NCBI GenBank assembly: GCA_964619675.1
Contig: CAZUEO010000004.1
Coordinates: forward strand, 43,411-107,410
Length of the DNA stretch: 64,000 nucleotides
DNA from: an uncultured Planctomycetaceae bacterium
GTDB lineage: Bacteria; Planctomycetota; Phycisphaerae; Sedimentisphaerales; UBA12454
Direction: 5' to 3'
The notes under the pieces were generated by a model. That model did not search any database and was not told the DNA's origin. It saw only the letters and a program-made list of their open reading frames with translations. The translations under genes were made by a program, and so were the position numbers. Of this stretch, positions 1 through 64,000 are shown piece after piece. Numbering within the stretch: position 1 is the stretch's first letter; the number at the start of each line of letters is the position of its first letter.

Positions 1-2
1 AT

Positions 3-1829
3 GTTCCAAAACAGGATGCAAACTTGCAGCCGGGGTTATACAAAGGCAGCATAATAATTAAGGAAAATGAAAACATTAGAAAAATTGTACCCATTGAGCT
101 TACTATATATGACTTTTCCTTAGAACGGCCGGGTAATCTCAATCCTGTTTATCATGATCCTTTTACCAAAGCCTATTCGAATGATATGAATACAGTTTTC
201 GATGCTTACGTTGAGACGGGGTTCGACCCATTCTTCTTTTCTGAGAAGTACCGCATTTTAGCTACTAGAGATATAAATGATTCTAATGAAATTATCGACC
301 CCAATAATATCATATTCAACACAGAGCTTTTTGAAGAAGCTCTTGATAGAGTGATAGAAGAGCAATTTGTAAAAGATTTGGTGTTTATATGGATACCATG
401 GGAATTGACAAGTGAAATTCGTAGTTTAGTAGTGCCCTCTACAGTTAGTGGATTGTGGAACCAATGTAGTGATCCGAATTTTGTTATTGCATTTGGGTTA
501 CTTATCGAAAAATATAAAGAGATTGGCAATTCAAGGAATATTAGTTTTGTTTTTAATGTTAATGACGAACCAGGTTATAATGTTTATTTTAGAATTGAAG
601 CAGACCGTTTGTATCATATCATAAAAGACGCCAATAGCCTGACCTACTCTAGTTACATTCCCAATTGCGATAATGCCCTGAATCCGGGAAGTTTCTACGT
701 AGGAACGAGCGATGGTAATATACCCCCGCTGACCAACCTTGTTGACTATAAAGCTTGGTATCTCCCTCGAGCTGATGAAGGATATTGCAAACATAATGAT
801 TTTAACGACCCTAATTATCACGGGGTCTTTGGATACTATACTACGTTCTTTTCCAGTCTCAGGAACCCTATATACAATAGATTCTTACACGGTTATTTTG
901 CTTTTGGTACTGATGCTAAAGTTGTAGCTGGGTACGCTATGGGAGATTATGTAAGTGACCCTTACAATGATTTTGATGGCTGCATTAATGGGGGAATAAG
1001 CTCTGCTTGGTATTACATGCCTGATTTTATTTACGCTTATCCTACATGGGAGGGAAAATTGCTATTTAGTATCGGTGGTCTGGAGGGTATCAGGGAGGGA
1101 ATAAAGGATTCAAAGTATATTTCTACTTTGCAGAAGCTTATTAAAAAATATCCAAACAACCCCGTATCCATTGAAGCAACGAATTATTTGAACTTGCTTA
1201 AAAGAGACAAAATTGACCCCCACTATATAGATGGATATGTGAGCAAAGCTACAGTGCTTGGGTACTATGGAGAAATATTAAAAAAGATATCAGATCAAAA
1301 TAACCCGGATGATTTTGAGGCGTTTACCAGAATCAGAAAAAATATCGCTGGCTACATTGTGCTGCTAAGCTCGTTAGCATCTGAGCCTAACCCTGCAGAT
1401 GGAGCAGAAGATGTAAATACTTCTGCATCGATTAGCTGGAAGCCCGGAAAAGGTGCTCTTTCGTATGATGTTTACCTTGGAGTTGATTACAATGATGTTA
1501 ATGACGCCAATATAACCTCGCCCCGGTATATGGGCAATTATGATGTTAATAGCTTTGACCCAAATGTGCTTGAATATTACACCACTTACTATTGGCGAAT
1601 TGACAGCGAAAGTGCCGTTGGCAAAGCTAAAGGCAATGTTTGGAGCTTTAGTACTAAGGCTTGTACAGTAGATTTTGAAGACTTTACGGCATTTGCTGAT
1701 TACTGGCTTGAAACCGGTAGCGGTCTGGCTTTTGATTTCGACGATGACAATGACATAGATGCTGCAGACCTGCGATGGTTTACTACTTACTGGCTTAGTT
1801 GCTGTCCAGCCGATTGGCCTTTTGAATAG
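3..1829 (+). CDS. Secreted modular protein, 5'-truncated: DUF4091/GH123-like catalytic region, Ig/FN3-like module and C-terminal dockerin-like domain
   Basis: Frame is open to the window edge (VPKQDANLQPG...). LEGIREGIKDSKY resembles the DUF4091 C-terminal motif. Module ASEPNPADG...TYYWRID...VWSFST. Tail VDFEDFTAFADYWL...DFDDDNDIDAADL. Confidence 0.6.
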   Translation, partial: VPKQDANLQPGLYKGSIIIKENENIRKIVPIELTIYDFSLERPGNLNPVYHDPFTKAYSNDMNTVFDAYVETGFDPFFFSEKYRILATRDINDSNEIIDPNNIIFNTELFEEALDRVIEEQFVKDLVFIWIPWELTSEIRSLVVPSTVSGLWNQCSDPNFVIAFGLLIEKYKEIGNSRNISFVFNVNDEPGYNVYFRIEADRLYHIIKDANSLTYSSYIPNCDNALNPGSFYVGTSDGNIPPLTNLVDYKAWYLPRADEGYCKHNDFNDPNYHGVFGYYTTFFSSLRNPIYNRFLHGYFAFGTDAKVVAGYAMGDYVSDPYNDFDGCINGGISSAWYYMPDFIYAYPTWEGKLLFSIGGLEGIREGIKDSKYISTLQKLIKKYPNNPVSIEATNYLNLLKRDKIDPHYIDGYVSKATVLGYYGEILKKISDQNNPDDFEAFTRIRKNIAGYIVLLSSLASEPNPADGAEDVNTSASISWKPGKGALSYDVYLGVDYNDVNDANITSPRYMGNYDVNSFDPNVLEYYTTYYWRIDSESAVGKAKGNVWSFSTKACTVDFEDFTAFADYWLETGSGLAFDFDDDNDIDAADLRWFTTYWLSCCPADWPFE

Positions 1830-1838
1830 GAGTCAAAA

Positions 1839-4800
1839 ATGAACACGTGCAAATCTGTCAGGATGATTATCTTATCGTTTCTGGTTTTAATTTCCTCTGC
1901 GGCTTTGGCGACGACATATTATGTCGACCCCGGCGGCAGCGATGACGCCAACGGCTTATCGTGGGCAACTGCTTTTGCTACCATCCAGAAAGGAATAAAA
2001 GAAGCCAATGATGGCAATATAAGTGATTATGCGGTTGTATATGTTAATTCCGGGACTTATTTGACGGGCCCTATTCATTTTTACGATAATAATGTAAAAG
2101 TTATTTTTAAGGAAAATGTTGAAGTTCTCGCAAGAAGCAATTACGACCTTAATGAGCCGAATCTTTTCGCAGGTACCACGGCTTGTCTTGTTCAAGCGAT
2201 AAATAAAGAGAATATCATTATTGATGGAAATAATACTGTGCTTCGTATGAGGAAGTCGGAATACACCTCAGGGGAATGGCGAATGGTTATTAATTTGTGG
2301 AACTGCACCAACGTTAGTTTGAAGTCGCTGATATTAAAAGACAGCGGTGGTGATGGCATATACATCGGTCAATACGAAGAAGACGAAGCAATAGCTTGTA
2401 AAGATATAAGTATCGAGAACGTAACCTGTGACAACAATTATCGGAATGGTATTAGTGTAGTAAGCGTTGACGGGTTGACTATTGAAAATTGCGTCATAAA
2501 AAATACCAATGGTGCTCCTGCCGGCCCATGGGCAGGCATTGACTTTGAACCAAATTGGGACTATGAGCTGTTGAAAAACATAAATGTAAGAAATATCCGA
2601 ATGGAGGACAACAAGGGGAGTGGCGTAACGGTAACTGCATGGAGACTTGACTCGGATCCTAATGACATAAGTATAACATGCGAAAATTTATATATAAGGG
2701 GAGGGGACAACGCAGGTATTCAGGTTGTAGGTATAGGTGACAGCAATGACCATAATGGACCTGACGGTTTGATTACATTCAGTAATGTTACAGTAGAGGA
2801 TGCGAATCGGGGAGCCTGGATATGGAAATCTTACAGCAAAGCAGGTCTTGTTTTTAATAATTGCGTATGGAAAAATTCCGCAGAATATGCAGTATTAATA
2901 GATGATCGTTGGTACATTCATCAGCCTGGAGGAGTAGATTTTAATGACTGTCAGGTATTCGAAAATGCGGACCGACCTGCTATAATCTATAGTGGAGGTG
3001 AGGCTATATATGATATTCATGGCGATATTTATGTCCAAAATGACCTTCGCAGCACAAATTTGTATGACTGGAACGGAGCCCAACCCAATGATGTTGATGT
3101 AGATGTCAATTCCGGCATAGCAGATTTCTGCAAGGCTTATAACAGAACACAAAACAGATGGCATGCAACTATTCAGGCGGCAATTGACGATGCGAATAAT
3201 AACGATCTAATTGAAATCCAAAAGTGCACTCACTACGAGAGCATCGATTTTGGCGGCAAGGCGATAACGTTACAAAGTACCGACCCTAATGACTGGGATG
3301 TCGTTGCAGCCACAATCATAGACGCCAATGACTCCGGCGATGCGGTTACATTCAGTAACAGCGAAGACGCCAATTCGGTATTGAGGGGCTTTATAATTCA
3401 AGGAAGCTCTTATAATGGCATAGTTTGCAGTAATGGTGCTACACCCATAATTAAAAATTGCATTGTCAGTGGTGGTAAAGGAATAGATTGCGCTGGTAGT
3501 GGAACTGCTCCAGTCATTTCCAACAACATAGTCAAAGATTGTGATATTGGGATATGGTGCCGTATCATTGCTTCACCGGTTATAAAGAATAATTTAATAT
3601 ATGATAATGGCAATGGGATACTTACATCTGCTGCTGGTGTGGTAGAAATTAAAAATAATACCATAGTAAATAGTGCCAACTGTGGCATACAGGTTCTTGG
3701 CATAGAACCAGTTATAAGCAATTGCATTATTTGGGATTGTAATGATGATTTATACAATTGCAGCGCAACTTACAGTTGTATCGAAGATTCTTTTGATTCC
3801 AACGATCCGAATTTTGTGGGCAGCATCAATAGCAATCCATGTTTTGTAGCTGCGGATGCTAATGATTTCCATTTAATCGGCCTTTCTCCCTGCATCGATA
3901 GCGGCGACCCAAATGAAAATTGTGCTGGCCAGGTGGACATTGACGGCCAAGCCAGGCTCGTAGACGGTCGGGTTGACATGGGTGCAGACGAGAGGCAGGG
4001 ATATGAAACATACGGCATGGAAATAGAATCTGTGTCCCAGGATTCCAACGGGATTACTGTCATAACAACCGGGGCAAGGTATGTTCTAAACGGCACCGGA
4101 ATTAAAATGTATCGCAGAATAGACCCCAATACCAATTCTATAAACGAAAGAGAGGTTGCTGAATTGGCTTTTGATGCCGATATCGGCTCACTGTCCATTG
4201 AGTTTTTCGACACCCGTAGAGCTTTGGTAGATAGCGACAAGGCGACATTTGATTTTCAGTCAGATTCGCTGTTTTTTGTGACCGCCAAGGAAGATGTTAA
4301 TGTTACGCATACCAATCTTATTGCAAATGCTCCGTGGAATGCACCGTTAGACCCAGACGAGAGAGACCTGGACAGGATGTGGACGGACGGTTATGGAGGC
4401 TCGCTGCTTGCAAGTATATCGCAGGCAACCGCCGGTTCTGTTATATCTGAGGACGTAGATTTTACTACGGTCAGCCTGTTGCCAGGAGATGAAACTGCTC
4501 ATATGGTTTACCCCGCCAAGCCTTTTGACTTCAATGGCCTTTACGGAACAAATGCAAGACCGTTTATGTACTATTTATTTAATACAACTGAAATGAACGA
4601 TTTTGTGAATAATACAAATAATTTTAGACAAAACTTAGTGGATGATGGGTTTGGTGTAATAATGTTGTGGAACGCGGTGTATACAAATTCTCACACACCT
4701 CAACTTTTGGATTCGGATCCTGATATCCTTGGATATAACGTATCGGACCCAAACTATGTTAAGAACATTATAAATGTAGCTCATGCCAATGAATTCAAGA

Positions 4801-5915
4801 TTATCGCTTACCTTCTTGCCCCGGCCCATTCATACTGGGATTATGAAGAACAACATCAAGATATAGCTGTAACCCTGAATTGGATGAAAAATTTCCAGGA
4901 GGAATATGGTTTTGACGGCTGGTATTTTGACAATGCCAATGTCAGCGATGATGTTATCGATGATTATGATTTCATAAGGCAGGTAAGAACCGATATCGGA
5001 ATTAATGGCATCATTTATCATCATGATTCTGTGGATGTCTGGGCTACAGGAACAATTTATGGGGGATATAGCGGTTTGAGAGCAATTATGGTAGATGCCT
5101 ATGCAAACTATGCATTGACTGGAGAGACCGGAACGATAGCAGAAATCGATTACCCTAATGACCCGTACCTTAGATTTTATACTGCCGGTTACGGTTTATC
5201 TCAAGCCTATGCTTCACATAAGAGAAAAAACAACGGTTCTATGTCTTTGTCAGAGGAAGAAAAAAACAGGATTATGGCAGAAAATTTAAATGGTTGTGAA
5301 TGTGGTGAGCGTAGTCGCGAAAATTCATGGATAAACAGCTTCAAGCCTTTTTATGACATCAGAAAGACTGAATATTTAAACGACCCCAATCATTTTGACC
5401 CTGATGTCGATTGGCCTATTGACCCTAATAACGGCTGGTTCAGAATGCCTACAAGCATAAGTGTAACCGATATAAACAGCAACTCAACTACAATTACCTG
5501 GACGACAAATGAAAATTCAGATAGTGAGGTAACGTATACGAGTACTGGTTATTGGTGGGCAAGTTATTATGGAGATCCAAATGCGCCGGATGGAAGCGTG
5601 TCGGATTCTAATCTTGTTACTGAACATAGCATAACATTAACCGGTTTAGATTCAAATACTCCCTATGAATTTAAGATAAGGTCGTCAAATGGACAATCTG
5701 TCGTGAATGAAATTATTTGGGGGTATGTCGGCAGCTTCACTACGAAGACTTGCACGGTCAATTTTGAAGACTTTGCGGCCTTTGCTAACCTCTGGCTTGA
5801 AACCGGTAATGACCTGCCCTTTGATTTCGACGATGACAATGACGTCGATGCCGCGGACCTGAAATGGTTTATTACTTACTGGCTTAGTTGCTGTCCAGCC
5901 GATTGGCCTTTTTAA
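1839..5915 (+). CDS. Large secreted protein: two right-handed beta-helix regions, choice-of-anchor-Q-like segment, putative glycoside-hydrolase-like barrel, FN3-like domain, dockerin-like tail
   Basis: Signal peptide followed by TTYYVDPGGSDDANG. TIQAAID beta-helix starts. SPCIDSGDP...VDMGADE. FDGWYFDN. ITWTTNENSDSEVTY...HSITLTGL. Tail nearly identical to the upstream gene. Confidence 0.65.
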   Translation: MNTCKSVRMIILSFLVLISSAALATTYYVDPGGSDDANGLSWATAFATIQKGIKEANDGNISDYAVVYVNSGTYLTGPIHFYDNNVKVIFKENVEVLARSNYDLNEPNLFAGTTACLVQAINKENIIIDGNNTVLRMRKSEYTSGEWRMVINLWNCTNVSLKSLILKDSGGDGIYIGQYEEDEAIACKDISIENVTCDNNYRNGISVVSVDGLTIENCVIKNTNGAPAGPWAGIDFEPNWDYELLKNINVRNIRMEDNKGSGVTVTAWRLDSDPNDISITCENLYIRGGDNAGIQVVGIGDSNDHNGPDGLITFSNVTVEDANRGAWIWKSYSKAGLVFNNCVWKNSAEYAVLIDDRWYIHQPGGVDFNDCQVFENADRPAIIYSGGEAIYDIHGDIYVQNDLRSTNLYDWNGAQPNDVDVDVNSGIADFCKAYNRTQNRWHATIQAAIDDANNNDLIEIQKCTHYESIDFGGKAITLQSTDPNDWDVVAATIIDANDSGDAVTFSNSEDANSVLRGFIIQGSSYNGIVCSNGATPIIKNCIVSGGKGIDCAGSGTAPVISNNIVKDCDIGIWCRIIASPVIKNNLIYDNGNGILTSAAGVVEIKNNTIVNSANCGIQVLGIEPVISNCIIWDCNDDLYNCSATYSCIEDSFDSNDPNFVGSINSNPCFVAADANDFHLIGLSPCIDSGDPNENCAGQVDIDGQARLVDGRVDMGADERQGYETYGMEIESVSQDSNGITVITTGARYVLNGTGIKMYRRIDPNTNSINEREVAELAFDADIGSLSIEFFDTRRALVDSDKATFDFQSDSLFFVTAKEDVNVTHTNLIANAPWNAPLDPDERDLDRMWTDGYGGSLLASISQATAGSVISEDVDFTTVSLLPGDETAHMVYPAKPFDFNGLYGTNARPFMYYLFNTTEMNDFVNNTNNFRQNLVDDGFGVIMLWNAVYTNSHTPQLLDSDPDILGYNVSDPNYVKNIINVAHANEFKIIAYLLAPAHSYWDYEEQHQDIAVTLNWMKNFQEEYGFDGWYFDNANVSDDVIDDYDFIRQVRTDIGINGIIYHHDSVDVWATGTIYGGYSGLRAIMVDAYANYALTGETGTIAEIDYPNDPYLRFYTAGYGLSQAYASHKRKNNGSMSLSEEEKNRIMAENLNGCECGERSRENSWINSFKPFYDIRKTEYLNDPNHFDPDVDWPIDPNNGWFRMPTSISVTDINSNSTTITWTTNENSDSEVTYTSTGYWWASYYGDPNAPDGSVSDSNLVTEHSITLTGLDSNTPYEFKIRSSNGQSVVNEIIWGYVGSFTTKTCTVNFEDFAAFANLWLETGNDLPFDFDDDNDVDAADLKWFITYWLSCCPADWPF

Positions 5916-5975
5916 ATTTCTTGCCTGAATCGCTTTTCAATCGTAAAATAGCATCTGCCTAAGGGTTAAAAAGGT

Positions 5976-6971
5976 TTGCAAATGCAGGTTATAGAAACAC
6001 TTGAAAAACTTGATGATAAGCTCAAAGGCTGCTGTCTGACGATAGGCAATTTTGACGGCGTTCATCTGGGCCATAGGAAAATTATTGCCGCTGCCCGGCA
6101 AATCAGTGAAAAATTCGGCAATTGTCCCGCTATCGCTATGACTTTTGACCCGCATCCGGTGGCTATTCTGCACCCGGAAAAAAGCCCTCAGGTTTTAACG
6201 CCTCTGCCGTTGAAGAAGGCCCTGCTCGAAGCAGCAGGCATTGATTATCTGATTATTCTTAAGGATAGTTACGAGCTTTTGACGCTGTCGCCGGCCGATT
6301 TCGTTGATGATTTTTTGAAGGAAACTATTGCTCCAAAGGTTGTAATTGAAGGCGACGATTTCCATTTCGGCTATGGCCGAAGCGGTAATGCCCAACTTCT
6401 CCAGCAGCTTGGAAAACGGCTCGGCTTTGAGGTTGTCATTATTGAGCCTGAGGAAATAAATCTTGATGGCAGTCCTGCGAGGATTTCAAGCACGTTAATT
6501 CGGCATTTATTGCAGGCCGGCAAGGTTGCCGTTGCTGCGAAGGCTCTTGGCAGGCCGTATCGTCTTGTGGACAGGGTTTCCAAAGGCAGGGGCATAGGCA
6601 CTCATCTTGGTTTTCCGACTGCCAATATCGAGCCTCAGGGGCAGATTATTCCTGCCGAAGGCGTTTATGCTGGTTTCGTCTCTGTTGCTAATAATATTGA
6701 AAAATTATGTGTATTAAGTCAGAAAATTCCTGCCGTTTTTAGTCTTGGCAGAGCAAAGACGTTTATTTCCGCTCATCCTTTACTGATTGAAGCTCACATA
6801 CTCGATGACAAAGTTGGAGATTTGTATAATAAATATTTAGCGATGGATTTTGTTGATTTTATCCGTCATCAGCAGCGTTTTGAAACCGAAGAGGAACTGA
6901 AAAAACAGATTGCAGAAGACTGTAAGAAGGCAAAAGGTGCATTAGGAACTCACAGGAGGGATTTTCCTTGA
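5976..6971 (+). CDS. ribF: Bifunctional riboflavin kinase/FAD synthetase
   Basis: TIGNFDGVHLGH, FHFG, ISST, GRGIGTHLGFPTAN and IEAHILD motifs. Confidence 0.96.
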   Translation: MQMQVIETLEKLDDKLKGCCLTIGNFDGVHLGHRKIIAAARQISEKFGNCPAIAMTFDPHPVAILHPEKSPQVLTPLPLKKALLEAAGIDYLIILKDSYELLTLSPADFVDDFLKETIAPKVVIEGDDFHFGYGRSGNAQLLQQLGKRLGFEVVIIEPEEINLDGSPARISSTLIRHLLQAGKVAVAAKALGRPYRLVDRVSKGRGIGTHLGFPTANIEPQGQIIPAEGVYAGFVSVANNIEKLCVLSQKIPAVFSLGRAKTFISAHPLLIEAHILDDKVGDLYNKYLAMDFVDFIRHQQRFETEEELKKQIAEDCKKAKGALGTHRRDFP

Positions 6972-7666
6972 GGGTAACACAAAATCATAGGAGTGACGGC
7001 TATATTTTGTTGTTGATGCTTTTGGCAGTTATATTATTAGGCATGTTTTTTTCCTATAAAGCGTGGAGAGGTCACGGAGTAAAAACCCAGACCGGTCAGG
7101 AATTGAAAAATCCTCCCTGGCGGCAGTGGAAAAATATCCGGAAATGCCTTGCTCGCGGCGGTTTTGGAAAACCTGATTCGCAGCAGCCTCAAATTGCCGA
7201 AATCATTGGATTAAGAGAGAATCTTTTTGAAGGTCAGGATGAAAGAGGAACGATTGTATTAATGTTTTATCCCGATTATACTATTAAGGGAACTTGGCAG
7301 GGCACTTTCTTCATAGACCCCAATAGGAGCAGGGAGTTTCAACTGGCGGACTGTGAAATTAAAGGTTATTTAATACCTGATGAGACTGATGTAGGTGTGG
7401 CCAAAAAGACTGAGCCCGGAAAAATTTACTTTCTTTCAAAGGGTTTTTTTATGCTGGTTGATTACAATAGCCAAACCCGTAAAACGAATAAGTTAACGGG
7501 TGATCTTTACGTGTCCGGCTGGCTTTTGCCCGATTTATCGATTCAGCAGGGTCAGGCGGTTATGACTTCTGATAAGGAGCATTTTAAGTTGTTTGATTTC
7601 TCAGGCAAAGCTGAAAAAATGGATATTAATTTAGAGTTGCTTTTTAAGGGATTGCAGCAAAAATAG
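6968..7666 (+). CDS. Hypothetical membrane-anchored/exported protein with a prepilin-like N-terminus
   Basis: 232 aa, TTG start overlapping the ribF stop. Leader ...RSDG|YILLLMLLAVILLGMFF. No recognisable domain after it. Confidence 0.55.
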   Translation: MRVTQNHRSDGYILLLMLLAVILLGMFFSYKAWRGHGVKTQTGQELKNPPWRQWKNIRKCLARGGFGKPDSQQPQIAEIIGLRENLFEGQDERGTIVLMFYPDYTIKGTWQGTFFIDPNRSREFQLADCEIKGYLIPDETDVGVAKKTEPGKIYFLSKGFFMLVDYNSQTRKTNKLTGDLYVSGWLLPDLSIQQGQAVMTSDKEHFKLFDFSGKAEKMDINLELLFKGLQQK

Positions 7667-7745
7667 TCGGATATTTTTGATTTTTAATATTTAATTTCGT
7701 TAAATCAGTGAAATCTGCGTAATCAGCGATTAAAAAAGGAACTAA

Positions 7746-8750
7746 ATGGCTGCAACGGATAATTTTAAAAAAGCGATTGATTTAATTAACAGTACAAACA
7801 ACTGGCTTGTAACCTCTCATACTCGCCCTGACGGCGATGCGGTGGGGTCGGTGAAAAGTTTTTGCGAGATTGCCGGGCAATTGGGCAAAAAGGCGAAGCC
7901 GCTGCTGCTGTCGCCGCCGGCGGAATGGTATAAATTCATATTCGATACGCCAGTGCCGGTGCTCGGAAATGATGTAAAACTTGAAGAACTGCAATCCGGC
8001 AAATTCGGTAAATTTGACCTTGTAGTGATTGTCGATACAAATAGCTATGTTCAGCTTGCCGAGTTCGATAAATGGCTCAAAGTTTCAAAAATACCCGTGC
8101 TCGTTATCGACCACCACCTTACAGGAGACGGTTTAGGCACCGTTGAAGTTATTGATTCAACTGCGGCAGCGACCGGCGAAATAATCCTCGACCTGCTCAA
8201 ATTCACCGGCTGGAAAATCACACCAGCCATCGCTGAAGCACTCTATGTTGCCCTGTCAACTGATACAGGATGGTTTAGATTCGATAATACCGATGCCAGA
8301 GTAATGCGCAACGCCTCAATACTTATCGAATTCGGAGCGAAACCTGCTGAAATTTATCGCAAGATGTATCAAAATTATTCGCCTGCCAGACTCAAACTCC
8401 TCGGCAAAATGCTTGAAAACCTCCAGCTTTACCACGAGAATAAAATTGCCCTGATGTTTATTATGCGCAGCGACTTTGATTCAACAGGTGCTACGGGAAC
8501 GGATACCGAAGATTTCGTAAACGAATCACAACGTATCAGGTCGGTGGAGGCATCGGCGTTGTTTGTGGAGCTGAAAGACGGTGGTTTCCGCTGCTCGCTG
8601 CGCAGCAATGGCAGTGTCGATGTCCGTAAAATCGCGCAAAAATTCGGCGGCGGAGGTCATAAAGTGGCCGCAGGCGTAAACCTTAAAGGCCCGCTTCAAG
8701 CGGCAAAAAAAATGATTCTCGATGAAATTGAAAAACAAATGGCTTCTTAA
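7746..8750 (+). CDS. nrnA: DHH/DHHA1 bifunctional oligoribonuclease/PAP phosphatase
   Basis: HTRPDGDAVGS, IDHH, TDTGWF, SLRS and FGGGGHKVAAG motifs. Confidence 0.93.
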   Translation: MAATDNFKKAIDLINSTNNWLVTSHTRPDGDAVGSVKSFCEIAGQLGKKAKPLLLSPPAEWYKFIFDTPVPVLGNDVKLEELQSGKFGKFDLVVIVDTNSYVQLAEFDKWLKVSKIPVLVIDHHLTGDGLGTVEVIDSTAAATGEIILDLLKFTGWKITPAIAEALYVALSTDTGWFRFDNTDARVMRNASILIEFGAKPAEIYRKMYQNYSPARLKLLGKMLENLQLYHENKIALMFIMRSDFDSTGATGTDTEDFVNESQRIRSVEASALFVELKDGGFRCSLRSNGSVDVRKIAQKFGGGGHKVAAGVNLKGPLQAAKKMILDEIEKQMAS

Positions 8751-9330
8751 CCACAGATTACACGGATTTTTTCAGACACGGATTAACACGGGATTTACGC
8801 GGATTTTTTCAATAACTAAAGAATGATAGGGTCATTTTAAAATCCTGCCAACCCCCCCTAAAAAGGGGTACTTTTAGGGTCAAACAGAAGAGATCTCGGG
8901 GGACCCCCCTCTAAAGCAGGGTCAAATTAAAAATTGAAGATTTTACATTGAAAATTGAAGATTTAGTCCTGCGTCATTGGGTTGCGGTTGCGCTGCTCGT
9001 TTCGTATTACGTAAGACGGTTACGTATAAATTTTAAACGCTGATTAAGCAGTATATGGTATATGGTATTTGGTATATGGCATTTAGCGGAATATCAAAAA
9101 TCAAAAATTAAAATGCAAAATTGTGGAGTTCGGCCTTTGGCCGAGACCTTGTTTTTATATTTATTCACCACAGAGCTCACGAAGGACACGAAGAAGTCCA
9201 GAGTATTTGGCATTTAGTATATGGTATTTGGTGAAAGGAACCGCCTGCGGCGGACTAAAGAAAAATGCAGTTGCCGCCGGAGGCGGGGAAGTTTTTTAGC
9301 CATAAATCACGCAGATTTAGCCTCCTTTAT
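8749..9330. repeat. Mosaic of short repeat elements (9-bp CACGGATT-type units, CCCCC/GGGG hairpins, 7-bp arrays, CCGCC-N3-GGCGG hairpins)
   Basis: cacagatta/cacggattt/cacggatta (8752-8815). ccccccctaaaaagggg and cccccctctaaagcaggg. (aaattga)n. tatatgg/tatttgg arrays at 9052 and 9204. Hairpins at 9131, 9241 and 9274. Confidence 0.8.
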
Positions 9331-9438
9331 CATTCAATATTCATTATTTTTGCAGCGAAAAAGGCTTGCATTTTCAGGATGGTCCAGGTATCCTCTTATA
9401 GTCAAGTTTCGTAGGAGTTTAAATAATATAATGAGGAC

Positions 9439-11796
9439 GTGATTGTGTTTAATGCATATCGCGAAGTATTAGTTATTGCCGGCCTTGTCTTTTGTTTATT
9501 CTCATCAGCATTTGCCTACTCCGGCGGATCAGGAACGCAGCAAGCCCCATACCAAATCGCCGATGCTAATGACCTGTTGCAATTGGCGGCAACCACATCA
9601 GATTACAACAAATGCTTTATCCTGACAGCGGATATTGATATGGAGGGGCAGGTCTTTACGACGGCAATCATTGCCGGCGATACTATTGCGGGTAATTATA
9701 GTTTCGAGGGGGCGGCCTTTACGGGGACGTTTGACGGCAACAACCATAAAATCACGAATTCTACCATCAACGGCGGAAGCAATGACTACCTCGGTTTATT
9801 TGGTTATCTTTTTGACAGTGGTTCGGTGAAAAACCTTGGCCTTGAGAACTGTTCTGTCAGCGGTGATTCTAATTCTTATTTTGTCGGCGGCCTGGTGGGA
9901 CGTAACGACGGCAGTATCAGCAATTGCTATTCGACAGGTTCTGTCAGCGGTCGCTCGGTTGTCGGCGGGCTGGTGGGATACAATGAGGATGGCAGTATAG
10001 CTAATTGTTATAGTATGGCCGAAGTCAGCAGCAATGGTGGAGCCGGCGGATTAGTGTCGTCCAATAACGGTCATATAGCAAACTGCTACAGCACGGGAGC
10101 AGTAAGTGGAAATATTTATGGTGTTGGTGGACTCGTAGGGGAAAATTCCTGGCTTGGCGACATAACAAAATGTTACAGCACCGGCGCGGTTAGCGGCGGT
10201 GGCGACATCGGTGGATTGGTTGGACGGAACGAAGAAGATGGCCTTGTAACAATCAGTTTTTGGGATGTTGAGACTTCCAGCTTAACAATAAGTGATGGAG
10301 GCAACGGCCTAAGTACCGAAGAGATGAAGCACATGACAATTTATTCTCTTAAAGACTGGGCTGGGAACGACTGGACTATCGATGATGGAAATGAATATCC
10401 TCGTCTTGCCTGGGAAAACGCCGTGGGCCAACCAATAGCTGAACCAAATGTTCCATTAAATGGCAGCGGCACTGCCGAGTGCCCTTATGAAATTAGAAAC
10501 GCCCAAGATCTGCAATTGTTGAGTTTTGCATGCGCGTTGTGGGATAAGCATTTTGTTTTAATAAATGATATAGATGTAAATAATTATAATATTGAGCCAA
10601 TAGGTTACGACATCAGACGAGAAGAGCTGTATGGTGGTTATGTAATATATTATGGATTAGAATATCAATTCCAGGGAGTCTTAAATGGCAATGGGCATGT
10701 TATATCAAATCTTATTATTGACGCTAATGATATGGAATATGTAGGGCTTTTTAGATATATAGGTTCGAACGCAATCATAAAAAATCTTGGAATTGAAGAT
10801 GCTAACATAATCGGGGGTTCTTATGTTGGCTCTCTGGTGGGACTAAATAATGGCAGCGTAAACAACAGCTATAGCACAGGTATAGTTAATAGTAATGGTT
10901 CTTATGTCGGTGGGTTGGTTGGCGAGAATTATGGCGGTAATATATCAGCCAGCTACAATACCACAGAGGTTAGTGGAGAACAATCTTGCTGCGGCGGTTT
11001 GGCCGGATATAACGACGGTGATATATTGAACTGCTACAATACGGGAATAGTTAATGGTTCTGATTGTGTGGGCGGACTGATTGGATGGAATGACGATGGA
11101 TGGAATGACGACCATAGAGTGGAAAACTGCTACAATGCAGGAACAGTCGGTGGAGATAATTATAGTGTCGGTGGTTTGGCAGGGAGTAATGGCGGCTATA
11201 TAATCAACTGTTACAATATCGGATCGGTTGTTGGCGGCAGTTCTGTCGGTGGTTTGGTGGGAGAAAATTATATATGGCAAGATAGTTTTGGTTTATTAAC
11301 AATTTCTCCCGGCAGCATAACTAACTGTTATAGTACCGGAGATGTTGACGGTGACAGTCCTGTAGGTGGTTTGGTAGGAGATGATTCGTACGGATCGTAC
11401 GGCATTGCCGAACAGTCTTTCTGGGATGTCAATACTTCCGGCCAGACGGAAAGTGCCGGCGGAGAAGGAAAGACCACAGAGGAAATGCAAACACTTTCAA
11501 CATTTACCTCCGCAGGCTGGGATTTTTCTTATACTGACGGTGACCCTGCGGACTGGTTTATACAAATAGAAGAGTATCCGATTCTTGTCTGGCAGATATC
11601 GCCTGCGGATATCTATACCGACGGAAGAAACAACTTCAGGGATTTCGCGGTGTTTGCGCAATACTGGATGAGAGATGATTGCGCGATATATAACTATTAC
11701 TGCGACTGGGCGGATCTGAACTTTGACGGCTCTGTAGATATCGATGACCTTATCGTGCTTATGAGCTATTGGCTCCAGTCAGGGATATATGAGTAG
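9439..11796 (+). CDS. Secreted GLUG-motif repeat protein with dockerin-like C-terminus
   Basis: Signal peptide. Many VGGLVG.N.G.I.NCYSTG repeats in two blocks, each preceded by G.GT...PY.I..A.DL. Tail DLNFDGSVDIDDLIVLMSYW. Confidence 0.85.
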   Translation: MIVFNAYREVLVIAGLVFCLFSSAFAYSGGSGTQQAPYQIADANDLLQLAATTSDYNKCFILTADIDMEGQVFTTAIIAGDTIAGNYSFEGAAFTGTFDGNNHKITNSTINGGSNDYLGLFGYLFDSGSVKNLGLENCSVSGDSNSYFVGGLVGRNDGSISNCYSTGSVSGRSVVGGLVGYNEDGSIANCYSMAEVSSNGGAGGLVSSNNGHIANCYSTGAVSGNIYGVGGLVGENSWLGDITKCYSTGAVSGGGDIGGLVGRNEEDGLVTISFWDVETSSLTISDGGNGLSTEEMKHMTIYSLKDWAGNDWTIDDGNEYPRLAWENAVGQPIAEPNVPLNGSGTAECPYEIRNAQDLQLLSFACALWDKHFVLINDIDVNNYNIEPIGYDIRREELYGGYVIYYGLEYQFQGVLNGNGHVISNLIIDANDMEYVGLFRYIGSNAIIKNLGIEDANIIGGSYVGSLVGLNNGSVNNSYSTGIVNSNGSYVGGLVGENYGGNISASYNTTEVSGEQSCCGGLAGYNDGDILNCYNTGIVNGSDCVGGLIGWNDDGWNDDHRVENCYNAGTVGGDNYSVGGLAGSNGGYIINCYNIGSVVGGSSVGGLVGENYIWQDSFGLLTISPGSITNCYSTGDVDGDSPVGGLVGDDSYGSYGIAEQSFWDVNTSGQTESAGGEGKTTEEMQTLSTFTSAGWDFSYTDGDPADWFIQIEEYPILVWQISPADIYTDGRNNFRDFAVFAQYWMRDDCAIYNYYCDWADLNFDGSVDIDDLIVLMSYWLQSGIYE

Positions 11797-11905
11797 GGCG
11801 GAGTTATCAAAATAGCTTATAATGAACCGGATTCTTTCTGGGATGCCGCAATGGTGATTTGGATTTACAAGATGATGTTATCCTTACCGTTTTTTGGGAA
11901 GGAAG

Positions 11906-11925
11906 ACCCGCCGTGAAACGGCGGG
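11906..11925. terminator. Hairpin between convergent genes (possible bidirectional terminator or REP-like element)
   Basis: cccgccgt-gaa-acggcggg perfect stem. Confidence 0.5.
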
Positions 11926-12015
11926 CTAAATGTTTACAGATTACCCCTCATTTACATTCGGGGCTCCGTGGATTCGAAATTCAACACCGCCCCGATGAAG
12001 TAGTTTTAAGGAAAC

Positions 12016-12085
12016 ACCCCAGTTAGATAGCTAAAGCATCACCAAGCAGCTAACTAACGCATCTAACGGGGCAAGCGGGGTAAAC
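12016..12085. repeat. Palindromic element, family CCCCG(T/A)(T/G)AGA...TCT(A/C)ACGGGG ending GGGGTAAAC
   Basis: Left arm ACCCC(A)GTTAGAT 12016-12028, right arm ATCTAACGGGGC 12061-12072, then AAGCGGGGTAAAC. Confidence 0.75.
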
Positions 12086-12153
12086 CTTCTTTATTAGACT
12101 TTAATTCACACATCATTCAGCACTGCGAAGTCACCGTCCGTCTTCGCCAAGGG

Positions 12154-12735
12154 CTACGCCGAGACTTGTGGGAAGTTCAAGACAGCAAACTCAGCGTGAT
12201 AAATTTTGGCGGCCTGGTCATAGGCTTTTGCGGCATCTATTTCATTATCAAAAAAGCCAAGATGCTCACGAGTGCCGTTGTGAGTTATAGTAGCCCGCCA
12301 TCTGCCGCCATCGCGTTTGACGCCTTTATATATGGAACTGCCTAAGCCGGGGACCTTTGCCCTGTTGGCGGCGTTCTGGGCAGGTGTGGCAAACCTTAAA
12401 TTCGCCTTTCGATTGTCAAGGCCATTGCGATTTTTGTGGTCAATAATAGAGCCGGCAGGGGCCTGCAAAATTAGCCTGTGCATATTTATCGTTATGTGCC
12501 TGCCGTTTTCACGCACAGACCGCACAGCATAGAAAGTATTACGGTGCTTTTTCGCATACCAGTCGAATTTGTTCAGCTCTTCGAAATCCTGCGGGTCAAC
12601 GATGGCAAATTTGTCCTGCGTAAGCGGGATTAGCCGAAATTCAAAACCATAGTTGCGTTTTCGGTAGCGCAGCAAAAAGGCGACGCCGATGTGTTCCAAA
12701 ATGTTCGGAACTTTAATGGGAAGGTTTAGGTACAT
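12154..12735 (-). CDS. HNH endonuclease fused to an AP2 DNA-binding domain
   Basis: MHRLIL...IDHKNRNGLDNRKANLR (HNH_3-like), then SSIYKGV...WRATI...HLGFF..EIDAAKAYD.AA...HAEFAVLNF (AP2). Confidence 0.92.
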   Translation of the reverse strand: MYLNLPIKVPNILEHIGVAFLLRYRKRNYGFEFRLIPLTQDKFAIVDPQDFEELNKFDWYAKKHRNTFYAVRSVRENGRHITINMHRLILQAPAGSIIDHKNRNGLDNRKANLRFATPAQNAANRAKVPGLGSSIYKGVKRDGGRWRATITHNGTREHLGFFDNEIDAAKAYDQAAKIYHAEFAVLNFPQVSA

Positions 12736-12748
12736 AGCTGGCTCCCGT

Positions 12749-13050
12749 AAAAAATTGAAAATTGAAAATTTGTGGAGTCCGCCTTAGGCGGAGTTATTTT
12801 AAATCTTAAATTCATTTCACCTTTCTACTCTCTATTCCCGACTTTCTATGTTGCCTTTTTCGAAAATCGACAATCGAAATTTGACCACAATCAAAAATGA
12901 AAATGGATATTCGAAAGTCGAAAATCGAACATTACAAATAAAAGCGCTAATTTTTCAAACTCTCGACTTTCGATTCTCGACTTTTTATGTTGCCTTTTTC
13001 GACTTCAAATTCTTCATTTTTCAATCTTCATTCTTCAATTTTCAATATAT
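12749..13050. repeat. (AAATTGA)n-GTGGAGT-CCGCC-TTA-GGCGG element followed by 7-bp-periodic arrays
   Basis: Hairpin 12779-12791. cgaaaat/cgacaat/cgaaagt and ctcgact/ttcgatt/cttcatt/tttcaat heptamer runs at 12860-13045. Confidence 0.8.
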
Positions 13051-13243
13051 AAGCCCCTCCGTATTACCTGAAAAGTTGCGCGTTTTAGTAAAAAAATCGG
13101 CAAAAATTCCGGGGTCAAAATTCATAAGTCCTTGTCAGAAAAGGGACCAATTTTTTTGAGATTTTCAAAACGCGCACGTTTTTTTTTGCGCGTTTTGGAA
13201 AAAAATTGAAGCCACAGAGGATATAAAAAGTATGGTTTTAGCC

Positions 13244-13293
13244 ACCCCGATGAGATAAATCTCGCCTGCGGGCGGACATCTCACGGGGTAAAC
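13244..13293. repeat. Second copy of the CCCCG..AGAT/ATCT..CGGGG-TAAAC palindromic element
   Basis: ACCCCG(A)TGAGAT 13244-13256, ATCTCACGGGGT 13278-13289, then AAAC. Internal cgcc-tgcg-ggcg hairpin. Confidence 0.75.
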
Positions 13294-13582
13294 TCCGAAC
13301 CGAAGGCAGCAACTGATTCCAATTAAAAAATGAAGATTGAAAATTTGCGGAACGCCTTTGGTGGGAAATTTTAGGGGTTCAATTTTTCATTTTCGCAGGG
13401 GTTTCGCTGTTTTTGTATTTTCTCCCGCACTATCGCGGTTTATTTTTATCCGGCTCTTATAACCGATAACTTATCACTTGTGCACTTTTGCTCAACGTTT
13501 ATTATTGGATAGACGGCAATAAAGGCCATAAAATCAAATAAAGAAATTGGCTATAACCTGCCCCAATCCTATATTTTGATTG

Positions 13583-13644
13583 CTACCAAATTACTACCAA
13601 ACGGCTACCAAATTTCTTGACAATAAAACGCTATCAGGTAAACT
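13583..13644 (+). promoter_or_regulatory. Putative sigma70 promoter of gyrA preceded by three phased direct repeats
   Basis: CTACCAAA at 13583, 13594 and 13605 (11-bp period). TTGACA 13617-13622, 16-bp spacer, TAAACT 13639-13644. Confidence 0.6.
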
Positions 13645-13715
13645 TAATCAATTCAGAATTGTTGTAAATTTTCAACTTTAGCGATAAATTATAACTAATC
13701 GCCAGAAAAGGACTT

Positions 13716-16358
13716 ATGGCTGAGACACAGGAGCCAAAAAAGGCCGAACGAATAGAAGATATACGAATCCTCGAAGAGATGAAGAATTCGTATATGAATT
13801 ACGCGATGAGCGTAATAGTTTCGCGTGCTTTGCCAGACGTTCGTGACGGCCTCAAGCCATCCCAAAGACGAATCCTTGTTGCGATGAATGACCTTAATTT
13901 AGGCCCTCGCAGCAAGCACAGAAAATGCGCAAAAATCGTCGGCGATACGGGTGGCAATTATCATCCTCACGGCGACCAGGCCACCTACGGCACATTAGTC
14001 AGGCTCGGCCAGGACTGGAATATGCGGCATTGTCTCGTCGACCCGCAGGGCAATTTCGGCAGCATTGACAACGACCCGCCTGCGGCGATGAGATATACAG
14101 AGGCGAGAATGTCTGCTGAAGCGATGGAGATGCTCGATGATTTGAACCGTGATACGGTTGATTTTGTGCCGAACTATGATGAGACGCGGACTGAGCCGAC
14201 GGTTTTACCTTCAAGATTTCCCAATCTGCTTATTAACGGCTCCACGGGCATTGCGGTTGGTATGGCGACGAATCTTCCGCCTCACAATCTTGGCGAGGTC
14301 TGCCAGGCTTTGCTGCTTGTAATAAAGGACCCGAACTGCGGGTTTAAAGATATAATGAAGGTATTGCAGGGGCCGGATTTCCCGACCGGCGGGATAATCT
14401 GCGGCGTAAAGGGTATCAGGCAGGCTTATTCGACCGGCAAAGGTCATTTAACTGTCAGGGGCAAGGTCGATATTGAGGAAAACAAAAAGGGCCGCAAGGT
14501 TATCATCATTACCGAAATTCCTTATATGGTTGTGAAGACTGCGATCGTTTCAAAGATCGCTGAGCTTGTTGAGGCAGGCACCTTGCCTGAAGTTTCAGAC
14601 GTCCGAGATGAGTCAGACCGCAAAGGGATGCGAATTGTTGTAGAGCTGAAAAAAGATGCTGAAGAGCAAATTGTACTTAATAAACTTTATCAATATACTC
14701 AGCTTCAAAACACTTTCGCGATTTCAAATGTCGCACTTGTAAATAACCGGCCTGAGACGCTCAATATAAAACAACTGCTTCAACTATTTATCGACCATCG
14801 CAAAGAGGTAATCCGCAGACGAAGCAGGTTCCTGCTAATCAGGTGCCGCAACAGGGCACATATCCTTGAAGGTTTAATCCTGGCGGTAAGCGATATTGAC
14901 GAGATAATAAACCTTATTAAGAAATCGCCTGACGCACCGACCGCTAAGTTAAATCTTATGAAAAAGCCGCTAAAACTGGCAGAGTCGGCAGCATTGCGAA
15001 AATTGCTGCCTGAAGAGTTTGTAAAGCGGGCAAGCGGCCAGGAACAGTTTCTTACGGGACCGCAGGCCGATGCCATTTTAAGTATGCAGTTACAAAGGCT
15101 GACCGGCCTTGAGATTGAAAAGTTAGGGCGGGAATATGCCGCTCTTGTCGAGGAGATTGAAGGCTACGAGGCGATTTTAGCTGATGAGAAACTTGTGCTT
15201 GATGAGATTACCGAAGACCTTTACGAGCTGAATGAAAAATACGCGGACAAACGCAGGACGGTTATCGCTGAAGAGACTGAGGATATTGATATTGAAGATT
15301 TAATTGCAGAAGAGCAGGTACTTGTAACTGTCAGTCACGGCGGCTATATCAAACGTATGCCGATAGACACCTACCGCAAACAAAGCCGGGGCGGCAGAGG
15401 CGTTATCGGCTCAGATACTCGCGAGGGAGACTTTATTGAGTCGCTGTTTACGGCATCGACGCATGATTATCTGCTTATATTTACGAATCGCGGCAAATGC
15501 TACTGGCTGAAGGTCTATAACGTTCCGCAACTTTCTCGGCAGAGCAGGGGCAGAAGCATCGCAAACCTGCTGAATTTAGGCGACCAGAAAATCACCTCAA
15601 TCATAAACGTCGATAAATTCGACGAGCGAAATCTCGTGATGGCGACACGGAGTGGAACTATCAAGAAATCGGCGCTTGGCCTTTATGCGAATCCGCGAGC
15701 CAGCGGAATCATCGCGATAAAAATTGAGCCAAGCGACGACCTTATAGGCGTAGCATTAACAAGCGGCAAAAACCATATCATTTTAGGCACAAAAGACGGT
15801 ATGGCTATCCGATTCGACGAATCACTGGCAAGACCTATGGGCAGGACGGCAAGAGGCGTAAGAGGAATCAAGCTTCGCAAGGGCGATGCTGTTGTGGATA
15901 TGGTAATTGCAGAAGAGCTCGTCGCGGCGAAAGCCGCAGCCGCAGCAGGACAGGCGACACTGCTGACAGTCTGCGAAAACGGCTTTGGCAAAAGGACAAC
16001 GCTTGAAGATTACCGACCGCAGGGCAGAGGAGGAATCGGACTGATTAATATGAAAACTTCGCAGCGCAACGGCAGCGTCGTTGCACTTAAAGCGGTAAAA
16101 GACGAAGATGATATTATGGTTATGACGGCAAATGGAATTATTATCCGCACCGGTCTTGAAGGAATACGCGAAATCGGCAGAAATACGCAGGGTGTAAGAC
16201 TCATAAAACTCGAAGAAAACGATAAAGTCGTAGCAGTCGAACGAGTTGTTAAAGAAGAAAAAGAAGAGGCGGATGAACCGCAAAGCGAGTTGCAGGAACA
16301 ACCACAGCCACAAGAGAAGGCTGTTGAAGAACCGCCAGTTCAGGATGAGCAGCAGTAA
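13716..16358 (+). CDS. gyrA: DNA gyrase subunit A
   Basis: [25 protein letters not shown] (catalytic Tyr), GyrA-box QSRGGRG, pinwheel repeats and acidic tail. Confidence 0.97.
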
Positions 16359-16361
16359 TAA

Positions 16362-17333
16362 ATGCCTTCGGTCAAAAAACAAGAGGTAAAACCAATATAT
16401 GTCATTGCCGGCAAGGATGAATTTCTTGTAGCAGGGCAGGCGACAAGTCTTATTGCACAGTTTCTAAAACCGGAAGAGCTTGCGATGTGTCTGTGGCGAG
16501 CGGAGGCCGATAAGGCGGCTGCGGCAGAGGTATTTGATGAGCTTAGAACTTTGCCATTTCTTGCTGAGCGGCGAGTTGTTGTTTTGACGGATGCCGATGA
16601 TTTTGTAAGCAATAATCGCCAGCTTCTGGAAAAGTATTTTGAAAATCCCGCTTCAAGCGGCGTTCTTGTTCTTGCAGTAAAAAAGTGGCAGTCAAATACA
16701 CGGCTTGCAAAATTGTTGCCGAAGGTCGGGCAATTGATTCAAATTGGCGAGCTGAAATCGAACGCTCTTATTTCTTATATACGCAATTATGCAAGCCGGC
16801 AGCACAACAAGAATCTTTCCTATAACGCCGCACAAATGCTGGTTGAATTTGCAGGCGATGAGCCCGGCGTTCTGTGCAGTGAAATAGATAAACTTGCCGC
16901 CTATACAAATACCGCAAAAGCCGTAACTGAAAAAGACATCGCGGCGGTTGTCGGGCATAACCGGATTTTCGGAGCATTTGAGGTAATAGATTCAATGACA
17001 GCGGGTGCGACGGGCAAAGCGCTTGAAAAATTGCGGTTGATGTTTGGCGCCGATAAGGGTGCCGAATATACGACTGTCGGGGCGTTTGCGTGGCATTTTC
17101 GCAGGATGTTCTCGGCTAGCGCGATGCTGGCGAAAGGACAATCGCCCGAGGTGATAGCAAAGAAATTTCGCATCTGGAACAGCGATGAATTTTTCAGGAC
17201 GCTGAAAAAGATGCCGCTGGAGAAAATCGGCGGCTGTTTAAAACAGCTTGCCGAGATTGATTATGATATCAAGACCGGCAGGGCTACCGCTGAAACGGCA
17301 ATTGAAGCAATGGTAGTTCAGCTTTGCGGATGA
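16362..17333 (+). CDS. holA: DNA polymerase III delta subunit
   Basis: PIYVIAGKDEFL, LRTLPFLAERRVVVL, EIDKLAAY, LAEIDYDIKTG. Confidence 0.9.
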   Translation: MPSVKKQEVKPIYVIAGKDEFLVAGQATSLIAQFLKPEELAMCLWRAEADKAAAAEVFDELRTLPFLAERRVVVLTDADDFVSNNRQLLEKYFENPASSGVLVLAVKKWQSNTRLAKLLPKVGQLIQIGELKSNALISYIRNYASRQHNKNLSYNAAQMLVEFAGDEPGVLCSEIDKLAAYTNTAKAVTEKDIAAVVGHNRIFGAFEVIDSMTAGATGKALEKLRLMFGADKGAEYTTVGAFAWHFRRMFSASAMLAKGQSPEVIAKKFRIWNSDEFFRTLKKMPLEKIGGCLKQLAEIDYDIKTGRATAETAIEAMVVQLCG

Positions 17334-17337
17334 TAAT

Positions 17338-20300
17338 CTACTTTATAATTACTTCAATTGTTTGTCCTGCCTTTATGTCAACTTCCGTTTGGCCTGATAA
17401 AAATGGTTTCTGCATCTTAGAAATTGCGCGGTCATCGTGCTGAAAAAGCTCATATTCGAGGCGGTATCTTCCTGTGGGCAGATTAAGATTTGGTTTGGAA
17501 AAAGGAGTTTTTTTAAGATATTCCTGCGGCACCTGAAGAAAAATAAAATGTTTTTTAATCTGGGTGTTGAAGGTTGTAATAGTGTAAGGTTCTTGTGTGT
17601 CAAGGTTAATAGCTTTACAAATCAGGTGAGCCCAGGATTTTGTTATTAATTTTTTAGCGGCGTCATCAAATATAAATTTCAAGACAGCGCTTTTTTCAAG
17701 AGCTATTTCTATTGAAACAGATTTGTCAGCTTCTATTTGAATATTATCTTTACTGAAGGTTAGAAAGCCGTCCTTAGCTGCCATGAAAGTATATTTTGCA
17801 GGGGGCAATTTATCGTATTCAATTATGCCGTTGGCATCGGTTCTGTTTGTGTTTGGCGTCGCATTTACGTCCCGCTGCCGCGGTAGGCCGAAGAAATGCA
17901 TCTCAAGGTCATTGGTCAGGCCACAGGCAGCGCCATCAAGCGGCTTTTTTGACTCTGCATCGATGACAGTTACCTGCAATTTTGCTGTTGGGTTTATGAA
18001 TTTAATGTTGTTTGGCTGTTGTGAATTATCAATTTCAAAGGATTCAGATATTACCCGGAGTCCTTTGCCGATTAGTGTGAGATAGTATCTGCCGGGCTTG
18101 AGGTTTGAAAAGGTAAAGCTGCCATTTGGGTTGAGCATAGGTTGTAGATTTATATAATCCCAGTTTATCTTGTAAGTATAATTTTCATCATCGGCTATAG
18201 ATTTAGGGTTCCATCTTCTTGCCATAAGCCTGAGATTTTTTTCGCCTATAAATTCAGGAGGAATTTTTCCGCTTATCGCTATCGAGCCAAAGTCGATATT
18301 TAAAGTCGTATCGGAATTGACGTCAATCTGCTGATTGTCCCGAAGCTCATCTTCAGGATTGTATGTGCGAGAAGAAAAAGTTGAAGAGACTTGCGGTTTC
18401 CTATAGTGTGTACTAACGTTATATTTACCTTTAGCCAGGCCAGTTATTTTGAAGAAACCATTGCTGTTGCTTGTATCAGATTTTGAATAATCCGAACCGC
18501 GGAAGAATACGTTCGCGTTGCTTAACGGCGTTTGTCCAATACAGACCTGTCCTGTAACTGTAAAGCCTTGTTCGTTGCCGAAGTCGAGGTTGATTTTTTG
18601 GCCTGGCGATAAAATAACTTTTTTTGAGGCTGTTGTATGGCTGGAACGGTTTATAATCGGCGACATTGTATAAATACTAAGATTTCCTGCCGGCAGGTCT
18701 GACAGACAATAATTGCCATCTGCATTTGTGACAGTGCTTTTTTCAATAAAGCCCATTTGGTGAGAATGCAAATCATATCGGCTGTTCAGGTCGCAACTTA
18801 TCTTTATACCTGCAGCCGGTTTACCATCCTTATATATTGTTCCAAAAACCTCGGCGCTTTTTTCAAGGACAATTTCATAGAGTTCTTCCTTATCATCCGG
18901 CAGAATCAGGTCTGCATCGATATAAGGAGCAAAACCAGAGGCGGTAATATAGATACCCCGTTTGCCGCTGCCTATTGTGTCGAAAGCAAATCTGCCGTTT
19001 GAATCGGTCATTGTCGTGTCTTTGTCGTCCCAGTGTTCGCCATACATTTGGAGTCTGTTTGTTTCCGAAAACCATCTTACTGAAGCACCGACAACAGGTT
19101 CGTTCTGTTCATTTACTACCGAGCCTTCGATTGCAGCGGGAGGCATCAGTTTAAAGATGATTCGATTAGGTTCATTTGAGGTTGGCAAAACTTCTACGGG
19201 ATCGATGGTCAGCAGGTCGTAACCCTGTGCATAAACGGTTACGATATAACCTGCGCCAATCGGGAGAGTTTCTGAGCCGGTATCAAAAAAACCATTAGAA
19301 TCATTGAAATCATGCCCTTCTCTGCTCCATGTGGCGGAATATCCGCTGCCACGTTTTTGACTTTTACTGCTAGAGCCCAGTTTTACATTGAACTTTGAAA
19401 CTGCTTTTCCAGTGGCATTGTCGATTACCTGCCCGTAAATTCTGCCTGCCTGCTGGACTTCGATTATATGTTCGTCTTTTCCGATTTCAATTTCAGGCAT
19501 TATATTCGGCACAGTTTGTGACCTGATCTGAAGGACGACCTTGCCGGAAGACGGCGCGTTTTCAATGGTGAATTTACCCTCGGCGTCAGTAATAATCCGG
19601 TCTTTATAATCACTAATATTGCTGACACCTTTAATTTCTCTTATAATTACGTTAACACCAGAAACAGGATTACCCTGACTGTTAACGACTTTGCCGTGAA
19701 GAGGTTTAGGGTTTTCAAACCTGATATTTATCTGTTTTTCAGATTCCCGGGCATCGATATTAAACGTTTCTACATAAGGCGGATACTGTGGATGAACGGC
19801 CCAGAGGACAAGCTGGCCATTATCGATATCGATGTTTTGTAATTCGTAAAAACCATTAGCGTCAGATGTTGCTTCTATATGATTCCACATAGAACGGGAT
19901 TCTGTATTTCCGACGACAGCGCCTTGTAACGGATTTCCATAAGGGTCTGTAACCCGGCCAAAAACTATAATGCCTACTTTTAATACTATGTCCAGTTTGG
20001 CGGTTTGGCCTGTAGCAGACGGCGGAAAATTAATTGTTACTGCAGAGAAGCTATCTGCTTTTACTGCCAGTGAATACTGTCCGAAATCGGGGTCAAGGCC
20101 GTCGATTTCGTAAAAGCCATTCGCATCTGTTTTCGTATCCTGATTTCTGAGCTGAAAAACTTCTACTTTTGCATTCGCGACGGGACTATCGTTTTCATCT
20201 TTTATGAAACCGGCCACTTTGCTTGAAGGCATAAGCTCGATTTTTGTATCGATGATTTTACCCGCCACCGGCATAATGCTTATTTTTTGAGAAGCAAAGT

Positions 20301-20565
20301 TTTTCGCGATGATATAAATAGATTGTTTATGTTGAATGTCAAGGCCGGTAATCATAAAAAAGCCATTTGCATCGGTTGTGGTTCTTTTGGTGCCTCTGCG
20401 GGTTCTATAAATTATTTCCACATCCTGCAGCGGTTTTCCGGAAAGCTTTTCAATTACATAACCGCTAATGCCTGTCTGACTGCTGTTCTTAAGATAGTCT
20501 TCTGCAAATGCAGATGAGAGAGACAGCAAGCACAAACAAATCAGACAAATCCTCAGTTCTTTCAT
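17338..20565 (-). CDS. Large secreted protein with tandem carboxypeptidase-regulatory-like (transthyretin/Ig-like) domains
   Basis: Signal peptide. About 8 repeats of I.G.V.D..G.PV.GA.V......TD.NG.F/Y.I..L. No catalytic motif recognised. Confidence 0.8.
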   Translation of the reverse strand: MKELRICLICLCLLSLSSAFAEDYLKNSSQTGISGYVIEKLSGKPLQDVEIIYRTRRGTKRTTTDANGFFMITGLDIQHKQSIYIIAKNFASQKISIMPVAGKIIDTKIELMPSSKVAGFIKDENDSPVANAKVEVFQLRNQDTKTDANGFYEIDGLDPDFGQYSLAVKADSFSAVTINFPPSATGQTAKLDIVLKVGIIVFGRVTDPYGNPLQGAVVGNTESRSMWNHIEATSDANGFYELQNIDIDNGQLVLWAVHPQYPPYVETFNIDARESEKQINIRFENPKPLHGKVVNSQGNPVSGVNVIIREIKGVSNISDYKDRIITDAEGKFTIENAPSSGKVVLQIRSQTVPNIMPEIEIGKDEHIIEVQQAGRIYGQVIDNATGKAVSKFNVKLGSSSKSQKRGSGYSATWSREGHDFNDSNGFFDTGSETLPIGAGYIVTVYAQGYDLLTIDPVEVLPTSNEPNRIIFKLMPPAAIEGSVVNEQNEPVVGASVRWFSETNRLQMYGEHWDDKDTTMTDSNGRFAFDTIGSGKRGIYITASGFAPYIDADLILPDDKEELYEIVLEKSAEVFGTIYKDGKPAAGIKISCDLNSRYDLHSHQMGFIEKSTVTNADGNYCLSDLPAGNLSIYTMSPIINRSSHTTASKKVILSPGQKINLDFGNEQGFTVTGQVCIGQTPLSNANVFFRGSDYSKSDTSNSNGFFKITGLAKGKYNVSTHYRKPQVSSTFSSRTYNPEDELRDNQQIDVNSDTTLNIDFGSIAISGKIPPEFIGEKNLRLMARRWNPKSIADDENYTYKINWDYINLQPMLNPNGSFTFSNLKPGRYYLTLIGKGLRVISESFEIDNSQQPNNIKFINPTAKLQVTVIDAESKKPLDGAACGLTNDLEMHFFGLPRQRDVNATPNTNRTDANGIIEYDKLPPAKYTFMAAKDGFLTFSKDNIQIEADKSVSIEIALEKSAVLKFIFDDAAKKLITKSWAHLICKAINLDTQEPYTITTFNTQIKKHFIFLQVPQEYLKKTPFSKPNLNLPTGRYRLEYELFQHDDRAISKMQKPFLSGQTEVDIKAGQTIEVIIK

Positions 20566-20673
20566 ATAAGTTCTCCTAAAAAAGTAACTTGTTTATACCT
20601 TATTTATAAAGCTTTTTGAAGGACATTTGTCGAACTGTTTTATAGTTGCGGCCTTATATTTGTAAGGCTATGC

Positions 20674-20701
20674 TTGACAGTGCCTTAGTGGCGGTTAAAA
20701 T
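20674..20701 (+). promoter_or_regulatory. Putative sigma70 promoter, possibly giving a near-leaderless mRNA
   Basis: TTGACA 20674-20679, N16, TAAAAT 20696-20701. ATG at 20710. Confidence 0.5.
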
Positions 20702-20709
20702 GTGGGGAT

Positions 20710-21675
20710 ATGGAAGAAATCAGGCAGAGAAAGCGAAATAAACGCAAGCCGACGATTGTTGAGCAGTGGCTGGTCTATATTTTATTGAGAATATTTCTGT
20801 TTTTCATTTTTCTGTTTCCTGTTGAAAAAGTGCTTAAATTCGCCTGTTTTTTAGGCAGAGGCTTATGGAAGCACTATCATCGCGGCAGACAAAGGGCGAT
20901 AGAAAATCTAAAGGCAAGTTTTCCCGACAAAGACAATGCGTGGATAGAGCAGGTCGGCAAGCGAAGTTTCGAGCATCTTGTAATGCTTGCAGTGGACGTG
21001 ATTTTTTCTCCTAAGGTGATACGAAAGGACAATTGGGAGCGATATTCGAGCTATAAAAACGTCGAACGCGTAAAGTGGATGATGGCAGGGCACCAGCCTT
21101 TACTGCTTGTCGCGGCGCATTACGGCAATTTTGAGATTATGGGCTACCTGCTGGGCGAGTTCGGTTTTGATATTTACAGTATCGCAAGGCCGTTCGATAA
21201 CAGATTTCTTAACAAATATCTTTATGACGTTCGGCAGCGCAGGGGACAGAAAATCATCGATAAAAAAGGTGCTGCAGAACAAATGGAGCAAATTGTTAAG
21301 CAGGGCTCGACGCTTTGCTTTATAGCCGACCAGAACGCGGGAAAGAAAGGAATATTTGTTGATTTTTTCGGCAGAAAGGCAAGCACGTATAAAAGCATCG
21401 GACTGCTGGCGATTCAGTATAATCTGCCGATAGGCGTTGGGATCAGCAGGAGGGCAGGAAACAGGTTCTTTTTTGAAATAGAGGCAGCAAGGCTGATTAT
21501 GCCTGCGGAGTGGAAAGATAAAGACGACCCGCTATTATGGATTACGCAGGAATATACAAAGGCATTTGAGGATTCTATCCGCAAAGACCCGACGCAGTAT
21601 TTGTGGATACACCGCAGATGGAAAACAAGGCCAAAGGATGAAAATGGCCACGAAGACACAAAGGCACTAAGATAA
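20710..21675 (+). CDS. Lipid A biosynthesis acyltransferase (LpxL/HtrB family)
   Basis: AAHYGNFEI, FIADQNAG, VDFFGRKA, DPTQYLWIHRRWK. C-terminal GHEDTKALR is encoded by a repeat element. Confidence 0.9.
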   Translation: MEEIRQRKRNKRKPTIVEQWLVYILLRIFLFFIFLFPVEKVLKFACFLGRGLWKHYHRGRQRAIENLKASFPDKDNAWIEQVGKRSFEHLVMLAVDVIFSPKVIRKDNWERYSSYKNVERVKWMMAGHQPLLLVAAHYGNFEIMGYLLGEFGFDIYSIARPFDNRFLNKYLYDVRQRRGQKIIDKKGAAEQMEQIVKQGSTLCFIADQNAGKKGIFVDFFGRKASTYKSIGLLAIQYNLPIGVGISRRAGNRFFFEIEAARLIMPAEWKDKDDPLLWITQEYTKAFEDSIRKDPTQYLWIHRRWKTRPKDENGHEDTKALR

Positions 21676-21748
21676 TTTAAAATTTAAGATTTAAAATTTA
21701 AGATTTGCCGTTATAATTTCTCAAGAATAGTATTTTACGGAGAATATT

Positions 21749-23137
21749 ATGGCTGAGGCACAAAAAAGCTGGGAGCATCGGCTCGGCAAGGTTGCCGATT
21801 CTCTTGCTGTTGATTTTGTAGAGTCGCTTTCATTCGACAAACGTCTCTATAAGTATGACATTGTCGGCTCGATTGCTCATGCTGAAATGCTCTACGAGCA
21901 GAAGCTCCTGACAAAAGATGAATTCAGACAGATAAAAGACGCCCTTGTCGAGATTTCGCACCAGATTGCCGAAGGCAAATTCAAATTCGACAAGACCTGC
22001 GAAGATATACATATGGCGATTGAAGCTGCCCTGATTGCAAAAATCGGCGATGCAGGGAAGAAACTGCATACCGGCAGAAGCAGAAACGACCAGGTCGCAA
22101 CCGATATGCGGCTGTGGATGCGCGACGAAATAGAAATAATCCAGACGAAAATAACCCTCCTGCAAAAGGCCTTTGTCAAACTTGCAGAAAAATACGTGCA
22201 GGATATTATGCCTGCATATACTCATCTGCAGCGGGCCCAGCCGGTTTCCATCGCAGCTTATCTTTTAAGTTTTGTCGAGCAGCTCAACCGCGACCGGCTT
22301 CGGCTGAAGAACTGCCGGCTGCTTTTAAATGTCTCGCCTTTGGGCAGCGGGGCGATTGCAGGCTCCTGTCTGCCTTTGGACAGAAAATTTACCTGCAAGC
22401 AGTTAGGCTTTTCAGATATTACCTATAATACAATTGATTCGGTGTCCGACAGAGATTTTTGTGCGGAGTTTATTTTTGACTGCTGTCTGATTGCGGCGCA
22501 TCTGTCCAAGCTGTCTGAGGACTGGATAATCTTTTCAACGACAGAGTTCGATTTTATACGAATCGACGATGCCTTCTGCACATCGTCGAGTATGATGCCG
22601 CAAAAGCGCAACCCTGATAACTTAGAGCTTATCCGCTCAAAGGCGGCGGGAGTTTACGGTTCATTGATGGCGATTCTTACGATATTAAAAGCGCAGCCAT
22701 CAGGTTATAACCGTGACCTGCAGGAAGATAAACGGCACGTTTTTAACGCATCAGATACAATAGAGGCCTGTGTCAATGTGGTCTGTGCGATAGTTGAGAA
22801 CACGACATTCAACGCAGGAACAATTTCGGCAGGTCTTGATAAGGGTTTTCTCGATGCGACGGCTTTGGCGGAATACCTTGTTAAAAAAGGAATGCCGTTC
22901 CGCACCGCACACGGCGCAGTAGGATATCTTGTCGCTCAATGCGAAAAAGAGGGCAAAGCACTTGCTGATGTTACAATTGAGCAATTTAAAAAATGTTCCG
23001 GGCTAATCGACAATGATGTTTATCAGTGTCTGGGCAGTAAAAATGTCGCAGCTTCGTATGTGACCGCAGCGGCAGCGGGTCCTTTGCAGGTAGCGGAACA
23101 GATAAATTACTGGAAAAAGCAGCTTGCAGAGCGATGA
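21749..23137 (+). CDS. argH: Argininosuccinate lyase
   Basis: LHTGRSRNDQVATD, YTHLQRAQP, SSMMPQKRNPD, YNRDLQEDK. Confidence 0.98.
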   Translation: MAEAQKSWEHRLGKVADSLAVDFVESLSFDKRLYKYDIVGSIAHAEMLYEQKLLTKDEFRQIKDALVEISHQIAEGKFKFDKTCEDIHMAIEAALIAKIGDAGKKLHTGRSRNDQVATDMRLWMRDEIEIIQTKITLLQKAFVKLAEKYVQDIMPAYTHLQRAQPVSIAAYLLSFVEQLNRDRLRLKNCRLLLNVSPLGSGAIAGSCLPLDRKFTCKQLGFSDITYNTIDSVSDRDFCAEFIFDCCLIAAHLSKLSEDWIIFSTTEFDFIRIDDAFCTSSSMMPQKRNPDNLELIRSKAAGVYGSLMAILTILKAQPSGYNRDLQEDKRHVFNASDTIEACVNVVCAIVENTTFNAGTISAGLDKGFLDATALAEYLVKKGMPFRTAHGAVGYLVAQCEKEGKALADVTIEQFKKCSGLIDNDVYQCLGSKNVAASYVTAAAAGPLQVAEQINYWKKQLAER

Positions 23138-24042
23138 GTAGCGGCGAAACCGAACTCGTTCAGTACTTTACGGCTAAAAGCAGGCTCAATCCCGCAAAAT
23201 TCCCCATCGGTATCGGCGACGATATGGCACAAGTCAAATTATCAGAAGGCAGTTCAGTTCTTATTACAGCAGATATACTTCTTGACGGTGTACACTTCGA
23301 TACTAAAAAAGCGACTCCTGAGCAAATTGGTTATAAGTCAATGGCAGTGAGTTTAAGCGATTGTGCCGCAATGGCGACAATACCGCTGGCAGCAGTTGTT
23401 TCAGTTGCTTTGCCGAAAAACTTCGGGAAGGCTTTGCTGAAAAAACTGCACAAAGGATTGCTGACAGCGGCAAAGAAATATAATTGCCCGCTTGTCGGCG
23501 GCGATATGACAAGCTGGCGCAAACCTTTGGCAGTTAGTGTTGCTATGTTAAGCAGACCAGGCGCAACAAAGCCTGTCAAAAGAAGCACTGCTAAAGTCGG
23601 CGATATAATTTGTGTAACAGGAACTCTCGGCGCCTCGATTATAAAAAGACATCTTGAATTTGAGCCGCGGCTTAAAGAAGCACTTACGATTGCAAAAGCC
23701 GGCGCAAATGCGATGATAGACATAAGCGACGGCCTGAGCACCGATTTAAATCACATAAGCAGATTGAGTAAAAAAGGCGCTATAATTTACGCCGATAAAT
23801 TGCCGATTTCCAGAAATGCCGGCACGTTAAATGCTGCTCTTAATGACGGCGAAGATTTTGAATTGCTTTTTACAATACCACACGAAAAATTTGGACGGTT
23901 GAGAAATCAATGGCGTTTTAAAGTTAAACTTACCGCTATAGGCAGAATTACCGGCGGTTCTTTGGTAAAGATAAAAAGGCCTGACGGCAAAATCTGCGAT
24001 TTACTGCCCGCAGGTTTCGACCATTTAAAAAAAACCAAATGA
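23134..24042 (+). CDS. thiL: Thiamine-monophosphate kinase
   Basis: IGIGDDMA, GVHF, SLSDCAAM, VGGDMT, AMIDISDGL, DGEDFELLFT. Confidence 0.95.
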   Translation: MSSGETELVQYFTAKSRLNPAKFPIGIGDDMAQVKLSEGSSVLITADILLDGVHFDTKKATPEQIGYKSMAVSLSDCAAMATIPLAAVVSVALPKNFGKALLKKLHKGLLTAAKKYNCPLVGGDMTSWRKPLAVSVAMLSRPGATKPVKRSTAKVGDIICVTGTLGASIIKRHLEFEPRLKEALTIAKAGANAMIDISDGLSTDLNHISRLSKKGAIIYADKLPISRNAGTLNAALNDGEDFELLFTIPHEKFGRLRNQWRFKVKLTAIGRITGGSLVKIKRPDGKICDLLPAGFDHLKKTK

Positions 24043-24488
24043 AAACCATGCAAATTGTTTCGGACTCTGTTGAGAGAACGTTTGAGATTGGCAAAAGAAT
24101 TGGTTCTATGCTTGAGCCGGGGGAGGTTGTTTGTCTTAGCGGGCCGTTGGGTAGCGGAAAGACGACACTGATAAAAGGCATCGCGGCAGGGGCAGGAGCG
24201 GCAAAACCTTCACTTGTGAATAGTCCCACCTTCGTTATCATCAATGAATATCAGGGCAAATTCAATATCTATCATATAGACGCCTATCGGATTAATACGA
24301 TTGCGGAATTTGAGGCGCTGGGCTTTGAAGAATTTATCGGGCCTGATTCCGTTGTTCTTATCGAATGGGCCGATAAAGTTAAACAGGTGCTTGAAGGCCT
24401 GGATTGTATTCATATCGAAATGCAGCATAACGCTACTGACAGCCGTATTATCAGAATCAGTGGGTCAGAAAAGTACAACAGACTGTAA
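24039..24488 (+). CDS. tsaE: tRNA threonylcarbamoyladenosine biosynthesis ATPase
   Basis: GPLGSGKTT, VNSPTFVIINEY, YHIDAYR, LIEWAD. Confidence 0.96.
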   Translation: MKTMQIVSDSVERTFEIGKRIGSMLEPGEVVCLSGPLGSGKTTLIKGIAAGAGAAKPSLVNSPTFVIINEYQGKFNIYHIDAYRINTIAEFEALGFEEFIGPDSVVLIEWADKVKQVLEGLDCIHIEMQHNATDSRIIRISGSEKYNRL

Positions 24489-24502
24489 CTTTTTAGTAAG
24501 GC

Positions 24503-25216
24503 TTATCGTTTTCTTAAAAGAATCCCGCCGATGGCCAACAGTGCAATCGTTGCTGGCTCAGGAATAAGATAGACAGCCATAGCAAAATCGCGGCCATTAG
24601 TGTTTAGAAAAAGCTGATTTCGGATGCCCGGCGTACCGCTTTCCGTATCCACGAATGCAGCGCCGTCTGCATAAGTACTGGTCCCAAGATTAGCGGTACG
24701 ATACCAGTAGATTCCGCCAACGTAAGTTGGAGCGGTAAGCTCAAAAGCATAATAGTTTCCTGCTGTGAGCATAACCTCTTCGGAGCCCTCGAAATCAAAC
24801 TCTCTGGCGCCCCTGGTAGCCGTTCCACTATATGTGAAGGTTACAGCCCCACCCCACAGGTCAGTACCCGCAGCATAATCCTGTGAACCGCCGCCCTGAT
24901 ATGTCGGGTCTGTAGTTCCGAGGTCCACAAGACGCAAAGTGTAAGGATTTTGTGTTGGCGCACTGCCATCTTCCCATATAGCAATCTTGTCCAGCTGCAG
25001 ACTTGTATGGTCCGGCAAGACCTTGAAGGTCTGAGAGATACACACCCTTGGCGAAACAAGCCCCTCACCTATAGTAGCATCCTTATTAGGGTCTGCTATT
25101 GTAACGACCGTCGGTGCTCCAGACCAGCCGGTAGTAGAGACTGTTTGCGACTGCATTGCACTACAAAGGGAGATAATACTGAAAATCAGAATTGCTGCTA
25201 CTAACTTCTTCTTCAT
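24503..25216 (-). CDS. PEP-CTERM sorting-domain protein (start moved to the Met at 25216)
   Basis: RBS GGAGG before MKKKLVAAILIFSIISLCSA signal peptide. C-terminus IPEPATIALLAIGGILLRKR. Confidence 0.88.
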   Translation of the reverse strand: MKKKLVAAILIFSIISLCSAMQSQTVSTTGWSGAPTVVTIADPNKDATIGEGLVSPRVCISQTFKVLPDHTSLQLDKIAIWEDGSAPTQNPYTLRLVDLGTTDPTYQGGGSQDYAAGTDLWGGAVTFTYSGTATRGAREFDFEGSEEVMLTAGNYYAFELTAPTYVGGIYWYRTANLGTSTYADGAAFVDTESGTPGIRNQLFLNTNGRDFAMAVYLIPEPATIALLAIGGILLRKR

Positions 25217-25270
25217 TGCTCGTCCTCCTTCGATTATTAAGTAAAAGGAGTACCCCTTTTCTCGAATCAG

Positions 25271-25300
25271 ATTGTACACCCAAAACCTTCTGATTGTCAA
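25271..25300 (-). promoter_or_regulatory. Putative sigma70 promoter for the PEP-CTERM gene
   Basis: Minus strand TTGACA-N18-TACAAT. Confidence 0.5.
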
Positions 25301-25829
25301 GAGTTTTTTAGGACTTTGTCGGATTTTTGGTGGGATTTTCTTTTTTGACGAAAAGCTCAATTTAAGATGCGTTGATTGACAGGGCATATCGCTTACAGGT
25401 ATTGCAGATAGAAGCACTTACGTTTTTCGATTTTTTAGAATATAAAAACCCGATATCCGGTGGTTTTATCTCCGGTTTAACATTGAGGGGTTTCTTCACT
25501 AACCGTATCCGAACAAAACTTATCGGGAATAGATTTTGTGCCGTTTTGCGATGTTATTATTTATTTCTTACATTTTTTAACCAGCCAGTGTGATTGTCGG
25601 GCGTGTTAGTCCTGTCGTATTATACAAAGTCCATGGTTTTATGAGACGTTGCAGACGTCATTTAAATGCAAAAGGCGGTCAGCCAAAGTAATAAAGGTTA
25701 AGTTCCGCTGCTGCATAACCGATAGCGCTGGCAGAAATCCGCTTCCGCCAACCACCGGGGGGTAAAGCGGTAGAACAGCATTTTAAAAATAAAGATTAAA
25801 GATTTTCCTTAGAATTTAAGGAGAAGAAA

Positions 25830-26288
25830 ATGAGAAAGAGAAATGGTTTTACACTGGTTGAAATTTTGATAGTGGTGATTATTCTGAGTATTCTGGCTGC
25901 GATAGTAATTCCGCAGTTCAGCGGTGCGAGCGAGGAGGCAAAATTGGCGAGTTTAGTGAGCGACCTGCAGACAATCCGTTCGCAGATTCAGCTTTACAAA
26001 GCTCAGCACAATCATGGCACTACCTGTCTACCAGGAACGGTGTCCGGTGTTGATTTCGAAAATGCGATGACGAAATACACGGTGAAGGCAGGTACACTGG
26101 CTGCCACGCAGGCTCCGGGCGATGGTGTTTATGGTCCTTATCTGCTGAAGATACCGCGAAATCCGTTTGATGATGTCAATAGTGTAGTTGAAGGTACAAG
26201 TACGCCTGACGAAGCCGGCGGCTGGTATTACAATACAGATACAGGTGCGTTTAATGCGAATGACGACGCCACACACACCGGTTATTAA
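25830..26288 (+). CDS. Type IV major pilin / GspG-like pseudopilin, copy 1
   Basis: Class III leader MRKRNG|FTLVEILIVVIILSILAAIVIPQF with E+5. Confidence 0.9.
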   Translation: MRKRNGFTLVEILIVVIILSILAAIVIPQFSGASEEAKLASLVSDLQTIRSQIQLYKAQHNHGTTCLPGTVSGVDFENAMTKYTVKAGTLAATQAPGDGVYGPYLLKIPRNPFDDVNSVVEGTSTPDEAGGWYYNTDTGAFNANDDATHTGY

Positions 26289-26330
26289 AGTCTGACGGCG
26301 AAGCTCCGATAGAGTCGGAGAAAAGATAGA

Positions 26331-26374
26331 GGCTGGTCGGCCTGGTATGTGTGGGGCAGACCAGCCGTTTTTAT
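26331..26374 (+). terminator. Intrinsic terminator-like hairpin after pilin 1
   Basis: ggctggtc...gaccagcc stem followed by gtttttat. Confidence 0.6.
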
Positions 26375-26386
26375 GTTAGCCATTTA

Positions 26387-26417
26387 CCTTCGTCCCTTAG
26401 GGACTACGGCGGACAGG
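26387..26417. repeat. CTTCG..CTACG(G/C)CG-type repeat, related copy at 12143-12166
   Basis: ccttcgtcccttagggactacggcggacagg versus cttcgccaagggctacgccgagac. Confidence 0.55.
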
Positions 26418-26516
26418 CTCCGGTATGAAGGACGAAGAAGATTATGGTAAAGATGACAGTGAAAGATAAAACCTTTACTCTACGTTGAGGCTCTGCCTTG
26501 AAACACGGAGAAGAAA

Positions 26517-26975
26517 ATGAGAAAGAGAAATGGTTTTACGCTGGTTGAGATTTTGATAGTGGTGATAATTTTGAGTATTCTGGCCGCGATAGTAATTCCG
26601 CAATTCAGCGGTGCCAGCGAGGAAGCAAAATTGGCGAGTTTAGCGAGCGACCTGCAGACAATCCGTTCGCAGATTCAGCTTTACAAGGCTCAGCACAATC
26701 ATAGCCCTGCCAGTCTGCCGGGAACGGCACCCAGTGTTAGTTTCAAAGATGCGATGACAAAATACACAGAAAAAGATGGAACACTGGCTGCCACGCAGGC
26801 TCCGGGCGATGGTGTTTATGGTCCTTATCTGCTGAGGATACCGGACAATCCGTTCAACGATAGTAACGACGTGTCTCTTGGAGCTGAAGCAGGAGACGGT
26901 TCCACAGGCTGGTGGTATAGCACTACAACTGGTGCATTTAAGGCAAACGACAATGAAGAACACGCCGGTCTGTAA
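26517..26975 (+). CDS. Type IV major pilin / GspG-like pseudopilin, copy 2
   Basis: Same leader as copy 1. First 62 aa differ at one residue, C-terminal segments diverge. Confidence 0.9.
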   Translation: MRKRNGFTLVEILIVVIILSILAAIVIPQFSGASEEAKLASLASDLQTIRSQIQLYKAQHNHSPASLPGTAPSVSFKDAMTKYTEKDGTLAATQAPGDGVYGPYLLRIPDNPFNDSNDVSLGAEAGDGSTGWWYSTTTGAFKANDNEEHAGL

Positions 26976-27032
26976 GAACGCATTCTTCAATCTTCATTTC
27001 TGGAAAACCGTATCTGAAAAAGACCATATAAA

Positions 27033-27458
27033 ATGGTAAAAGCGACTATAAAAAATGAGGCTTTTACGCTTGCTGAGGCACTGATAGCCCTTGTAATTCT
27101 TATGATAGCTGCAGCAGGACTGATTCTGCCATTTGCATCAAGCACTGTGGTCGGCCAGCAGGGCTGCAGTCAAACAATCGCAGCAAAGCTTGCATCCGAC
27201 CGGATTGAACGGATTATCGCAGACCCTAATTATTGGTCCGCAGGCAGCTATAACGAGCCGAAAGGGCAGGTAAAGGATGCAAATGGTATCATTTTTATTG
27301 ACCCGATGTATGCGGATTTCAGCAGAGAAACAGTTTGTGAACAGGTTTATATGCCGCAGCAGGGTGCTTTTGGAACGCCAAATTTTATCAGGATAACGGT
27401 CAGGGTATATCAAAATGACCTTAAACTTGCCGAAATTACAAGGCTGAAAAGCAAATGA
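27033..27458 (+). CDS. Minor pilin, PilV/GspI-like
   Basis: KNEA|FTLAEALIALVILMI; position in the cluster. Confidence 0.8.
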   Translation: MVKATIKNEAFTLAEALIALVILMIAAAGLILPFASSTVVGQQGCSQTIAAKLASDRIERIIADPNYWSAGSYNEPKGQVKDANGIIFIDPMYADFSRETVCEQVYMPQQGAFGTPNFIRITVRVYQNDLKLAEITRLKSK

Positions 27459-28096
27459 AACAGAGGAAGAATAGGTATAAGGGTTTTACACTTGCCGAAC
27501 TGCTGATGACAGTGTGGGTAATGAGTATAATTCTCACTGCCGTAGCGATGTTATCTTTTGCTCTCGGCAGTGCAAATGATTCTGCGGATGATACGTCCCA
27601 GATTCAAAGCAGAATCCGCTATACGACTATTTATCTGGGCGGGCTTGTAAAAAACAGCAAGCTGATATGCGCAAAGTTCAGCGATAGCGTGGCAATATGG
27701 CAGGCAGATTACAACGGCGACAGCCAGATAGACCCCAATGAAATAGTTTATATTGATAGCGGCGGCGGCAATAACTATATAAAGCTGATTAGTTTTAGTC
27801 TCCCCGTTGCGGCTGCCTCGTTTCCGAAGACTCTCGATTCAATCGGAAACGGTCAGGCAAGAACGTGGCTCGCGGCCAATTGCCAGAACAGTTCTATTAC
27901 CCTTATAGACAATTGCAGTTATGTAGATTTTACGACAGACCTGCAACCGCCTTTTACAAAAAGGTTAAATATCTTTTTTGGCGTTAATAACAAAGGCAGC
28001 GTCGAAAATTATCAGATAAGTGCGTATCTGCGATGTCAGGCAGGTTATCTGCTCGACGGCAGCGGTCAGATTGTTTCAAGTGACGACGATATGTAA
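27455..28096 (+). CDS. Minor pilin, PilW/GspJ-like
   Basis: RYKG|FTLAELLMTVWVMSIIL. Confidence 0.82.
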   Translation: MKQRKNRYKGFTLAELLMTVWVMSIILTAVAMLSFALGSANDSADDTSQIQSRIRYTTIYLGGLVKNSKLICAKFSDSVAIWQADYNGDSQIDPNEIVYIDSGGGNNYIKLISFSLPVAAASFPKTLDSIGNGQARTWLAANCQNSSITLIDNCSYVDFTTDLQPPFTKRLNIFFGVNNKGSVENYQISAYLRCQAGYLLDGSGQIVSSDDDM

Positions 28097-29271
28097 TGAG
28101 ATTTTATAAAAGGTACAATCGCGGCACCCGTTGCGACTCTGTCGCACCGCGGCGAAAAGGAATTGCCCTGATTATTATGTTGGTGCTTATAACGGCCATA
28201 GTAGTCATCGGACTCGGTTTTATTGTTCGCGGCGATATGGAACTTCTATGCGGACAGAATATGGAACTGAAGGCCGATATGGATTATCTTGCGGAATCAG
28301 GCCTTGAGCATGCAAAAGGACTGATTTTAAATCCACAGGATGTGTTGACAGATTATTGGACAGGAGCTACGGGGCAGCAGTTAGTCAGTGGAGATGATTA
28401 TTATGATGTTACCATTTCACAGCTTTCTTCATTCAATTATCGGATAACAAGTTTGGCGTATCGCGAAGGCAGCATGCCTGCCCAGGAAAACCTGACCGCA
28501 GAATTGCGTCTTAATCCTTGTATTGTTTACCGGCAGTCGGCTGACAAGGATATTGAAAGTTCAGTTGTTATAAATGGGGATGCATATTTTGGCGACAAAG
28601 TTACTAATTATGGAAGCATAAACGGTGATGTTTATTCCGCAAAAGCGATAAACAATGTCCCGCCAGGCCAGATTCAGGGGCAGAGTTATTCGAATGTATC
28701 ACAGGCCCCTTGTAATACGCCTGGAATCTCATATTCCAATTTCAGTTCAACGTATTATATCGGTGCCAATTCATATTCTGTTGAGCAGCTTGCACCCGGT
28801 GATTATAACAGCCTGACCTTGTTGCCCAACGCTGGAAATCCCGCGGGTGTTTACTATTGTAATGGAAATTTGACTATAATGGGCAGTGCAACTATCAATG
28901 GGACCCTTGTTGTTAAGGACGATTTTAGCATAAAGGATTTAGGCAATGTAACAATCCAGTCTGTAAAGAATTTTCCCGCATTGATTGTTGGCAAAAAGCT
29001 GGACATGGAAAAAGACAATACCATGCTCACCGCAACAGGATATACTCAGGTAGGCGATCATATTGATATGCATGATAAATCAGGCTGTTCAATCACCATT
29101 TATGGTGCGTTGTATATCCTCGATGACGGCATCAAAAACGCTACGGGCTGCAGTGTATTGGTGGATGGCATGCCTCACAAGGCGTGCCTTGCAATCTGGT
29201 CAAGCGGAGAGAATTTGACCCGCTGGTCACCTGCTGCAGGAGCATTCTACAAATCAATCACAAGAAATTGA
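28096..29271 (+). CDS. Minor pilin, PilX/GspK-like
   Basis: RRKG|IALIIML lacking E+5; ADYLAESGLEHA PilX-N motif. Confidence 0.8.
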   Translation: MRFYKRYNRGTRCDSVAPRRKGIALIIMLVLITAIVVIGLGFIVRGDMELLCGQNMELKADMDYLAESGLEHAKGLILNPQDVLTDYWTGATGQQLVSGDDYYDVTISQLSSFNYRITSLAYREGSMPAQENLTAELRLNPCIVYRQSADKDIESSVVINGDAYFGDKVTNYGSINGDVYSAKAINNVPPGQIQGQSYSNVSQAPCNTPGISYSNFSSTYYIGANSYSVEQLAPGDYNSLTLLPNAGNPAGVYYCNGNLTIMGSATINGTLVVKDDFSIKDLGNVTIQSVKNFPALIVGKKLDMEKDNTMLTATGYTQVGDHIDMHDKSGCSITIYGALYILDDGIKNATGCSVLVDGMPHKACLAIWSSGENLTRWSPAAGAFYKSITRN

Positions 29272-29366
29272 AAATTTAAGATTGAAAATTTGTGGAACCG
29301 CCTTTGGCGGGACTATCTTTGAATAGTTTTAATTATTCATTCTTCAATCTTCATTCTTCAACTTAG
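29266..29366. repeat. (AAATTGA)n-GTGGAA-CCGCC-TTT-GGCGG element with inverted heptamer wing
   Basis: Hairpin 29298-29310. Right wing ttcattc/ttcaatc/ttcattc. The left wing contains the stop codon of the PilX-like gene. Confidence 0.8.
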
Positions 29367-29687
29367 TATTATCGGGCATTTCCCAAAAGCCTCCTGAAAT
29401 CGGCTCATTATTCCAGATAATCAAATAAGGCCATATCAGGAAAATTCTTTTGCAGCTTTTAATGACTTTGCCGACTTTAACGATTTTAGCAGATAAACTA
29501 CGTTGTCAGAGAGGTCAAAACGCCCCGATTGAGGAGGCATTTTTCTGCTGGCTGAAAGGCCGATAAAAATTTCAGGCAACGCCGTCCCGGAGGAAAAATC
29601 CCGTTTCTGGACAGTTAAGCTGAAGTTCTCGTAAGACGAAGAAACATAATGGATTACCGCATATTTTCTGCGTTTAGAGACTGAAAA

Positions 29688-30263
29688 ATGACAGGAAACG
29701 GACAATATAATTTGCCGGTTTTTACCCCGTTAGAAACAGACGGGCATAACTGCCGGCTGTCAGGAAACCATTTGGCGAGATGGAATATTTTGTTTCTGAC
29801 GGGCTTTACGCTGGTAGAGCTATTTATTGTATTGATAGTGCTCATCATCTTGGCCGCGATTGCCGTGCCGTTATACACCTCGGCAGGTTCAGTCCAGGTA
29901 AAAACCGCTGCGAATATGATTGCGTCCGACCTTGAATATGCAAAGAGCATGGCAATGAGCACGGGCAGAAATTATTCGGTGGTTTTTGATGATTCCGGCG
30001 AAAACTACAAAATAAATGACGCAAATGGCCAGGTAATACCTCATCCTGTGCATATTGGAGCCAGCGAAGGTTACACTATAAGTTTTGTGGACGACGGCAG
30101 ACTCGACAAAGTTGATATTGTAAATACGACTTTCGCAGCAAATACCGTCGAATTCGATTATCTCGGAGCGCCTTGTGAAGGCGGCCTGATACAGTTGCAG
30201 GCTGAGGGTTATACATTGACGGTCAAAGTTGAGCCTGTAACAGGATATGTAAGCATTGAATAG
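29688..30263 (+). CDS. Minor pilin, FimT/FimU/GspH-like, with an abnormally long leader
   Basis: ...FLTG|FTLVELFIVLIVLIILAAIAVP; AANMIASDLEYAKSMAMSTGRNYSVVF GspH-like motif. Confidence 0.85.
   Translation: MTGNGQYNLPVFTPLETDGHNCRLSGNHLARWNILFLTGFTLVELFIVLIVLIILAAIAVPLYTSAGSVQVKTAANMIASDLEYAKSMAMSTGRNYSVVFDDSGENYKINDANGQVIPHPVHIGASEGYTISFVDDGRLDKVDIVNTTFAANTVEFDYLGAPCEGGLIQLQAEGYTLTVKVEPVTGYVSIE
29721..29809. mobile_element. 84-bp palindromic miniature element inserted in frame in the prepilin leader
   Basis: Arms ACCCCGTTAGAAACA (29724-29738) and TGTTTCTGACGGGCT (29791-29805), 13/15 complementary. TTTAC is repeated at 29721 and 29805. Related intergenic copies at 12016 and 13244. Confidence 0.7.
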
Positions 30264-30275
30264 CAGGTAGAAAAT

Positions 30276-31394
30276 ATGCTTGATGTTCTAAAGATAAAAA
30301 CAGGTCCAATCGGACTGGACGTCGGCTGTAATTCGATAAAGATGCTGCAGCTTGAAATCGATGAAGGCAAGACGGCTGTGATAGCGGCAGATGAAGCACA
30401 GCTTGTTGCTCCTGAAATCGCTGATGACCGGCAGGCGGCCAGGGACGCGACGGTAACTGCCATAAAGGAAATTCTTGCCAGGGGGCATTTTCAGAAGAGG
30501 AAGGTTATCTCATGTCTGCCGAGCTCAAAACTGATTATAAAAAGTCTTCGGCTTGATACTTTTAATGACGAGGAAATTGAAAAGACGATTAAAAGCGGCA
30601 TGATAGAGCGTTTCGGCCTGAAGACTGAAACTCATGAGGTCAGATTTTTCTCGGCAGGAAACATCCGTCAGGGGGATGAAGTGAAAAATGAGGTTATTCT
30701 CTTTGCCATCGACAAGGAATCTCTCAGGGAGCATATAGAAATACTTGAGCAGGCAGGCGTGGCTCCGATTGCGATTGATACAGTTCCTTGTGCCTTGTTC
30801 AGGTCGCTGCATAGGACATTGCGAAGGGCCACCGACCAGGAAGAGGTGAATGTTTTTGTTGATGTCGGCTCCAGTCATACAACGGTCATAATAGGCAAGG
30901 CAGGCGAAATAATTTTTGCCAAGCAGATAAACATCGCGGGCGAACAGATAAACCGGCAGGTTGCATCGATACTCGGTATCGGCTTTGACGAAGCGATGCA
31001 TTTGAGAGGCAAGATGAGAAATAAAGCTGAAGCAGATGAAATCGAACCTGCGATGCAGCAGATAGTGATTGACAGTATGCATTCTGTTATTGATGAGCTT
31101 GCGAGAGAGATATCGCTGTGCTTCAGGTACTATGCGGTAACGTTCCGGGGGCCAACGCCCGGCCGGGTTGTTTTTGCCGGCAGCGAAGCTTATGAACGAA
31201 CGCTTATAGACGCCATCAGACGGCATTTGGGTGTTGAAATAGAAGTGACCGAGCCGCTGAGAGGTTTTGACCTTTCAAGGGTTGAATTTCCGGCAGATAG
31301 AAAAGGAATACTCTGTGAGTGGGCTGTTGCTGCCGGGCTTTGTCTTAAAGGTATGGATATGGTCGGACAGGATAAGGTTTATGAAAGAAGTTGA
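30276..31394 (+). CDS. pilM: Type IV pilus assembly protein PilM (actin-like)
   Basis: PIGLDVGCNSIKMLQL, FVDVGSSHTTVII, VVFAGSEA, WAVAAGLCLKG. Confidence 0.9.
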   Translation: MLDVLKIKTGPIGLDVGCNSIKMLQLEIDEGKTAVIAADEAQLVAPEIADDRQAARDATVTAIKEILARGHFQKRKVISCLPSSKLIIKSLRLDTFNDEEIEKTIKSGMIERFGLKTETHEVRFFSAGNIRQGDEVKNEVILFAIDKESLREHIEILEQAGVAPIAIDTVPCALFRSLHRTLRRATDQEEVNVFVDVGSSHTTVIIGKAGEIIFAKQINIAGEQINRQVASILGIGFDEAMHLRGKMRNKAEADEIEPAMQQIVIDSMHSVIDELAREISLCFRYYAVTFRGPTPGRVVFAGSEAYERTLIDAIRRHLGVEIEVTEPLRGFDLSRVEFPADRKGILCEWAVAAGLCLKGMDMVGQDKVYERS

Positions 31395-32043
31395 TTTTAT
31401 TCCTGAGTGGTATACACAGGGATGCGTGCAGCAGAAGAAGCATCGCGAGTTTTATGTTGCGCTTGGTCTTATTGTTTTTATTATGGTGATATGGAGCGTT
31501 TTTGCCAACAGCAGAATTGCGATAATAAGAGCGAGAAATACGACTCTTTGCAATGCCCAGCTTATACAGGCTCGCTCCATGGCAGAGGTAAATCGAGTTG
31601 ACGACGAATATCAGCAGTTGGAGTCAAAGTGCAGGATACTTGAGTCGGTTAAATCCCGTATAGTCGTCTCCAATATAATTGCCGAACTTACGCATTTACT
31701 CTACAGCAGTATTATTCTTAAAGAGTTGGAGATAAAGACGGAGCCTATCAGCCAGCAGGATACAAGAACCGGCATAAAGGTAATGCCCGCTGCGGTCGGT
31801 CGGTCGACGCCGGCTGAAAAGAAGACGAGGTTTAAACTTACGCTTACAGGCCTTGCCGCTGATGCCGCAGATGTTGCTGAAGTGATTAACAGGCTGGAAC
31901 AATCGGATTATTTTTTCCAGATTGTTCCCGGCTTTTCAAGAAATACTACGATAGGACAATATCAAGCCAGTGAATTTACGATAACCTGTTACCTGACCAA
32001 TTACAAACTGGCGAACCAGCTGGAGGCGGGCGAGTTAGACTAA
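31381..32043 (+). CDS. pilN: PilN-like alignment protein (start moved to ATG 31381)
   Basis: MKEVDFIPEWY (INLLP-like motif), single TM segment, coiled coil, LTLTGLA..AADVAEVINRLEQSDYF. Confidence 0.78.
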   Translation: MKEVDFIPEWYTQGCVQQKKHREFYVALGLIVFIMVIWSVFANSRIAIIRARNTTLCNAQLIQARSMAEVNRVDDEYQQLESKCRILESVKSRIVVSNIIAELTHLLYSSIILKELEIKTEPISQQDTRTGIKVMPAAVGRSTPAEKKTRFKLTLTGLAADAADVAEVINRLEQSDYFFQIVPGFSRNTTIGQYQASEFTITCYLTNYKLANQLEAGELD

Positions 32044-32576
32044 TGCAGAAGATGGAAGGAAAACAACTTGTTATTTTGATTGCAGTTGTGACTCTTGCGG
32101 TAATCTTTGTGTTTTTTCAGTATTTGCCGCTGGCCGAGAGAACCAAAGAACTCAGGGCTGCCAATGTAAAGTTGCTTACCGAAAATACCGCAGCAAGCAC
32201 TCGCCAGCAGGTTTTACCGCAAAGGTACGAAGAGATTGAGAGGGTAAAAAAACAAGTTGGTGATTTTGATGCGAAGATTCCGGTCGGCAGGTCGCACGGC
32301 TTGTTTTTGCAGGACCTTACATCGGTGATGCAGAAACTTGGTCTTGGCGAGCTTGCAGTTGGGCCCGGCACGGAAGTAGAGACTGACGGGCTGTCCCGGA
32401 TACCTGTGAGTATCCGCTGTAAGGGGGGACTAATGCAGATTTTCAAATTTTTCAGGGCATTGGAAAATTTCGAGAGGACTATCCAGATAGAAGAGGTCAG
32501 GCTTAAGGCCGATGATAAATTTGACGGCAGTGTTACGACGCAGGCGAAGGTGAATATATTTTACAGGACCGATTAA
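32043..32576 (+). CDS. pilO: PilO-like alignment protein
   Basis: N-terminal TM, coiled coil, PVSIRCKGGLMQIFKFFRALENFERTIQIEEV. Confidence 0.85.
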   Translation: MQKMEGKQLVILIAVVTLAVIFVFFQYLPLAERTKELRAANVKLLTENTAASTRQQVLPQRYEEIERVKKQVGDFDAKIPVGRSHGLFLQDLTSVMQKLGLGELAVGPGTEVETDGLSRIPVSIRCKGGLMQIFKFFRALENFERTIQIEEVRLKADDKFDGSVTTQAKVNIFYRTD

Positions 32577-33173
32577 ATGAAGCAGGCAGTACAAAAAATC
32601 AGTGACAGACAAAAAACTGCAGCAAGGATCGCGACCGGGCGCAAGAAGCTGGCAATCGCGTTATTTTTATTTGCTATTATGGTGGTTTTTTGGGCAAAAG
32701 TGTTTATGGGCAAAGGCGGACCGAAGACGGCTTCGGCAATTGCTGATATAAATGCAGCCGGCATCGCCGGCAAATCGACAGGTCTGCAGGTAATTTATAC
32801 CGAACTGCCTGTAGATGCCTGCAGGCACAATGTTCTTGCAAATGATTTCTTTGCCGCAAATGACTTCAAAGAATTCAGAAGACAGGACGGGTCTGCTGTG
32901 GGCAGCGAGACAAGTGTGTCGGATGCGGAAAACCCGCAGCTTGGTCTGACAGCGGCAGCGAAGGAACTGGAGCTTATTGCAATTGTAAATGATAAAAAGC
33001 CGCAGGCGTTTATCGGAGACAGACTTCTTGAAGAAGGCCAGAGCCTCCGATATGTATTTCGCGGCCAGGTTTATGATTTCAAGGTCGTGAAAATCCTGGA
33101 GAACAAGGTTGAGCTTGATTGCAACGGTGTGATTATTACCAAAAAAATTCCTGAGATTTTTAAGGCCGAATAA
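32577..33173 (+). CDS. Pilus assembly protein in the PilP/GspC position
   Basis: TM segment, LELIAIVNDKKPQAFIG...KVVKILENKVELD; lies between pilO and the secretin. Confidence 0.55.
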   Translation: MKQAVQKISDRQKTAARIATGRKKLAIALFLFAIMVVFWAKVFMGKGGPKTASAIADINAAGIAGKSTGLQVIYTELPVDACRHNVLANDFFAANDFKEFRRQDGSAVGSETSVSDAENPQLGLTAAAKELELIAIVNDKKPQAFIGDRLLEEGQSLRYVFRGQVYDFKVVKILENKVELDCNGVIITKKIPEIFKAE

Positions 33174-33187
33174 TAAAGGAAGAAAAA

Positions 33188-34915
33188 ATGAGACGTCAAG
33201 AAATGAGAATAAAAGTCGGCAGCAGAAATATTTTACTGTTGAGCGTAATTGTGATAACGGCGACTGCCTTTGCGGCAACAGGTTGGGCGGAACCGAACCA
33301 GACGGCTGACGATGAATTCTCTCTTGTCAACCAGTCCGACAGCGGCCTTATAATTAATTACCAGCAGCGCTCCATAGCCGAAGATTCCTTTCTCGACCAG
33401 CCTATGCAGAGCATAACCTTCAGAAAGGATATGACGGTAAGAGACGCTCTTCGTTTTCTTGCCGCCAAGTACCGCAGAAATATAATTCCGTCCGCACAGG
33501 TTACCGGCAAGCTGAATGTAACAAATCTGTACGAAGTTACATTCGAGGAAGCTCTCAACGCCATACTCGGGAGCGATTATCGTTATAAATCAAGCGGAGG
33601 TTTTATCAGAGTTTATACAGCCGAGGAATATACGAAACTTGCCAAGAATATTGAGAATATGACCAGCAGAGTTTTTGAGCTCTATTATGTCAACGCAGCC
33701 GAGGTAAAGGCTCTCGTAACGCCTGTTATGAGTGAGTTTGGCAAGGTGGCTTCAACCAGCGCATCAGCGGTGGATACGGAAGCAGGCCAGGGTGGCGATA
33801 CGCTTAGTATGAGAGATATGATAGTTGTTTACGATTTTCCCGAAAGGCTTGAGCAGATTGAGGAAATGATTAAGAAAATAGACGTTAAGCCTAAACAGAT
33901 TCTGATTGAAGTTACGATTCTTAAGGCAATGCTTACCGAAGATACAGAGTTTGGCATACAATGGGACAAAATAGCCGGCATAGGCAGCATTACAAGGACT
34001 ACAACTCCTGTAGATATGGCCATAAACCTTGCGAGTTCTGTAACAACGGGTATTAGTATGACACTTTCAAACAATGCAATTGTTGCTTCAATTAAAGCCC
34101 TTGAAGGGATAACCGATACGACTGTACTTGCCAATCCTAAGATTATGGCACTGAATAAACAAGCCGGTTATATAAATATTGGTGAAGAACGAGGATATAC
34201 GGCGAGCACAACTCAGGGTCAGACCACTACAACTTCAGTGGACTTTCTCGTAAGCGGAACAATTCTGAGATTTAGGCCATTTATATGTGATAATGGATAT
34301 GTTCGTATGGAGATTAACCCTGAACTGAGCACCGGCTCTGTTCAGATAGATGCGAATAGTACTTTACCTTTGAAAACTATTGCTCAAGTAAAGAGTAATA
34401 TAATGGTAAAGGATGGCAAAACAATTATTATCGGCGGATTATTCAAGGAGGACCTCACGAACAGTCATTCGCAAGTGCCGGTCGTAGGTGATGCGCCTAT
34501 TTTCGGCTGGCTGTTTAGAAAAACTAAAGATACCAATATTCGCACAGAGCTTGTTATATTGATTACGCCGCATATCATCGATGAACCGGAAGAACTTGCA
34601 TCTGCATCTGAAAGAAAACGCAAAGATATTAGCCGAATTGTTGAAGGTTCAAGAAAAAGAATAAGCCCGATATCCAGAGTGCGTATTTACGAGGGGATAT
34701 ACGCAAAAGCCGTAAATTATTATGCTGATAAGAAATACGACAAGGCTCTGGCGGAGTTGAACTGGATTATAGGTTTCAGGCCGGATGCGCTTGAAGCAGT
34801 TCAGCTTAAGGAAAAGATTCTCGCTGAGGTTAGACCTGATAAGTATAGCGCACTTGAACGCATTATGCTCGAACAGATTAGAAAAGAGCAGGATGTAATG
34901 TGGAAACGAAGGTAA
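33188..34915 (+). CDS. Secretin (PilQ/GspD family) with a helical C-terminal extension
   Basis: QILIEVTIL, VLANPKIMALNKQAGYINIG, MVKDGKTIIIGGLF, VPVVGDAPIFGWLFR, TELVILITPHII. Confidence 0.93.
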   Translation: MRRQEMRIKVGSRNILLLSVIVITATAFAATGWAEPNQTADDEFSLVNQSDSGLIINYQQRSIAEDSFLDQPMQSITFRKDMTVRDALRFLAAKYRRNIIPSAQVTGKLNVTNLYEVTFEEALNAILGSDYRYKSSGGFIRVYTAEEYTKLAKNIENMTSRVFELYYVNAAEVKALVTPVMSEFGKVASTSASAVDTEAGQGGDTLSMRDMIVVYDFPERLEQIEEMIKKIDVKPKQILIEVTILKAMLTEDTEFGIQWDKIAGIGSITRTTTPVDMAINLASSVTTGISMTLSNNAIVASIKALEGITDTTVLANPKIMALNKQAGYINIGEERGYTASTTQGQTTTTSVDFLVSGTILRFRPFICDNGYVRMEINPELSTGSVQIDANSTLPLKTIAQVKSNIMVKDGKTIIIGGLFKEDLTNSHSQVPVVGDAPIFGWLFRKTKDTNIRTELVILITPHIIDEPEELASASERKRKDISRIVEGSRKRISPISRVRIYEGIYAKAVNYYADKKYDKALAELNWIIGFRPDALEAVQLKEKILAEVRPDKYSALERIMLEQIRKEQDVMWKRR

Positions 34916-34949
34916 GGCCTGCCTTGAGCCTGTCGAAAGGAAGTGAATT

Positions 34950-36143
34950 ATGAAAAAATATGCCAAAATCAGAATAATAGTTATTGCCGTCGGCCTGATT
35001 ATTGCCGCCGATTGCCAGGGTGGGCATAAACAGAAGAAGCAGGAAATGAAGGCAAAATGGCAGAAGACTTCTTTGGAAATGAAGCTTTCAGCGGCGATAG
35101 AGCAATTTAACAATGGTCAATTCGAGGGAACTGAGACAATTGCAAAGGAATGTATCGCTTCGGATTTTAATCTTCCCGACGCTCATCTGCTGCTTGGCAA
35201 AGTCAAGCTTGCGCAGGGAGATTTTTCCGGCGCAAAAGGCAGTTTGCAGACTTACCTGCAGTTAAAGCAGAGCGGTGATGAAGGCTGGTTTTTGCTTGGG
35301 CTGACCTGTGAGCGCCTCAGCGATAAAGACGGTGCGTTTAACGGGTATCAAAAGGCCCTTGAGCTTTCACCCGGAAATACCGATTACGTCATCGCGATGG
35401 GCAAAGCGTATGTTGCTCAGGATAAATTTACCCAGGCAGAAAAACTTTATCAGGAAAAAATTGCAGCCAATCCCGGGGATGTGGATTTGAAGATGGCTGC
35501 CGGTCAGATGTATCTTGCGGCAGGGCAGAACGACAAAGCGGTCGGGCTCTACGAACAGGCACAGATGCTTGTGCCGGACGATACCGAACTGCTTGAGGCA
35601 CTCGGTTCCTGTTACATTCTGGCGGGCAACTGGCAAAAAGCCCACGATACTCATAAACAATTATATAAGCTCTGCACCGATAATGCCAAGAAGAATGGCT
35701 ATCTGAGGATTATGGCTTTTACAGCGATTCAGGCCGGCGATTACAGTTCTGCTATGAAATATTATTCTTATCTTGCATCATTGGATAGGAAAAACGCGCA
35801 GCTTTGGTTTTTGATGGGACAGGCGGCGCTTGGGGCTGATTTGCCGCAGCAGGCGATTTCCTGCAGCAAAAAAGTGATTGCGCTGAAGCCTGATATGGCA
35901 GAGGCATATTTATTGAGCGGTTCGGCCAACTACAAAAGCGGCAATTATAGTCAGGCGATAGACGATTTCCACAGAGCTGCTATTGACAGTGATTGTGCCC
36001 ACTTTGCCTGGCTTATGACGGCCAGATGTTATGAGAAACTGGGTTACGTTGCCCAGGCAAAAGCTGCCTATCAGAAGGCCGCACGTTACGGTGGCGACAG
36101 CGAATTGCAAAAATTCCTTATAAAACAGGAGCAGGAGGGCTGA
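34950..36143 (+). CDS. TPR-repeat protein, probable lipoprotein (pilotin-like)
   Basis: Multiple TPRs (AHLLLG, GWFLLG, YQKALELSP). Cys22 follows a hydrophobic leader; the lipobox is atypical (IAADC). Confidence 0.75.
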   Translation: MKKYAKIRIIVIAVGLIIAADCQGGHKQKKQEMKAKWQKTSLEMKLSAAIEQFNNGQFEGTETIAKECIASDFNLPDAHLLLGKVKLAQGDFSGAKGSLQTYLQLKQSGDEGWFLLGLTCERLSDKDGAFNGYQKALELSPGNTDYVIAMGKAYVAQDKFTQAEKLYQEKIAANPGDVDLKMAAGQMYLAAGQNDKAVGLYEQAQMLVPDDTELLEALGSCYILAGNWQKAHDTHKQLYKLCTDNAKKNGYLRIMAFTAIQAGDYSSAMKYYSYLASLDRKNAQLWFLMGQAALGADLPQQAISCSKKVIALKPDMAEAYLLSGSANYKSGNYSQAIDDFHRAAIDSDCAHFAWLMTARCYEKLGYVAQAKAAYQKAARYGGDSELQKFLIKQEQEG

Positions 36144-36144
36144 C

Positions 36145-37494
36145 GTGCTCGACAAACGTTATATTATTTTAGCGATTCCGCTTGGCTTGATTTGCCTGCT
36201 GCTTTGTGCCGCAGTGCTCCTTGGCGGCACAAATACGCTCGAAATACTGGCCTGTCTGGCAGCCTTTGGCGTGACAGCAGGATTGTTTTGGTATTTGCTT
36301 ATGGAAAGAAGGGCTATTGACGTTCAGGTTGAGAGTCTCAAGAACGACTACAAACATCAGCGGGACAAGGCCTCACAGAGCTGCAAGGAATCCAAGGATT
36401 TGCGATTGGCTGTTCAGCTTTTAAAGAGACAGAAGCGCAATACCGAAGCGATTATTTATAGCATACCCGATGTCGTGATTGTTACCGATACCGGCGACAG
36501 GCTTCTTATGGCCAACGAGCCGGCAGGAGAGTTTTTCGATTTTGACGTTAAAAAGATAATGCTTAAGCCGCTTGAAGAACTGGTGGAAAAAAAGGAACTT
36601 GTAAGACTCGTCAAAAACAGCAGAACTACGAGAGTAAGGCATGTAAAACACGAGCTTCAATTCGGAAGCGGCGATAATATTCTTACCTGTAACTGCATAA
36701 TTTCCTGCATTTTTGATGATGCCGACCAGGTCTGCGGCGTGGTTACGATTCTGCACGATATCACCCGCGAGAAGGAAATATCGCAGATGAAGAATGAGTT
36801 TGTAAGTCATGTTTCTCATGAGCTTAAGACGCCGCTTGCGTCGATTACCGCGTATGCCGAAATGCTTGTTGACGGCGAGGCAGCGGACGAGAAAACCAGA
36901 AATGAATTTTACTCTATCATTCAGAGTCAGGCACAGAGACTCAATCGCCTTATAGAGGATATTCTTAGCATATCGCGTATAGAATCCGGCCTTATAAAAG
37001 TCAACAAGGAGCCTGTGAGTACTGCTCTTATCGTCCGCGATGCGGTGCAGATGATTAAAAGTTATGCTGCTGAAAAGGATATTAAGGTGGAAGACCAGAC
37101 CGCCGTTGTCTTTGACCAGGTCAATGCCGACAAAGATATGGTTTCGCAGGTGGTGATTAACCTTCTGAGCAATGCGGTCAAGTACACGCCTAACGGCGGA
37201 AAGGTAACCGTGAACAGTGAAGTTGACGAATCGAGACAGGTCGTCAGGGTAACCATAACCGATACGGGTGTCGGTATTCCCCCTGAGGAGCAGTCTTATA
37301 TATTTGATAAATTCTACAGAGTCAAGGCAAACAATAAATGTGCGAAGGGAACAGGACTTGGGCTTAATCTGGTTAAGCAAATTGTGGAAAGAGTGCATGA
37401 GGGCCAAGTTTTTGTAAAAAGCGAAGTCGGAAAGGGCAGCAGTTTCGGTTTTGAGCTGCCGTTGATAGTAGCGGAAAAAACTATTGAAAAATAA
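36145..37494 (+). CDS. Membrane-bound PAS/HisKA/HATPase sensor histidine kinase
   Basis: Two TM segments, PAS region, VSHELKTPL, NLLSNAVKYT, DTGVGIP, FYRV, GTGLGL. Confidence 0.93.
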   Translation: MLDKRYIILAIPLGLICLLLCAAVLLGGTNTLEILACLAAFGVTAGLFWYLLMERRAIDVQVESLKNDYKHQRDKASQSCKESKDLRLAVQLLKRQKRNTEAIIYSIPDVVIVTDTGDRLLMANEPAGEFFDFDVKKIMLKPLEELVEKKELVRLVKNSRTTRVRHVKHELQFGSGDNILTCNCIISCIFDDADQVCGVVTILHDITREKEISQMKNEFVSHVSHELKTPLASITAYAEMLVDGEAADEKTRNEFYSIIQSQAQRLNRLIEDILSISRIESGLIKVNKEPVSTALIVRDAVQMIKSYAAEKDIKVEDQTAVVFDQVNADKDMVSQVVINLLSNAVKYTPNGGKVTVNSEVDESRQVVRVTITDTGVGIPPEEQSYIFDKFYRVKANNKCAKGTGLGLNLVKQIVERVHEGQVFVKSEVGKGSSFGFELPLIVAEKTIEK

Positions 37495-37517
37495 TCCATA
37501 TTTTAAGGGGTAGAAAA

Positions 37518-37901
37518 ATGGAAAATAAAAAAGTTCTTGTAGCTGATGATGAAGTTCACATAGTTCAGGTGGTGGCGATGAAGCTTCGCAACAACGGCTT
37601 TGAGGTTATTACTGCCGATAACGGTGATGAAGCTTATAAGCTTTGCTGTGAGGAAAAGCCGGACATCATAGTAACCGACCATCAGATGCCCGGCCTGACG
37701 GGAATCGAACTGGCAGAAAAAATTCGCGGTACACCCGGAATAGAAAATATTCCTGTGATAATACTCACGGCAAGAGGCTTTGCAATAGACGACCAGCAGA
37801 AGGAAAAACTCAATATCGCCGAATGTCTCAGCAAGCCTTTTAGCCCGAAAGAGCTTTTGAATCATGTTGAGAACATATTACAGAATTCTACAGTAAATTA
37901 G
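37518..37901 (+). CDS. Single-domain response regulator
   Basis: VLVADDE, PDIIVTDHQMPGLTG, ILTARG, KPFSP. Confidence 0.95.
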   Translation: MENKKVLVADDEVHIVQVVAMKLRNNGFEVITADNGDEAYKLCCEEKPDIIVTDHQMPGLTGIELAEKIRGTPGIENIPVIILTARGFAIDDQQKEKLNIAECLSKPFSPKELLNHVENILQNSTVN

Positions 37902-37919
37902 AAAAAAGGATAAACAACT

Positions 37920-39524
37920 ATGTTAAAAATAGCAGGCAATCGGCTCGGTTACATCCAGTCCAAACTCCTGAAGGATTTTGGAAGCGACATAACTGCCTTT
38001 GGCGCGAATCTTATTGTTTATGACCCTCAGCTTAATCTGCTGTTGAATTTCGATGGCGGTAAATTCATAAGCGATTACGAGTCAATATCGGCTTGCGCAA
38101 AACATGTTCTGGATTCCGCTTCGGACCAGATACAAACCTTCGGCAGGTTTGAGCAGATACTTTGTGCCAATCTTATGGTTGGAAGCAGAATAGATGCCGT
38201 TCTTGTGCTTGATTTCAGTCAACCGATACAGGCTGATGCTGATGAGGGCCAAATGAACAGGTATATGTGGCAGATTCTGAAAATGTTCATTGTTGCCTTT
38301 GCCGAAAGCCATAAGAATCAGCAGCAGATGGAAATGGTCAGCAACGAGCTGTCGCAGACCTATGAGGAGCTTATGCTGCTGTATAAGATGAGCACTAATA
38401 TGAAGGTAACTCAGTCGGATTCCAATTATCTTCAGATGGCGTGTGACAACCTGACTGAGATTGTGAACGTTGAGGGTATTGCCATTTTCCTTGAGAAGCG
38501 TGTTGGCGAGACGAGGAAACTTGTTCTTACTGCAGGTACAGGCCTTATTGCCATTGACCATAAGCATTCCAATATGCATGAAATTCTTCTTGAGAGGCTT
38601 CTTGCAGAACTGCGGGGCGGCAACGATGCCCTGCTTGACAGCGAAGTCGATTCACCGTTCAAGTATGAATGGTACGGCAGGGTAAGGAATATAATAGCAG
38701 TTCCGCTGCGCGGCAAAGACAGGATTATCGGAATAATGGTTGCCACCAACAGACTTGACAAACCTGAATTTGACAGTATCGATGTAAAACTTTTTTATTC
38801 GGTTGCAAACGAATGTGCGGTCTTTATTGAGAATGAGGGTCTGTTTCGCGAGCTTAAGGAGCTTTTGATAGGTTCGTTAAAGGCTCTTACAAATAGTATA
38901 GATGCCAAGGATCAGTATACCAGAGGACATTCGGAACGGGTGGCCTTCATTTCGAAATGGATAGCTGAACACTATGCTCAGGTAACCGGAGAGCTGACAA
39001 CGGAACAGATACAGAAAATTTATCTTGTCGGCCTGTTGCATGATATCGGCAAGATAGGCGTTCCTGAGTCGGTGTTAGGAAAGGAGGGCAAACTCACCGA
39101 AGCCGAATATGAACAGATGAAAACCCATCCTACGATAGGGGCCGGCATACTATCGGAAATACGCCAGATGGCCGATGTGGTTCCAGGGGTGCTGTGCCAT
39201 CATGAATGGTATAACGGCGAAGGGTATCCGAGAGGTCTTGCCGGCGATGACATTCCTCTTGCCGGCAAAATTGTGATGATAGCCGATGCTTTTGATGCAA
39301 TGACTTCCAGGAGGACTTACAGAGATGCTTTGGGAGTTGAAGCTGCCAGAGGCGAAATAGAGAAGGGTCTTGGAGGCCAGTTTGACCCTGAGATGGGTTC
39401 GATATTTATCAATAGCGACGTTGATAAGCTGTGGGAAATACTGCAGGGCGGCAGAGTTGAAAACTATTCAAGCGATAGTTTCAGTGAATACGGTACTATT
39501 GCGATAGGAGCGCTATTAAAATGA
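37920..39524 (+). CDS. GAF + HD-GYP c-di-GMP phosphodiesterase
   Basis: GAF (IIAVPL...IGIMVATN), DQYTRGHSERVA, LLHDIGKIG, HHEWYNGEGYP, ADAFDAMTSRRTYR. Confidence 0.9.
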   Translation: MLKIAGNRLGYIQSKLLKDFGSDITAFGANLIVYDPQLNLLLNFDGGKFISDYESISACAKHVLDSASDQIQTFGRFEQILCANLMVGSRIDAVLVLDFSQPIQADADEGQMNRYMWQILKMFIVAFAESHKNQQQMEMVSNELSQTYEELMLLYKMSTNMKVTQSDSNYLQMACDNLTEIVNVEGIAIFLEKRVGETRKLVLTAGTGLIAIDHKHSNMHEILLERLLAELRGGNDALLDSEVDSPFKYEWYGRVRNIIAVPLRGKDRIIGIMVATNRLDKPEFDSIDVKLFYSVANECAVFIENEGLFRELKELLIGSLKALTNSIDAKDQYTRGHSERVAFISKWIAEHYAQVTGELTTEQIQKIYLVGLLHDIGKIGVPESVLGKEGKLTEAEYEQMKTHPTIGAGILSEIRQMADVVPGVLCHHEWYNGEGYPRGLAGDDIPLAGKIVMIADAFDAMTSRRTYRDALGVEAARGEIEKGLGGQFDPEMGSIFINSDVDKLWEILQGGRVENYSSDSFSEYGTIAIGALLK

Positions 39525-39856
39525 AGATAAATCATCAGGATTATAACGATGTTACTGTTATGGAGCTCCACGGTGAATTTGTGGAAGAGTACTGTAAGGT
39601 GTTTCAGAGTACGGCATCCGAACTTATTAAAAAACAATTGTCCGGCATCGTTCTTGATATGAGCAAAATGCCTTTTATCGACAGCAGCGGACTTGAGATG
39701 CTGCTTTGGCTGAGGGATTATTGTCATGAAAATAAGAGCCAGCTTAAACTGGCGGGTCTTGACGATAATATCAAAAAGATTCTCGAAATTACCCGGCTCT
39801 ACGGCAAACTGGACTGTTATGAAGAATTAAGCCAGGCGGTTAAGAGCTTTACCTAA
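39521..39856 (+). CDS. STAS-domain anti-sigma-factor antagonist
   Basis: 111 aa; IVLDMSKMPFIDSSGL with the conserved phosphorylatable Ser. Confidence 0.9.
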   Translation: MKINHQDYNDVTVMELHGEFVEEYCKVFQSTASELIKKQLSGIVLDMSKMPFIDSSGLEMLLWLRDYCHENKSQLKLAGLDDNIKKILEITRLYGKLDCYEELSQAVKSFT

Positions 39857-39868
39857 AAGGACAGAAAT

Positions 39869-41587
39869 ATGAAGGAAGCGACATCGACAAAACTTCAGCT
39901 TGGCGAAATACTGCAGCAGAGAGGCATTATAACGACTGAACAGATAGAGGAGGTACTCTCGCGCCAAAGCGACAGCGGCCATCAGAAGCTTCTTGGCGAG
40001 CTGCTGGTGGAAAGAGGCTACTGCAGCGAGAATGATATTGCCTCGGCTCTTGCAGAGGCTTACGGCGTTCCATACGCGCAAATAAACCCGAAGATATGCG
40101 ACCCGAATATTATCGAGGTTCTGCCGCGGGACTTTCTTGAAGAGCACTATGTTCTGCCTCTGTTCAGAGTTAATGGTGTTTTGACCGTTGCGATAAGCGA
40201 GCCTACCAATGTATTTTTGATTGATGAAATCGGAAGACTTAGCGGCTGCACCGTTCAGGTAGTCTGTGCAACTGCAAAGGACATCCAGGCAACGCTTCAG
40301 ACGTATATGCCTGCGTCCAACGTATTTGTCATCGACGACATAATTGATGAAACAGGACTTGATGATTTTGCACTTATTGAAAACATCTCGGAAGATATTG
40401 CAAACCTTGAAGAGGTTGCAGGTCAGTCACCGGTCGTAAAGCTTGTCAATTATCTTATCTACAATGCCGTGCATGAAAACGCCAGCGATATTCATGTGGA
40501 GCCGGACAATAAAAAGCTTCGCATAAGATATCGTGTTGACGGCAGATTATACGAAAAGATTCGGCCTCCTTACCAGATGCTTGCGGCGATAGTTTCGCGT
40601 ATTAAAATTATGGCTGAGCTTGATATAGCTCAGCGCAGAATGCCGCAGGACGGCGGAATACATGTTATGGTCGACGGCAGGCCGATAGATTTAAGAGTTT
40701 CCATAATGCCCGGCTGTTTCGGCGAAAAGGTTGTTATAAGAATCCTTGATACCAAGCGGGTTTTATTCAACCTTGAGACGCTGGGTTTCAGTTATGAGAA
40801 TCTCAATCTGCTCAAGGAAAAAATCCATTCTCCCAACGGCATTATTCTTAGTACAGGTCCGACAAGTTCGGGTAAAAATACGACGCTTTACGCGACAATT
40901 TCGGAGCTGAACAGTGAAGAAGTGAATATATGTACTGTTGAAGACCCGATTGAAGCAAATGTGTCCGGCGTTAATCAGTTTGGAGTCAATGAAATAGCCG
41001 GTTTCACATTTGCCTCTGCATTGAGAAGTCTTCTTCGTCAGGACCCCGATATTTTGATGATTGGTGAAATCCGCGACCAGGAAACGGCAAACATCGCGGT
41101 ACAGGCCGCTCTTACAGGCCATCTGGTATTTTCCACATTGCATACTAACGATGCTCCGAGCGCTGTCACCAGGCTTATCGACCTTGGTGTTGCACCGTAT
41201 CTTGTAGGAGCTTCTCTTATTGCAGTTCTTGCTCAAAGATTAGTGCGGAAAATCTGTTCTAACTGCAAGGAGGAGTACGAACCGCCTGTATCAGTCAGGA
41301 AAGTGATGGAGAAAGCCCTGAACTCACCTGTGGAGAAGTTTTATCGGGGTATAGGCTGTAAAAAGTGCAGAAATACCGGCTATCTCGGCCGGATTGCCAT
41401 ACATGAGTTGTTTGTTACGAATTCGGAAATTCAGGAAGTGATTGTTGAAAACGCAAATATTAAGAAAATAAAAGAACTTGCAATAAGCAACGGAATGACA
41501 TTTCTGCGTGTTGATGGCTTGAATAAAGTAAAGGCCGGCATAACAACAGTTGATGAAGTTTTGCGTGTGACGGCATCCGAAGGATAG
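39869..41587 (+). CDS. pilB: PilB/GspE assembly ATPase with an MshEN-like N-terminus
   Basis: LGEIL..RG / LGELL..RG repeats, ASDIHVEP, RMPQDG, TVEDPIE, LRQDPDILMIGEIRD, STLHTND, tetracysteine motif. Walker A reads GPTSSGKN. Confidence 0.92.
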   Translation: MKEATSTKLQLGEILQQRGIITTEQIEEVLSRQSDSGHQKLLGELLVERGYCSENDIASALAEAYGVPYAQINPKICDPNIIEVLPRDFLEEHYVLPLFRVNGVLTVAISEPTNVFLIDEIGRLSGCTVQVVCATAKDIQATLQTYMPASNVFVIDDIIDETGLDDFALIENISEDIANLEEVAGQSPVVKLVNYLIYNAVHENASDIHVEPDNKKLRIRYRVDGRLYEKIRPPYQMLAAIVSRIKIMAELDIAQRRMPQDGGIHVMVDGRPIDLRVSIMPGCFGEKVVIRILDTKRVLFNLETLGFSYENLNLLKEKIHSPNGIILSTGPTSSGKNTTLYATISELNSEEVNICTVEDPIEANVSGVNQFGVNEIAGFTFASALRSLLRQDPDILMIGEIRDQETANIAVQAALTGHLVFSTLHTNDAPSAVTRLIDLGVAPYLVGASLIAVLAQRLVRKICSNCKEEYEPPVSVRKVMEKALNSPVEKFYRGIGCKKCRNTGYLGRIAIHELFVTNSEIQEVIVENANIKKIKELAISNGMTFLRVDGLNKVKAGITTVDEVLRVTASEG

Positions 41588-41613
41588 GAGCACTTGTTTT
41601 TTAAAGGCAAAAA

Positions 41614-42738
41614 ATGGCTGGATTAATTGATTCGCTGCTTTCAGGAAAGCCTGTATCGTCGCTGTCGCAGGCGATGTTGTTTTCGAAAGTTAAACAGTCG
41701 GAGCTGTTGCTTTTTACGAGTCAATTGTCGGTAATGCTGTCAAGCGGTGTTGTCCTGAGTGATGCGGTCGAGGCTATTACTGCCCAGATGAAGCCCGGCA
41801 CGTTTCAGAGCATGCTTTTTGATATATCCGACAAGCTTCAGAGCGGCGAGAGTTTTTCAGCTGCACTTTCAGCTTTTCCTAAGGTTTTTACGCCGATGTT
41901 CGTCAGCATGGTCGAAGCTTCGGAATCTTCTGGTCGGATGCCGGAGATGCTTGAGGTTCTTCAGAAGTATATCGAAAATGAAACGGAGGCCAAAAAACAG
42001 ATTAAAGGTGCGATGATTTATCCGTCAATCATGATGGTTATGACTGTTATCGCAACTACTACACTTTTGTTTTTTGTTCTGCCGAAGTTTACAAAGGTTT
42101 ATGAGTCAAGAGGCAGAGCCCTGCCGAAACTTACACAGATTCTTGTGGATTTAAGTAAATTGTTAAGTGATTTTAAATCGGCTTCTCTGGTTTTAATTGT
42201 TCTGTTAACTTTTTTAGGAGCGGTTTTTTATGCCGTCAGTACACCCTGGGGTAAAAGAACCCTTGATTGGCTGAAAATTCATATACCCGTGCTGGGCACG
42301 ATGTTTGTTGACTCCATAATGGCCAGAAGCACAAGGATTATGACTACTATGCTTACTACCGGTGTAACACTTCTTGAGACGATAGATGTTGTTAAAAGTA
42401 CCTGTGATAATGAATATTTTGAGCAGTTTTGGTCCGAGACCTGCGACAGGGTGGAAGCAGGTTTTCAGTTCTCGGAAGCGATGAATCTCGCTTCATATAA
42501 TCAGCTTATTCCGCCTGCAATCATACAGATGATTCGAGCCGGCGAAAAGAGCGGTACTCTCGGTTCTGTATGTGGAAAAGTCAGCGACTATTACGACAAA
42601 AAACTCAAGGCCTCAGTCAAAGCCGTAACCAGCGTGATTGAGCCTCTGATGATAATCATAATGGGTTGCATCATAGGTACTATCGCAATTGCGCTTCTGC
42701 TTCCGATATTCAGGATTTCCACGCTTGTAGGGCATTGA
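41614..42738 (+). CDS. pilC: PilC/GspF inner-membrane platform protein
   Basis: FTSQLSVMLSSG, MVEASESSG, IKGAMIYP, MIRAGEKSG, IEPLMII...ALLLPIF. Confidence 0.93.
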   Translation: MAGLIDSLLSGKPVSSLSQAMLFSKVKQSELLLFTSQLSVMLSSGVVLSDAVEAITAQMKPGTFQSMLFDISDKLQSGESFSAALSAFPKVFTPMFVSMVEASESSGRMPEMLEVLQKYIENETEAKKQIKGAMIYPSIMMVMTVIATTTLLFFVLPKFTKVYESRGRALPKLTQILVDLSKLLSDFKSASLVLIVLLTFLGAVFYAVSTPWGKRTLDWLKIHIPVLGTMFVDSIMARSTRIMTTMLTTGVTLLETIDVVKSTCDNEYFEQFWSETCDRVEAGFQFSEAMNLASYNQLIPPAIIQMIRAGEKSGTLGSVCGKVSDYYDKKLKASVKAVTSVIEPLMIIIMGCIIGTIAIALLLPIFRISTLVGH

Positions 42739-42841
42739 GTTTGGTCGCTGTCTGTAAGTTTTTTGACAACAAGCGCTTATAACGAAGGCCGGCTCAGGTT
42801 ACACCTGTTATTCCTCTTTATTATCAGCGAAATAAAACTTA

Positions 42842-42869
42842 TTGCAAGAATTGGCTTTATTGTTATAAT
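42842..42869 (+). promoter_or_regulatory. Putative extended -10 sigma70 promoter of rpsO-pnp
   Basis: TTGCAA 42842-42847, N16 ending TGT, TATAAT 42864-42869. Confidence 0.6.
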
Positions 42870-42905
42870 TGTCGAATTCAACTTATTGAAAGGTAATATT
42901 GATAG

Positions 42906-43172
42906 ATGTTAACGAAGGAAAAAAAGGCGAAAGTAATTGAAGATAACAGACTTGCTGAAAACGACACTGGTTCACCGGAAATTCAGATTGCCATTCTTAC
43001 GTCAAGAATCAATGAGTTGACGGAACATTTCAAGAGCCATCCCAAGGACCATTCTTCAAGGCGGGGCTTGCTGAAGATGGTTGGCAACAGGTCGGCTCTG
43101 CTTAAGTACATCAGCAAAAAGGACATAAAACGATACAGAGACATTATCAATCGTCTTGGACTGCGCAAGTAA
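42906..43172 (+). CDS. rpsO: 30S ribosomal protein S15
   Basis: [32 protein letters not shown]. Confidence 0.98.
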
Positions 43173-43214
43173 GAGTTGTGAGTTCTTAGTTGACTCAAAA
43201 CTTAAAGCTCAAAC
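43173..43214. repeat. Inverted 7-bp-periodic array between rpsO and pnp
   Basis: gagttgt-gagttct-tagttga / ctcaaaa-cttaaag-ctcaaac. Confidence 0.55.
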
Positions 43215-43238
43215 CCCAGGACTTTCATGAGGTAAATA

Positions 43239-45368
43239 ATGACAGGTGTTTTTAGGGTTGAAAAACAGATTGGTCAGAATTCTCTTATTCTGGAAACCGG
43301 TAAGATAGCAAAACAGGCTGGTGCTGCCGTTGTTGTAACTTATGGTGAAACGATGGTACTTGCAGCGATAACTTCAGCGCCGCCGAGAGAAGATATTGAC
43401 TATTTTCCATTAACCGTTGAATACCGTGAGAAATTGTCTGCTGCAGGCAAGTTCCCAGGCGGCTTTATGAAAAGAGAGGGCAGACCCAGCACAAAGGAAA
43501 TCCTGACCGCCAGGCTGGTTGACAGACCTTTGCGGCCGCTTTTCCCCGACGGATACTTTAACGAGGTTCAGATTGTAATTACCGTCATAAGTGCGGACCA
43601 GCAGAATGACCCCGATGTTCTTGCAATGATTGGCGCGAGCGCCGCTCTTTCTATCAGCAAAGTGCCGTTTCAAGGCACTATCGGTGCTGTCAGATTAAGC
43701 AGGGTAGAGGGGCAATTTGTAATTAACCCCGTGTATGAACAGCGAGAAAAAAGCGACTTTAACCTTGTTTTGGCAGGCAGGCACGATGCCATAAATATGA
43801 TAGAGATTGATGCTAAACAGGTGCCTGAAGATGTTACGGCTCAGGGTATCGAGTTAGCGCATCAGTCAATAAAAGAGGTTTGCGATTTGATTGGCGAGCT
43901 GGTCGCAAAATGCGGTCAGGAAAAAGAAGTGCCCGAAATTGAATGGGACCCGCAGCTTGCCGATGAGATTGCCGAAAAATACTCGGATGATTTCAGGCAG
44001 GCATTTGAGATTAAATCGAAGTCCGAAAGGAATACCGCTCTTAAGGAAATAACCGAAAAGGCTCAGGAGCTTTATTGCGCGCCGGCCGAAGGCGCCGACC
44101 AGGCCCGCTGCTCAAAGAGTCTTTTCAACAGAATACTTTACAATGTACAAAAAAAAGTAGTAAGGCAGTTGATACTTGATGGAAAAAGACCTGACGGCAG
44201 AGGATATACTGACATTAGGCCTATAACGTGCGAGGTGGGTTTACTGCCGCGTTCTCACGGCTCTGCGCTTTTTACAAGAGGCGAGACACAGGCTCTTGTT
44301 TCTGTTACGCTCGGCACCGGCAGAGATGAGCAGATAGTCGACGGCCTTCTGGAAGAATACGGGCAGAAATTTATGCTGCATTATAATTTCCCGCCGTACA
44401 GTGTAGGCGAGGTCAAGCCGATTCGCGGGCCCGGCAGAAGAGAAATCGGTCACGGCGCTTTGGCTGAAAAGGCTCTTGGACAGGTAAGGCCGAACATTGA
44501 CAATTTTGCATATACAATCAAGATTGTCTCGGACATAACCGAATCGAACGGTTCCAGCTCTATGGCGACAGTTTGCAGCGGAACACTTGGACTTATGGAT
44601 GCAGGCGTACCTATCGACCAACCCGTTGCCGGCATATCAGTCGGGCTGGTAAAGGAAGATGATAAGTACGTTCTGCTTGCGGATATAATAGGCGATGAGG
44701 ACCATTTTGGCGATATGGATTTCAAGGTTGCCGGTACAAAGCAAGGCGTTACTGCTATACAGCTTGATATAAAAGCGGCGTCTTTGCCTCATAACATTAT
44801 AGTTGAGGCTCTTGAAATGGCCAGACAGGCTCGTCTGAAGCTGCTCGATATAATGAGTCAGACAATAAGCGTTTCGAGGCCGGAGTTGAGCAAGTATGCA
44901 CCGAAGCTGATCAGCATAGAAATCGACCCTGAGCTTATCGGCAAAATTATCGGCCCGGGCGGCAAGGTTATTAAAGGCATCCAGGAAAAGACAAGTACCA
45001 AGATTGAGATAGAAGAGGACGGCACTGTTTATATAAGCTGTGTTGGCGGCGATGGTCATCTGGAGGCCAAGAAAATCATACAGGCTATGACTGAACCGCC
45101 GACCGTTGGCCGTGTTTATCCTAATGCGAGGGTGGTTTCTGTGAAGGATTTCGGAGCGTTTGTTGAGATCCTGCCGGGCATCGAGGGACTTTGTCATATA
45201 AGCGAAATGGCCGACGGTTACGTCAAGAACGTAGAGAATGTCTGTAAAGTTGGAGACGAGATTCCTGTAAAGCTTCTTTCGATTGACGAGCAAGGCCGGT
45301 TCAAACTTTCCCGCAAAGCGGCCCTGGCTCAGTTGAAAACTGAGGCTGAAACGGCAAAACAGCAGTAA
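43239..45368 (+). CDS. pnp: Polyribonucleotide nucleotidyltransferase
   Basis: FPGGFMKREGRP, SHGSALFTRGETQ, LHYNFPPYSVGE, ESNGSSSMA, GDMDFKVAGT; KH and S1 domains. Confidence 0.98.
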   Translation: MTGVFRVEKQIGQNSLILETGKIAKQAGAAVVVTYGETMVLAAITSAPPREDIDYFPLTVEYREKLSAAGKFPGGFMKREGRPSTKEILTARLVDRPLRPLFPDGYFNEVQIVITVISADQQNDPDVLAMIGASAALSISKVPFQGTIGAVRLSRVEGQFVINPVYEQREKSDFNLVLAGRHDAINMIEIDAKQVPEDVTAQGIELAHQSIKEVCDLIGELVAKCGQEKEVPEIEWDPQLADEIAEKYSDDFRQAFEIKSKSERNTALKEITEKAQELYCAPAEGADQARCSKSLFNRILYNVQKKVVRQLILDGKRPDGRGYTDIRPITCEVGLLPRSHGSALFTRGETQALVSVTLGTGRDEQIVDGLLEEYGQKFMLHYNFPPYSVGEVKPIRGPGRREIGHGALAEKALGQVRPNIDNFAYTIKIVSDITESNGSSSMATVCSGTLGLMDAGVPIDQPVAGISVGLVKEDDKYVLLADIIGDEDHFGDMDFKVAGTKQGVTAIQLDIKAASLPHNIIVEALEMARQARLKLLDIMSQTISVSRPELSKYAPKLISIEIDPELIGKIIGPGGKVIKGIQEKTSTKIEIEEDGTVYISCVGGDGHLEAKKIIQAMTEPPTVGRVYPNARVVSVKDFGAFVEILPGIEGLCHISEMADGYVKNVENVCKVGDEIPVKLLSIDEQGRFKLSRKAALAQLKTEAETAKQQ

Positions 45369-45390
45369 TCGCCCATAAGGAGATATTTTA

Positions 45391-46206
45391 TTGTCCCCTT
45401 TTTTGACAGGCGTTGTTGCAGGTATTGTTATTGGGCTGGTTTCAGCAGCCGGTCTGTGCTGTCTTTATAAATACAGAAAAAACCTTAAGTTGCATAGCGG
45501 CAGACAACTCGCCTCTCGGCGAAGCCGAGGGTCGGAGCTTGAAGAACTGAGCCGCCTGACCGGTGGGCTTGCTCATGAAATAAAAAATCCGCTTTCCATT
45601 ATCAAAGTCAATCTCAAACTTGTAAGCGAAGACCTTGCCGGTCAGAACGAAAACGTTATGAGGGCCGCGAAAAAAATCGATGTGGTTCGCAGGGAGACCG
45701 AGCGTCTTGAGCAGATTCTTGGAGATTTCCTTGCGTTTATTAAAAAGACCGATTTGCACCTGTCCGGTATTGATATAAACCAGACAGTTTCCGATATGAT
45801 TGATTTTTATTCGCCGCAGGCCTTTAGTCATTCGATTACTGTCCGTAGCGGCCTGGCCGGCGAATCTTTGATTTGCAAAGCGGACGCCGGTTCGTTAAAA
45901 CAGGTCCTGCTTAATCTTTTTATAAATGCTCAGCAGGCAATGCCGGACGGTGGTGAGTTGATGCTCAGGACTCAGAAAAACGGGAAAAATGCGGTGATTA
46001 TCATCAGCGACACCGGCAAAGGAATTGAGCCGGAAAATTTAAACAGGATTTTTGATGCTTTTCATTCAACTAGGCCCGGCGGCAGCGGACTGGGGCTTTC
46101 AACCTCCAGAAAAATAATCGAGGCGCACAACGGCTCGATAAGAGTTGACAGTATCCCGGGCAAAGGGACCTCTTTTACTATCCAGTTGCCTTTGGAAAAC
46201 AGATAA
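45391..46206 (+). CDS. Short NtrB-like sensor histidine kinase
   Basis: One TM segment, LAHEIKNPL, NLFINAQQAM, DTGKGI, GSGLGL; no sensory domain. Confidence 0.9.
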   Translation: MSPFLTGVVAGIVIGLVSAAGLCCLYKYRKNLKLHSGRQLASRRSRGSELEELSRLTGGLAHEIKNPLSIIKVNLKLVSEDLAGQNENVMRAAKKIDVVRRETERLEQILGDFLAFIKKTDLHLSGIDINQTVSDMIDFYSPQAFSHSITVRSGLAGESLICKADAGSLKQVLLNLFINAQQAMPDGGELMLRTQKNGKNAVIIISDTGKGIEPENLNRIFDAFHSTRPGGSGLGLSTSRKIIEAHNGSIRVDSIPGKGTSFTIQLPLENR

Positions 46207-47559
46207 ATGATTGAAAGACCCGCGATTTTGGTTATTGATGATGAGCCCGCCCACGCTGATGTTGTGGCCGAGGCACTTCGGCAGACCGGCGCAGATACTC
46301 TTGCTGTTTATAATGCCAAAAACTCGCTCGAACTGGTGGAAAGCAGATTCTTTGATGTTGTGGTAACCGATTTGAACCTCCATAACGATAAAATCAACGG
46401 CATTGATATTTTAAAAGCGGCCAAAGAACGCAATCCCGCCAGTCAGGTGATTCTGATTACGGCTTATGCGACGATTGATACGTGCAAAGAAGCCATTCGC
46501 CAGGGCGCTTTTGATTATTTGGTAAAGCCGATAGATATTGACCATCTGCGCACGATGACTGAGAGTGCATTGAAGAAGACTTCACGACGTGTTGCTGCTG
46601 CGGTTTATGACAAGGAACGTTTCGTATTCGAAGGTGTTGTAGGCAAAAGCAGCGCGGTGCAATCTGTCTTTGCAGTTCTCCGCAGGGTTGCGCCGACGAA
46701 TATAACGGTTCTTATTGAAGGTGAAAGCGGTACCGGCAAGGAGCTGCTTGCCCAGGCGATTCATAATAATTCACCGCGGAGAAATAATGCGTTTAAGCCG
46801 CTAAATTGTGCCGGCCTTACCGAATCGCTGCTCGAAAGCGAACTGTTCGGCCATGCAAAAGGCGCGTTTACCGGTGCGACAGAAGCACGAAAGGGCCTGT
46901 TTGAAGTTGCCGACAAGGGTACTTTATTCCTCGATGAAATCGGCGATATGCCGCTTACAATGCAGGCAAAACTTCTGCGAGTGCTTGAGGACGGCATTGT
47001 TGTGCCGGTCGGCTCAAATAAATCAACCGTTGTCGATGTCCGTGTCATCAGTGCTACAAACCACGACCTTACAAAGCTCGTTGAGCAGAATAAGTTCAGG
47101 CAGGACCTTTATTTCAGAATCAAAGGCGTAAGCGTTACAGTTCCGCCGCTGAGAAGCAGGGCGGAAGATACTGGCGAGCTTGTTGATTATTTTCTTTCCG
47201 AAGCCTGTAAAGAGCTCGGCAAAGATAAAAAATCAATTTCTGAAAAGGTGCTCGATATATTGAAAAGTTTTAATTGGCCGGGCAACATAAGACAACTGCG
47301 GAACTGCATCAGGACGATGGTAGTTATGAGCGATTCAGACACTCTCGATGTCGGTGATTTACCGCCTGAAGTTTATCAGGTAAGACAATTGGCAGGACAG
47401 ACAACGGGCGGTGTTTCGCTTAACGAACTTGAAAGGCAGGCAATTATTGATGCGCTGGCGAAAGTGCAGAACAACCGCCAAGCCGCCGCAAAGCTCCTCG
47501 GCATCGGCGAAAGAACCCTTTATCGGAAGATAAAGGAATATAATATTTATCCGCCATAG
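46207..47559 (+). CDS. Sigma54-dependent response regulator (NtrC/AtoC/PilR family)
   Basis: REC domain, GESGTGKE, ESELFGHAKGAFTGA, LFLDEIG, WPGNIRQL, Fis-type HTH. Confidence 0.95.
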   Translation: MIERPAILVIDDEPAHADVVAEALRQTGADTLAVYNAKNSLELVESRFFDVVVTDLNLHNDKINGIDILKAAKERNPASQVILITAYATIDTCKEAIRQGAFDYLVKPIDIDHLRTMTESALKKTSRRVAAAVYDKERFVFEGVVGKSSAVQSVFAVLRRVAPTNITVLIEGESGTGKELLAQAIHNNSPRRNNAFKPLNCAGLTESLLESELFGHAKGAFTGATEARKGLFEVADKGTLFLDEIGDMPLTMQAKLLRVLEDGIVVPVGSNKSTVVDVRVISATNHDLTKLVEQNKFRQDLYFRIKGVSVTVPPLRSRAEDTGELVDYFLSEACKELGKDKKSISEKVLDILKSFNWPGNIRQLRNCIRTMVVMSDSDTLDVGDLPPEVYQVRQLAGQTTGGVSLNELERQAIIDALAKVQNNRQAAAKLLGIGERTLYRKIKEYNIYPP

Positions 47560-47590
47560 GCGTGATTCAGTAATGGCGGGATTTTAATTT
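47549..47590. terminator. Hairpin between convergent genes
   Basis: atccgccat...atggcgggat followed by a T-rich tract. Confidence 0.55.
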
Positions 47591-48219
47591 TTTGTTTTCC
47601 TGTGCCATTCGGGCATTTGTTCAGGCGTAACTTTTTTCCACAGTCCCTTTTTTTGTTTTTGCGCGGTTTTTTCAAGTTTAATGTATTTTTCAAAGTAACT
47701 GTGTGGAAATCTCGTGTCGGCGTAAGCAAAGCCTTGCCTAATCAATTCCTCATTTAAAATTTTACCGTCGGCAAGTCTGATATGGCAGAGCAGGCGGTTA
47801 TACTTGTCGCGCGTTTTTGACAGTTTGTCCATAATTACGCTAACTTCTTGCGCAAGTACCGTTTTGGCGGTAAATTCGCTTGCCTCTTTTCCGTAGTACA
47901 TCGCACCTGTCGGGCTTTTTTCGGTTTCAGGCGTATCAATGCCGAGCAGCCGGATTCTCGTATCCGGCCAATTCCCATCCGGTATATTTATGTCGATAGT
48001 ATCGCCGTCAACAACCTTTACGACGATAAAACTTTTTTCGTTGTATTTGTCCCAGTCATTGACATCGTTGACAGGTTTTACCTGGTGGTTGGCAACAACG
48101 AACTTATGGATTACGCTTCTGTCAAGCCATATAGCTGCGGCAAGGAATAAAAAGACCGACAGCAGAAGGATATTTCGCTGCAATCGGCTTTGTGCATATT
48201 TTATTTTTTTATTACTCAA
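47584..48219 (-). CDS. Thermonuclease (staphylococcal nuclease-like) family protein, membrane-anchored
   Basis: VVKVVDGDTI, IRLLGIDTPE, DKYNRLLCHI, NEELIRQGFA; N-terminal TM. Confidence 0.9.
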   Translation of the reverse strand: MSNKKIKYAQSRLQRNILLLSVFLFLAAAIWLDRSVIHKFVVANHQVKPVNDVNDWDKYNEKSFIVVKVVDGDTIDINIPDGNWPDTRIRLLGIDTPETEKSPTGAMYYGKEASEFTAKTVLAQEVSVIMDKLSKTRDKYNRLLCHIRLADGKILNEELIRQGFAYADTRFPHSYFEKYIKLEKTAQKQKKGLWKKVTPEQMPEWHRKTKN

Positions 48220-48224
48220 TAAAC

Positions 48225-48262
48225 TAACGACTAAAGACTAATAACTATCGACTATTTGACAT
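48225..48262. repeat. 7-bp-periodic array overlapping the lysC stop codon
   Basis: taacgac-taaagac-taataac-tatcgac; the minus-strand TAG at 48252-48254 lies inside the array. Confidence 0.6.
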
Positions 48263-49502
48263 AACTTCTTTTTTCTACGGGTTTATCGAGCTCAAAGGCC
48301 TTGCATACGCTGGCCAGAGCCCTGTCGCCCTGGTCTTTGTCAACAAGGCAGCTTATCCTGATTTCGCTGGTGGTTATCGAGTCGATGTTGATTTTTTCCT
48401 TTGCCAGCGAGCTGAACATCATATTTGCAACGCCGTAATGCGTTCTCATTCCCACGCCGATAACGGAAATTTCCGCAATATCATCGCGGTAGAAGACATT
48501 CCGGCAGCCGGCCTTGTCCTTAATTTCCTCGACGACTTTTTTAGCGTCATTAAAATCGTTTTTATTGACGGTAAATGAGATGTTGGCCTTTTCTTCACTT
48601 ATTTCGGTTTGGATAATGTCGTTGACGCTTACCTTTGCCTGTGCAAGGTGTGCGAAGATTTTTGCCGCATTGCCGGGCTGATTGTCAACGCCTATCATAC
48701 TTACTTTTGCCAGGTTTTTTTCGATTGTCGCGCCTGATACGAGTATCCCTTCCATTTGTGGTACCTCATGAGTAATTAATGTTCCATTTTTATCCGACAT
48801 ACTGCCTCTTACGTGTATGGTTACGTCATATTTTTTTCCGAACTCGATTGACCTGCCGTGCATAACGCCTGCGCCGAGGCTCGCCATTTCAAGTGTTTCG
48901 TCATAGCTTATCTGGTCCATCTTGATGGCGTCCTTGAATATCCGCGGGTCCGTTGTATACACACCGTCAACGTCGGTATAAATTTCGCACATATCGGCTT
49001 TCAGTGCTGCCGCAATCGCCACAGCGGTTGTGTCTGAACCGCCTCGTCCAAGCGTCGTTATGTTTTCGTTTTCATCGATTCCCTGAAATCCCGCGACGAT
49101 AACGATATTGCCGTCATCAAGGCACTTTTTTATTCTTTTTGTATCGATACTTTTGATTCTTGCCTTTGTATGGACGCTGTCGGTAATCATTCGGATTTGC
49201 GCGCCTGTAAAACTTATTGCCTTATGTCCCGTTGCCTCTATTGCCATAGCTATAAGTGAGACGCTCTGCTGTTCACCTGTGCTCAGCAGCTGGTCCATCT
49301 CGCGTTTTGGCGGGTTGGGATTGACCTGGAGTGCATCAGCTACAAGCTCGTCTGTCTGCTTTCCGCGTGCGGAGGCAACTACAACCACCTGGTTGCCTTC
49401 TTCGAAAGCTTTTATTGCCCGCTGTGCTGCTTTTTTGATTTTCTCCGCACTTGCTACAGATGTTCCGCCGAATTTCTGTACAATTATTTCACCTTTTGCC
49501 AT
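48252..49502 (-). CDS. lysC: Aspartate kinase with two ACT domains
   Basis: VQKFGGTSV, VAGFQG, TTLGRGGSDTTA, IYTDVDGVYTTDPR. Confidence 0.96.
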   Translation of the reverse strand: MAKGEIIVQKFGGTSVASAEKIKKAAQRAIKAFEEGNQVVVVASARGKQTDELVADALQVNPNPPKREMDQLLSTGEQQSVSLIAMAIEATGHKAISFTGAQIRMITDSVHTKARIKSIDTKRIKKCLDDGNIVIVAGFQGIDENENITTLGRGGSDTTAVAIAAALKADMCEIYTDVDGVYTTDPRIFKDAIKMDQISYDETLEMASLGAGVMHGRSIEFGKKYDVTIHVRGSMSDKNGTLITHEVPQMEGILVSGATIEKNLAKVSMIGVDNQPGNAAKIFAHLAQAKVSVNDIIQTEISEEKANISFTVNKNDFNDAKKVVEEIKDKAGCRNVFYRDDIAEISVIGVGMRTHYGVANMMFSSLAKEKINIDSITTSEIRISCLVDKDQGDRALASVCKAFELDKPVEKRSYVK

Positions 49503-49517
49503 AGCAGTCTCTTATTA

Positions 49518-50711
49518 TCAGCCTTTGATAAAATACTCCATTAGTTCACAGCCTTTATCGATTTTTAAACCTGTCTGCCCGGCGTCTTCTTCGCTGAACG
49601 GCAGTTCCACGATTGCTGTGATTCCGCTTCCAGCCATAGCGAACGGTACAGGTCTGCCGGAATGCGCCTGCGAACTTACGGGTGTCGGGTGGTCGGGCAT
49701 AACGAGTATCCGCCAGTTATCGTATTTCTGCAGAGCCTGGTAAACAGGCCCGACTATGTGTTTGTCAATCTGCTCGACGGCCTTTTTCTTCAATTCCGCG
49801 TTTCCCGCGTGGCCTGCCTCATCGGGGCCTTCAATATGTACAAGAACAATATCGTATTTGTCAAGAGCTTCTATTGCAGCCTGTGCTTTTCCCTTGTAGT
49901 TTGTGTCCACAAAGCCGGTTGCTCCTTCCACCTTTATAAGGTCAAAGCCGATTAGTTTTGCGAGCCCTCTGACAAGGTCCACAGCGGTAATAGCTGCTCC
50001 TTTCAAACCGAATCTGTTTTGAAAGCTTTCCATCGCAGCCTTTTTTCCCTGACCCCACAGCCATATTGAGCTTACCGGATTTTCGCCGAGGTCGCGCCTT
50101 ACCTTGTTTATCTCGTGGTCTGCCAGTAGTTGTTTTGACCTTGCCATCAAATCGAGCAGAATCTCGGCATTTTTGCCTCTCGGCAGATTTTTTGCGATTT
50201 CCCGGCCGATTATATCGTGCGGCGGCTCAGTATAAACATCAAATTCAACGCCTTTTATTACACACAGATGCCTATAGCTTACGCCGGGATGGAATTTAAT
50301 ATTTTTGTTACCGAGAATTTTATTTAAGTCTTCTATGAGTTTTGCCCCTTCTTTTGTCGAGATATGTCCTGCGCTGTGGTCCGCCATTTTGTCGTCGGCT
50401 ATGGTTACAAGGTTGCATCTGAACACCCAGTCTGTCGGCTCAAGATGGATATTCATAGCGACAGCTTCTATAGGCGCTCTGCCGGTATAGAATCTTTGCG
50501 GGTCGTATCCGAGCAGACTCATCATTGCAACATCGCTGCCAGGCGTCATTTTTTCAGCGATTGTCTGCACCATTCCTAACCGGCCGGTTAGGCTTATATT
50601 GTCGATATTCGGTATTTCAGCAGCTTCCAGAATGGTTTTACCGCCTAACTGCTCGATAGGCTCATCAGCAGCCCCGTCCGGCACTATGATTACAAATTTA
50701 CTCAAGCGCAT
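49518..50711 (-). CDS. apgM: ApgM-family metalloenzyme (cofactor-independent phosphoglycerate mutase / proposed homoserine kinase subfamily)
   Basis: IVPDGAADEP, PGSDVA, GRAPIEA, HPGVSYRH, HIEGPDEAGH, PDHPTP. Confidence 0.85.
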   Translation of the reverse strand: MRLSKFVIIVPDGAADEPIEQLGGKTILEAAEIPNIDNISLTGRLGMVQTIAEKMTPGSDVAMMSLLGYDPQRFYTGRAPIEAVAMNIHLEPTDWVFRCNLVTIADDKMADHSAGHISTKEGAKLIEDLNKILGNKNIKFHPGVSYRHLCVIKGVEFDVYTEPPHDIIGREIAKNLPRGKNAEILLDLMARSKQLLADHEINKVRRDLGENPVSSIWLWGQGKKAAMESFQNRFGLKGAAITAVDLVRGLAKLIGFDLIKVEGATGFVDTNYKGKAQAAIEALDKYDIVLVHIEGPDEAGHAGNAELKKKAVEQIDKHIVGPVYQALQKYDNWRILVMPDHPTPVSSQAHSGRPVPFAMAGSGITAIVELPFSEEDAGQTGLKIDKGCELMEYFIKG

Positions 50712-52023
50712 CCTCCGGTATATCGACTATCCTTATGCAGACGGGATTGTCTTTAACGATATCGAGTTTGCCGAGGCCTTCAAGTGCAGCGGTAATTTTT
50801 TTCTGCTGCGTTCGGTGAGTTATCACAATAGCCGGCACCACGTTCTTGGCGTTATGTTCCTCGTGCTGAAGGACGCCTGAAAGGCTTATGTCTTTATCGG
50901 CAAGTATGGCGCATATTTGAGCAAAGACGCCGGGCCTGTCGAGCACTCTCAGCTTTATATAAAATCTGCTGACGAGTTCGTCAATTGGGCTGATAAGATT
51001 TTTGATTTTGTTTCCCGGCTCAAGTTTGAGGTGCTTGAAGAGTTTTTTTGAGTTTCCCATCGCAACTTCGATAATGTCGGCCACGACCGCTGAAGCTGTA
51101 GGCATCATTCCCGCCCCTCTGCCGTAAAACATCACCTGTCCTGTAGCGCTGCCGAATACGCTCACCGCATTAAAAGGTCCGTCAACTCTTGCAAGTGCGT
51201 TATCGGAGGCGATAAAGCAGGGGTGTACGCGAAGAGAAATTTTACCATCATCCGCTCTTTGTCCGATTGCAAGAAGTTTCAGCGTATATCCCATCTCGCT
51301 GCCGTAGTGGATGTCGACGATGTCGATGTTTTCAACGCCCTCGACATAAATATCGTCGGGTGTTATTTCACAGCCGAAAGCTATTGAAGCAAGTATGGCA
51401 AGTTTATGGCCGCTGTCAGCGCCATTTATATCGAGAGTCGGGTCTGCTTCGGCATATCCTTTTTCCTGAGCCTGTTTTAATGCATCTGCAAACTGCATAT
51501 TCTTTTTCGTCATATTGGAAAGGATATAGTTGCAGGTGCCGTTGACGATTGCATATATAGCCTTGATTTTATTTGCTGCAAGTCCCGTTCTTATTGCGGA
51601 TATTATCGGTATTCCGCCTGCGCAACTCGCCTCGAATGCGATGCATTTGTCGCTCTTATGTGCTGCCGTAAAAAGTTCGTTTCCATATTCAGCCAGCAGG
51701 GCCTTGTTGGCAGTAACAACATCTTTGCCGGCCGCGAGCAGTTTTAGCTGGATATCTTTTGCAGCCTTTGTTCCGCCGACAAGCTCTACGCCGATTTCAA
51801 TACTTTTATCTTCAAGAACGCTATTGAGGTTGTCTGTCAGTATGCCCTGAGGCAGAGCGACTTTTCTTTTGTTCTTCGTGTCGATATCGACAACTTTGGC
51901 AAGTTCGATTCTAATGCCCGTTTTTGCTTCGATGTAATCGGCGTCTTCGAGCAGAATTTTTGCAACGCCGCTTCCGATGGTTCCGAAGCCCACTATTGCT
52001 ATTTTTACAGTTTTTTCAGCCAT
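50698..52023 (-). CDS. hom: Homoserine dehydrogenase with ACT domain (start moved to the Met at 52023)
   Basis: IVGFGTIGSG, VVTANKA, FEASCAGGIP, NGTCNYIL, GYAEADP, GRGAG. Confidence 0.96.
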   Translation of the reverse strand: MAEKTVKIAIVGFGTIGSGVAKILLEDADYIEAKTGIRIELAKVVDIDTKNKRKVALPQGILTDNLNSVLEDKSIEIGVELVGGTKAAKDIQLKLLAAGKDVVTANKALLAEYGNELFTAAHKSDKCIAFEASCAGGIPIISAIRTGLAANKIKAIYAIVNGTCNYILSNMTKKNMQFADALKQAQEKGYAEADPTLDINGADSGHKLAILASIAFGCEITPDDIYVEGVENIDIVDIHYGSEMGYTLKLLAIGQRADDGKISLRVHPCFIASDNALARVDGPFNAVSVFGSATGQVMFYGRGAGMMPTASAVVADIIEVAMGNSKKLFKHLKLEPGNKIKNLISPIDELVSRFYIKLRVLDRPGVFAQICAILADKDISLSGVLQHEEHNAKNVVPAIVITHRTQQKKITAALEGLGKLDIVKDNPVCIRIVDIPEDALE

Positions 52024-52093
52024 AACAGCTCCCAACTTGTGTATAGGTAAAAGTTTACCGACAGCAGACTGAATCTGCAAGTAAAATCACCTG

Positions 52094-52882
52094 CTAAATC
52101 TGCAGCAGGAGGGGCTGTGAATCTATCAGCCGGTTGAAGTTTTCTTCTTTGACAAATGCGGCAGGGCCTTTTGGGTTGTATTTGGTCAGCATTTTAATTG
52201 TCGCCTTGAACTTCTTTTCCAGCGGCGCAACTAAATGTAAATTCTCAACTTCCAGTTCATACGCACAAAGGGATAGTCTATCTATAAGCGGTTTTTCTTC
52301 TTCGTATTTGCCCAGCTTATAATTGGCTTTGAAGCTCGATAGCATAATCGCTTGATTTTGGCCGTAGAGCGGGTCAACGGCAAGCGGCATACCTGCGTAT
52401 TGCAGATGGACTCGAATCTGATGCGTTCTGCTTGTTTGCAGCCTGGCTGCTATAAGGCTGATACTGCCGAAATTTGCGAGAAGCTCCCATTTTGTTTGTG
52501 CATCCTTACCTTTTTTTGAAACGACTTCCATAATTTGTGGATTTTTTCTGTTCGGTGCTATCGGGGCGTCAATTATACCGGTTTTTTCGCAAGGTAGGCC
52601 GGTTATAAGAGCAAGATATATTTTTCTGACCCTGCCCTTTTCAAAATACTCTGAAAAATTTCTCTGCGCATCCGTATTTTTTGCAATGAGGATTATGCCG
52701 CTGGTATCTTTGTCGAGCCGATGAACAATTTTAAGTTTTTGTCCTTCTTTTCTTTGAATTTGCAGAAGGCCAAGCAGGTTCATTTTTCCGGTTCCGGCAG
52801 GCGTAACGCTGACATTGGGCGGTTTGTTTACAGCGATTATCTGCTGGTCTTCATATATGATTTCGACATTGTTTTTAGCCAT
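52094..52882 (-). CDS. RluA-family RNA pseudouridine synthase
   Basis: AVNKPP, VHRLDKDTSG (catalytic Asp), TSRTHQIRVH, DPLYG. Confidence 0.92.
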   Translation of the reverse strand: MAKNNVEIIYEDQQIIAVNKPPNVSVTPAGTGKMNLLGLLQIQRKEGQKLKIVHRLDKDTSGIILIAKNTDAQRNFSEYFEKGRVRKIYLALITGLPCEKTGIIDAPIAPNRKNPQIMEVVSKKGKDAQTKWELLANFGSISLIAARLQTSRTHQIRVHLQYAGMPLAVDPLYGQNQAIMLSSFKANYKLGKYEEEKPLIDRLSLCAYELEVENLHLVAPLEKKFKATIKMLTKYNPKGPAAFVKEENFNRLIDSQPLLLQI

Positions 52883-53087
52883 TATTGCTTAACTCCGCTA
52901 AGGGATGGCTTACGCCACTTGACATCAGGGACGCCATAGAGGAAAATACTGCCTCAAAAGACGATGAAACCTGCATTGTAATTGAACAATTTTTAGTTAG
53001 AAAGCGTAATATTAAGGTTTTTACACCGGTCTGTAAAGCAGAGATTTGACTTTTTTGTTTTTATAACTCATTGAAAGGAAAGTACTT

Positions 53088-54560
53088 ATGAAGAGCAAGA
53101 AATCTTTAGTACTCATTTTTGGTCTTACATTTTTTCTTGTTTTAAATTCATTTTGTTTTGCTGAGCCCGCCGAGAAAAAGGACATAGAGACGCTTCGCAG
53201 CACGGGCCAGGTTTTCGCGGAGATAGCGGAGAAGGTTACACCTGCGGTGGTGTTTGTCAGTGTCGAACAGACGATTGTTCAACAGATACCTGACATATAT
53301 TTCGGGGACCCGTTTGATGAATTTAACGATGAGTTTTTCAAGCGTTTTTTTGGTCAGCCTTTTCCCCGTCGCCGGCAGCAGCAGCCTCGCCAGCGGAAAC
53401 AGCTTCGCAAAGGACAGGGCTCAGGTTTTATAATTACTTCTGACGGCTATATTATGACCAACAATCACGTCGTTGGAGGTGCCGAAAAAATTATGGTAAA
53501 ACTCTCCGACAACAGAGAATTATCGGCCAGGATAATAGGCACAGACCCTGATACTGATGTTGCCGTGATAAAGATTGATGCTAATAATTTGCCGACCGTC
53601 CGGCTTGGCGATTCCGATAAGCTCAAAGTAGGTGAATGGGTTATTGCAATTGGCAACCCGTTCGGACTAAGTCATACGGTAACTGCCGGCATTGTTTCTG
53701 CCAAAGGCAGAAGCAGAATAGGTCTTACTGAATATGAAGATTTTATTCAGACCGATGCAGCGATAAATTTCGGTAATTCCGGCGGCCCGTTGCTCAATAT
53801 CGACGGTAAAGTAATAGGCATCAATTCGGCAATCTTCAGCCGCAGCGGCGGTTATATGGGCATCGGCTTTGCTATCCCTGTAAATATGGCGAAATATGTT
53901 TATGACAAAATAGTTGTTGAAGGCAAGGTAACGAGGGGTTACATAGGAATTTATGGTGAGGATGTCAGTCCTGAAATGGCCAGGCATTTCGATGTTAAGA
54001 ACCGTAAGGGTATTTTGGTTAATAAGGTAATAGAAAACAGCCCGGCCAGCAAAAGCGGCCTTGAAAAGGGTGATATTATCATAGCGATGGATAGTAATAC
54101 GATTGACGACTGGAACAATTTCAGGAACGAGGTCGCCAGAAAGTCTCCCGGCAGCAGGATTACTCTTACAGTTATAAGAAGCGGCGATGAAAAGAACATT
54201 GAAGTGAAACTTGAAGAGAAGGAATCGAAAGTTGCTATAGCCGAAGCTGAAGGCAAAGAAGGCAAGCAGCTCGGCATAACCGTTCAGGATTTAACATCTG
54301 AGCTTGCCCGGCAATTTGGTTATACGAATGACAAGAGCGGCGTTATTGTTACTGATGTTGACCCTGCCGGCGATGCTGCGGAAAAAGGAATAACTGCGGG
54401 CACTTTGATTACGGAAGTTAACCGTCAAAAAGCTGAGGGCACGCAGGATTTCTGGAAACTCGTCAAAAAAGCTAAAGGTGATTCGATTCTGCTTTATGTC
54501 TGCCAGAACACCCAGCAGGGCGAAATATCGAGATATGTGGTGGTAAAATTCGGTGAATAA
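53088..54560 (+). CDS. DegP/DegQ (Do family) periplasmic serine protease with two PDZ domains
   Basis: GSGFII, TNNHVV, DTDVAV, IQTDAAINFGNSGGPL. Confidence 0.95.
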   Translation: MKSKKSLVLIFGLTFFLVLNSFCFAEPAEKKDIETLRSTGQVFAEIAEKVTPAVVFVSVEQTIVQQIPDIYFGDPFDEFNDEFFKRFFGQPFPRRRQQQPRQRKQLRKGQGSGFIITSDGYIMTNNHVVGGAEKIMVKLSDNRELSARIIGTDPDTDVAVIKIDANNLPTVRLGDSDKLKVGEWVIAIGNPFGLSHTVTAGIVSAKGRSRIGLTEYEDFIQTDAAINFGNSGGPLLNIDGKVIGINSAIFSRSGGYMGIGFAIPVNMAKYVYDKIVVEGKVTRGYIGIYGEDVSPEMARHFDVKNRKGILVNKVIENSPASKSGLEKGDIIIAMDSNTIDDWNNFRNEVARKSPGSRITLTVIRSGDEKNIEVKLEEKESKVAIAEAEGKEGKQLGITVQDLTSELARQFGYTNDKSGVIVTDVDPAGDAAEKGITAGTLITEVNRQKAEGTQDFWKLVKKAKGDSILLYVCQNTQQGEISRYVVVKFGE

Positions 54561-54583
54561 TTAAGTACAAATTTTGTTTGGTT

Positions 54584-54614
54584 AACCCCGCCATCACAAT
54601 GGCGGGGTTTTTTT
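54584..54614. terminator. Bidirectional intrinsic terminator
   Basis: aaccccgccat-caca-atggcggggtt followed by a T run; lies between convergent genes. Confidence 0.75.
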
Positions 54615-55728
54615 ATGCGTTATCAATGCATTCCTTTAAGGTCCTGCACACCAGTGCGACTTCGTCTTTTTTGAGGTTATTATAAAACGGCAGGGCGATT
54701 GTGCTTTTGCAGGTCTTGTCGGCAACGGGGAAATCGCCGTCTTTGTAGCCGAATTTTTCAGCCATAAACGGCTGGAGTGTAACAGGCGGGAAATAATTGC
54801 CTACCTGTATTCCTTCCGCAAGCATAGCGTTCAAAACCGCATTTCTTTTTGAGATGTAAGGCTCTTTCAGCCTGATAACGAACACAAACCAGCTCAGCTT
54901 GCAGCCTTTCGGCGCCTCCGGCACAATAATTCGCTCGTCGTCGGCGAGGATTTCCTGATACCAGCCCGCGACCCGTTGTCTTTTCCGGATAAATTCCTCA
55001 ATTCTTTCAAGCTGTGCAACTCCCAGTGCGGCATTTATATCGCTCATTCTGAAGTTGTACCCCAGTCTTTTGTGAGCGAGCCATCCGTCGCCTTGCTCTC
55101 GTCCCTGATTTCTCAGCGCCACACACATATCGGCAATTTCCTTATTATCTGTTACAATCATACCGCCTTCGCCGGTAGTTATCTGTTTGTTGGGATAGAA
55201 CGCAAACGTGCCGACAGTGCCGAACGAGCCGGCCATTTTGCCGTTTAGCTGCGAGCCGAGCGCTTCGCAGCTATCCTCAATGACGGGTAGATTATGCTTT
55301 TTTGCAATTTCGCAGACCTGGTCCATTCCTGCAGGATTTGCAAAAGCAGCCACAGGCAGGATAGCCTTTGTTTTTTTGGTGATTTTTTCTTCGATTTTTT
55401 TCGGGTTGATATTGAGATTATCAGGGTCGATATCGACAAATACGGGCTTTGCGTCAACCATAAGGATACAATTTGTTGACGCGATGAAGGTAAATGGCGT
55501 GGTGATTACTTCGTCATCTTTGCCTATGTCCAGGGCCTTGATGCACAAAAACAGGGCGCTTGTGCCGGAGTTGACGCTGACAGCGTGTTTGCTGCCGACG
55601 TATTCTGCGATTTTTTGCTCAAATTCTGCCATTTTGGGCCCGAGCGCAAGGTATGAGCTTTTAAACACTTCGATTACCGCCTGTATGTCTTTTTCACAGA
55701 TGTCAGGCCGTGACAAATGAATCTTCAT
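54613..55728 (-). CDS. DegT/DnrJ/EryC1/StrS family PLP-dependent sugar aminotransferase
   Basis: VNSGTSAL, TTPFTFIAS, VIEDSCEALG, FYPNKQITTGEGG, GYNFRM. Confidence 0.93.
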   Translation of the reverse strand: MKIHLSRPDICEKDIQAVIEVFKSSYLALGPKMAEFEQKIAEYVGSKHAVSVNSGTSALFLCIKALDIGKDDEVITTPFTFIASTNCILMVDAKPVFVDIDPDNLNINPKKIEEKITKKTKAILPVAAFANPAGMDQVCEIAKKHNLPVIEDSCEALGSQLNGKMAGSFGTVGTFAFYPNKQITTGEGGMIVTDNKEIADMCVALRNQGREQGDGWLAHKRLGYNFRMSDINAALGVAQLERIEEFIRKRQRVAGWYQEILADDERIIVPEAPKGCKLSWFVFVIRLKEPYISKRNAVLNAMLAEGIQVGNYFPPVTLQPFMAEKFGYKDGDFPVADKTCKSTIALPFYNNLKKDEVALVCRTLKECIDNA

Positions 55729-56002
55729 ATAAAGTCTCCGATTGTCAGATATAAAGTGATAATTATACCCTTAATTTTTTGTGGAAAAAGGGAAAAATTG
55801 AGCCTTTACAGGGCGGTTAATCCTAAAAAAATTCAAAAAACTTTGATTTTTCAGCTAACATTTCGGGCAAATGTGCGTCTATAGTATAATAGGGGGGTTT
55901 TTGTAAGTATAGCGTATGTTTGTTTTTCAAAACTTATCCTCGCCCCCGTTTCCACGAGGGTAAACTCAGGCGGGGAAGTAAAATGGATTAAGGAGGCAGG
56001 AA

Positions 56003-58135
56003 ATGTCAGCAGAAAAAACAATCCTAATTTCATCACTAATTATCATCATAGCGAGCATTGCAGCCAAGGCAAATACCGTGATTTATGTGGATGCAAATGC
56101 TAATGGCCTGAATGATGGAACATCCTGGCAAAATGCCTATAATTTTCTGCAGGACGCTCTATCCGATGCTAATACGTCAAGCAAACCGATAGAAATATGG
56201 GTGACTGCTGGGACGTATAAGCCGGATTGTAACTGGGCCGAGCCCAACGGCACAGGCGAGCGGGAAGCGACATTTAGCCTGCTCAACAATGTCGCAATTT
56301 ACGGCGGATTTCCATCAGGCGGAGGGCCGTGGGAGTCTCGAAACCCCAACGACCCGAATAACGAAACCATTCTCAGCGGCGACCTTCTGGGAAATGACAG
56401 CCAGGGCATTGACCCATGCGATTTACAAAACGACTCGAATCGTGCTGAAAATAGTTATCATGTAGCAACAAGTAGAGGAACTGATGGAACGGCCATTATA
56501 GATGGCTTTGCCATCACAGGCGGCAATGCCAATGGTGATTGTGAATACCAGCCTTGCTACGGCGGTGGTATGTTCAACGAATCCAACAGTAGTCCGTCTG
56601 TAACCAATTGCACTTTTATCAGAAACTCGGCTAGTGTCGGCGGCGGCATGTGCAACGAATCTAATAGTAGCCCGTCTATAACCAATTGCACTTTTATCAG
56701 AAACTTGGCTGGTCGCGGCGGCGGCATGTGCAACGAATCTAATAGTAGCCCGATAGTAATCAATTGCACATTCAGTGAAAACTCAGTACTTAATGAGAGT
56801 GCTTGCGGTGGTGGAATGTACAATCATGACCGGTCCAGCCCAAAGATTATCAATTGTATATTCAGTAAAAACTTTGCATCTTATATGGGTGGCGGGATGT
56901 GCAACTATGATAATAGCAGCCCGATGGTGACAAAGTGCACATTCGTAGAAAACTGGGCATGGGCATACTCGGGCGGTGGAATACACAACTTTCATTATAG
57001 TTACCTGACAGTAGCAAATTGTACGTTCACTGGAAACAAGGCATACGGTAATTTAGATTTTGCTACTTCCGGTGGTGCAATAGAGAACGGTTGTTATAGC
57101 AACATCACAATAACCAATTGCATATTCAACAAAAACTCCGCCGGTCACGGCGGTGCGATATGCAATCCCATCCCACTCGACGGTAACGTAGCAATAACAA
57201 ATTGTGTATTCAGCGGAAATTTTGCTCACGGTGGTTTCGCCAGCGGCAGCCGCGGCGGAGCGATTTACAATTCTGGAAATGCAGCGATTGATAATTGCAC
57301 ATTCACTGGAAATTCGGCATTTTTCTACGAGGATGCTTATTGCTCCGGGAACGCTTGCTATGCTTATGGCGGTGGGATATATAACGATGGTGGTGTAGCG
57401 GTTGACAACTGCACTTTCAGCGGAAACTTGGCAGAAGACGGATATGGTGGCGGAATACATAACAACAGCATTGGAATGATTGAGATTGCCAATAGTGTCC
57501 TCTATAACAATACGGCTTCAGAGGGCAATGAGATAGCTTTGAGAGATTCTTCCACAGCAGATATCAATCACAATGACGTTAAGGGCGGTCAGGATGGAGT
57601 TTATATTGAACCCTTCTGCACATTGATTTGGGGACCGAATAATATTGATGCCGACCCGTGTTTTGTCGAGCCTGGATACTGGGACAGTAATGGTACGCCT
57701 GCCGATGCAAATGATGACTTCTGGGTTGAAGGCAACTATCGGCTGCTGTCAGACTCGCCCTGTATTGATGCAGGCGATAATAACTCTGTACCACCCGATT
57801 ATGCCGACCTCGATAAAGACGGCAACACGGCCGAGCCGACGCCGTTGGACTTGGATGGCTTTGCGCGATTTATAGATGACCTGTGTGTTGTCGATGCCGG
57901 CAATGGCACACCACCTATCGTAGATATGGGCGCTCATGAATTCCTGAGAAGCAATATTAACCACGATGGTGCAGTGGACTTTTTAGACTTGGCGGTGTTG
58001 GTTGACCAATGGCTGCAATCACCAGGTGTCCCATCTGCTGATATTGCGCCTCAGCCGCCATGTAGTGATGGTATAATAAATTTCCTTGATTTTGCAGCTC
58101 TGGCGGAATGGTGGCTTGCAGGGACTGTTTTTTAA
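56003..58135 (+). CDS. Secreted beta-helix protein with GGG(M/I).N (Pmp-like) repeats, choice-of-anchor-Q-like region and dockerin-like tail
   Basis: Signal peptide, IYVDANANG.NDGTSW..AY..LQDAL, GGGM.N...SP...NCTF..N repeats, SPCIDAG, VDMGAHEF, DGAVDFLDL...W. Confidence 0.85.
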   Translation: MSAEKTILISSLIIIIASIAAKANTVIYVDANANGLNDGTSWQNAYNFLQDALSDANTSSKPIEIWVTAGTYKPDCNWAEPNGTGEREATFSLLNNVAIYGGFPSGGGPWESRNPNDPNNETILSGDLLGNDSQGIDPCDLQNDSNRAENSYHVATSRGTDGTAIIDGFAITGGNANGDCEYQPCYGGGMFNESNSSPSVTNCTFIRNSASVGGGMCNESNSSPSITNCTFIRNLAGRGGGMCNESNSSPIVINCTFSENSVLNESACGGGMYNHDRSSPKIINCIFSKNFASYMGGGMCNYDNSSPMVTKCTFVENWAWAYSGGGIHNFHYSYLTVANCTFTGNKAYGNLDFATSGGAIENGCYSNITITNCIFNKNSAGHGGAICNPIPLDGNVAITNCVFSGNFAHGGFASGSRGGAIYNSGNAAIDNCTFTGNSAFFYEDAYCSGNACYAYGGGIYNDGGVAVDNCTFSGNLAEDGYGGGIHNNSIGMIEIANSVLYNNTASEGNEIALRDSSTADINHNDVKGGQDGVYIEPFCTLIWGPNNIDADPCFVEPGYWDSNGTPADANDDFWVEGNYRLLSDSPCIDAGDNNSVPPDYADLDKDGNTAEPTPLDLDGFARFIDDLCVVDAGNGTPPIVDMGAHEFLRSNINHDGAVDFLDLAVLVDQWLQSPGVPSADIAPQPPCSDGIINFLDFAALAEWWLAGTVF
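56561..56790 (+). repeat. Three intragenic 78-bp tandem repeats
   Basis: Units start at 56561, 56639 and 56717 (ggcgg[ct]gg[ct]atgt[tg]caacgaatc[ct]aa[ct]agtag...). Confidence 0.85.
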
Positions 58136-58160
58136 GTTCGTAAAGATTTCATCTCAAATT

Positions 58161-58188
58161 AAAGGGCTGCTTTGATAGCAGCCCTTTT
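58161..58188 (+). terminator. Intrinsic terminator
   Basis: aaagggctgct-ttgat-agcagcccttt-t. Confidence 0.75.
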
Positions 58189-58289
58189 CCTTTGTTCTCG
58201 GTCACCCTGCCGGGGCGTTAAATTTATCCTTGCCCGGCGTCTGTTTTGTGCGTATACTGTTTGCAAATAGTTATCAGGGGCCCCCGGAA

Positions 58290-58778
58290 ATGGCAAATCT
58301 TGATGGTGATGTAGAAGAAATTTTGTATTATGCCGTCGGCAGAGAGATAGAGGCTAACGTCTTTTATAATCTGCTTTCTCAGTATGTCGATGATGTGCAG
58401 ATTCGTGACATCTGCAATGAGTTTGCCGCAGACGAGCTCCAGCACAAGGCCCGTCTGGAACTTGAGATAATGAAGCTCGGCATAGTAGTCAAACCCTCTG
58501 CTACTCCCGCCAAAGGCGGCAGCATGCTTCCAAAACCTCTTGATTATATGCTGGATATGGCCAAGACTATGAAGATGAACCTGCAGGAGCTTTTACTTTT
58601 GGCGATGGAAAAGGAGAAGGCCTCTTTCCGGCTTTACGTTGATTTGCTGGCAATGGTAAAAGATGAGCAGTCTCGCCAGACGCTTATGGCCCTTGCCGAA
58701 GAGGAGGCTCGTCATAAAATGAGGTTTGAGATTGAATACGACAGGCTCCTGGCCAGCCGTCAGCCGCCGCCGGCGTAA
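58290..58778 (+). CDS. Rubrerythrin/ferritin-like diiron protein (start moved to ATG 58290)
   Basis: AVGREIEANVFY, ADELQHKARL, AMEKEKASFRLY, EEEARHK. Confidence 0.85.
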   Translation: MANLDGDVEEILYYAVGREIEANVFYNLLSQYVDDVQIRDICNEFAADELQHKARLELEIMKLGIVVKPSATPAKGGSMLPKPLDYMLDMAKTMKMNLQELLLLAMEKEKASFRLYVDLLAMVKDEQSRQTLMALAEEEARHKMRFEIEYDRLLASRQPPPA

Positions 58779-58788
58779 ATATGCGTTC

Positions 58789-59502
58789 TCAACTTCGCAG
58801 GTCGATTACACGCGCGTTTTCTACATTATTTCTTATTACAAATTCTGCCAGATTCACCCACAATTTTGCCTTGTCCAGCACGTCCCCATCGCTTGTAGCG
58901 ACGATTTGCTCTGACTGGATAAGCTCGGCATCGGGGTTATTGAGCAGTTTTACATCTATAGGGAAATTTGTCTTTATGGATTCTATTATACCCTTGAGTC
59001 TTCCGCTGTTTGATACAGGCTTGTCTAACAGCCACCCTGCGTTTTTTACGTTCAGTTCAGCCAGTGCCTTGTTAATCAGTTCTATCGCAGGAATTGTTTC
59101 ATTAACCTTTCTATATGTCCCGTGCAGGCCTGCAAGGTCTCGCAGGCAGCCGTCTCTGCCGATAAAGAGGAATCCCGAGCTTATTGCCGACTCGATGGTT
59201 ATCAGGACGTTATACCCGTCGATAAGGATATCCCTGCCGGCAAGCTGGGCCGACTGCAGTTGTCGAATCAGCCGGCCTGCAAGCCGGGCATCCGAGCAGC
59301 TGCTTCGCATAACTGCAAGTCTTTGTCGTTCGGTAAGTTCGAACTTGTCGCCGACCAATTTCAGAGCGGCGTTTTGAGGGTATCCTTTTGTCAAAAGCAG
59401 CGAGTAATCTGCTGCTGCTTGCCGCAGAGCAGGTATATTTTCCCGGCAGAACAGGCTGCCGTCCTGCGGATGAGCGCCTCGGTGTTTTCTTTTGTCCGGC
59501 AT
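58789..59502 (-). CDS. DUF434-domain protein (PIN-like C-terminal region)
   Basis: SLLLTKGYP..AALKLVGDKFELTERQRLAVMRS, IDGYNVLIT, RDLAGLHGTY, VATSDG. Confidence 0.8.
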   Translation of the reverse strand: MPDKRKHRGAHPQDGSLFCRENIPALRQAAADYSLLLTKGYPQNAALKLVGDKFELTERQRLAVMRSSCSDARLAGRLIRQLQSAQLAGRDILIDGYNVLITIESAISSGFLFIGRDGCLRDLAGLHGTYRKVNETIPAIELINKALAELNVKNAGWLLDKPVSNSGRLKGIIESIKTNFPIDVKLLNNPDAELIQSEQIVATSDGDVLDKAKLWVNLAEFVIRNNVENARVIDLRS

Positions 59503-59548
59503 AATTTAATATTATACTCTTTTTATTATTGATATTGAACAAAATCGT

Positions 59549-61003
59549 TTGTTAGAATACGCCCCTATGACATTAGAACAGTTATTGAAACTTATGGATA
59601 GGCCCTTGCTCCAGCGGCCGCGTGTATGCAGCGACTCCCGCAAGCTTCGCCAGGGTGATATCTTTGTTGCGATAAAAGGCACGCGAATAGACGGCCATGA
59701 CTTTATCGGCCAGGCTGCTGTATCTGGCGCAAGATACGTTGTTACTCAAAAGCCTGTTACCGTTGCCTCAGCCGAGGTCATACAGGTTGACGATACAGCC
59801 GAGGCCTTAGGCCTGCTTTCGCAGGCATATTTTGACCAGCCCAACAGCAAACTTATCAACCTCGCCGCTACCGGCACAAACGGCAAGACAACAACGACAT
59901 ATCTGACTCGCTCGGTAATTACCAATACTGGCAAAAAATGCGGTCTGATTGGCACTGTGGTGATTGACTTTGGCAGCGGCGCAGACAATATTGAAGCCTC
60001 AATGACGACTCCGGACGCCTTTGAGCTTGCCTGTCTTTCCGGCGATGTGATACAGGCAGGCTCGGAGTATCTCGTTGTGGAGGCCAGCAGTCATGCGATT
60101 GAGCAGAACCGTCTTGCGGGAATAAATTTCAAGGCCGCCGCCTTTACGAACTTTACGGGCGACCATCTCGATTATCACAAGACGATGGAGGCGTACCTGG
60201 CAGCCAAGCTGAAACTTTTTGAAAAGCTCCTCCCTGATGCGACGGCAGTAATAAACATTGACGACCCCGTTTGGGAAAGAGTTGCTGCTGCAACAAAAGC
60301 CAATAAGCTCTTTTACTCGTTAGACAGAGAGACTGATTTAACCGCTGACATAATTTCAATGGATATTACGGGAACGGTATTTGATTTGAACTTCCAGGGC
60401 CGGAAGGTGCGGATAAAAACGCCTCTTATCGGCAGGCACAATATAAGCAATCATCTTGCCGCGGCAGGCCTGGCGATTGGCGCCGGCCTTGACCTTAAGA
60501 CTATCGCCGAGGGTTTGAGCAGGTTCAATGTAGTGCCCGGCAGGCTTCAAAAAGTGCCTTTTTCAGGCGATTTTACCGTTCTTGTGGATTATGCCCATAC
60601 CGATGATGCGTTAAAGAACGTCCTTGCGACCTTAAAGCCGCTTTGTGAAGGTCGTTTAGCGGTAGTTTTCGGCTGTGGCGGCGACAGGGACAAAACCAAA
60701 CGCTCACGAATGGCGCAGGTTGCCGAGCAGTTCGCCGACGATATTTTTGTTACGAGCGATAATCCGAGGACTGAGAGACCTGCGGCGATAGTAGAGGATA
60801 TTCTCCAGGGCTTTTCAAATCTTTCTGCCGGGCATATTAATGTTCAGCCCGACAGGAAGCTGGCGATTGAGGCGGCAGTCAAAAACGCGAAATCCGGCGA
60901 TATTGTTCTTATCGCAGGCAAAGGACACGAAAATTATCAGATTATCGGCACCGAAAAAACTCACTTCAGCGATGCTGAAACTGCCGCAGAATTTCTGCAG
61001 TGA
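59549..61003 (+). CDS. murE: UDP-MurNAc-tripeptide synthetase, meso-DAP type (alternative start ATG 59567)
   Basis: ATGTNGKTT, TTPD, EASSHA, DHLDYH, VDYAHT, FGCGGDRD, TSDNPR, IAGKGHE. Confidence 0.96.
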   Translation: MLEYAPMTLEQLLKLMDRPLLQRPRVCSDSRKLRQGDIFVAIKGTRIDGHDFIGQAAVSGARYVVTQKPVTVASAEVIQVDDTAEALGLLSQAYFDQPNSKLINLAATGTNGKTTTTYLTRSVITNTGKKCGLIGTVVIDFGSGADNIEASMTTPDAFELACLSGDVIQAGSEYLVVEASSHAIEQNRLAGINFKAAAFTNFTGDHLDYHKTMEAYLAAKLKLFEKLLPDATAVINIDDPVWERVAAATKANKLFYSLDRETDLTADIISMDITGTVFDLNFQGRKVRIKTPLIGRHNISNHLAAAGLAIGAGLDLKTIAEGLSRFNVVPGRLQKVPFSGDFTVLVDYAHTDDALKNVLATLKPLCEGRLAVVFGCGGDRDKTKRSRMAQVAEQFADDIFVTSDNPRTERPAAIVEDILQGFSNLSAGHINVQPDRKLAIEAAVKNAKSGDIVLIAGKGHENYQIIGTEKTHFSDAETAAEFLQ

Positions 61004-62370
61004 AACCTCTAAATATAAAAAAACTCGCTGAGATTATAAATGCTGAGGTTGCGCCCGGCATTTCAGAAACGGCAGCTGGCGTGGGCATTGACTCACGCAC
61101 AATCCGCCGCGGCGGCGTATTTTTTGCAGTCAGGGGGGCAAATCACGATGGCCGCGATTTTGTCGGCCAGGCCTTTGAAAACGGCGCAGCCTGCGCAGTT
61201 GTGCAGAAGAAAATTACCGTTGCTGCTGACAAGCCTATCCTGCTTGTTGATGATACGATTAAGGCCCTCGGCCAGCTTGCAAAGTATGTGCGAAGTATCT
61301 CGGCCTGCAAGGTTATCGCAGTTACCGGCTCTGTGGGCAAAACTACGACAAAAAATATGCTTCATCATATCTTAAGCGGCAGATTCAAATCCTTTGCCGC
61401 TCCGAAAAGCTACAACAACAATATCGGTGTGCCTTTGACTGTTTTTGATGCCCCTGACGATTGTGAATTTATTATAGCGGAGCTCGGCAGCAATCATCCC
61501 GGCGAGATTGAATATCTTTCTCGTATAATCCAGCCTGATATTGCAATCATAACGACAATATGTCCTGCGCATCTCGAAGGCCTTGGCTCGATTGAGGGCA
61601 TAATAAAGGAAAAGGTTTCCATCGCAGCCGGTTTAAGGCAGGGCGGGAATTTTTTTATCAATGGCGACAAAAAAGAGCTTGTCGATTATTGTAAAAACCG
61701 CCGCCTGGATTTCGTCACTTTTGGCACGATGGCAGATTGTGATGTGCATCTGAAGAATATTGACTTTTTGGGCGGCAGGAGCAGGTTTATGATTGATGAT
61801 ATTGTGGTGGAACTGCCGCTTGCAGGCAGAGCCAATATTGAAAACGCGGCAGCCGTCTGGGCAGTTTGCAGGCATCTTGGCATTTCGGCGTTGCAGTTTG
61901 CCCATTCGATTGCCTGTGTAAAGCCTGTCGGTATGCGGCTGGAGATTATGGAATTTGGTTCGGTAACGATTATTGATGACTGTTATAATGCCAATCCCGC
62001 CTCAATGGAAAATGCCCTTCAGACTCTTTTGCTGCTGGCACAGCAGAAGGGCAAAAGGCCTGTTTTTATCTTCGGAAAAATGAGCGAGCTTGGCGCTGAA
62101 AGCGGGAAACTGCACGCCGAGCTGGGCCGAAGAATCGCTCATTACAAAATCCCGCTTGTCCTGACGACCAAAGGCGACAGCGCCGTAGCTGCACAAGCGG
62201 CAGAAAAAAACGCTGATTTTAATATCCGTGTCGAGATTTTTGACGATGTTGCGCAGCTTGCCGATAATCTGCACAAATTTGTTCAGCCTGACGATATAGT
62301 ATTGGTCAAGGCTTCCCGCAGTGAAAGATTTGAGATAGTTGTGGATAAATTGAAAGGACTTTTTACTTGA
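61000..62370 (+). CDS. murF: UDP-MurNAc-pentapeptide synthetase
   Basis: VTGSVGKTTTK, YNNNIGVP, ELGSNHPGEI, HLEGLGS, DDCYNANP, VKASRS. Confidence 0.96.
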   Translation: MKPLNIKKLAEIINAEVAPGISETAAGVGIDSRTIRRGGVFFAVRGANHDGRDFVGQAFENGAACAVVQKKITVAADKPILLVDDTIKALGQLAKYVRSISACKVIAVTGSVGKTTTKNMLHHILSGRFKSFAAPKSYNNNIGVPLTVFDAPDDCEFIIAELGSNHPGEIEYLSRIIQPDIAIITTICPAHLEGLGSIEGIIKEKVSIAAGLRQGGNFFINGDKKELVDYCKNRRLDFVTFGTMADCDVHLKNIDFLGGRSRFMIDDIVVELPLAGRANIENAAAVWAVCRHLGISALQFAHSIACVKPVGMRLEIMEFGSVTIIDDCYNANPASMENALQTLLLLAQQKGKRPVFIFGKMSELGAESGKLHAELGRRIAHYKIPLVLTTKGDSAVAAQAAEKNADFNIRVEIFDDVAQLADNLHKFVQPDDIVLVKASRSERFEIVVDKLKGLFT

Positions 62371-62385
62371 ACAGGTTGCGTAGAA

Positions 62386-62462
62386 CGGTTACGGTTGCGC
62401 AGCTCGTATCGGTTACGTTAAACGTTCGACGTTAGACGAAACGAGCATCGTAACCGCAACCG
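62386..62462. repeat. Long imperfect palindrome (GGTTGCGG..GCTCGTTTCG family); single-arm copy at 8979-9004
   Basis: 26-bp arms 62386-62411 and 62437-62462 with 5 mismatches. The reverse complement of the right arm matches 8979-9004 at 23/26. Confidence 0.75.
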
Positions 62463-62477
62463 AATTACGATTTTATT

Positions 62478-63617
62478 ATGATTTATCATCTTTTTTCATT
62501 TTTGCAGGATTTTGTAACGCGCTCGCTGGGCTTTTACGCCTGGCAGGAGGTGATGTTTCGCTGCATAATGGCGGCGCTGACAAGTCTTTTTGTGGCCTGG
62601 CTTTCCGGCCCGGCGATAATTCGCTGGCTGATGCGCAAAAAGATCGGCGACCGGCCGGAGTTTCATCATGAAACGCTAAATGAGCTTAACAGGGAAAAGG
62701 CCAACACGCCGACGATGGGTGGTCTGATAATTCTTGCTGCCGTGCTGGCCGGCACTCTGCTTTGGGCCAGGCTGGACAACCCGTTTATCCAGAAAGCGAT
62801 TGTTTTGATGTTGTGGTTTGGTGGAATAGGAGCGGTGGATGACTGGCTCAAGCTCACAAGTACCATTCGCCGTCGCAGCCGCAACGGCTTAAAGCCGTGG
62901 GAGAAACTTGTCTTTCAGTTTGGCGGTGCGGTGCTCATCGCGACATTTTTGTATTTTGATGTTAAGAATGTGCCGGACGCGACTCGGTTCTGGCTCCCAT
63001 TCTATAAATATGGCATACCAATCACCGGCTGGCTGTTTGTATTGATTGCCATACTTTATATTTCAGCCACGAGCAACGCCGTCAACCTGACTGACGGTAT
63101 GGACGGCCTGGCGGCAGGCTGCGTGGCGATTGCGAGTATGACGCTGGCCATTCTTTGTTATGTCGCTTCCGAATCAATGACAAGGACCTCGACGATGACC
63201 TGGGCAGGCTATCTTCTTTTGCCGCACATACCGCAGTCGGGCGAGCTTAGTATATTTTTCTCATCTATCCTCGGTGCTTCGCTGGGCTTTTTATGGTTCA
63301 ACTGCCATCCCGCGCAGACTTTTATGGGCGATGTCGGTTCATTACCTCTTGGCGCAGCAATGGGTTATGGCGCATTGGTTACGAGGAATGAAATCGTGCT
63401 TTTCATAATCGGCGGCGTATTTATGGTTGAGCTTTTTAGTGTGGTTTTGCAGATAGGATATTTCAAATACACCGGCGGCAAGCGGCTTTTCAGATGCGCG
63501 CCGATTCATCATCATTTTCATCTTGCAGGCTGGTCTGAGCCGCAGGTTGTAGTGCGTTTCTGGCTTTTGGCCACTGCGTTTGCGGCATTGGCACTTGCGA
63601 CTATTAAAATCCGCTGA
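62478..63617 (+). CDS. mraY: Phospho-MurNAc-pentapeptide transferase
   Basis: KANTPTMGG, VDDWLK, NAVNLTDGMDGLA, FNCHPAQTFMGDVGSL, APIHHHF. Confidence 0.97.
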   Translation: MIYHLFSFLQDFVTRSLGFYAWQEVMFRCIMAALTSLFVAWLSGPAIIRWLMRKKIGDRPEFHHETLNELNREKANTPTMGGLIILAAVLAGTLLWARLDNPFIQKAIVLMLWFGGIGAVDDWLKLTSTIRRRSRNGLKPWEKLVFQFGGAVLIATFLYFDVKNVPDATRFWLPFYKYGIPITGWLFVLIAILYISATSNAVNLTDGMDGLAAGCVAIASMTLAILCYVASESMTRTSTMTWAGYLLLPHIPQSGELSIFFSSILGASLGFLWFNCHPAQTFMGDVGSLPLGAAMGYGALVTRNEIVLFIIGGVFMVELFSVVLQIGYFKYTGGKRLFRCAPIHHHFHLAGWSEPQVVVRFWLLATAFAALALATIKIR

Positions 63618-63624
63618 TATTTTT

Positions 63625-63693
63625 TAGCCGCCAAGACACTAAGGCACAAAGTAATTATATATTTTTCTTAGTGTCTTTGTGCCTTTGTGGCTA
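63625..63693. repeat. Palindromic CAC(N)AAG-unit element between convergent mraY and eno; single-arm copy at 21645-21671
   Basis: TAGCCGCCAAGACACTAAGGCACAAAG ... CTTAGTGTCTTTGTGCCTTTGTGGCTA. Confidence 0.75.
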
Positions 63694-63696
63694 TTT

Positions 63697-64000
<304 letters not shown>

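What the first reader, a model, noticed from the sequence alone, without database searches (positions are those of the whole stretch)
3..5915. Exported proteins are enriched in a (D/E)-(P/A/S)-N tripeptide: candidate non-canonical modification sequon
Seen (manual count): the 1358-aa protein has 9 DPN, 2 EPN, 6 DAN and 5 DSN, and 11 of its 13 P-N dipeptides follow D/E. The upstream protein has 4 DPN and 1 EPN (5 of 7). The motif recurs in other exported proteins: GLUG (EPN, 3 DAN), the secretin just after its signal peptide (AEPNQ), PEP-CTERM (DPN), two minor pilins (DPN) and the 56003 protein (EPN, DPN, DAN, DSN). In cytoplasmic GyrA, Pnp, LysC, PilB and MurE only about 2 of 9 P-N follow D/E. 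Codons vary (gac ccc aat, gat ccg aat, gac cct aat, gat cca aat), so it is not a DNA repeat. Established: the Campylobacter PglB sequon is D/E-X-N-X-S/T with X not Pro; most motifs here lack the +2 S/T and many have Pro, so they are not that sequon. Inference: a lineage-specific recognition signal, such as an atypical Asn glycosylation site or a surface metal/turn motif, under protein-level selection in the secretome.
Basis: partly seen in the sequence, partly recalled or inferred. Interest (0 to 1): 0.75.

Follow-up and report, generated by a model that had tools for sequence, protein, structure and literature searches.

The report
Asp-Pro-Asn turn motif in giant secreted proteins
The excess of Asp-Pro-Asn in these proteins is real and very strong, but it is confined to a few families of giant extracellular repeat proteins in one planctomycete clade and looks like a favoured tight-turn or capping motif, not a modification site.

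Summary
Protein B has 9 DPN against 0.4 expected. In 119 homologues DPN is the most over-represented of all 8000 tripeptides (O/E 14).

The pooled (D/E)-(P/A/S)-N motif is heterogeneous, and it is not a property of exported proteins in general. In 0.79 Mb of related metagenome contigs the excess sits in beta-helix cassette proteins, GH123-like domains and YD/RHS-repeat proteins. Sixty-eight ordinary exported proteins (29 observed, 26.5 expected) and 102 cytoplasmic proteins (25 observed, 28.7 expected) are at baseline.

The excess is clade-specific. In the GH123-like domain O/E falls from about 15 in close relatives to 0.9 in distant ones.

AlphaFold models place the sites at helix N-caps and loops. 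At conserved columns D-P is kept while N is replaced by Y, D, S, C or A. NPD, DPD and DAN alternate with DPN at the same columns.

There is no S/T preference at +2, no EF-hand-like continuation, and no oligosaccharyltransferase signature in the DNA I could reach.

Best reading: a clade-favoured Asx-Pro-Asn turn/cap motif. A modification or processing signal is unsupported but not excluded (about 8%).

The parts
3..1829 (+). C-terminal 608 aa of a 1849-aa extracellular protein (P0016: Beta_helix + CBM_4_9 + GH123-like). The window starts inside the gene. It has 4 DPN (nt 297-305, 471-479, 807-815, 1557-1565) and 1 EPN (nt 1383-1391).
   Evidence: (identical to residues 1242-1849 of P0016). AF2 model: D157 is the N-cap of helix 158-177, D99 is the N-cap of a 3-residue helix, DPN269 is in a loop, and DAN209 is a helix C-cap.
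1839..5915 (+). 1358-aa exported protein with a signal peptide, two beta-helix regions, a choice-of-anchor-Q-like tail, an unknown middle region and a C-terminal FN3. DPN lies at nt 2655, 3282, 3804, 3906, 4122, 4746, 5382, 5421 and 5574 (each +8). EPN lies at nt 2154 and 2547.
   Evidence: DPN 9 against 0.41 expected.
3144..4043 (+). About 300-aa beta-helix cassette of protein B (aa 436-735). It carries two family-conserved DPN columns, ST-DPN-DxxVV (aa 482) and SPCIDxG-DPN-G (aa 690). It also carries DAN columns at aa 451, 495, 510 and 673.
   Evidence: Alignments: DPN in 59 of 103 and 48 of 103 cassettes, with DPY, DPD, DPC, DPS and DPA as alternatives. AF2 model pLDDT 85: DPN482 sits between strand 42-45 and helix 51-56 of the model. 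Generic right-handed beta-helix fold.
56003..58135 (+). 710-aa exported beta-helix/PMP-repeat protein with a choice-of-anchor-Q-like tail. It has 10 [DE][PAS]N; 3 of them are ESN in the repeat MCNESNSSPxxTNCTF.
17338..20565 (-). 1075-aa exported protein made of CarboxypepD_reg repeats. Six of its 7 motif hits are the domain's own T-D-(A/S)-N-G-(F/R/I) hairpin motif.
9439..11796 (+). 785-aa exported GLUG-repeat protein with 1 EPN, 3 DAN and 1 DSN. The excess is weak (5 against 1.4, p 0.014).
24503..25417 (-). PEP-CTERM protein with C-terminal IPEPATIALLAIGGILLRKR. The real start is probably the internal MKKKLVAAIL signal peptide. It has one DPN.
27033..28096 (+). Two minor pilin-like genes (27033-27458 and 27455-28096), each with one DPN directly after a hydrophobic stretch (IIA-DPN, SQI-DPN).
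33188..34915 (+). Secretin with AEPNQ directly after its signal peptide, and one DAN.

Best explanation
D-P-N, and more loosely D-A-N and D-S-N, is a short local-structure element. It is an Asx-Pro-type tight turn or capping motif that ends a beta-strand or starts a helix.

It is used at very high density in a few architectures of giant, acidic, Asn/Asp-rich extracellular proteins in one Planctomycetota (Sedimentisphaerales-like) clade. These architectures are mobile beta-helix cassettes with a choice-of-anchor-Q-like tail, GH123-like domains fused to them, and YD/RHS repeats (Y-DPNG hairpins).

Proposed mechanism (inferred):
- The Asp side chain caps the backbone NH groups that follow.
- Pro fixes the next residue's backbone.
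- Asn fills the polar third turn position.

In this clade, pre-existing polar or Pro-containing loops (DPK, DPA, NPG, SPN, SPD and others) have repeatedly converged on [DE]PN, and the density of D-P has risen about threefold.

Shown: the enrichment, its restriction to certain families and one clade, the positions at secondary-structure boundaries in the models, and the substitution patterns.

Inferred: the hydrogen-bond geometry, and the reason for the clade's preference. Candidate reasons are the Asn-richness of these proteins, possibly combined with selection for rigid, protease-resistant, strand-terminating turns in proteins that fold outside the cell.
For: 1. Restriction to families. On 79 related metagenome contigs, beta-helix/GH123 family proteins have DPN 483 against 35 expected. 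Five YD-repeat proteins have 51 against 1.8. Sixty-eight ordinary exported proteins have [DE]PN 10 against 5.9 and [DE][PAS]N 29 against 26.5. The 102 cytoplasmic proteins have 8 against 6.5 and 25 against 28.7.

2. Structural position. In the AF2 models every site in a confident region lies at a helix N-cap or in a loop: module aa 482; protein A aa 99, 157 and 269. DAN lies at helix C-caps.

3. D-P is the conserved part. D-P density stays near 10 per 1000 aa. The share of D-P-x that is DPN rises from 21% to 66% as protein Asn content rises from about 5% to about 10%. At the two conserved cassette columns N is replaced by Y, D, C, S or A.

4. In the GH123-like domain, 167 sites in 29 near relatives occupy 55 alignment columns. 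NPD, DPD, DAN and NPN occur as alternatives at those columns. Distant homologues carry DPK, DPA, DPR, NPG, SPN or SPD at several of the same columns.

5. YD-repeat proteins use DPNG at the repeat turn, and they match solved Rhs structures at E = 5e-35.

6. In the solved homologue AlgG (4OZY), N-P-N aligns with the cassette's DPN column. The alignment is weak at its edge.
Against: - Other Asx/Ser-Pro turn tripeptides (NPD, NPN, SPN, DPS, DPG) are not enriched. A generic turn preference therefore does not explain why it is D-P-N in particular.
- The clade-specific, scattered and convergent gain of sites is also the pattern a short recognition motif under selection would leave.
- Fourteen ordinary exported proteins of the window itself still show DPN 4 against 0.35 expected. 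This count is post hoc.
- No atomic coordinates were available, so turn geometry was not measured.
Confidence: 0.6

Rival explanations
1. [DE]-P-N is a recognition element for a lineage-specific enzyme acting on giant secreted proteins. This could be an unusual Asn, Pro or Asp modification (glycosylation, hydroxylation) or a processing site after Asn or at the Asp-Pro bond.
For: - The tripeptide is extremely specific: rank 1 of 8000, and near relatives such as NPD, SPN and DPS are not enriched.
- The gain is clade-specific within one enzyme domain: O/E 15.7 falling to 0.94.
- Sites are scattered and turn over across 55 columns, none occupied in more than 12 of 29 proteins.
- There is precedent, from general knowledge, for a three-residue motif used by a phylum-wide glycosylation system in Bacteroidetes.
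Against: - There is no +2 S/T preference, and Pro at -1 is excluded by the known PglB sequon (established knowledge).
- N is the replaceable residue and D-P the conserved one.
- NPD alternates with DPN at the same columns.
- Several sites are helix N-caps in confidently modelled, structured regions.
- Ordinary exported proteins are not enriched.
- No STT3 signature occurs in 0.87 Mb, and no modifying enzyme recurs next to these genes.
- The literature searches found no report of such a system in Planctomycetes.
Confidence: 0.08
2. D-x-N sites are ligands of Ca2+ or other metal sites that stabilise very acidic extracellular proteins (D about 10%, K about 2%).
For: - D-x-N as a whole is enriched: 34 against 13 expected in B.
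- The proteins are strongly acidic.
- Some homologues carry dockerin or TSP3-like stretches such as GLDPNDPDTDxDG.
Against: - An EF-hand or dockerin-type continuation (D-x-N-x-[DNS]-G) follows only 7 of 828 [DE]PN sites and 10 of 727 D[AS]N sites.
- Sites at helix N-caps and C-caps are not typical metal loops.
- The contexts are very diverse: 257 flank clusters.
Confidence: 0.1
3. The excess is an artefact of composition (Asp, Asn and Pro clustered in loops) or of paralogy (a few conserved motifs copied many times).
For: - Two conserved cassette columns account for 38% of sites in the homologues.
- The families have expanded massively and share modules.
- A dipeptide-based expectation reduces the DPN excess to 2.8-fold.
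Against: - The excess survives shuffles restricted to polar residues and to local windows.
- The 257 independent flank clusters alone exceed the 71.5 total occurrences expected.
- Six of the 9 DPN in B lie outside the conserved cassette.
- Equally Asn- and Asp-containing distant homologues show O/E about 1.
- E. coli Ag43, YeeJ and a 50-kb control region are at baseline.
Confidence: 0.05

Closest known systems
Asx-Pro turn, and helix N-cap (Asp) with Pro at N1 (local motifs described by Richardson & Richardson 1988 and Wilson & Finlay 1997; cited from memory)
   Same: Asp followed by Pro at the start of a turn or helix, with a polar Asx at the third position. In the models the sites lie at helix N-caps and loops. 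They interchange with NPD, DPD and NPN.
   Different: Here one particular tripeptide reaches 5-15 copies per protein and is the top-ranked tripeptide of a whole family. It does so in only one clade and only a few architectures. Sibling turn sequences are not enriched.
Campylobacter PglB N-glycosylation sequon D/E-X-N-X-S/T (X not Pro)
   Same: An acidic residue two positions before an Asn, in exported proteins.
   Different: Pro at -1 in the dominant form. No S/T preference at +2. No oligosaccharyltransferase was seen. The Asn is not the conserved residue.
Bacteroidetes general O-glycosylation motif D-(S/T)-(A/I/L/V/M/T) (from memory)
   Same: A three-residue motif beginning with Asp, found in exported proteins across a phylum.
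   Different: The acceptor there is Ser or Thr. That motif was established by experiment, not by statistical excess. No evidence of modification exists here.
YD/RHS repeat hairpin (Y-x-Y-D ... D-x-x-G)
   Same: The related YD-repeat proteins use DPNG at the repeat turn (17 DPNG), and they match solved Rhs shells.
   Different: In these proteins 51 of 79 D-P-x tripeptides are DPN. No YD proteins from other taxa were counted for comparison.
choice-of-anchor Q domain (NCBIfam NF041518) and the CASH/right-handed beta-helix (PF13229)
   Same: The SPCIDxG-DPN-G...DIDG...R...D(M/I)GA(Y/D)E tail and the beta-helix rungs of protein B.
   Different: The NF041518 score is below its cut-off (23.2 against 25). 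The DPN columns are a feature of this clade's version of the cassette, and other cassettes carry DPS, DPD, DPA or DLD there.
CarboxypepD_reg domain T-D-x-x-G-x-F hairpin and Chlamydia PMP repeats
   Same: They account for the DAN/DSN hits in the protein at 17338-20565 and the ESN hits in the protein at 56003.
   Different: These are ordinary domain motifs and are unrelated to the DPN phenomenon.

Membership tests
PglB-type bacterial N-glycosylation sequon | Acidic residue at -2 of the Asn | tested here: met
   True by definition of the motif.
PglB-type bacterial N-glycosylation sequon | Residue at -1 is not Pro | tested here: not met
   The dominant and most enriched form is D-P-N: 9 of 23 sites in B. 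It ranks first of 8000 tripeptides in the homologues.
PglB-type bacterial N-glycosylation sequon | Ser or Thr at +2 | tested here: not met
   237 of 1628 sites (14.6%) against a background S+T frequency of 15.2%.
PglB-type bacterial N-glycosylation sequon | An STT3/PglB oligosaccharyltransferase in the genome | tested here: inconclusive
   None among the window genes scanned. No WWDxG membrane ORF in 0.87 Mb of window plus related contigs.
Asx-Pro turn / helix N-cap motif | Asx followed by Pro at the start of a turn or helix, outside regular strands | tested here: met
   AF2 models. Module DPN482 lies between a strand and a helix. In protein A, D157 and D99 immediately precede helices that start at the Pro, and DPN269 and the other module sites are in coil.
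Asx-Pro turn / helix N-cap motif | Interchangeable with other Asx-Pro-polar variants at homologous positions | tested here: met
   DPY, DPD, NPD, NPS and DPS occur at the cassette columns. NPD, DPD, NPN and DAN occur in near relatives, and DPK, DPA, NPG, SPN and SPD in far GH123-like homologues.
Asx-Pro turn / helix N-cap motif | Asp side-chain hydrogen bond to the backbone NH of i+2/i+3, with turn phi/psi angles | not testable with these tools
   Model coordinates are not returned.
EF-hand / dockerin-type Ca2+ loop | D-x-[DN]-x-[DNS]-G spacing of ligands | tested here: not met
   7 of 828 [DE]PN sites and 10 of 727 D[AS]N sites.
choice-of-anchor Q domain (NF041518) | Score at or above the curated cut-off | tested here: inconclusive
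   B aa 676-719 scores 23.2 bits against a cut-off of 25. The protein at 56003 scores 16.9 bits.
Right-handed parallel beta-helix (PF13229) | Pfam hit above the gathering score, and the fold | tested here: met
   59.8 bits against 25.9. The AF2 model matches pectate lyase, PL6 lyases and AlgG.
YD/RHS repeat proteins (related loci only) | Sequence match to solved Rhs shells, and YxYD repeats | tested here: met
   L045:11736-14600 matches 8H8A at E = 5e-35. It has at least 4 Y.YD repeats.

The most novel reading that the evidence does not exclude
[DE]-P-N is the recognition element of an undescribed, clade-restricted enzyme that modifies or cleaves giant secreted proteins of Sedimentisphaerales-like planctomycetes. 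On this reading the clade's proteins have repeatedly acquired the motif under selection, as glycoproteins acquire sequons.
Probability: 0.08. Interest if true: 0.75.

Novelty: new member of a known kind. Interest (0 to 1): 0.27.

Why it matters
As it stands, this is a clean example of a clade 'standardising' its surface turns on one tripeptide. DPN is the most over-represented of all 8000 tripeptides in a large family of giant extracellular proteins, yet it is at baseline in distant homologues of the same enzyme domain.

This has three practical consequences:
- It is useful for annotating and modelling these very abundant but unstudied planctomycete surface proteins.
- It warns against reading a short-motif excess as a sequon.
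- It gives protein engineers a candidate strand-terminating and capping element.

Only if mass spectrometry showed a modification at these sites would it become a new post-translational system.

Tried and rejected
- **Walking along the source contig.** P0016 and protein B are not on record in the look-up of encoding contigs. Only an 11-kb Logan contig overlapping the window's end was obtained.
- **Genome scans.** With protein B alone it gave only 2 Sedimentisphaerales loci.
- **DNA unavailable.** P0008's contig had no DNA on file.
- **Solved structures.** There is no sequence relative of protein B in the PDB. The fold search returned only generic beta-helix enzymes, so no solved structure shows the motif directly.
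- **Literature.** Searches for 'Asx-Pro turn', 'Asp-Pro-Asn', and Planctomycetes with glycosylation, sequon or PglB found nothing relevant.
- **DPN-rich low-complexity linkers.** Rejected as the source: only 8 short runs in 282 proteins.
- **DNA repeat or codon artefact.** Rejected: 14 different 9-mers at 25 sites.
- **Loop-composition artefact.** Rejected by shuffles restricted to polar residues and to local windows.
- **EF-hand-like loops.** Rejected.
- **Conserved modifying enzyme next to these genes.** Not found. The recurrent neighbours are TPR proteins, a large secretin and YD proteins.
- **RNA genes.** Rfam and tRNA scans of the window found nothing.
Full report
**1. The observation**

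I translated all long ORFs and recounted.
- The 1358-aa protein at 1839-5915 (B) has 13 P-N dipeptides, 11 preceded by D/E. It has 9 DPN, 2 EPN, 6 DAN and 5 DSN, plus one EAN.
- The upstream reading frame at 3-1829 (A) has 7 P-N, 5 after D/E.
- GyrA, Pnp, LysC, PilB and MurE together have 9 P-N, 2 after D/E.

Against 3000 composition-preserving shuffles, B has DPN 9 against 0.41 and [DE][PAS]N 23 against 3.4. A has [DE]PN 5 against 0.39. No shuffle reached the observed counts. The result survives shuffling only the polar residues, and shuffling them only within 30-residue windows. So it is not caused by Asp, Pro and Asn sharing loops.

Pro codons at the sites are as mixed as elsewhere: 14 different 9-mers at 25 sites. 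The signal is therefore at the protein level.

Within the window, the 17 other exported or anchored proteins have [DE][PAS]N 33 against 8.6. The 21 cytoplasmic proteins have 5 against 8.1.

**2. What the proteins are**

B carries a signal peptide, right-handed beta-helix repeats (PF13229), a choice-of-anchor-Q-like tail (NF041518, just below cut-off) and a C-terminal FN3.

A has no Pfam hit of its own. It is identical to residues 1242-1849 of P0016, a 1849-aa protein on the same 119-kb contig with Beta_helix, CBM_4_9 and GH123-like domains. The window therefore starts inside that gene.

Named homologues are almost all Planctomycetota, Phycisphaerae or Sedimentisphaerales MAGs.

The roughly 300-aa beta-helix cassette of B (aa 436-735) recurs at many positions in proteins that also carry S8 peptidase, LamG, PKD, metallophosphatase or GH123-like domains.

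The pooled motif is heterogeneous. The DAN/DSN hits in the protein at 17338-20565 are the T-D-A-N-G-F hairpin of its CarboxypepD_reg repeats. Three hits in the protein at 56003 are ESN in a PMP-type repeat.

**3. Family level**

In 119 homologues of B, DPN occurs 689 times against 49 expected. It is the most over-represented of all 8000 tripeptides (z = 91), and DAN ranks sixth.

NPN, NPD, SPN, TPN, DPS and DPG are at or below expectation. 76% of all P-N dipeptides follow D/E.

Two cassette columns hold 38% of the sites: ITLRST-DPN-DxxVVAATIID and SPCIDxG-DPN-GxYxGxxDIDG. The remaining sites fall into 257 unrelated flank clusters, 188 of them singletons. That is already more than the 71.5 occurrences expected in total. 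Paralogy alone does not explain the excess.

**4. Which proteins, and which lineages**

I collected 79 metagenome contigs (0.79 Mb) that encode the cassette. I called ORFs, classed them with a crude signal-peptide/TM rule, and removed everything with BLAST similarity to the B or A families.

- Family proteins: DPN 483 against 35.
- Non-family exported proteins at first looked equally enriched (57 against 4.8). But 51 of those 57 sites lie in five YD/RHS-repeat proteins (Y-DPNG-x hairpins, matching solved Rhs shells at E = 5e-35). Eight further EPN lie in one protein with EPN(K/E)VEP tandem repeats.
- The remaining 68 ordinary exported proteins: [DE]PN 10 against 5.9 (p = 0.075) and [DE][PAS]N 29 against 26.5.
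- The 102 cytoplasmic proteins: 8 against 6.5 and 25 against 28.7.

D-P density is 2.4 per 1000 aa in both ordinary classes, which equals expectation. It is 10.7 and 15.0 per 1000 aa in the family and YD proteins, and 42% and 65% of those D-P are DPN.

So the contrast is not exported against cytoplasmic. It is a few giant extracellular repeat architectures against everything else.

Fourteen ordinary exported proteins of the window itself have DPN 4 against 0.35. That sample was chosen after the motif had been seen.

Controls:
- E. coli Ag43 (a beta-helix) and YeeJ (2339 aa) have 0 and 1 DPN. A 50-kb E. coli region has DPN 1 against 1.05 and [DE][PAS]N 11 against 10.8.
- Within the GH123-like domain of 151 cluster representatives, [DE]PN O/E falls with identity to A, as the table shows. 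D-P density falls from 12.5 to 4.1 per 1000 aa over the same range.

| Identity to A | [DE]PN O/E |
|---|---|
| 45% or more | 15.7 |
| 40-45% | 12.2 |
| 35-40% | 3.0 |
| 30-35% | 1.3 |
| below 30% | 0.94 |

The excess is therefore clade-specific.

**5. Structure and substitution pattern**

An AF2 model of the cassette (pLDDT 85) and one of A (pLDDT 71, high in the catalytic part) were examined. They place:
- DPN482 between a strand and a short helix.
- A's D157 and D99 immediately before helices that begin at the Pro, which is the N-cap/N1 arrangement.
- DPN269 and the tail sites in coil.
- DAN451 and DAN209 at helix C-termini.

At the two conserved cassette columns the alternatives are DPY, DPD, DPC, DPS, DPA, NPD and NPS. 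D-P is kept and N is the replaceable residue.

D-P density is constant while the DPN share of D-P-x climbs from 21% to 66% with protein Asn content.

In the 29 GH123-like domains closest to A, 167 sites occupy 55 alignment columns, none filled in more than 12 of 29. NPD, DPD, DAN, NPN and DPC occur as alternatives. Distant homologues have DPK, DPA, DPR, DPQ, NPG, NPN, SPN, SPD, EIN or PAN at those columns.

Pre-existing polar or Pro loops have thus converged repeatedly on [DE]PN. A solved distant relative, AlgG (4OZY), aligns N-P-N to the cassette's DPN column, though at a weakly aligned edge.

**6. Tests of the sequon and metal readings**

- S/T at +2 occurs at 14.6% of sites against a 15.2% background.
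- Pro at -1 is excluded by the known PglB sequon (established knowledge).
- No oligosaccharyltransferase is among the window genes I scanned.
- No WWDxG membrane ORF exists in 0.87 Mb of window plus related contigs.
- The recurrent neighbours of the beta-helix genes are TPR proteins, a 1250-aa secretin and YD proteins, not modifying enzymes.
- The literature searches found no report of such a system.
- An EF-hand or dockerin-type continuation follows only 7 of 828 [DE]PN and 10 of 727 D[AS]N sites.

**7. Conclusion**

The most likely explanation (about 0.6) is a local structural element: an Asx-Pro-Asn tight turn or cap. This clade uses it at very high density in giant, acidic, Asn-rich extracellular proteins.

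What remains unexplained is why D-P-N rather than its sibling turn sequences, and why in this clade. Asn-richness plus selection for rigid, strand-terminating, protease-resistant turns is an inference, not a result.

The scattered, convergent, clade-specific gains are also what a short recognition motif would leave. I therefore keep a modification or processing signal at about 0.08 and a non-canonical metal role at about 0.1. Composition or paralogy artefacts are largely excluded (0.05).

The finding is real and statistically striking, but it is a new instance of a known kind of feature. It is not evidence of a new modification system.

Noticed in passing
window 3-1829: The 'upstream protein' is only the C-terminal 608 aa of a 1849-aa protein (P0016: Beta_helix + CBM_4_9 + GH123-like). 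The window begins inside the gene. So both proteins in the finding belong to the same beta-helix superfamily.
   Followed up: yes
window 3144-4043, and homologues P0002-P0120: The roughly 300-aa beta-helix cassette with a choice-of-anchor-Q-like tail behaves as a mobile module. It occurs at very different positions in proteins that also carry S8 peptidase, LamG, PKD, metallophosphatase, GH123-like or CBM domains.
   Followed up: partly
L045:11736-14600, L048:11326-14295, L049:2500-4503, L062:13246-17211, L057:8499-12470: YD/RHS-repeat proteins on contigs that also encode the cassette use DPNG at the repeat hairpin (DPN 51 against 1.8 expected). They caused an apparent 'secretome-wide' signal until they were separated out.
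   Followed up: yes
L047:15872-17074: An exported DUF547 protein has eight tandem 10-residue repeats of the form EPN(K/E)VEPxxx, which looks like a low-complexity linker.
   Followed up: partly
L073:3971-7720, L033:667-2385, and 8-9 further loci each: A 1250-aa secretin and a TPR protein each recur in 10 of the 79 cassette-bearing contigs. This hints at a dedicated secretin-based export route for these giant proteins. The window has its own pilus/T2SS-like cluster with a secretin at 25.8-42.7 kb.
   Followed up: partly
window 25830-26288 and 26517-26975: Two tandem 152-aa pilin genes have almost identical N-terminal sequences (one difference in the first 50 residues), which suggests a recent duplication.
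   Followed up: no
window, 25 [DE]PN sites in 10 exported genes: Asp before Pro at these sites is encoded by GAC in 14 of 18 cases, against 41% GAC overall in the same genes. This may be a codon-context effect (GAC-CCN).
   Followed up: no
window 24503-25417 (-): This is a PEP-CTERM protein (C-terminal IPEPATIALLAIGGILLRKR). The mechanical ORF over-extends by about 67 codons at its 5' end. The likely start is MKKKLVAAILIFSIISLCSA.
   Followed up: partly
window 11797-13715: A gap of about 1.9 kb between the GLUG protein and gyrA holds only two short, unconvincing ORFs (12154-12735 on the minus strand, 12848-13159 on the plus strand). There is no tRNA and no Rfam match.
   Followed up: partly
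L022:6215-8302: A 696-aa membrane protein with an N-terminal multi-span region and a long C-terminal TPR array sits on a cassette contig, with a similar protein in one other locus. Its N-terminal motif (FDDQQYLIDN) reminded me of TMTC/PMT-like glycosyltransferases, but Pfam gave only TPR hits.
   Followed up: partly

Follow-up and report, generated by a model that had tools for sequence, protein, structure and literature searches.

We read the HNH-AP2 gene of the window (the whole 64-kb stretch of DNA that was analysed) as a resident copy of a chromosomal gene family, housed in a cassette, with palindromes nearby that belong to a separate REP-like family gathering at cassette borders; the bracket that two of them form around this particular gene would then be accidental. 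We put the probability of this reading at about one half. HNH-AP2 is an old, expanded, mostly vertically inherited chromosomal family in Sedimentisphaerales (Phycisphaerae), and each copy comes in a cassette of about 1 kb that consists of a 5' block of about 160 nt, a variable AT-rich spacer and the open reading frame. The palindromes are a real REP-like family, found genome-wide and separate from the cassette. The first-pass annotation had proposed a cassette of the RAYT-REP kind; the specific enrichment of palindromes near HNH-AP2 genes bears out part of that proposal; the rest is not supported, given the rarity of brackets (palindromes on both sides of the gene at 3 of 82 loci), the multi-copy state of the gene and the separate origins of the two palindromes. 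The bracket around the window gene is not mobile-element architecture, and the value of this result for the earlier proposal is mostly corrective.

An expanded nuclease family and its cassette

The HNH-AP2 gene (12154..12735, minus strand) encodes a protein of 193 residues, in which a helix near the N-terminus (residues 11-29) is followed by a beta-rich region, the HNH_3 motif (D99 H100 ... N108 N112 N121) and, at the C-terminus, the AP2 domain (about 130-190). HNH_3 scores 30.7 bits against a Pfam cut-off of 24.8. The AP2 match (E = 5e-6, 27.1 bits) falls under the Pfam gathering cut-off of 33.3; a profile of the family matches the plant AP2/ERF structures WRI1, TEM1 and ERF1 (E from 5e-21 to 4e-9), as well as I-HmuI (1U3E, E = 1.7e-4). 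Foldseek searches with the predicted structure (pLDDT 94) recover the AP2 fold with probability 1.0 (TM-score 0.79 to 1GCC) and relate the HNH part to I-HmuI (0.97) and I-PpoI (0.82). The C-terminal DNA-binding domain is assigned as AP2 despite the sub-cut-off Pfam score. Neither D99, H100, N108, N112 and T117 nor the AP2 core shows any variation among 79 sequences, and invariance of the HNH catalytic residues across 79 paralogues argues that nuclease activity is retained. Judged by sequence, these proteins are probably small nucleases in which an I-HmuI-like His-Me finger is joined to AP2.

A search retrieved 977 homologues of the protein, and the family occupies at least 521 loci in GTDB species genomes. 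Among the best 80 matches, MAGs JBGOWI01 and CAZBLD01 hold nine copies each and JBEKRK01 five; these are lower bounds, so that single MAGs carry 9 or more. Downstream of the window gene lie ribF, a gene for a 232-aa protein and a DHH/DHHA1 gene (5976..8750, plus strand), which recur in the same relative order and orientation at loci L001, L006 and L007 with identities to the window of 81% (RibF), 79-83% (DHH) and 63-81% (HNH-AP2). This shared synteny makes the window gene a positional orthologue in four genomes. HNH-AP2 loci evolve at a pace similar to that of their housekeeping neighbours, and the gene between HNH-AP2 and DHH differs from genome to genome. Since cassette positions are kept between genomes, recent homing is not evident, and the multi-copy status of the gene speaks for past spread only. 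As the first-pass annotation had noted, the window gene is free of intron, intein and phage features, its neighbours being a gene for a GLUG-repeat protein and gyrA. The annotation had also called for a search for empty sites. Comparison with the contigs of the closest GyrA homologues (88-92% identity) yielded no empty site and no presence/absence polymorphism of the kind expected of a homing gene; among these relatives only about 110 nt of gyrA promoter can be aligned, and the DNA upstream of it differs in each.

The 5' block of the cassette spans 13046..13209 on the minus strand in the window (nhmmer E = 9e-48), and at least 42 HNH-AP2 paralogues or orthologues have a copy of it upstream. 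All 42 block matches in HNH-centred loci lie upstream of the gene and on its strand, with no orphans, and E-values range from 1e-17 to 1e-52 even where the paralogues that follow share only about 50% protein identity. The block contains three AAACGCGCAAG-like motifs (forward, reverse, forward) and a box CTGACAAGGACTTA, with GGTAATACGGAGGG at its end. An 11-nt motif occurs in it as an inverted repeat and a third time about 95 nt downstream (the CGCGCAA copy at 13071..13086, minus strand), alongside other conserved boxes. The inverted repeat forms hairpin 1 (13162..13201, arms 13162-13176 and 13187-13201), which is the perfect 11-bp inverted repeat described upstream of the gene in the first pass and is indeed present, with 11-15 bp.

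Within the block, only hairpin 1 is backed by covariation: RNAalifold, run on 28 sequences and both strands, supports it or an alternative pairing of motif 2 with motif 3. With that one supported hairpin, and with no match of the block to Rfam at E-values up to 5, a structured RNA was rejected as the primary reading. A small ORF was rejected as well, its reading frame being broken by indels between loci. We read the block as a shared control region acting at the DNA level (terminator or operator plus promoter) rather than as a structured RNA, although it could instead be a transcribed leader or sRNA whose function lies in sequence rather than structure. A wider regulon for the CGCGCAAG motif was also considered and dropped, as the motif is confined to the block in the window and its counts are no higher than in shuffles. 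At one locus (L201) a strong block copy stands ahead of an SPP1-like portal gene without HNH-AP2, so the block can occur apart from the nuclease. Both the block and the palindromes are absent from 1.03 Mb of viral loci, and a phage origin of the cassette was rejected on that account even though the protein has relatives in phages. This block, placed ahead of one paralogue after another, appears to be a previously undescribed feature.

Between block and ATG lies a low-complexity AT-rich spacer (12736..13045), which measures 68-707 nt in other loci and in one of them (L121) holds an IS110 transposase gene, showing that the spacer tolerates insertions. The window spacer carries a terminator-like repeat on the plus strand, GAAAATTTGTGGA plus CCGCC-TTA-GGCGG (12751..12804), with further copies at 9103-9156, 13321-13370 and 29271-29324. 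This is the CCGCC-TTA-GGCGG element that the first pass had placed just upstream of the gene; its hairpin (12778-12792) lies 42 nt before the ATG, and the window holds 3-4 copies.

Palindromes near HNH-AP2 genes

Members of the palindrome family are hairpins of 35-60 nt with an 11-bp stem, a conserved 1-nt bulge and a 5' flank of GTTTA or CYTG; their arms show compensatory variants, and they are often nested in one another. Palindromes are enriched 3.2-fold per noncoding kb near HNH-AP2 genes (p = 7e-4), which bears on the first-pass question of whether palindromes are enriched at the flanks of these genes. A nearby palindrome cluster is observed at 13 loci against 5.3 expected (p = 4e-4). The numbers behind this enrichment are modest, 16 clusters near the genes and 20 far from them, and come from MAG contigs with a crude ORF-based coding mask. 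Other GC-rich hairpins are not enriched near the genes (1.1-fold). Favoured sites are to the left of the block, in the spacer and right after the stop codon. Just 3' of the stop, a hand count gives 7 palindromes in gene sense and 2 reversed, which is not significant by our own arithmetic. The pattern of dispersed extragenic palindromes with a conserved 5' motif and an excess near a gene, familiar from RAYT-REP systems, is thus present here.

An independent sample of 120 metagenome loci, picked by palindrome, was used to tally the neighbours of 124 palindromes. HNH-AP2 is the only recurrent neighbour gene family (18 of the 120 loci), and no RAYT/IS200-like, Y1 or other transposase recurs beside these palindromes. 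The link is tightest for the type L (long-loop) subfamily, with 6 of 7 copies within 600 bp of an HNH-AP2 gene, an association more readily explained by a dedicated functional link than by passive accumulation. MITEs are recognised by terminal inverted repeats and a target-site duplication of fixed length. Each palindrome here is a single hairpin; the direct repeats seen at its flanks (AATCCGTG, TTCAATC or AVLN-coding DNA) lie in tandem low-complexity DNA and vary in length, and they may be target-site duplications or may reflect insertion into such DNA.

These results bear on two alternatives. One of them makes the protein a domesticated regulator: its AP2 domain would bind CGCGCAAG motifs and autoregulate the set of paralogues, the family would no longer rearrange DNA as a nuclease, and the palindromes, moved by some other enzyme, would survive passively in AT-rich intergenic DNA. 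Long vertical inheritance at a rate like that of housekeeping neighbours agrees with this, as does a block that resembles operator or promoter DNA in its inverted and direct motif copies and its want of RNA structure. So does the frequent occurrence of palindromes inside low-complexity repeats such as TTCAATCTTAAATC, which are common in spacers, alongside the IS110 element that also inserted in a spacer. The regulator is unlikely all the same, given catalytic residues that do not vary in 79 paralogues and the failure of other hairpin families to be enriched in the same DNA; nor would passive tolerance explain the recurrent duplications at the gene's 3' end that are described below.

The other alternative casts HNH-AP2 as a trans-acting mobiliser of the bulged palindromes, a functional analogue of RAYT-REP/REPIN with its substrates on either side of its own gene. 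After a nick at the hairpin or beside it (for example at a GTTTAC|CCCG foot), the element would be copied elsewhere by the host's repair or replication. The specificity of the 3.2-fold enrichment, the lone recurrence of HNH-AP2 beside the 124 palindromes, the clustering of type L, the conserved catalytic residues and a conserved 5' flank comparable to the GTAG of REPs all lean this way, and in the sample palindromes and strong-block cassettes mostly share MAGs. We find it very doubtful nevertheless. Strand-transfer chemistry is not known for HNH nucleases. About 89% of palindromes have no HNH-AP2 gene within 600 bp and 69 of 82 HNH-AP2 copies (about 84%) have no palindrome within that distance; across the 82 loci, distances from palindrome to gene are inconsistent and orientation relative to the gene is mixed, besides the scarcity of brackets given above. 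The many diverged paralogues also differ from the one conserved copy of a RAYT (PMC5581495), and the window palindromes themselves prove to be of independent origin.

A chimeric unit and its 3' end

Only two members of the palindrome family occur in the window, against none in 60 dinucleotide shuffles, and folding of their DNA gives z-scores of -4.8 for the upstream one and -2.5 for the downstream nest. The upstream one, a GAGAT variant (13245..13293, plus strand; hairpin 13245-13288, with TAAAC to 13293), falls beyond the conserved block and shows homology to the flanks of L054 and L025, both paralogues. On the other side, an inner palindrome of type L with TTAGAT arms and a conserved 32-nt loop (12017..12071, plus strand), identical at 55 of 55 positions to a copy in another genome (L002/L007), is enclosed by an outer AAGT variant (11990..12085, plus strand; arm 11990-12001 intact, arm 12076-12085 truncated) that is orthologous to the palindrome 3' of the L006 gene. 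A terminator-like hairpin, TTTAGCCCGCC..GGCGGG (11907..11925, minus strand), lies farther on. Both sides read CCCC..AGAT/ATCT..CGGGG on the plus strand and so share one orientation; here the first-pass description, one palindrome on each side of the gene in the same orientation, is accurate.

The origins of the two sides differ. To the left of hairpin 1 the window resembles L054, and to the right of it L006, so that the window unit is a chimera with its crossover point in hairpin 1. The L006 orthologue also has a downstream palindrome, whereas the upstream one came with the paralogue-type flank. The two window palindromes arrived separately and are therefore not two ends of one mobile element. 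The junction within hairpin 1 shows that genome rearrangement can use these cassettes as portable homology.

The 3' end of the gene has a layered structure of its own. Its last codons (QVSA) and stop come from an inserted short repeat of TTCGCCAAGGGCTACG type (12136..12168, minus strand): the TAG (12154-12156) sits within an insertion of about 35 nt that alignment shows to be missing from the orthologue L005/L006, which upholds the earlier statement that the stop codon is supplied by another repeat. This insert has one copy in the window and resembles the dispersed TTCGCCAAGGCTWCG family of other genomes; protein P0005 reads through the same type of insert. Behind it lies the original C-terminus, of L006 type, as a first 3'-end remnant (GDFAVLNDV*, 12106..12135, minus strand), and directly after the palindrome nest a second remnant reads AVLNFES (11970..11990, minus strand; AVLNFPQ is the L006 equivalent). 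The conserved 3' end of the HNH-AP2 gene is AAKKYHGEFAVLNF-coding DNA.

Such remnants are not peculiar to the window. A motif F-A-x-L-N-F recurs downstream, on forward frames, at 15 of 78 loci, while three controls gave 0 each, and several hairpin families separate a gene from its remnant. Identity to the live gene end is only 55-78%, and the remnants could be old target duplications or paralogue-derived tracts. Duplicated 3'-end remnants at about 20% of loci appear to be previously undescribed. Derivation of the palindrome arm from GEFAVLN-coding DNA is not claimed: the arm matches it at 9.3 of 18 on average (background 4.7), that site ranks top in only 8 of 80 genes, and other gene positions resemble the arm as well.

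Remnants of this kind might be taken to mean that the palindromes (type L above all) or the nuclease's own C-terminus-coding DNA are its homing sites, with cassettes and hairpin inserts spreading by cleavage and gene conversion and the remnants marking a split target. It is a quite unlikely account, although several observations would suit it: gene-end remnants directly after inserted hairpins at 15-21 of 78 loci and nowhere else, different hairpin families at the same site, type-L copies nearly identical across genomes whose housekeeping proteins differ by about 17-20%, and phage relatives annotated as homing-type HNH endonucleases. Cassette positions kept between genomes, the lack of an empty site among the closest GyrA relatives, the divergence of the remnants from the live gene end and an arm that matches other gene positions equally well all weigh against it.

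Our preferred reading, that of a resident cassette beside an independent palindrome family, would account for the window as follows. The downstream nest would already have stood at the 3' end in the orthologous lineage, and a recombination within hairpin 1 would have attached another paralogue's left flank and the upstream palindrome with it, an event that would also have put gyrA in place of the ancestral neighbour comEC. Cassette borders, chiefly the 3' end of the gene, would be hot spots of break and repair. The encoded nuclease may cause the breaks by nicking DNA close to its own gene and to paralogues; repair, in which paralogous cassettes recombine and templates are switched, would capture hairpin repeats and leave duplicated 3'-end remnants. 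The REP-like link and the 3'-end duplications make this a testable case of a non-transposase nuclease that perhaps shapes the distribution of repeats. A bolder proposal, that the paralogues, the block and the bulged hairpin (especially type L) together form a transposase-free system propagating repeats by nick and repair, is a long shot; if true, it would be a RAYT-REPIN analogue built on a His-Me finger nuclease, with the 3' duplications as footprints of cleavage and conversion of its own gene.

Comparison with known systems

HNH-AP2 proteins are usually seen as sporadic phage or intron homing endonucleases, and they have reportedly been described as free-standing homing endonucleases of phages and cyanobacteria; free-standing genes of this sort in phages adjoin their target sites. 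The present family shares with free-standing HNH(-AP2) homing endonucleases (the I-HmuI/HNH_3 class, PHROG 99) the HNH_3 and AP2 domains, the D-H...N...N motif and the small size, and at least 441 relatives with 40-50% identity occur on IMG/VR phage contigs. It differs from the phage and cyanobacterial proteins in being chromosomal, with many diverged paralogues at conserved positions, and from the phage relatives in an extra N-terminal helix (residues 1-30, outside the matched stretch) and in the conserved 160-nt upstream block, which does not occur in 1.03 Mb of phage loci. Here the paralogue family is large and old, fixed in the chromosome and accompanied by a conserved cis element of its own. 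This raises the question of why selection in a single bacterial order should maintain dozens of nuclease genes together with a noncoding block of 160 nt.

An HNH nuclease with a conserved upstream RNA is known from IscB/HEARO, where a structured, covarying RNA lies beside a RuvC-HNH protein. In both systems the HNH protein always follows a conserved noncoding stretch of about 160 nt, whereas the protein here has 193 aa, shows HNH_3 and AP2 as its only domains and has no RuvC, and its block gives no Rfam match to HEARO and has one supported hairpin. The gene between same-orientation hairpins (in the window) and the TTAC-containing foot GTTTAC-CCCG recall IS200/IS605 elements, but there is no TnpA or TnpB here, hairpin distances are not fixed, and the two hairpins are of independent origin. 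RAYT-REP/REPIN systems (Bertels & Rainey 2011, PMC3116915; Bertels et al. 2017, PMC5581495) share more: their short palindromes likewise have a conserved 5' flank and lie scattered and in clusters between genes, and a single protein-coding gene family recurs as neighbour. RAYTs are typically single-copy (PMC5581495) Y1 HUH transposases flanked by their palindromes; the enzyme here is HNH_3 plus AP2, with at least 9 copies per MAG and palindromes on both sides at those 3 of 82 loci. Nuclease genes also lie at recombination boundaries in phage genomes (PMC10448857), and the window gene resembles them in standing at the edge of a variable segment whose left border is a rearrangement junction; here, however, the setting is a bacterial chromosome, and the homology comes from the paralogous cassettes themselves.

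The HNH-AP2 gene and its surroundings

The HNH-AP2 gene of the window (12154-12735, minus strand) encodes a 193-aa protein. Its neighbours are gyrA and the gene of a GLUG-repeat protein, and, as the first-pass annotation had said, nothing around it suggests a phage, an intron or an intein. In Pfam searches HNH_3 scores 30.7 bits (cut-off 24.8) and AP2 27.1 bits (E 5e-6), under its cut-off of 33.3. A profile built from 18 family members gives matches of E 5e-21 to 4e-9 with AP2 domains (WRI1, TEM1 and ERF1) and of E 1.7e-4 with I-HmuI (1U3E), an HNH homing endonuclease, and PHROG 99 ("HNH endonuclease") matches at 3.6e-34. An AlphaFold2 model (79 sequences, mean pLDDT 94) has an N-terminal helix at residues 11-29, a beta-rich middle carrying the HNH motif, and an AP2 domain of three strands and a helix; a Foldseek search with this model matches AP2 domains of plants with a probability of 1.0, and two His-Me finger enzymes, I-PpoI and I-HmuI, with 0.82-0.97. 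The predicted nuclease site is likely functional, since D99, H100, N108, N112 and T117 are invariant, and N121 nearly so, in 79 homologues.

A homology search (E <= 1e-3) gives 977 relatives of the protein, the closest in Sedimentisphaerales/Phycisphaerae MAGs, and when each GTDB species is represented by a single genome, at least 521 loci encode a member. Single MAGs carry several copies among the best 80 of these (JBGOWI01 9, CAZBLD01 9, JBEKRK01 5), with about 50% identity between paralogues; the family is therefore both multi-copy and old. Phage contigs of IMG/VR encode at least 441 relatives that are 40-50% identical; these matches span residues ~32-190, so the N-terminal helix is not part of the matched stretch. 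Full-text literature searches found no description of an HNH-AP2 family in Planctomycetes or Sedimentisphaerales.

In three other genomes the closest relatives of the gene (at L001, L005/L006 and L002/L007; 63-81% identity) are preceded by fabF, serS and comEC and followed by a variable segment and then DHH/DHHA1, a ~230-aa gene and ribF, all on the opposite strand (ribF was recorded, among the relatives, in L005/L006). The window has DHH (79-83% identical), the 232-aa gene (54-61%) and RibF (81%) downstream of the gene, ordered and oriented as in the relatives, and its copy is a positional orthologue. HNH-AP2 has diverged between orthologues about as far as its housekeeping neighbours, which favours a long vertical inheritance, under selection, over recent mobility. 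Only the upstream side departs from the relatives, with gyrA where comEC stands.

A variable island adjoins the nuclease gene: the HNH-AP2-to-DHH segment differs genome by genome, holding the GLUG-repeat protein in the window (8751-12153), a SNIPE/T5orf172 nuclease in L005/L006 (L006 8782-11252), small ORFs in L001 (6574-9291), and DUF6036 and LRR proteins in L002/L007 (L007 10562-16751). The GLUG protein (9439-11796) has internal repeats similar to those of a 710-aa ORF (56003-58135), a repeat-containing protein with ~78-nt repeats at 56560-57434. At a relative's gyrA locus, L207, a 590-aa gene (9947-11719) encodes a fusion of a reverse transcriptase (RVT_1) and a trypsin-like protease, and a PDDEXK_3 gene lies directly 3' of gyrA.

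The conserved block upstream of the gene

Alignment of the window with the orthologous loci reveals a block of ~160 nt (13046-13209, minus strand) that is better conserved than the HNH-AP2 coding sequence itself. Even where paralogous proteins share only ~50% identity, an nhmmer profile locates it 5' of their genes (E 1e-17 to 1e-52); it precedes at least 42 HNH-AP2 paralogues and orthologues, at the window, L001 and L006-L081. Searching 1.2 Mb of HNH-centred loci with a 28-sequence profile gives 42 matches, every one on the strand of the gene and 68 to ~700 nt 5' of its ATG, with no orphan copy. The block contains three CGCGCAAG motifs. Two of its elements make up the upstream inverted repeat already annotated, here hairpin 1 (AAACGCGCAAG, a 6-nt spacer and CTTGCGCGTTT; 13162-13201), and a third copy of the motif lies ~95 nt downstream. 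The block also has a second small palindrome (TTTGACGAAAATTCGTCAAA), a box (ACAAGCACTTACAAA) and an almost invariant terminal GGTAATACGGAGGG (listed also as GTAATACGGAGGG).

RNAalifold supports only hairpin 1 on the forward strand, or an alternative motif 2-motif 3 pairing on the reverse; Rfam has no match to the block, and distant paralogues keep both direct motif copies and lose the inverted one. From this paucity of RNA structure, the lack of an Rfam match and the loss of the inverted motif we infer a probable DNA-level control sequence. The block was not found in 1.03 Mb of phage loci carrying HNH-AP2 relatives. It is not exclusive to the nuclease, since metagenome locus L201 (513-853) has a palindrome, a strong block (E 4e-31) and then an SPP1-like phage portal gene, without HNH-AP2. 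At another metagenome locus, L121 (2863-3945), an IS110-family transposase gene is inserted between block and HNH-AP2. As a 5' element of HNH-AP2 cassettes, the block appears new to the literature.

The spacer between block and ATG in the window contains the expected CCGCC-TTA-GGCGG hairpin (12778-12792). It belongs to a repeat (AT-rich GAAAATTGAAAATTTGTGGA, the CCGCC..GGCGG hairpin and a T-rich tail) that looks terminator-like and occurs at 9103-9156, 12751-12804, 13321-13370 and 29271-29324, as well as in spacers at L011 and L029. Unusual AT-rich, low-complexity, near-tandem repeats (e.g. TTCAATCTTCATTCTTCAA, TCGACTTTCGATTCTCGA) occupy many intergenic regions (8925-8965, 12821-13045, 21674-21713, 25780-25805, 29317-29364), and palindromes are frequently embedded in such tracts. 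A 300-nt direct repeat (25820-26119 and 26507-26806, 89% identity) covers two adjacent 152-aa ORFs that look like a tandem gene duplication.

A palindrome family partly associated with HNH-AP2

The two palindromes said to flank the gene in the same orientation are both present at the positions given, reading CCCC..AGAT / ATCT..CGGGG-TAAAC on the plus strand. In gene orientation the formula is [GTTTA or CYTG]-CCCCGTGAGAT-loop-ATCTCATCGGGG, with an 11-bp stem and one bulged base; pairing is preserved across arm variants (GAGAT/ATCTC, TTAGAT/ATCTAA, GGGAT/ATCCC, GAAGT/ACTTC), nesting two or three deep is common, and the family is genuine. These two are its only members in the 64-kb window (0 in 60 dinucleotide shuffles), and their folding z-scores as single-stranded DNA are -4.8 and -2.5.

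An association of the palindromes with HNH-AP2 genes had been surmised. Across 82 HNH-centred loci, 36 noncoding clusters occur at 0.40/kb within 600 bp of the gene vs 0.12/kb beyond (3.2-fold, binomial p 7e-4), and 13 loci have a nearby cluster vs 5.3 expected (locus-wise permutation, p 4e-4); perfect GC-rich hairpins of other kinds are not enriched near HNH-AP2 (1.1-fold, p 0.4). A second test used an independent metagenome scan on the palindrome itself (120 loci, 124 palindromes): 14 of the 124 have an HNH-AP2 homologue within 600 bp, vs ~3 expected by a rough hand estimate based on how often the gene occurs in the rest of these loci. HNH-AP2 (18 loci) is the sole recurrent neighbouring family, prfB following with 5, and no transposase recurs beside the palindromes in these 120 loci. 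The association is real but partial: ~89% of palindromes lie away from HNH-AP2, 69 of 82 gene copies lack one nearby, and placement (left of the block, in the spacer, or past the stop codon) varies, as does orientation.

A long-loop subfamily, type L, is more tightly linked to the gene than the family at large, with 6 of 7 copies in HNH-centred loci within 600 bp of it. The window copy (12017-12071) is identical at 55 of 55 positions to that of L002/L007 (15913-15967); others occur at L019, L025, L034, L056, L062 and L172, and the loop of 31-33 nt is conserved (AGCTAAAGCATCACCAAGCAGCTAACTAACGC). Such identity, in genomes that differ by ~17-20% in their DHH and RibF proteins, points to constraint on the loop sequence or to a recent spread of the element.

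Recombination and insertion at cassette borders

The bracket formed by the two window palindromes is a historical accident. The type-L element 3' of the gene sits inside an outer AAGT-variant palindrome, which, with a 20-nt linker, is common to orthologue L006. In a three-way alignment the window matches L006 throughout to the right of hairpin 1; to the left (13210-13300), palindrome and ~60 nt of spacer included, its match is the flank of L054, a paralogue with a protein of only 50% identity, so the window unit is a chimera with its crossover in hairpin 1. Another paralogue, L025, has the same upstream palindrome in the same position. The comEC-to-gyrA synteny switch also falls at hairpin 1, and in other genomes gyrA has a different HNH-AP2 paralogue 2.4-4 kb upstream. 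The simplest account is that two paralogous cassettes recombined; the palindromes, of separate histories, are not the paired ends of one element.

The 3' end of the gene appears to be a hot spot, in a general pattern. In the window the gene ends in ...EFAVLNFPQVSA*; a short inserted repeat of 35 nt (TTCGCCAAGGCTWCG type) supplies the final codons and, as noticed earlier, the stop. Past it, on the minus strand, are a remnant of the old gene end, GDFAVLNDV* (12106-12135), and beyond the palindrome nest a second, AVLNFES (11970-11990). Forward frames within 300 nt past the stop contain F-A-x-L-N-F at 15 of 78 loci, vs 0/78 in reverse frames, 0/67 at 1.5 kb away and 0/72 upstream. Such remnants (window, L006, L008, L019, L022, L030, L031, L036, L047, L051, L056, L070, L071, L074 and L078) duplicate the last 5-17 codons (..KKYHGEFAVLNF..) beyond the live stop codon, share 55-78% identity with the live end, and at some loci (L031, L070) form tandem arrays. 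The hairpins inserted between gene and remnant belong to several families, and orphan palindromes show no 3'-end remnant. The remnants could stem from long duplications of a target, from gene conversion by paralogues, or from selection favouring inserts that disrupt a self-target yet restore the C-terminus.

What the window holds is a member of an old, multi-copy HNH-AP2 cassette family with a conserved 5' block and clear traces of inter-cassette recombination, and a REP-like bulged-hairpin family concentrated at the cassette borders. The proposal of a mobile cassette resembling a RAYT-REP unit is thus borne out in part: the statistical association holds, with no transposase among the recurrent neighbours, but palindromes flank both sides at only 3 of the 82 HNH-centred loci, and the window's own bracket, with its two histories, is not the architecture of such an element.

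Follow-up and report, generated by a model that had tools for sequence, protein, structure and literature searches.

Recurrent in-frame insertion of small MITE-like elements at the predicted prepilin-peptidase site of pseudopilin genes

In the window (the whole 64,000-nucleotide stretch of DNA that was analysed), the leader of a GspH/FimT-family minor pseudopilin gene contains an inverted repeat that is read in frame, and the glycine codon in front of the predicted prepilin-peptidase cleavage site lies within one of its arms. This arrangement raises the question of whether a mobile element has entered the codons of a protein-processing motif and, if so, whether that element is adapted to pilin genes, as an earlier note had proposed, or is a generalist that has landed there repeatedly.

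The open reading frame at 29688-30263 (+), whose translation starts MTGNGQYNLPVFTPLETDGHNCRLSGNHLARWNILFLTGFTLVEL, matches Pfam GspH (E=9.5e-5; 23.3 bits against a cut-off of 21), and its product has 1639 homologues, mostly from Sedimentisphaerales/Phycisphaerae MAGs, that are named GspH/FimT or prepilin-type N-terminal cleavage/methylation domain proteins. GspI/J/K-like genes lie upstream and PilM/N/O and secretin genes downstream, with N_methyl neighbours, and syntenic loci carry PilN, PilO, secretin and T2SSE ATPase; the GspH domain together with this pilus/secretion operon context places the gene in the family. The protein carries the prepilin motif LTG↓FTLVELFIVLIVLIILAAIAVPLY (the arrow marks predicted cleavage), which follows the form G/A↓F-T-L-x-E and precedes a hydrophobic helix of ~20 residues. 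This helix, LFIVLIVLIILAAIAVPLY, directly follows the motif, as it does in all orthologues, and F40, T41 and E44 are invariant in the GspH alignment. Gly(-1) is the critical determinant for type IV prepilin peptidases. An exact-protein look-up of the window GspH returned no record, a Rfam scan of the whole window matched 0 families, and no ORF with the GxGD[VIF]K motif of a prepilin peptidase gene was found within the window. The locus is made up of the following parts.

29688..30263, + strand: GspH/FimT-family minor pseudopilin gene, 191 aa, with the insert in its leader (Pfam GspH, homologues and synteny)
29688..29720, + strand: original leader codons M-T-G-N-G-Q-Y-N-L-P-V with the conserved start (start and 60 nt upstream are the same in filled and empty orthologues)
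29721..29724, + strand: left-hand TTTA of the 4-bp target duplication, covering the original Phe codon and the opening base of the Thr codon (orthologue comparison)
29725..29804, + strand: type-A MITE of 80 nt without an ORF of its own, in-frame translation (T)PLETDGHNCRLSGNHLARWNILFLTG (terminal repeats, duplication and related copies)
29725..29739, + strand: left terminal inverted repeat CCCCGTTAGAAACAG, encoding P-L-E-T, with 0 mismatches to the consensus CCCCGTTAGARA
29790..29804, + strand: right terminal inverted repeat TTGTTTCTGACGGGC, encoding L-F-L-T-G and giving Gly -1, with 2 mismatches to the consensus TYTCTAACGGGG; pairs with the left arm
29805..29808, + strand: right-hand TTTA of the 4-bp target duplication, covering codon Phe+1 and the opening base of codon Thr+2 at the predicted working site (orthologue comparison)
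29802..29819, + strand: regenerated prepilin-peptidase motif G↓F-T-L-V-E as predicted from the codons GGC TTT ACG CTG GTA GAG

The in-frame palindrome described in the earlier note has the layout given there. Its inverted arms (29726-29738 and 29791-29803) pair at 12 of 13 positions across 52 nt, TTTAC occurs at 29721 and 29805 with a spacing of 84 nt, or 28 codons, and the Gly(-1) codon GGC (29802-29804) lies within the right arm. The duplicated flank is the 4-bp sequence TTTA (29721-24 and 29805-08) and the element proper is 80 nt long, the 84 bp being the two together; as the duplication covers 4 bp, the C that completes each TTTAC opens the left terminal repeat in the left copy and belongs to the host in the right copy. 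Elsewhere in the window, the arm motif is matched only with 2 mismatches. Inverted repeats of equal quality form 10 clusters in the window against ~3 in shuffled sequences, so the inverted repeat alone is weak evidence of an element. It is the comparison with orthologues, not the palindrome, that makes the element real.

The N-termini of GspH homologues fall into three classes. In the short class, MTRNGQYxLP[AG]↓FTLVE, the leader (e.g. MTRNGQYDLP) runs straight into the cleavage site. The type-A class reads ...FT[PLE......LTGFT]LVE with a block of variable length and interior, and the type-B class reads ...FT[(H/P)TPI(C/Y)......KLV(W/K/C)GFT]LVE. Type-A elements have CCCCGTTAGARA ends and type B, a second family, has CCCCCACACCAA ends; both sit at the same nucleotide. 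Four loci fetched by exact protein are syntenic, and the start codon and 60 nt upstream of it are common to filled and empty loci (window, L001, L003 and L004), which bears out the earlier proposal of an insertion. With slashes at the junctions, the empty site reads GCA TTT AC/G CTG GTA GAG, the filled window site TTT A/CCCCGTTAGAAACA...TGTTTCTGACGGGC/TTT A/CG and the type-B filled site TTT A/CCCCCACACCAATTT...AAATTGGTGTGGGGG/TTT A/CG. Both flanks are TTCA in L001/L005 and in L205, which fits each insertion having duplicated its own target. A terminal-repeat test was applied to 70 GspH sites, from the window, 66 of 81 GTDB/Logan loci and three further loci. The recognised filled sites scored 12-15 and were the only ones to pass; in the null distribution, the 99th percentile is 9 and the highest score 11.5. 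Together, these comparisons establish a true insertion into the GspH leader. The long leaders of distant orthologues (L012-L084) show no terminal repeats at the site and were not counted as insertions; they are either old decayed insertions or ORF over-extensions. A relaxed first cleavage site was considered as evidence that the second site is used and was discarded, since the F-I variants stem from a TCCC...GGGA repeat variant and not from drift.

About half of the close GspH orthologues are filled, far above the frequency in GspG/I/J genes, and at least 13 filled orthologues retain intact and conserved leader codons upstream of the insert. In a neighbour-joining tree of mature GspH, which rests on ~150 residues, filled and empty states interleave. 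Tree neighbours differ in the element they carry (P0023 with type B and P0006 with type A; P0008 with type B and P0022 with type A) or in its presence (P0010 with type B and P0016 empty), and the window GspH is not sister to P0002/P0003 despite their common element subfamily. The interleaving and the differing neighbours point to many independent insertions at one site. The window copy is 89% identical to the GspH copy of L001/L005 and 84% identical to a copy in the GspG-like gene of L008.

That last copy lies in a different pilin gene, and BLAST of the elements against all pilus-operon loci returned more of this kind. The window itself contains four further pseudopilin genes with the site codons GGT/GCT TTT AC(A/G), all unoccupied.

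25830..26288, + strand: GspG-like major pseudopilin, site GGT TTT ACA unoccupied, used as a comparison site (the L008 orthologue has a type-A copy there)
26517..26975, + strand: second GspG-like pseudopilin, site unoccupied (sequence)
27033..27458, + strand: GspI-like minor pseudopilin, site GCT TTT ACG unoccupied (filled orthologues in L010, type A, and L011, type B)
27455..28096, + strand: GspJ-like minor pseudopilin, site GGT TTT ACA unoccupied (filled orthologues in L008, type A, and L007, type B)

In other loci, the same codons are hit in GspG-, GspI- and GspJ-like genes, as would be expected if, as had been suggested, inserts also occur in further pilin genes. The GspG-like gene of L008 holds a type-A copy with the window's interior, at the 84% identity given above, and reads MRNGFT-(PLETNRHNCRQSETPLVKRNILFLTGFT)-LVEIL. 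The GspJ-like gene of the same locus holds the GspH element of L006 in reversed orientation, still open and again reading PLE...SLTGFT. A type-A copy in the GspI-like gene of L010 matches the interior of the P0022 GspH copy, and type-B copies occur in the GspI-like gene of L011 and the GspJ-like gene of L007, where the original leader is deleted and the element-encoded peptide constitutes the whole leader. In the GspH gene of L080, the copy lies 5 codons before the site, is in frame and is flanked by a duplicated CGAA. Among 267 prepilin motifs from 83 pilus-operon sequences (82 loci and the window), 10 are filled and 0 are filled out of frame, while ~7 copies of equal quality occur at the ~35,400 other TTNA sites of the same loci. 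This corresponds to an enrichment of ~190-fold, against ~4-fold from the TTTAC preference; the pilus-operon loci behind it form a biased sample. In each of the 9 copies at pilin sites whose duplication is intact, the length is a multiple of 3 and the frame is open from the conserved start, in line with the proposed length check; at the rate of non-genic copies given below, the chance of this outcome is ~0.38^9 = 2e-4. These copies show recurrent, site-regenerating insertion in several pilin genes at a preferred TTTAC.

A scan of metagenome contigs with the type-A repeat pair alone, flanks unspecified, returned at least 120 stretches, with 118 evaluable type-A copies among the matches listed. 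A perfect 4-bp duplication flanks 78 of these 118 (66%), and any other duplication length is found at most 6 times. Among the listed copies, the duplicated sequences are TTTA (25), TAAA (16), TTGA (9), TGAA (7), TTCA (7), TCAA (4) and others, and the target logo is T-T-[T41/C14/G13]-A followed by C33/T22 of 68. TTTAC, which had been put forward as the target, is thus preferred in the census. The fixed TTTAC terminus that had been assumed gives way to a 4-bp duplication of variable sequence (TTTA, TTCA, TTGA, CGAA and others). Positions -1 to -3 show no base preference among the listed copies, and the missing preference for an upstream G argues that the Gly codon is not recognised.

The genomic positions of the copies likewise speak against the earlier claim that the element is matched to pilins. 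Only 3 of the 118 listed copies lie at prepilin sites (L097, L142 and L173, in other lineages), whereas 34 lie in frame inside long ORFs and 69 are non-genic; this spread marks the element as a generalist. Two more prepilin flags in the census are elements inserted beside an element. Genic copies read xPVR(N/D)...ISNGV or TPLE...FLTGF, and in the third frame the repeats contain TAG/TAA. By Pfam, five of the longest ORFs that carry a copy are ordinary genes; these hosts include a NuoG/formate-dehydrogenase-type molybdopterin oxidoreductase (two copies), a DinG-like helicase, UvrB, RtcB and a glycogen-debranching enzyme. Among the listed copies, (length+4) mod 3 is distributed 32:2:0 in genes and 26:20:23 in the 69 non-genic copies (p = 0.68), where multiples of 3 make up 38%; stop avoidance of non-genic copies is no better than that of shuffled interiors (0.96 vs 1.08). 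The coding compatibility of the genic copies is therefore survivorship and not design, and the earlier idea of a pilin-adapted coding element finds no support in this comparison. Copies occur in Phycisphaerae/Sedimentisphaerales MAGs as well as in other environmental contigs. Overall, this is a generalist MITE with RPE-like behaviour and is not pilin-specific.

The defining features of a MITE are present: terminal inverted repeats, a duplication of fixed 4-bp length, small size (54-108 nt across copies, 80 nt in the window) without a transposase gene, and multiple dispersed copies with both empty and filled orthologous sites. The one feature outstanding after a search of ~2 Mb, which contained 382 arms, is an identified autonomous partner. 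In these ~2 Mb, repeat pairs 0.5-5 kb apart enclose no transposase, so no autonomous element with the same terminal repeats was found; next to 41 solo arms there were only ordinary genes and no transposase-like ORF. The search for a cognate enzyme that had been recommended thus came back empty over ~2 Mb, and the class of the transposase is read from the repeats and the duplication.

Three other palindromes in the window had been named as intergenic relatives, and one of them is retained.

12018..12071, strand not assigned: probable degenerate type-A-like copy CCCCAGTTAGAT...ATCTAACGGGG, with no duplication left, between convergent genes

Ends of the form CCCCGTTAGAT, as here, are also seen in a bona fide copy that is flanked by a TTGA duplication (L158:7202). 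The palindrome near 13244 (13245-13288) is a member of another, REP-like family of hairpins, CCCYGATGAGAT...ATCTCACRGGG plus CAAG, which has no duplication and is found in tandem in L007 and L008; a hammerhead-like reading of CUGAUGAG in this family was dropped, there being no GAAA core and no Rfam hit. The third, at 55944-55975, is unconvincing as a relative. An attC-like reading of the GTTAGAT...ATCTAAC ends was also rejected, since the core sites occur in the opposite order to those of attC and the target is duplicated. In protein searches with the insert peptide, an exhaustive HMMER search with 30 aa gave only 6 weak hits to long repetitive proteins, which are uninformative, and a 41-aa query gave no word matches.

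In-frame insertions of small repeats are well known from RPEs, ERIC, BOX, Correia and the Coxiella QMITE.(PMC3184786, PMC10969869, PMC5896051) RPEs are small palindromic repeats that occur both between genes and, in frame, within many conserved but unrelated protein-coding genes, which tolerate them as an extra peptide.(PMC10969869, PMC2229807, PMC3184786) The present elements resemble them in lying in frame in conserved genes (34 genic copies among those listed, 32 of them multiples of 3). They differ in size and host (RPEs are ~105-150 bp and Rickettsia-specific, whereas the present elements are 54-108 nt and occur in Phycisphaerae/Sedimentisphaerales and other uncultured lineages), in their clear terminal inverted repeats, 4-bp duplication and TTNA(Y) target, and in that some lie in a leader whose removal is predicted, while no leader-removed subset is described for RPEs. 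The element works like an RPE, and size and host set it outside that family. With Correia/NEMIS, ERIC, Nezha and the Coxiella QMITE it shares terminal repeats, a duplication, the lack of a transposase, multiple copies and stem-loop RNA, as well as empty and filled orthologous sites and occasional in-frame ORF fusion; it differs in repeat sequence and target (TA for Correia) and in its very heterogeneous interiors between conserved ends.(PMC3184786, PMC10969869, PMC5896051) A likeness at an N-terminus is a Yersinia YPAL/RU-2 repeat that forms part of the predicted signal peptide of YPO1552.(PMC2229807) There too a MITE-encoded peptide contributes to an N-terminal export signal; that case is one fusion creating a putative new exported protein, whereas the present one comprises at least 10 events, two element families and four pseudopilin families in which an existing peptidase site is duplicated and regenerated. 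A recurrent MITE hot spot at a protease-processing motif was not described in the papers found by our literature search, and a full-text search returned nothing on MITEs in prepilin leaders or on peptidase-site regeneration. Inteins and self-splicing introns offer a functional analogy only: they too are mobile inserts made phenotypically silent by removal after transcription or translation. The present element has no splicing activity, and its removal would be carried out by the host leader peptidase as a by-product of normal processing.

Based on these findings, we favour an account in which a generalist MITE has inserted many times at the prepilin-peptidase codons, in a leader that is discarded and where its presence costs little; we put the probability of this account at about 0.78. 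A non-autonomous transposon with ends CCCCGTTAGARA / TYTCTAACGGGG entered the TTTA of GGN/GCN-TTT-ACN codons, presumably mobilized by a trans-acting transposase, probably of DDE type, whose 4-bp staggered cut would duplicate TTT-A. On sequence grounds, the favoured target coincides with the invariant Phe-Thr codons and the GGGG end supplies the Gly: since the element ends in ...ACGGGG, the downstream junction becomes ACG GGN TTT ACN, or T-G-F-T, which agrees with the earlier view that element end and duplication together regenerate this motif. A complete G↓FTLVE is thereby rebuilt beside the hydrophobic helix. The terminal repeats are free of stops in this frame, where they read PLE... and ...LTG, and given a length plus duplication that is a multiple of 3 and an open interior, a copy only makes the leader longer. 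Translation most likely begins at the conserved upstream start and continues through the insert, giving a predicted leader of 39 residues; leaders of type IVb pilins reach up to ~30 residues. Prepilin peptidase would then cut at the regenerated site, so that the extended leader is plausibly discarded and a normal mature pseudopilin released. Recurrence would follow from the preference for TTTAC, the low cost of insertion and the tolerance of only precise excision. The enrichment beyond ~4-fold plausibly reflects the low cost in the leader together with retention, imprecise deletion being destructive to the gene; a component of targeting or benefit is possible.

The pilus-locus data might instead suggest, as the earlier note did, co-adaptation of the element to type IV pilin genes, in which the target and the terminus evolved to match G-F-T and the insert is removed by the peptidase. 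Such a view draws on the contrast between 10 of 267 prepilin sites and ~7 of ~35,400 others in Sedimentisphaerales loci, on two repeat families that both end in GGGG, use TTTA and regenerate G-F-T, on the filling of about half of the close GspH orthologues, on there being at most one possible in-frame non-pilin copy in the pilus loci (L007:13474) and on the prepilin-site copies in other lineages. Against it stand the census, with 3 of 118 listed copies at prepilin sites compared with 34 in unrelated long ORFs and 69 in non-genic DNA, the lack of base preference at -1 to -3, the varied duplications (TTGA, TAAA, CGAA and others), the non-genic copies without adaptation of frame or open reading, and the L080 leader copy 5 codons away from the site; we regard co-adaptation as unlikely. 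Also unlikely is a reading in which prepilin leaders act as a safe harbour, the TTTA(C) preference and the ...ACGGGG end being maintained as they rebuild G-F-T while the peptidase removes the insert peptide, with a variant in which the 5' hairpin or the longer leader has been co-opted to tune the output of a minor pseudopilin. A selected benefit of the insert, with a strong hairpin in the 5' mRNA setting the translation or stability of GspH, a minor pseudopilin of low abundance, is improbable: the transcript over the window copy is predicted to fold into a long and stable stem-loop (-48.3 kcal/mol, z=-3.6) and the occupancy of GspH through repeated independent gains of different elements is unusually high, but every MITE folds likewise, interiors are unrelated between subfamilies and many close orthologues are empty.

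Other readings concern how the insert is expressed and what inserted it. The insert may be real and untranslated, serving as a new 5' UTR, start and leader with initiation at an internal or downstream codon, e.g. TTG at 29772 (MARWNILFLTG↓FT). This TTG is preceded by AGGA; in L205 an ATG lies within the element and was picked by the gene caller, the conserved start being GTG; and in L007 the whole leader is element-encoded. Reading frame would be irrelevant to a downstream start, however, and any constraint on it needless, yet each of the 9 intact copies at pilin sites is stop-free and keeps the frame of the upstream start, when 38% of non-genic copies have a length that is a multiple of 3; this, together with the conserved upstream leader codons of at least 13 filled orthologues, supports translation from the upstream start and leaves internal initiation a minor prospect. 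The earlier note's alternative of a start downstream of the element is covered by the same observations. A single-strand hairpin element of IS200/IS605 (PATE) or REP/RAYT type, inserting 3' of TTTAC, would account for the palindromic ends, and the short T-rich target recalls the TTAC 3' of which IS608 inserts. To our knowledge, IS200/IS605 and REP/RAYT systems make no target duplication. PATEs and REP/RAYT elements, likewise hairpin-forming small repeats, lack a target duplication and have subterminal hairpins or a GTAG/CGTC tag,(PMC3733652) whereas 66% of the listed copies (78 of 118) are flanked by a perfect 4-bp duplication of variable sequence and the inverted repeats lie at the very ends, in place of two subterminal hairpins. 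Within ~2 Mb, the copies have no Y1 transposase nearby, and this origin is very improbable. That nothing was inserted at all, the long palindromic leader being ancestral and the short-leader orthologues having lost it, would suit the many orthologues with long leaders; it is refuted, for practical purposes, by the 4-bp duplications that flank the insert, by two unrelated element types at one nucleotide and by the same elements in other genes and intergenic DNA as hundreds of dispersed copies.

In-frame MITEs were known already; here one 4-bp site, within the codons of a protease-processing motif, has been struck recurrently. At least 10 separate strikes, by two element families in four pseudopilin families, each restore the processing motif, and the leader is hit repeatedly apparently because the cell removes that part of the protein anyway. 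For annotation, the inserts cause errors in the start codon and length of pilins in Phycisphaerae MAGs, and housekeeping proteins such as UvrB, RtcB and MurG-like ones are enlarged by the family's PVRN...SNGV or TPLE...LTGF segments, which could be mistaken for lineage-specific insertions. If the safe-harbour reading were true, the removal of introns or inteins would have an equivalent at the protein level, carried out by a host enzyme, and the occupancy of about half of the GspH genes across a clade would be explained. If the leader and insert are indeed cut off together, these genes would be a clean natural case of a transposon insertion made harmless by protein processing, and a ready means of learning which leader lengths, and how arbitrary a leader sequence, the prepilin peptidase accepts.

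In the GspJ-like pseudopilin gene of locus L007, the original leader is absent and an element of type B, one of the two element families inserted at pilin sites, directly follows the ATG; thus, the entire leader is the element-encoded peptide MTPTPIY...KLVRG|FT, which ends at the prepilin-peptidase site (G|FT). In minimal type-B elements, a 4-nt loop joins the two terminal repeats and nothing else is present. In L003, L007 and L008, these elements, flanked by a TAAA duplication, occupy a conserved ~400-nt spacer upstream of GspH. A further type-B hairpin in L007 lies, possibly in frame, within the putative peptide MRRERRKIKVN[PQHQCIGVGV]KGRNFLLLCVIVITVTAAAA. This N-terminus looks like a Sec-type signal peptide, and the hairpin may represent another insertion into a cleaved leader.

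L007:7001-7110, type-B element forming the whole GspJ-like leader
L003:6264-6291, L007:9734-9761 and L008:9696-9723, minimal type-B elements, 28 nt
L007:13474-13501, type-B hairpin, 28 nt, in the positively charged N-region of a putative Sec-type signal peptide

Housekeeping proteins also carry copies, one or two per affected protein and in frame. A molybdopterin oxidoreductase has its Fe4S4 domain split by one such copy, and the N-terminus of a MurG-like protein (MNPVRN...SNGVKILFTGGGTGGH) is supplied by another. Elsewhere, elements directly adjoin other elements, with junctions reading ...FLTGF|TPLE.... The preferred target is rebuilt by copies already in place, and this may seed clusters.

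L167:2233-2300 and ~40 codons downstream, and L102:7246-8457, in-frame copies in housekeeping proteins
L104:2306-2440 and L184:907-1040, adjoining elements

Two further repeat families were found. Elements of a third terminal-repeat family, with ends CCC[A/G]CACCTTC...GAAGGTGCGGG, have ATGAA at both flanks and apparently occupy orthologous positions in L007 and L008. REP-like short hairpins, a family apart from types A and B, have the layout CCCYGATGAGAT-N11-ATCTCACRGGG followed by CAAG; they are frequently in tandem, lack a target duplication, and gave zero matches in an Rfam comparison. Separately, two GspG-like genes for major pseudopilins lie in tandem in the window; they are nearly identical, and their products do not differ over the first ~40 residues.

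L007:19824-19966 and L008:19790-19884, third-family elements
Window 13245-13288, L007:9382-9461 and L008:353-425, REP-like hairpins
Window 25830-26288 and 26517-26975, GspG-like genes

More distant GspH orthologues (L012-L084, e.g., L033, L038 and L076) share a long leader, M(P/A)xL(T/I)YP...LRGxxGG|FT, in which no terminal repeats were detectable. This leader could be native, or it could derive from an ancient insertion that has since decayed; in the homologue P0103, a type-A insert is nested after a leader of this form. In L205, which carries an element at the GspH leader, the conserved start is GTG and the public gene call begins at an ATG within the element.

L205:408-530, GspH with element at the leader

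Inserts of this kind lead to mis-annotation of pilin start sites in MAGs.
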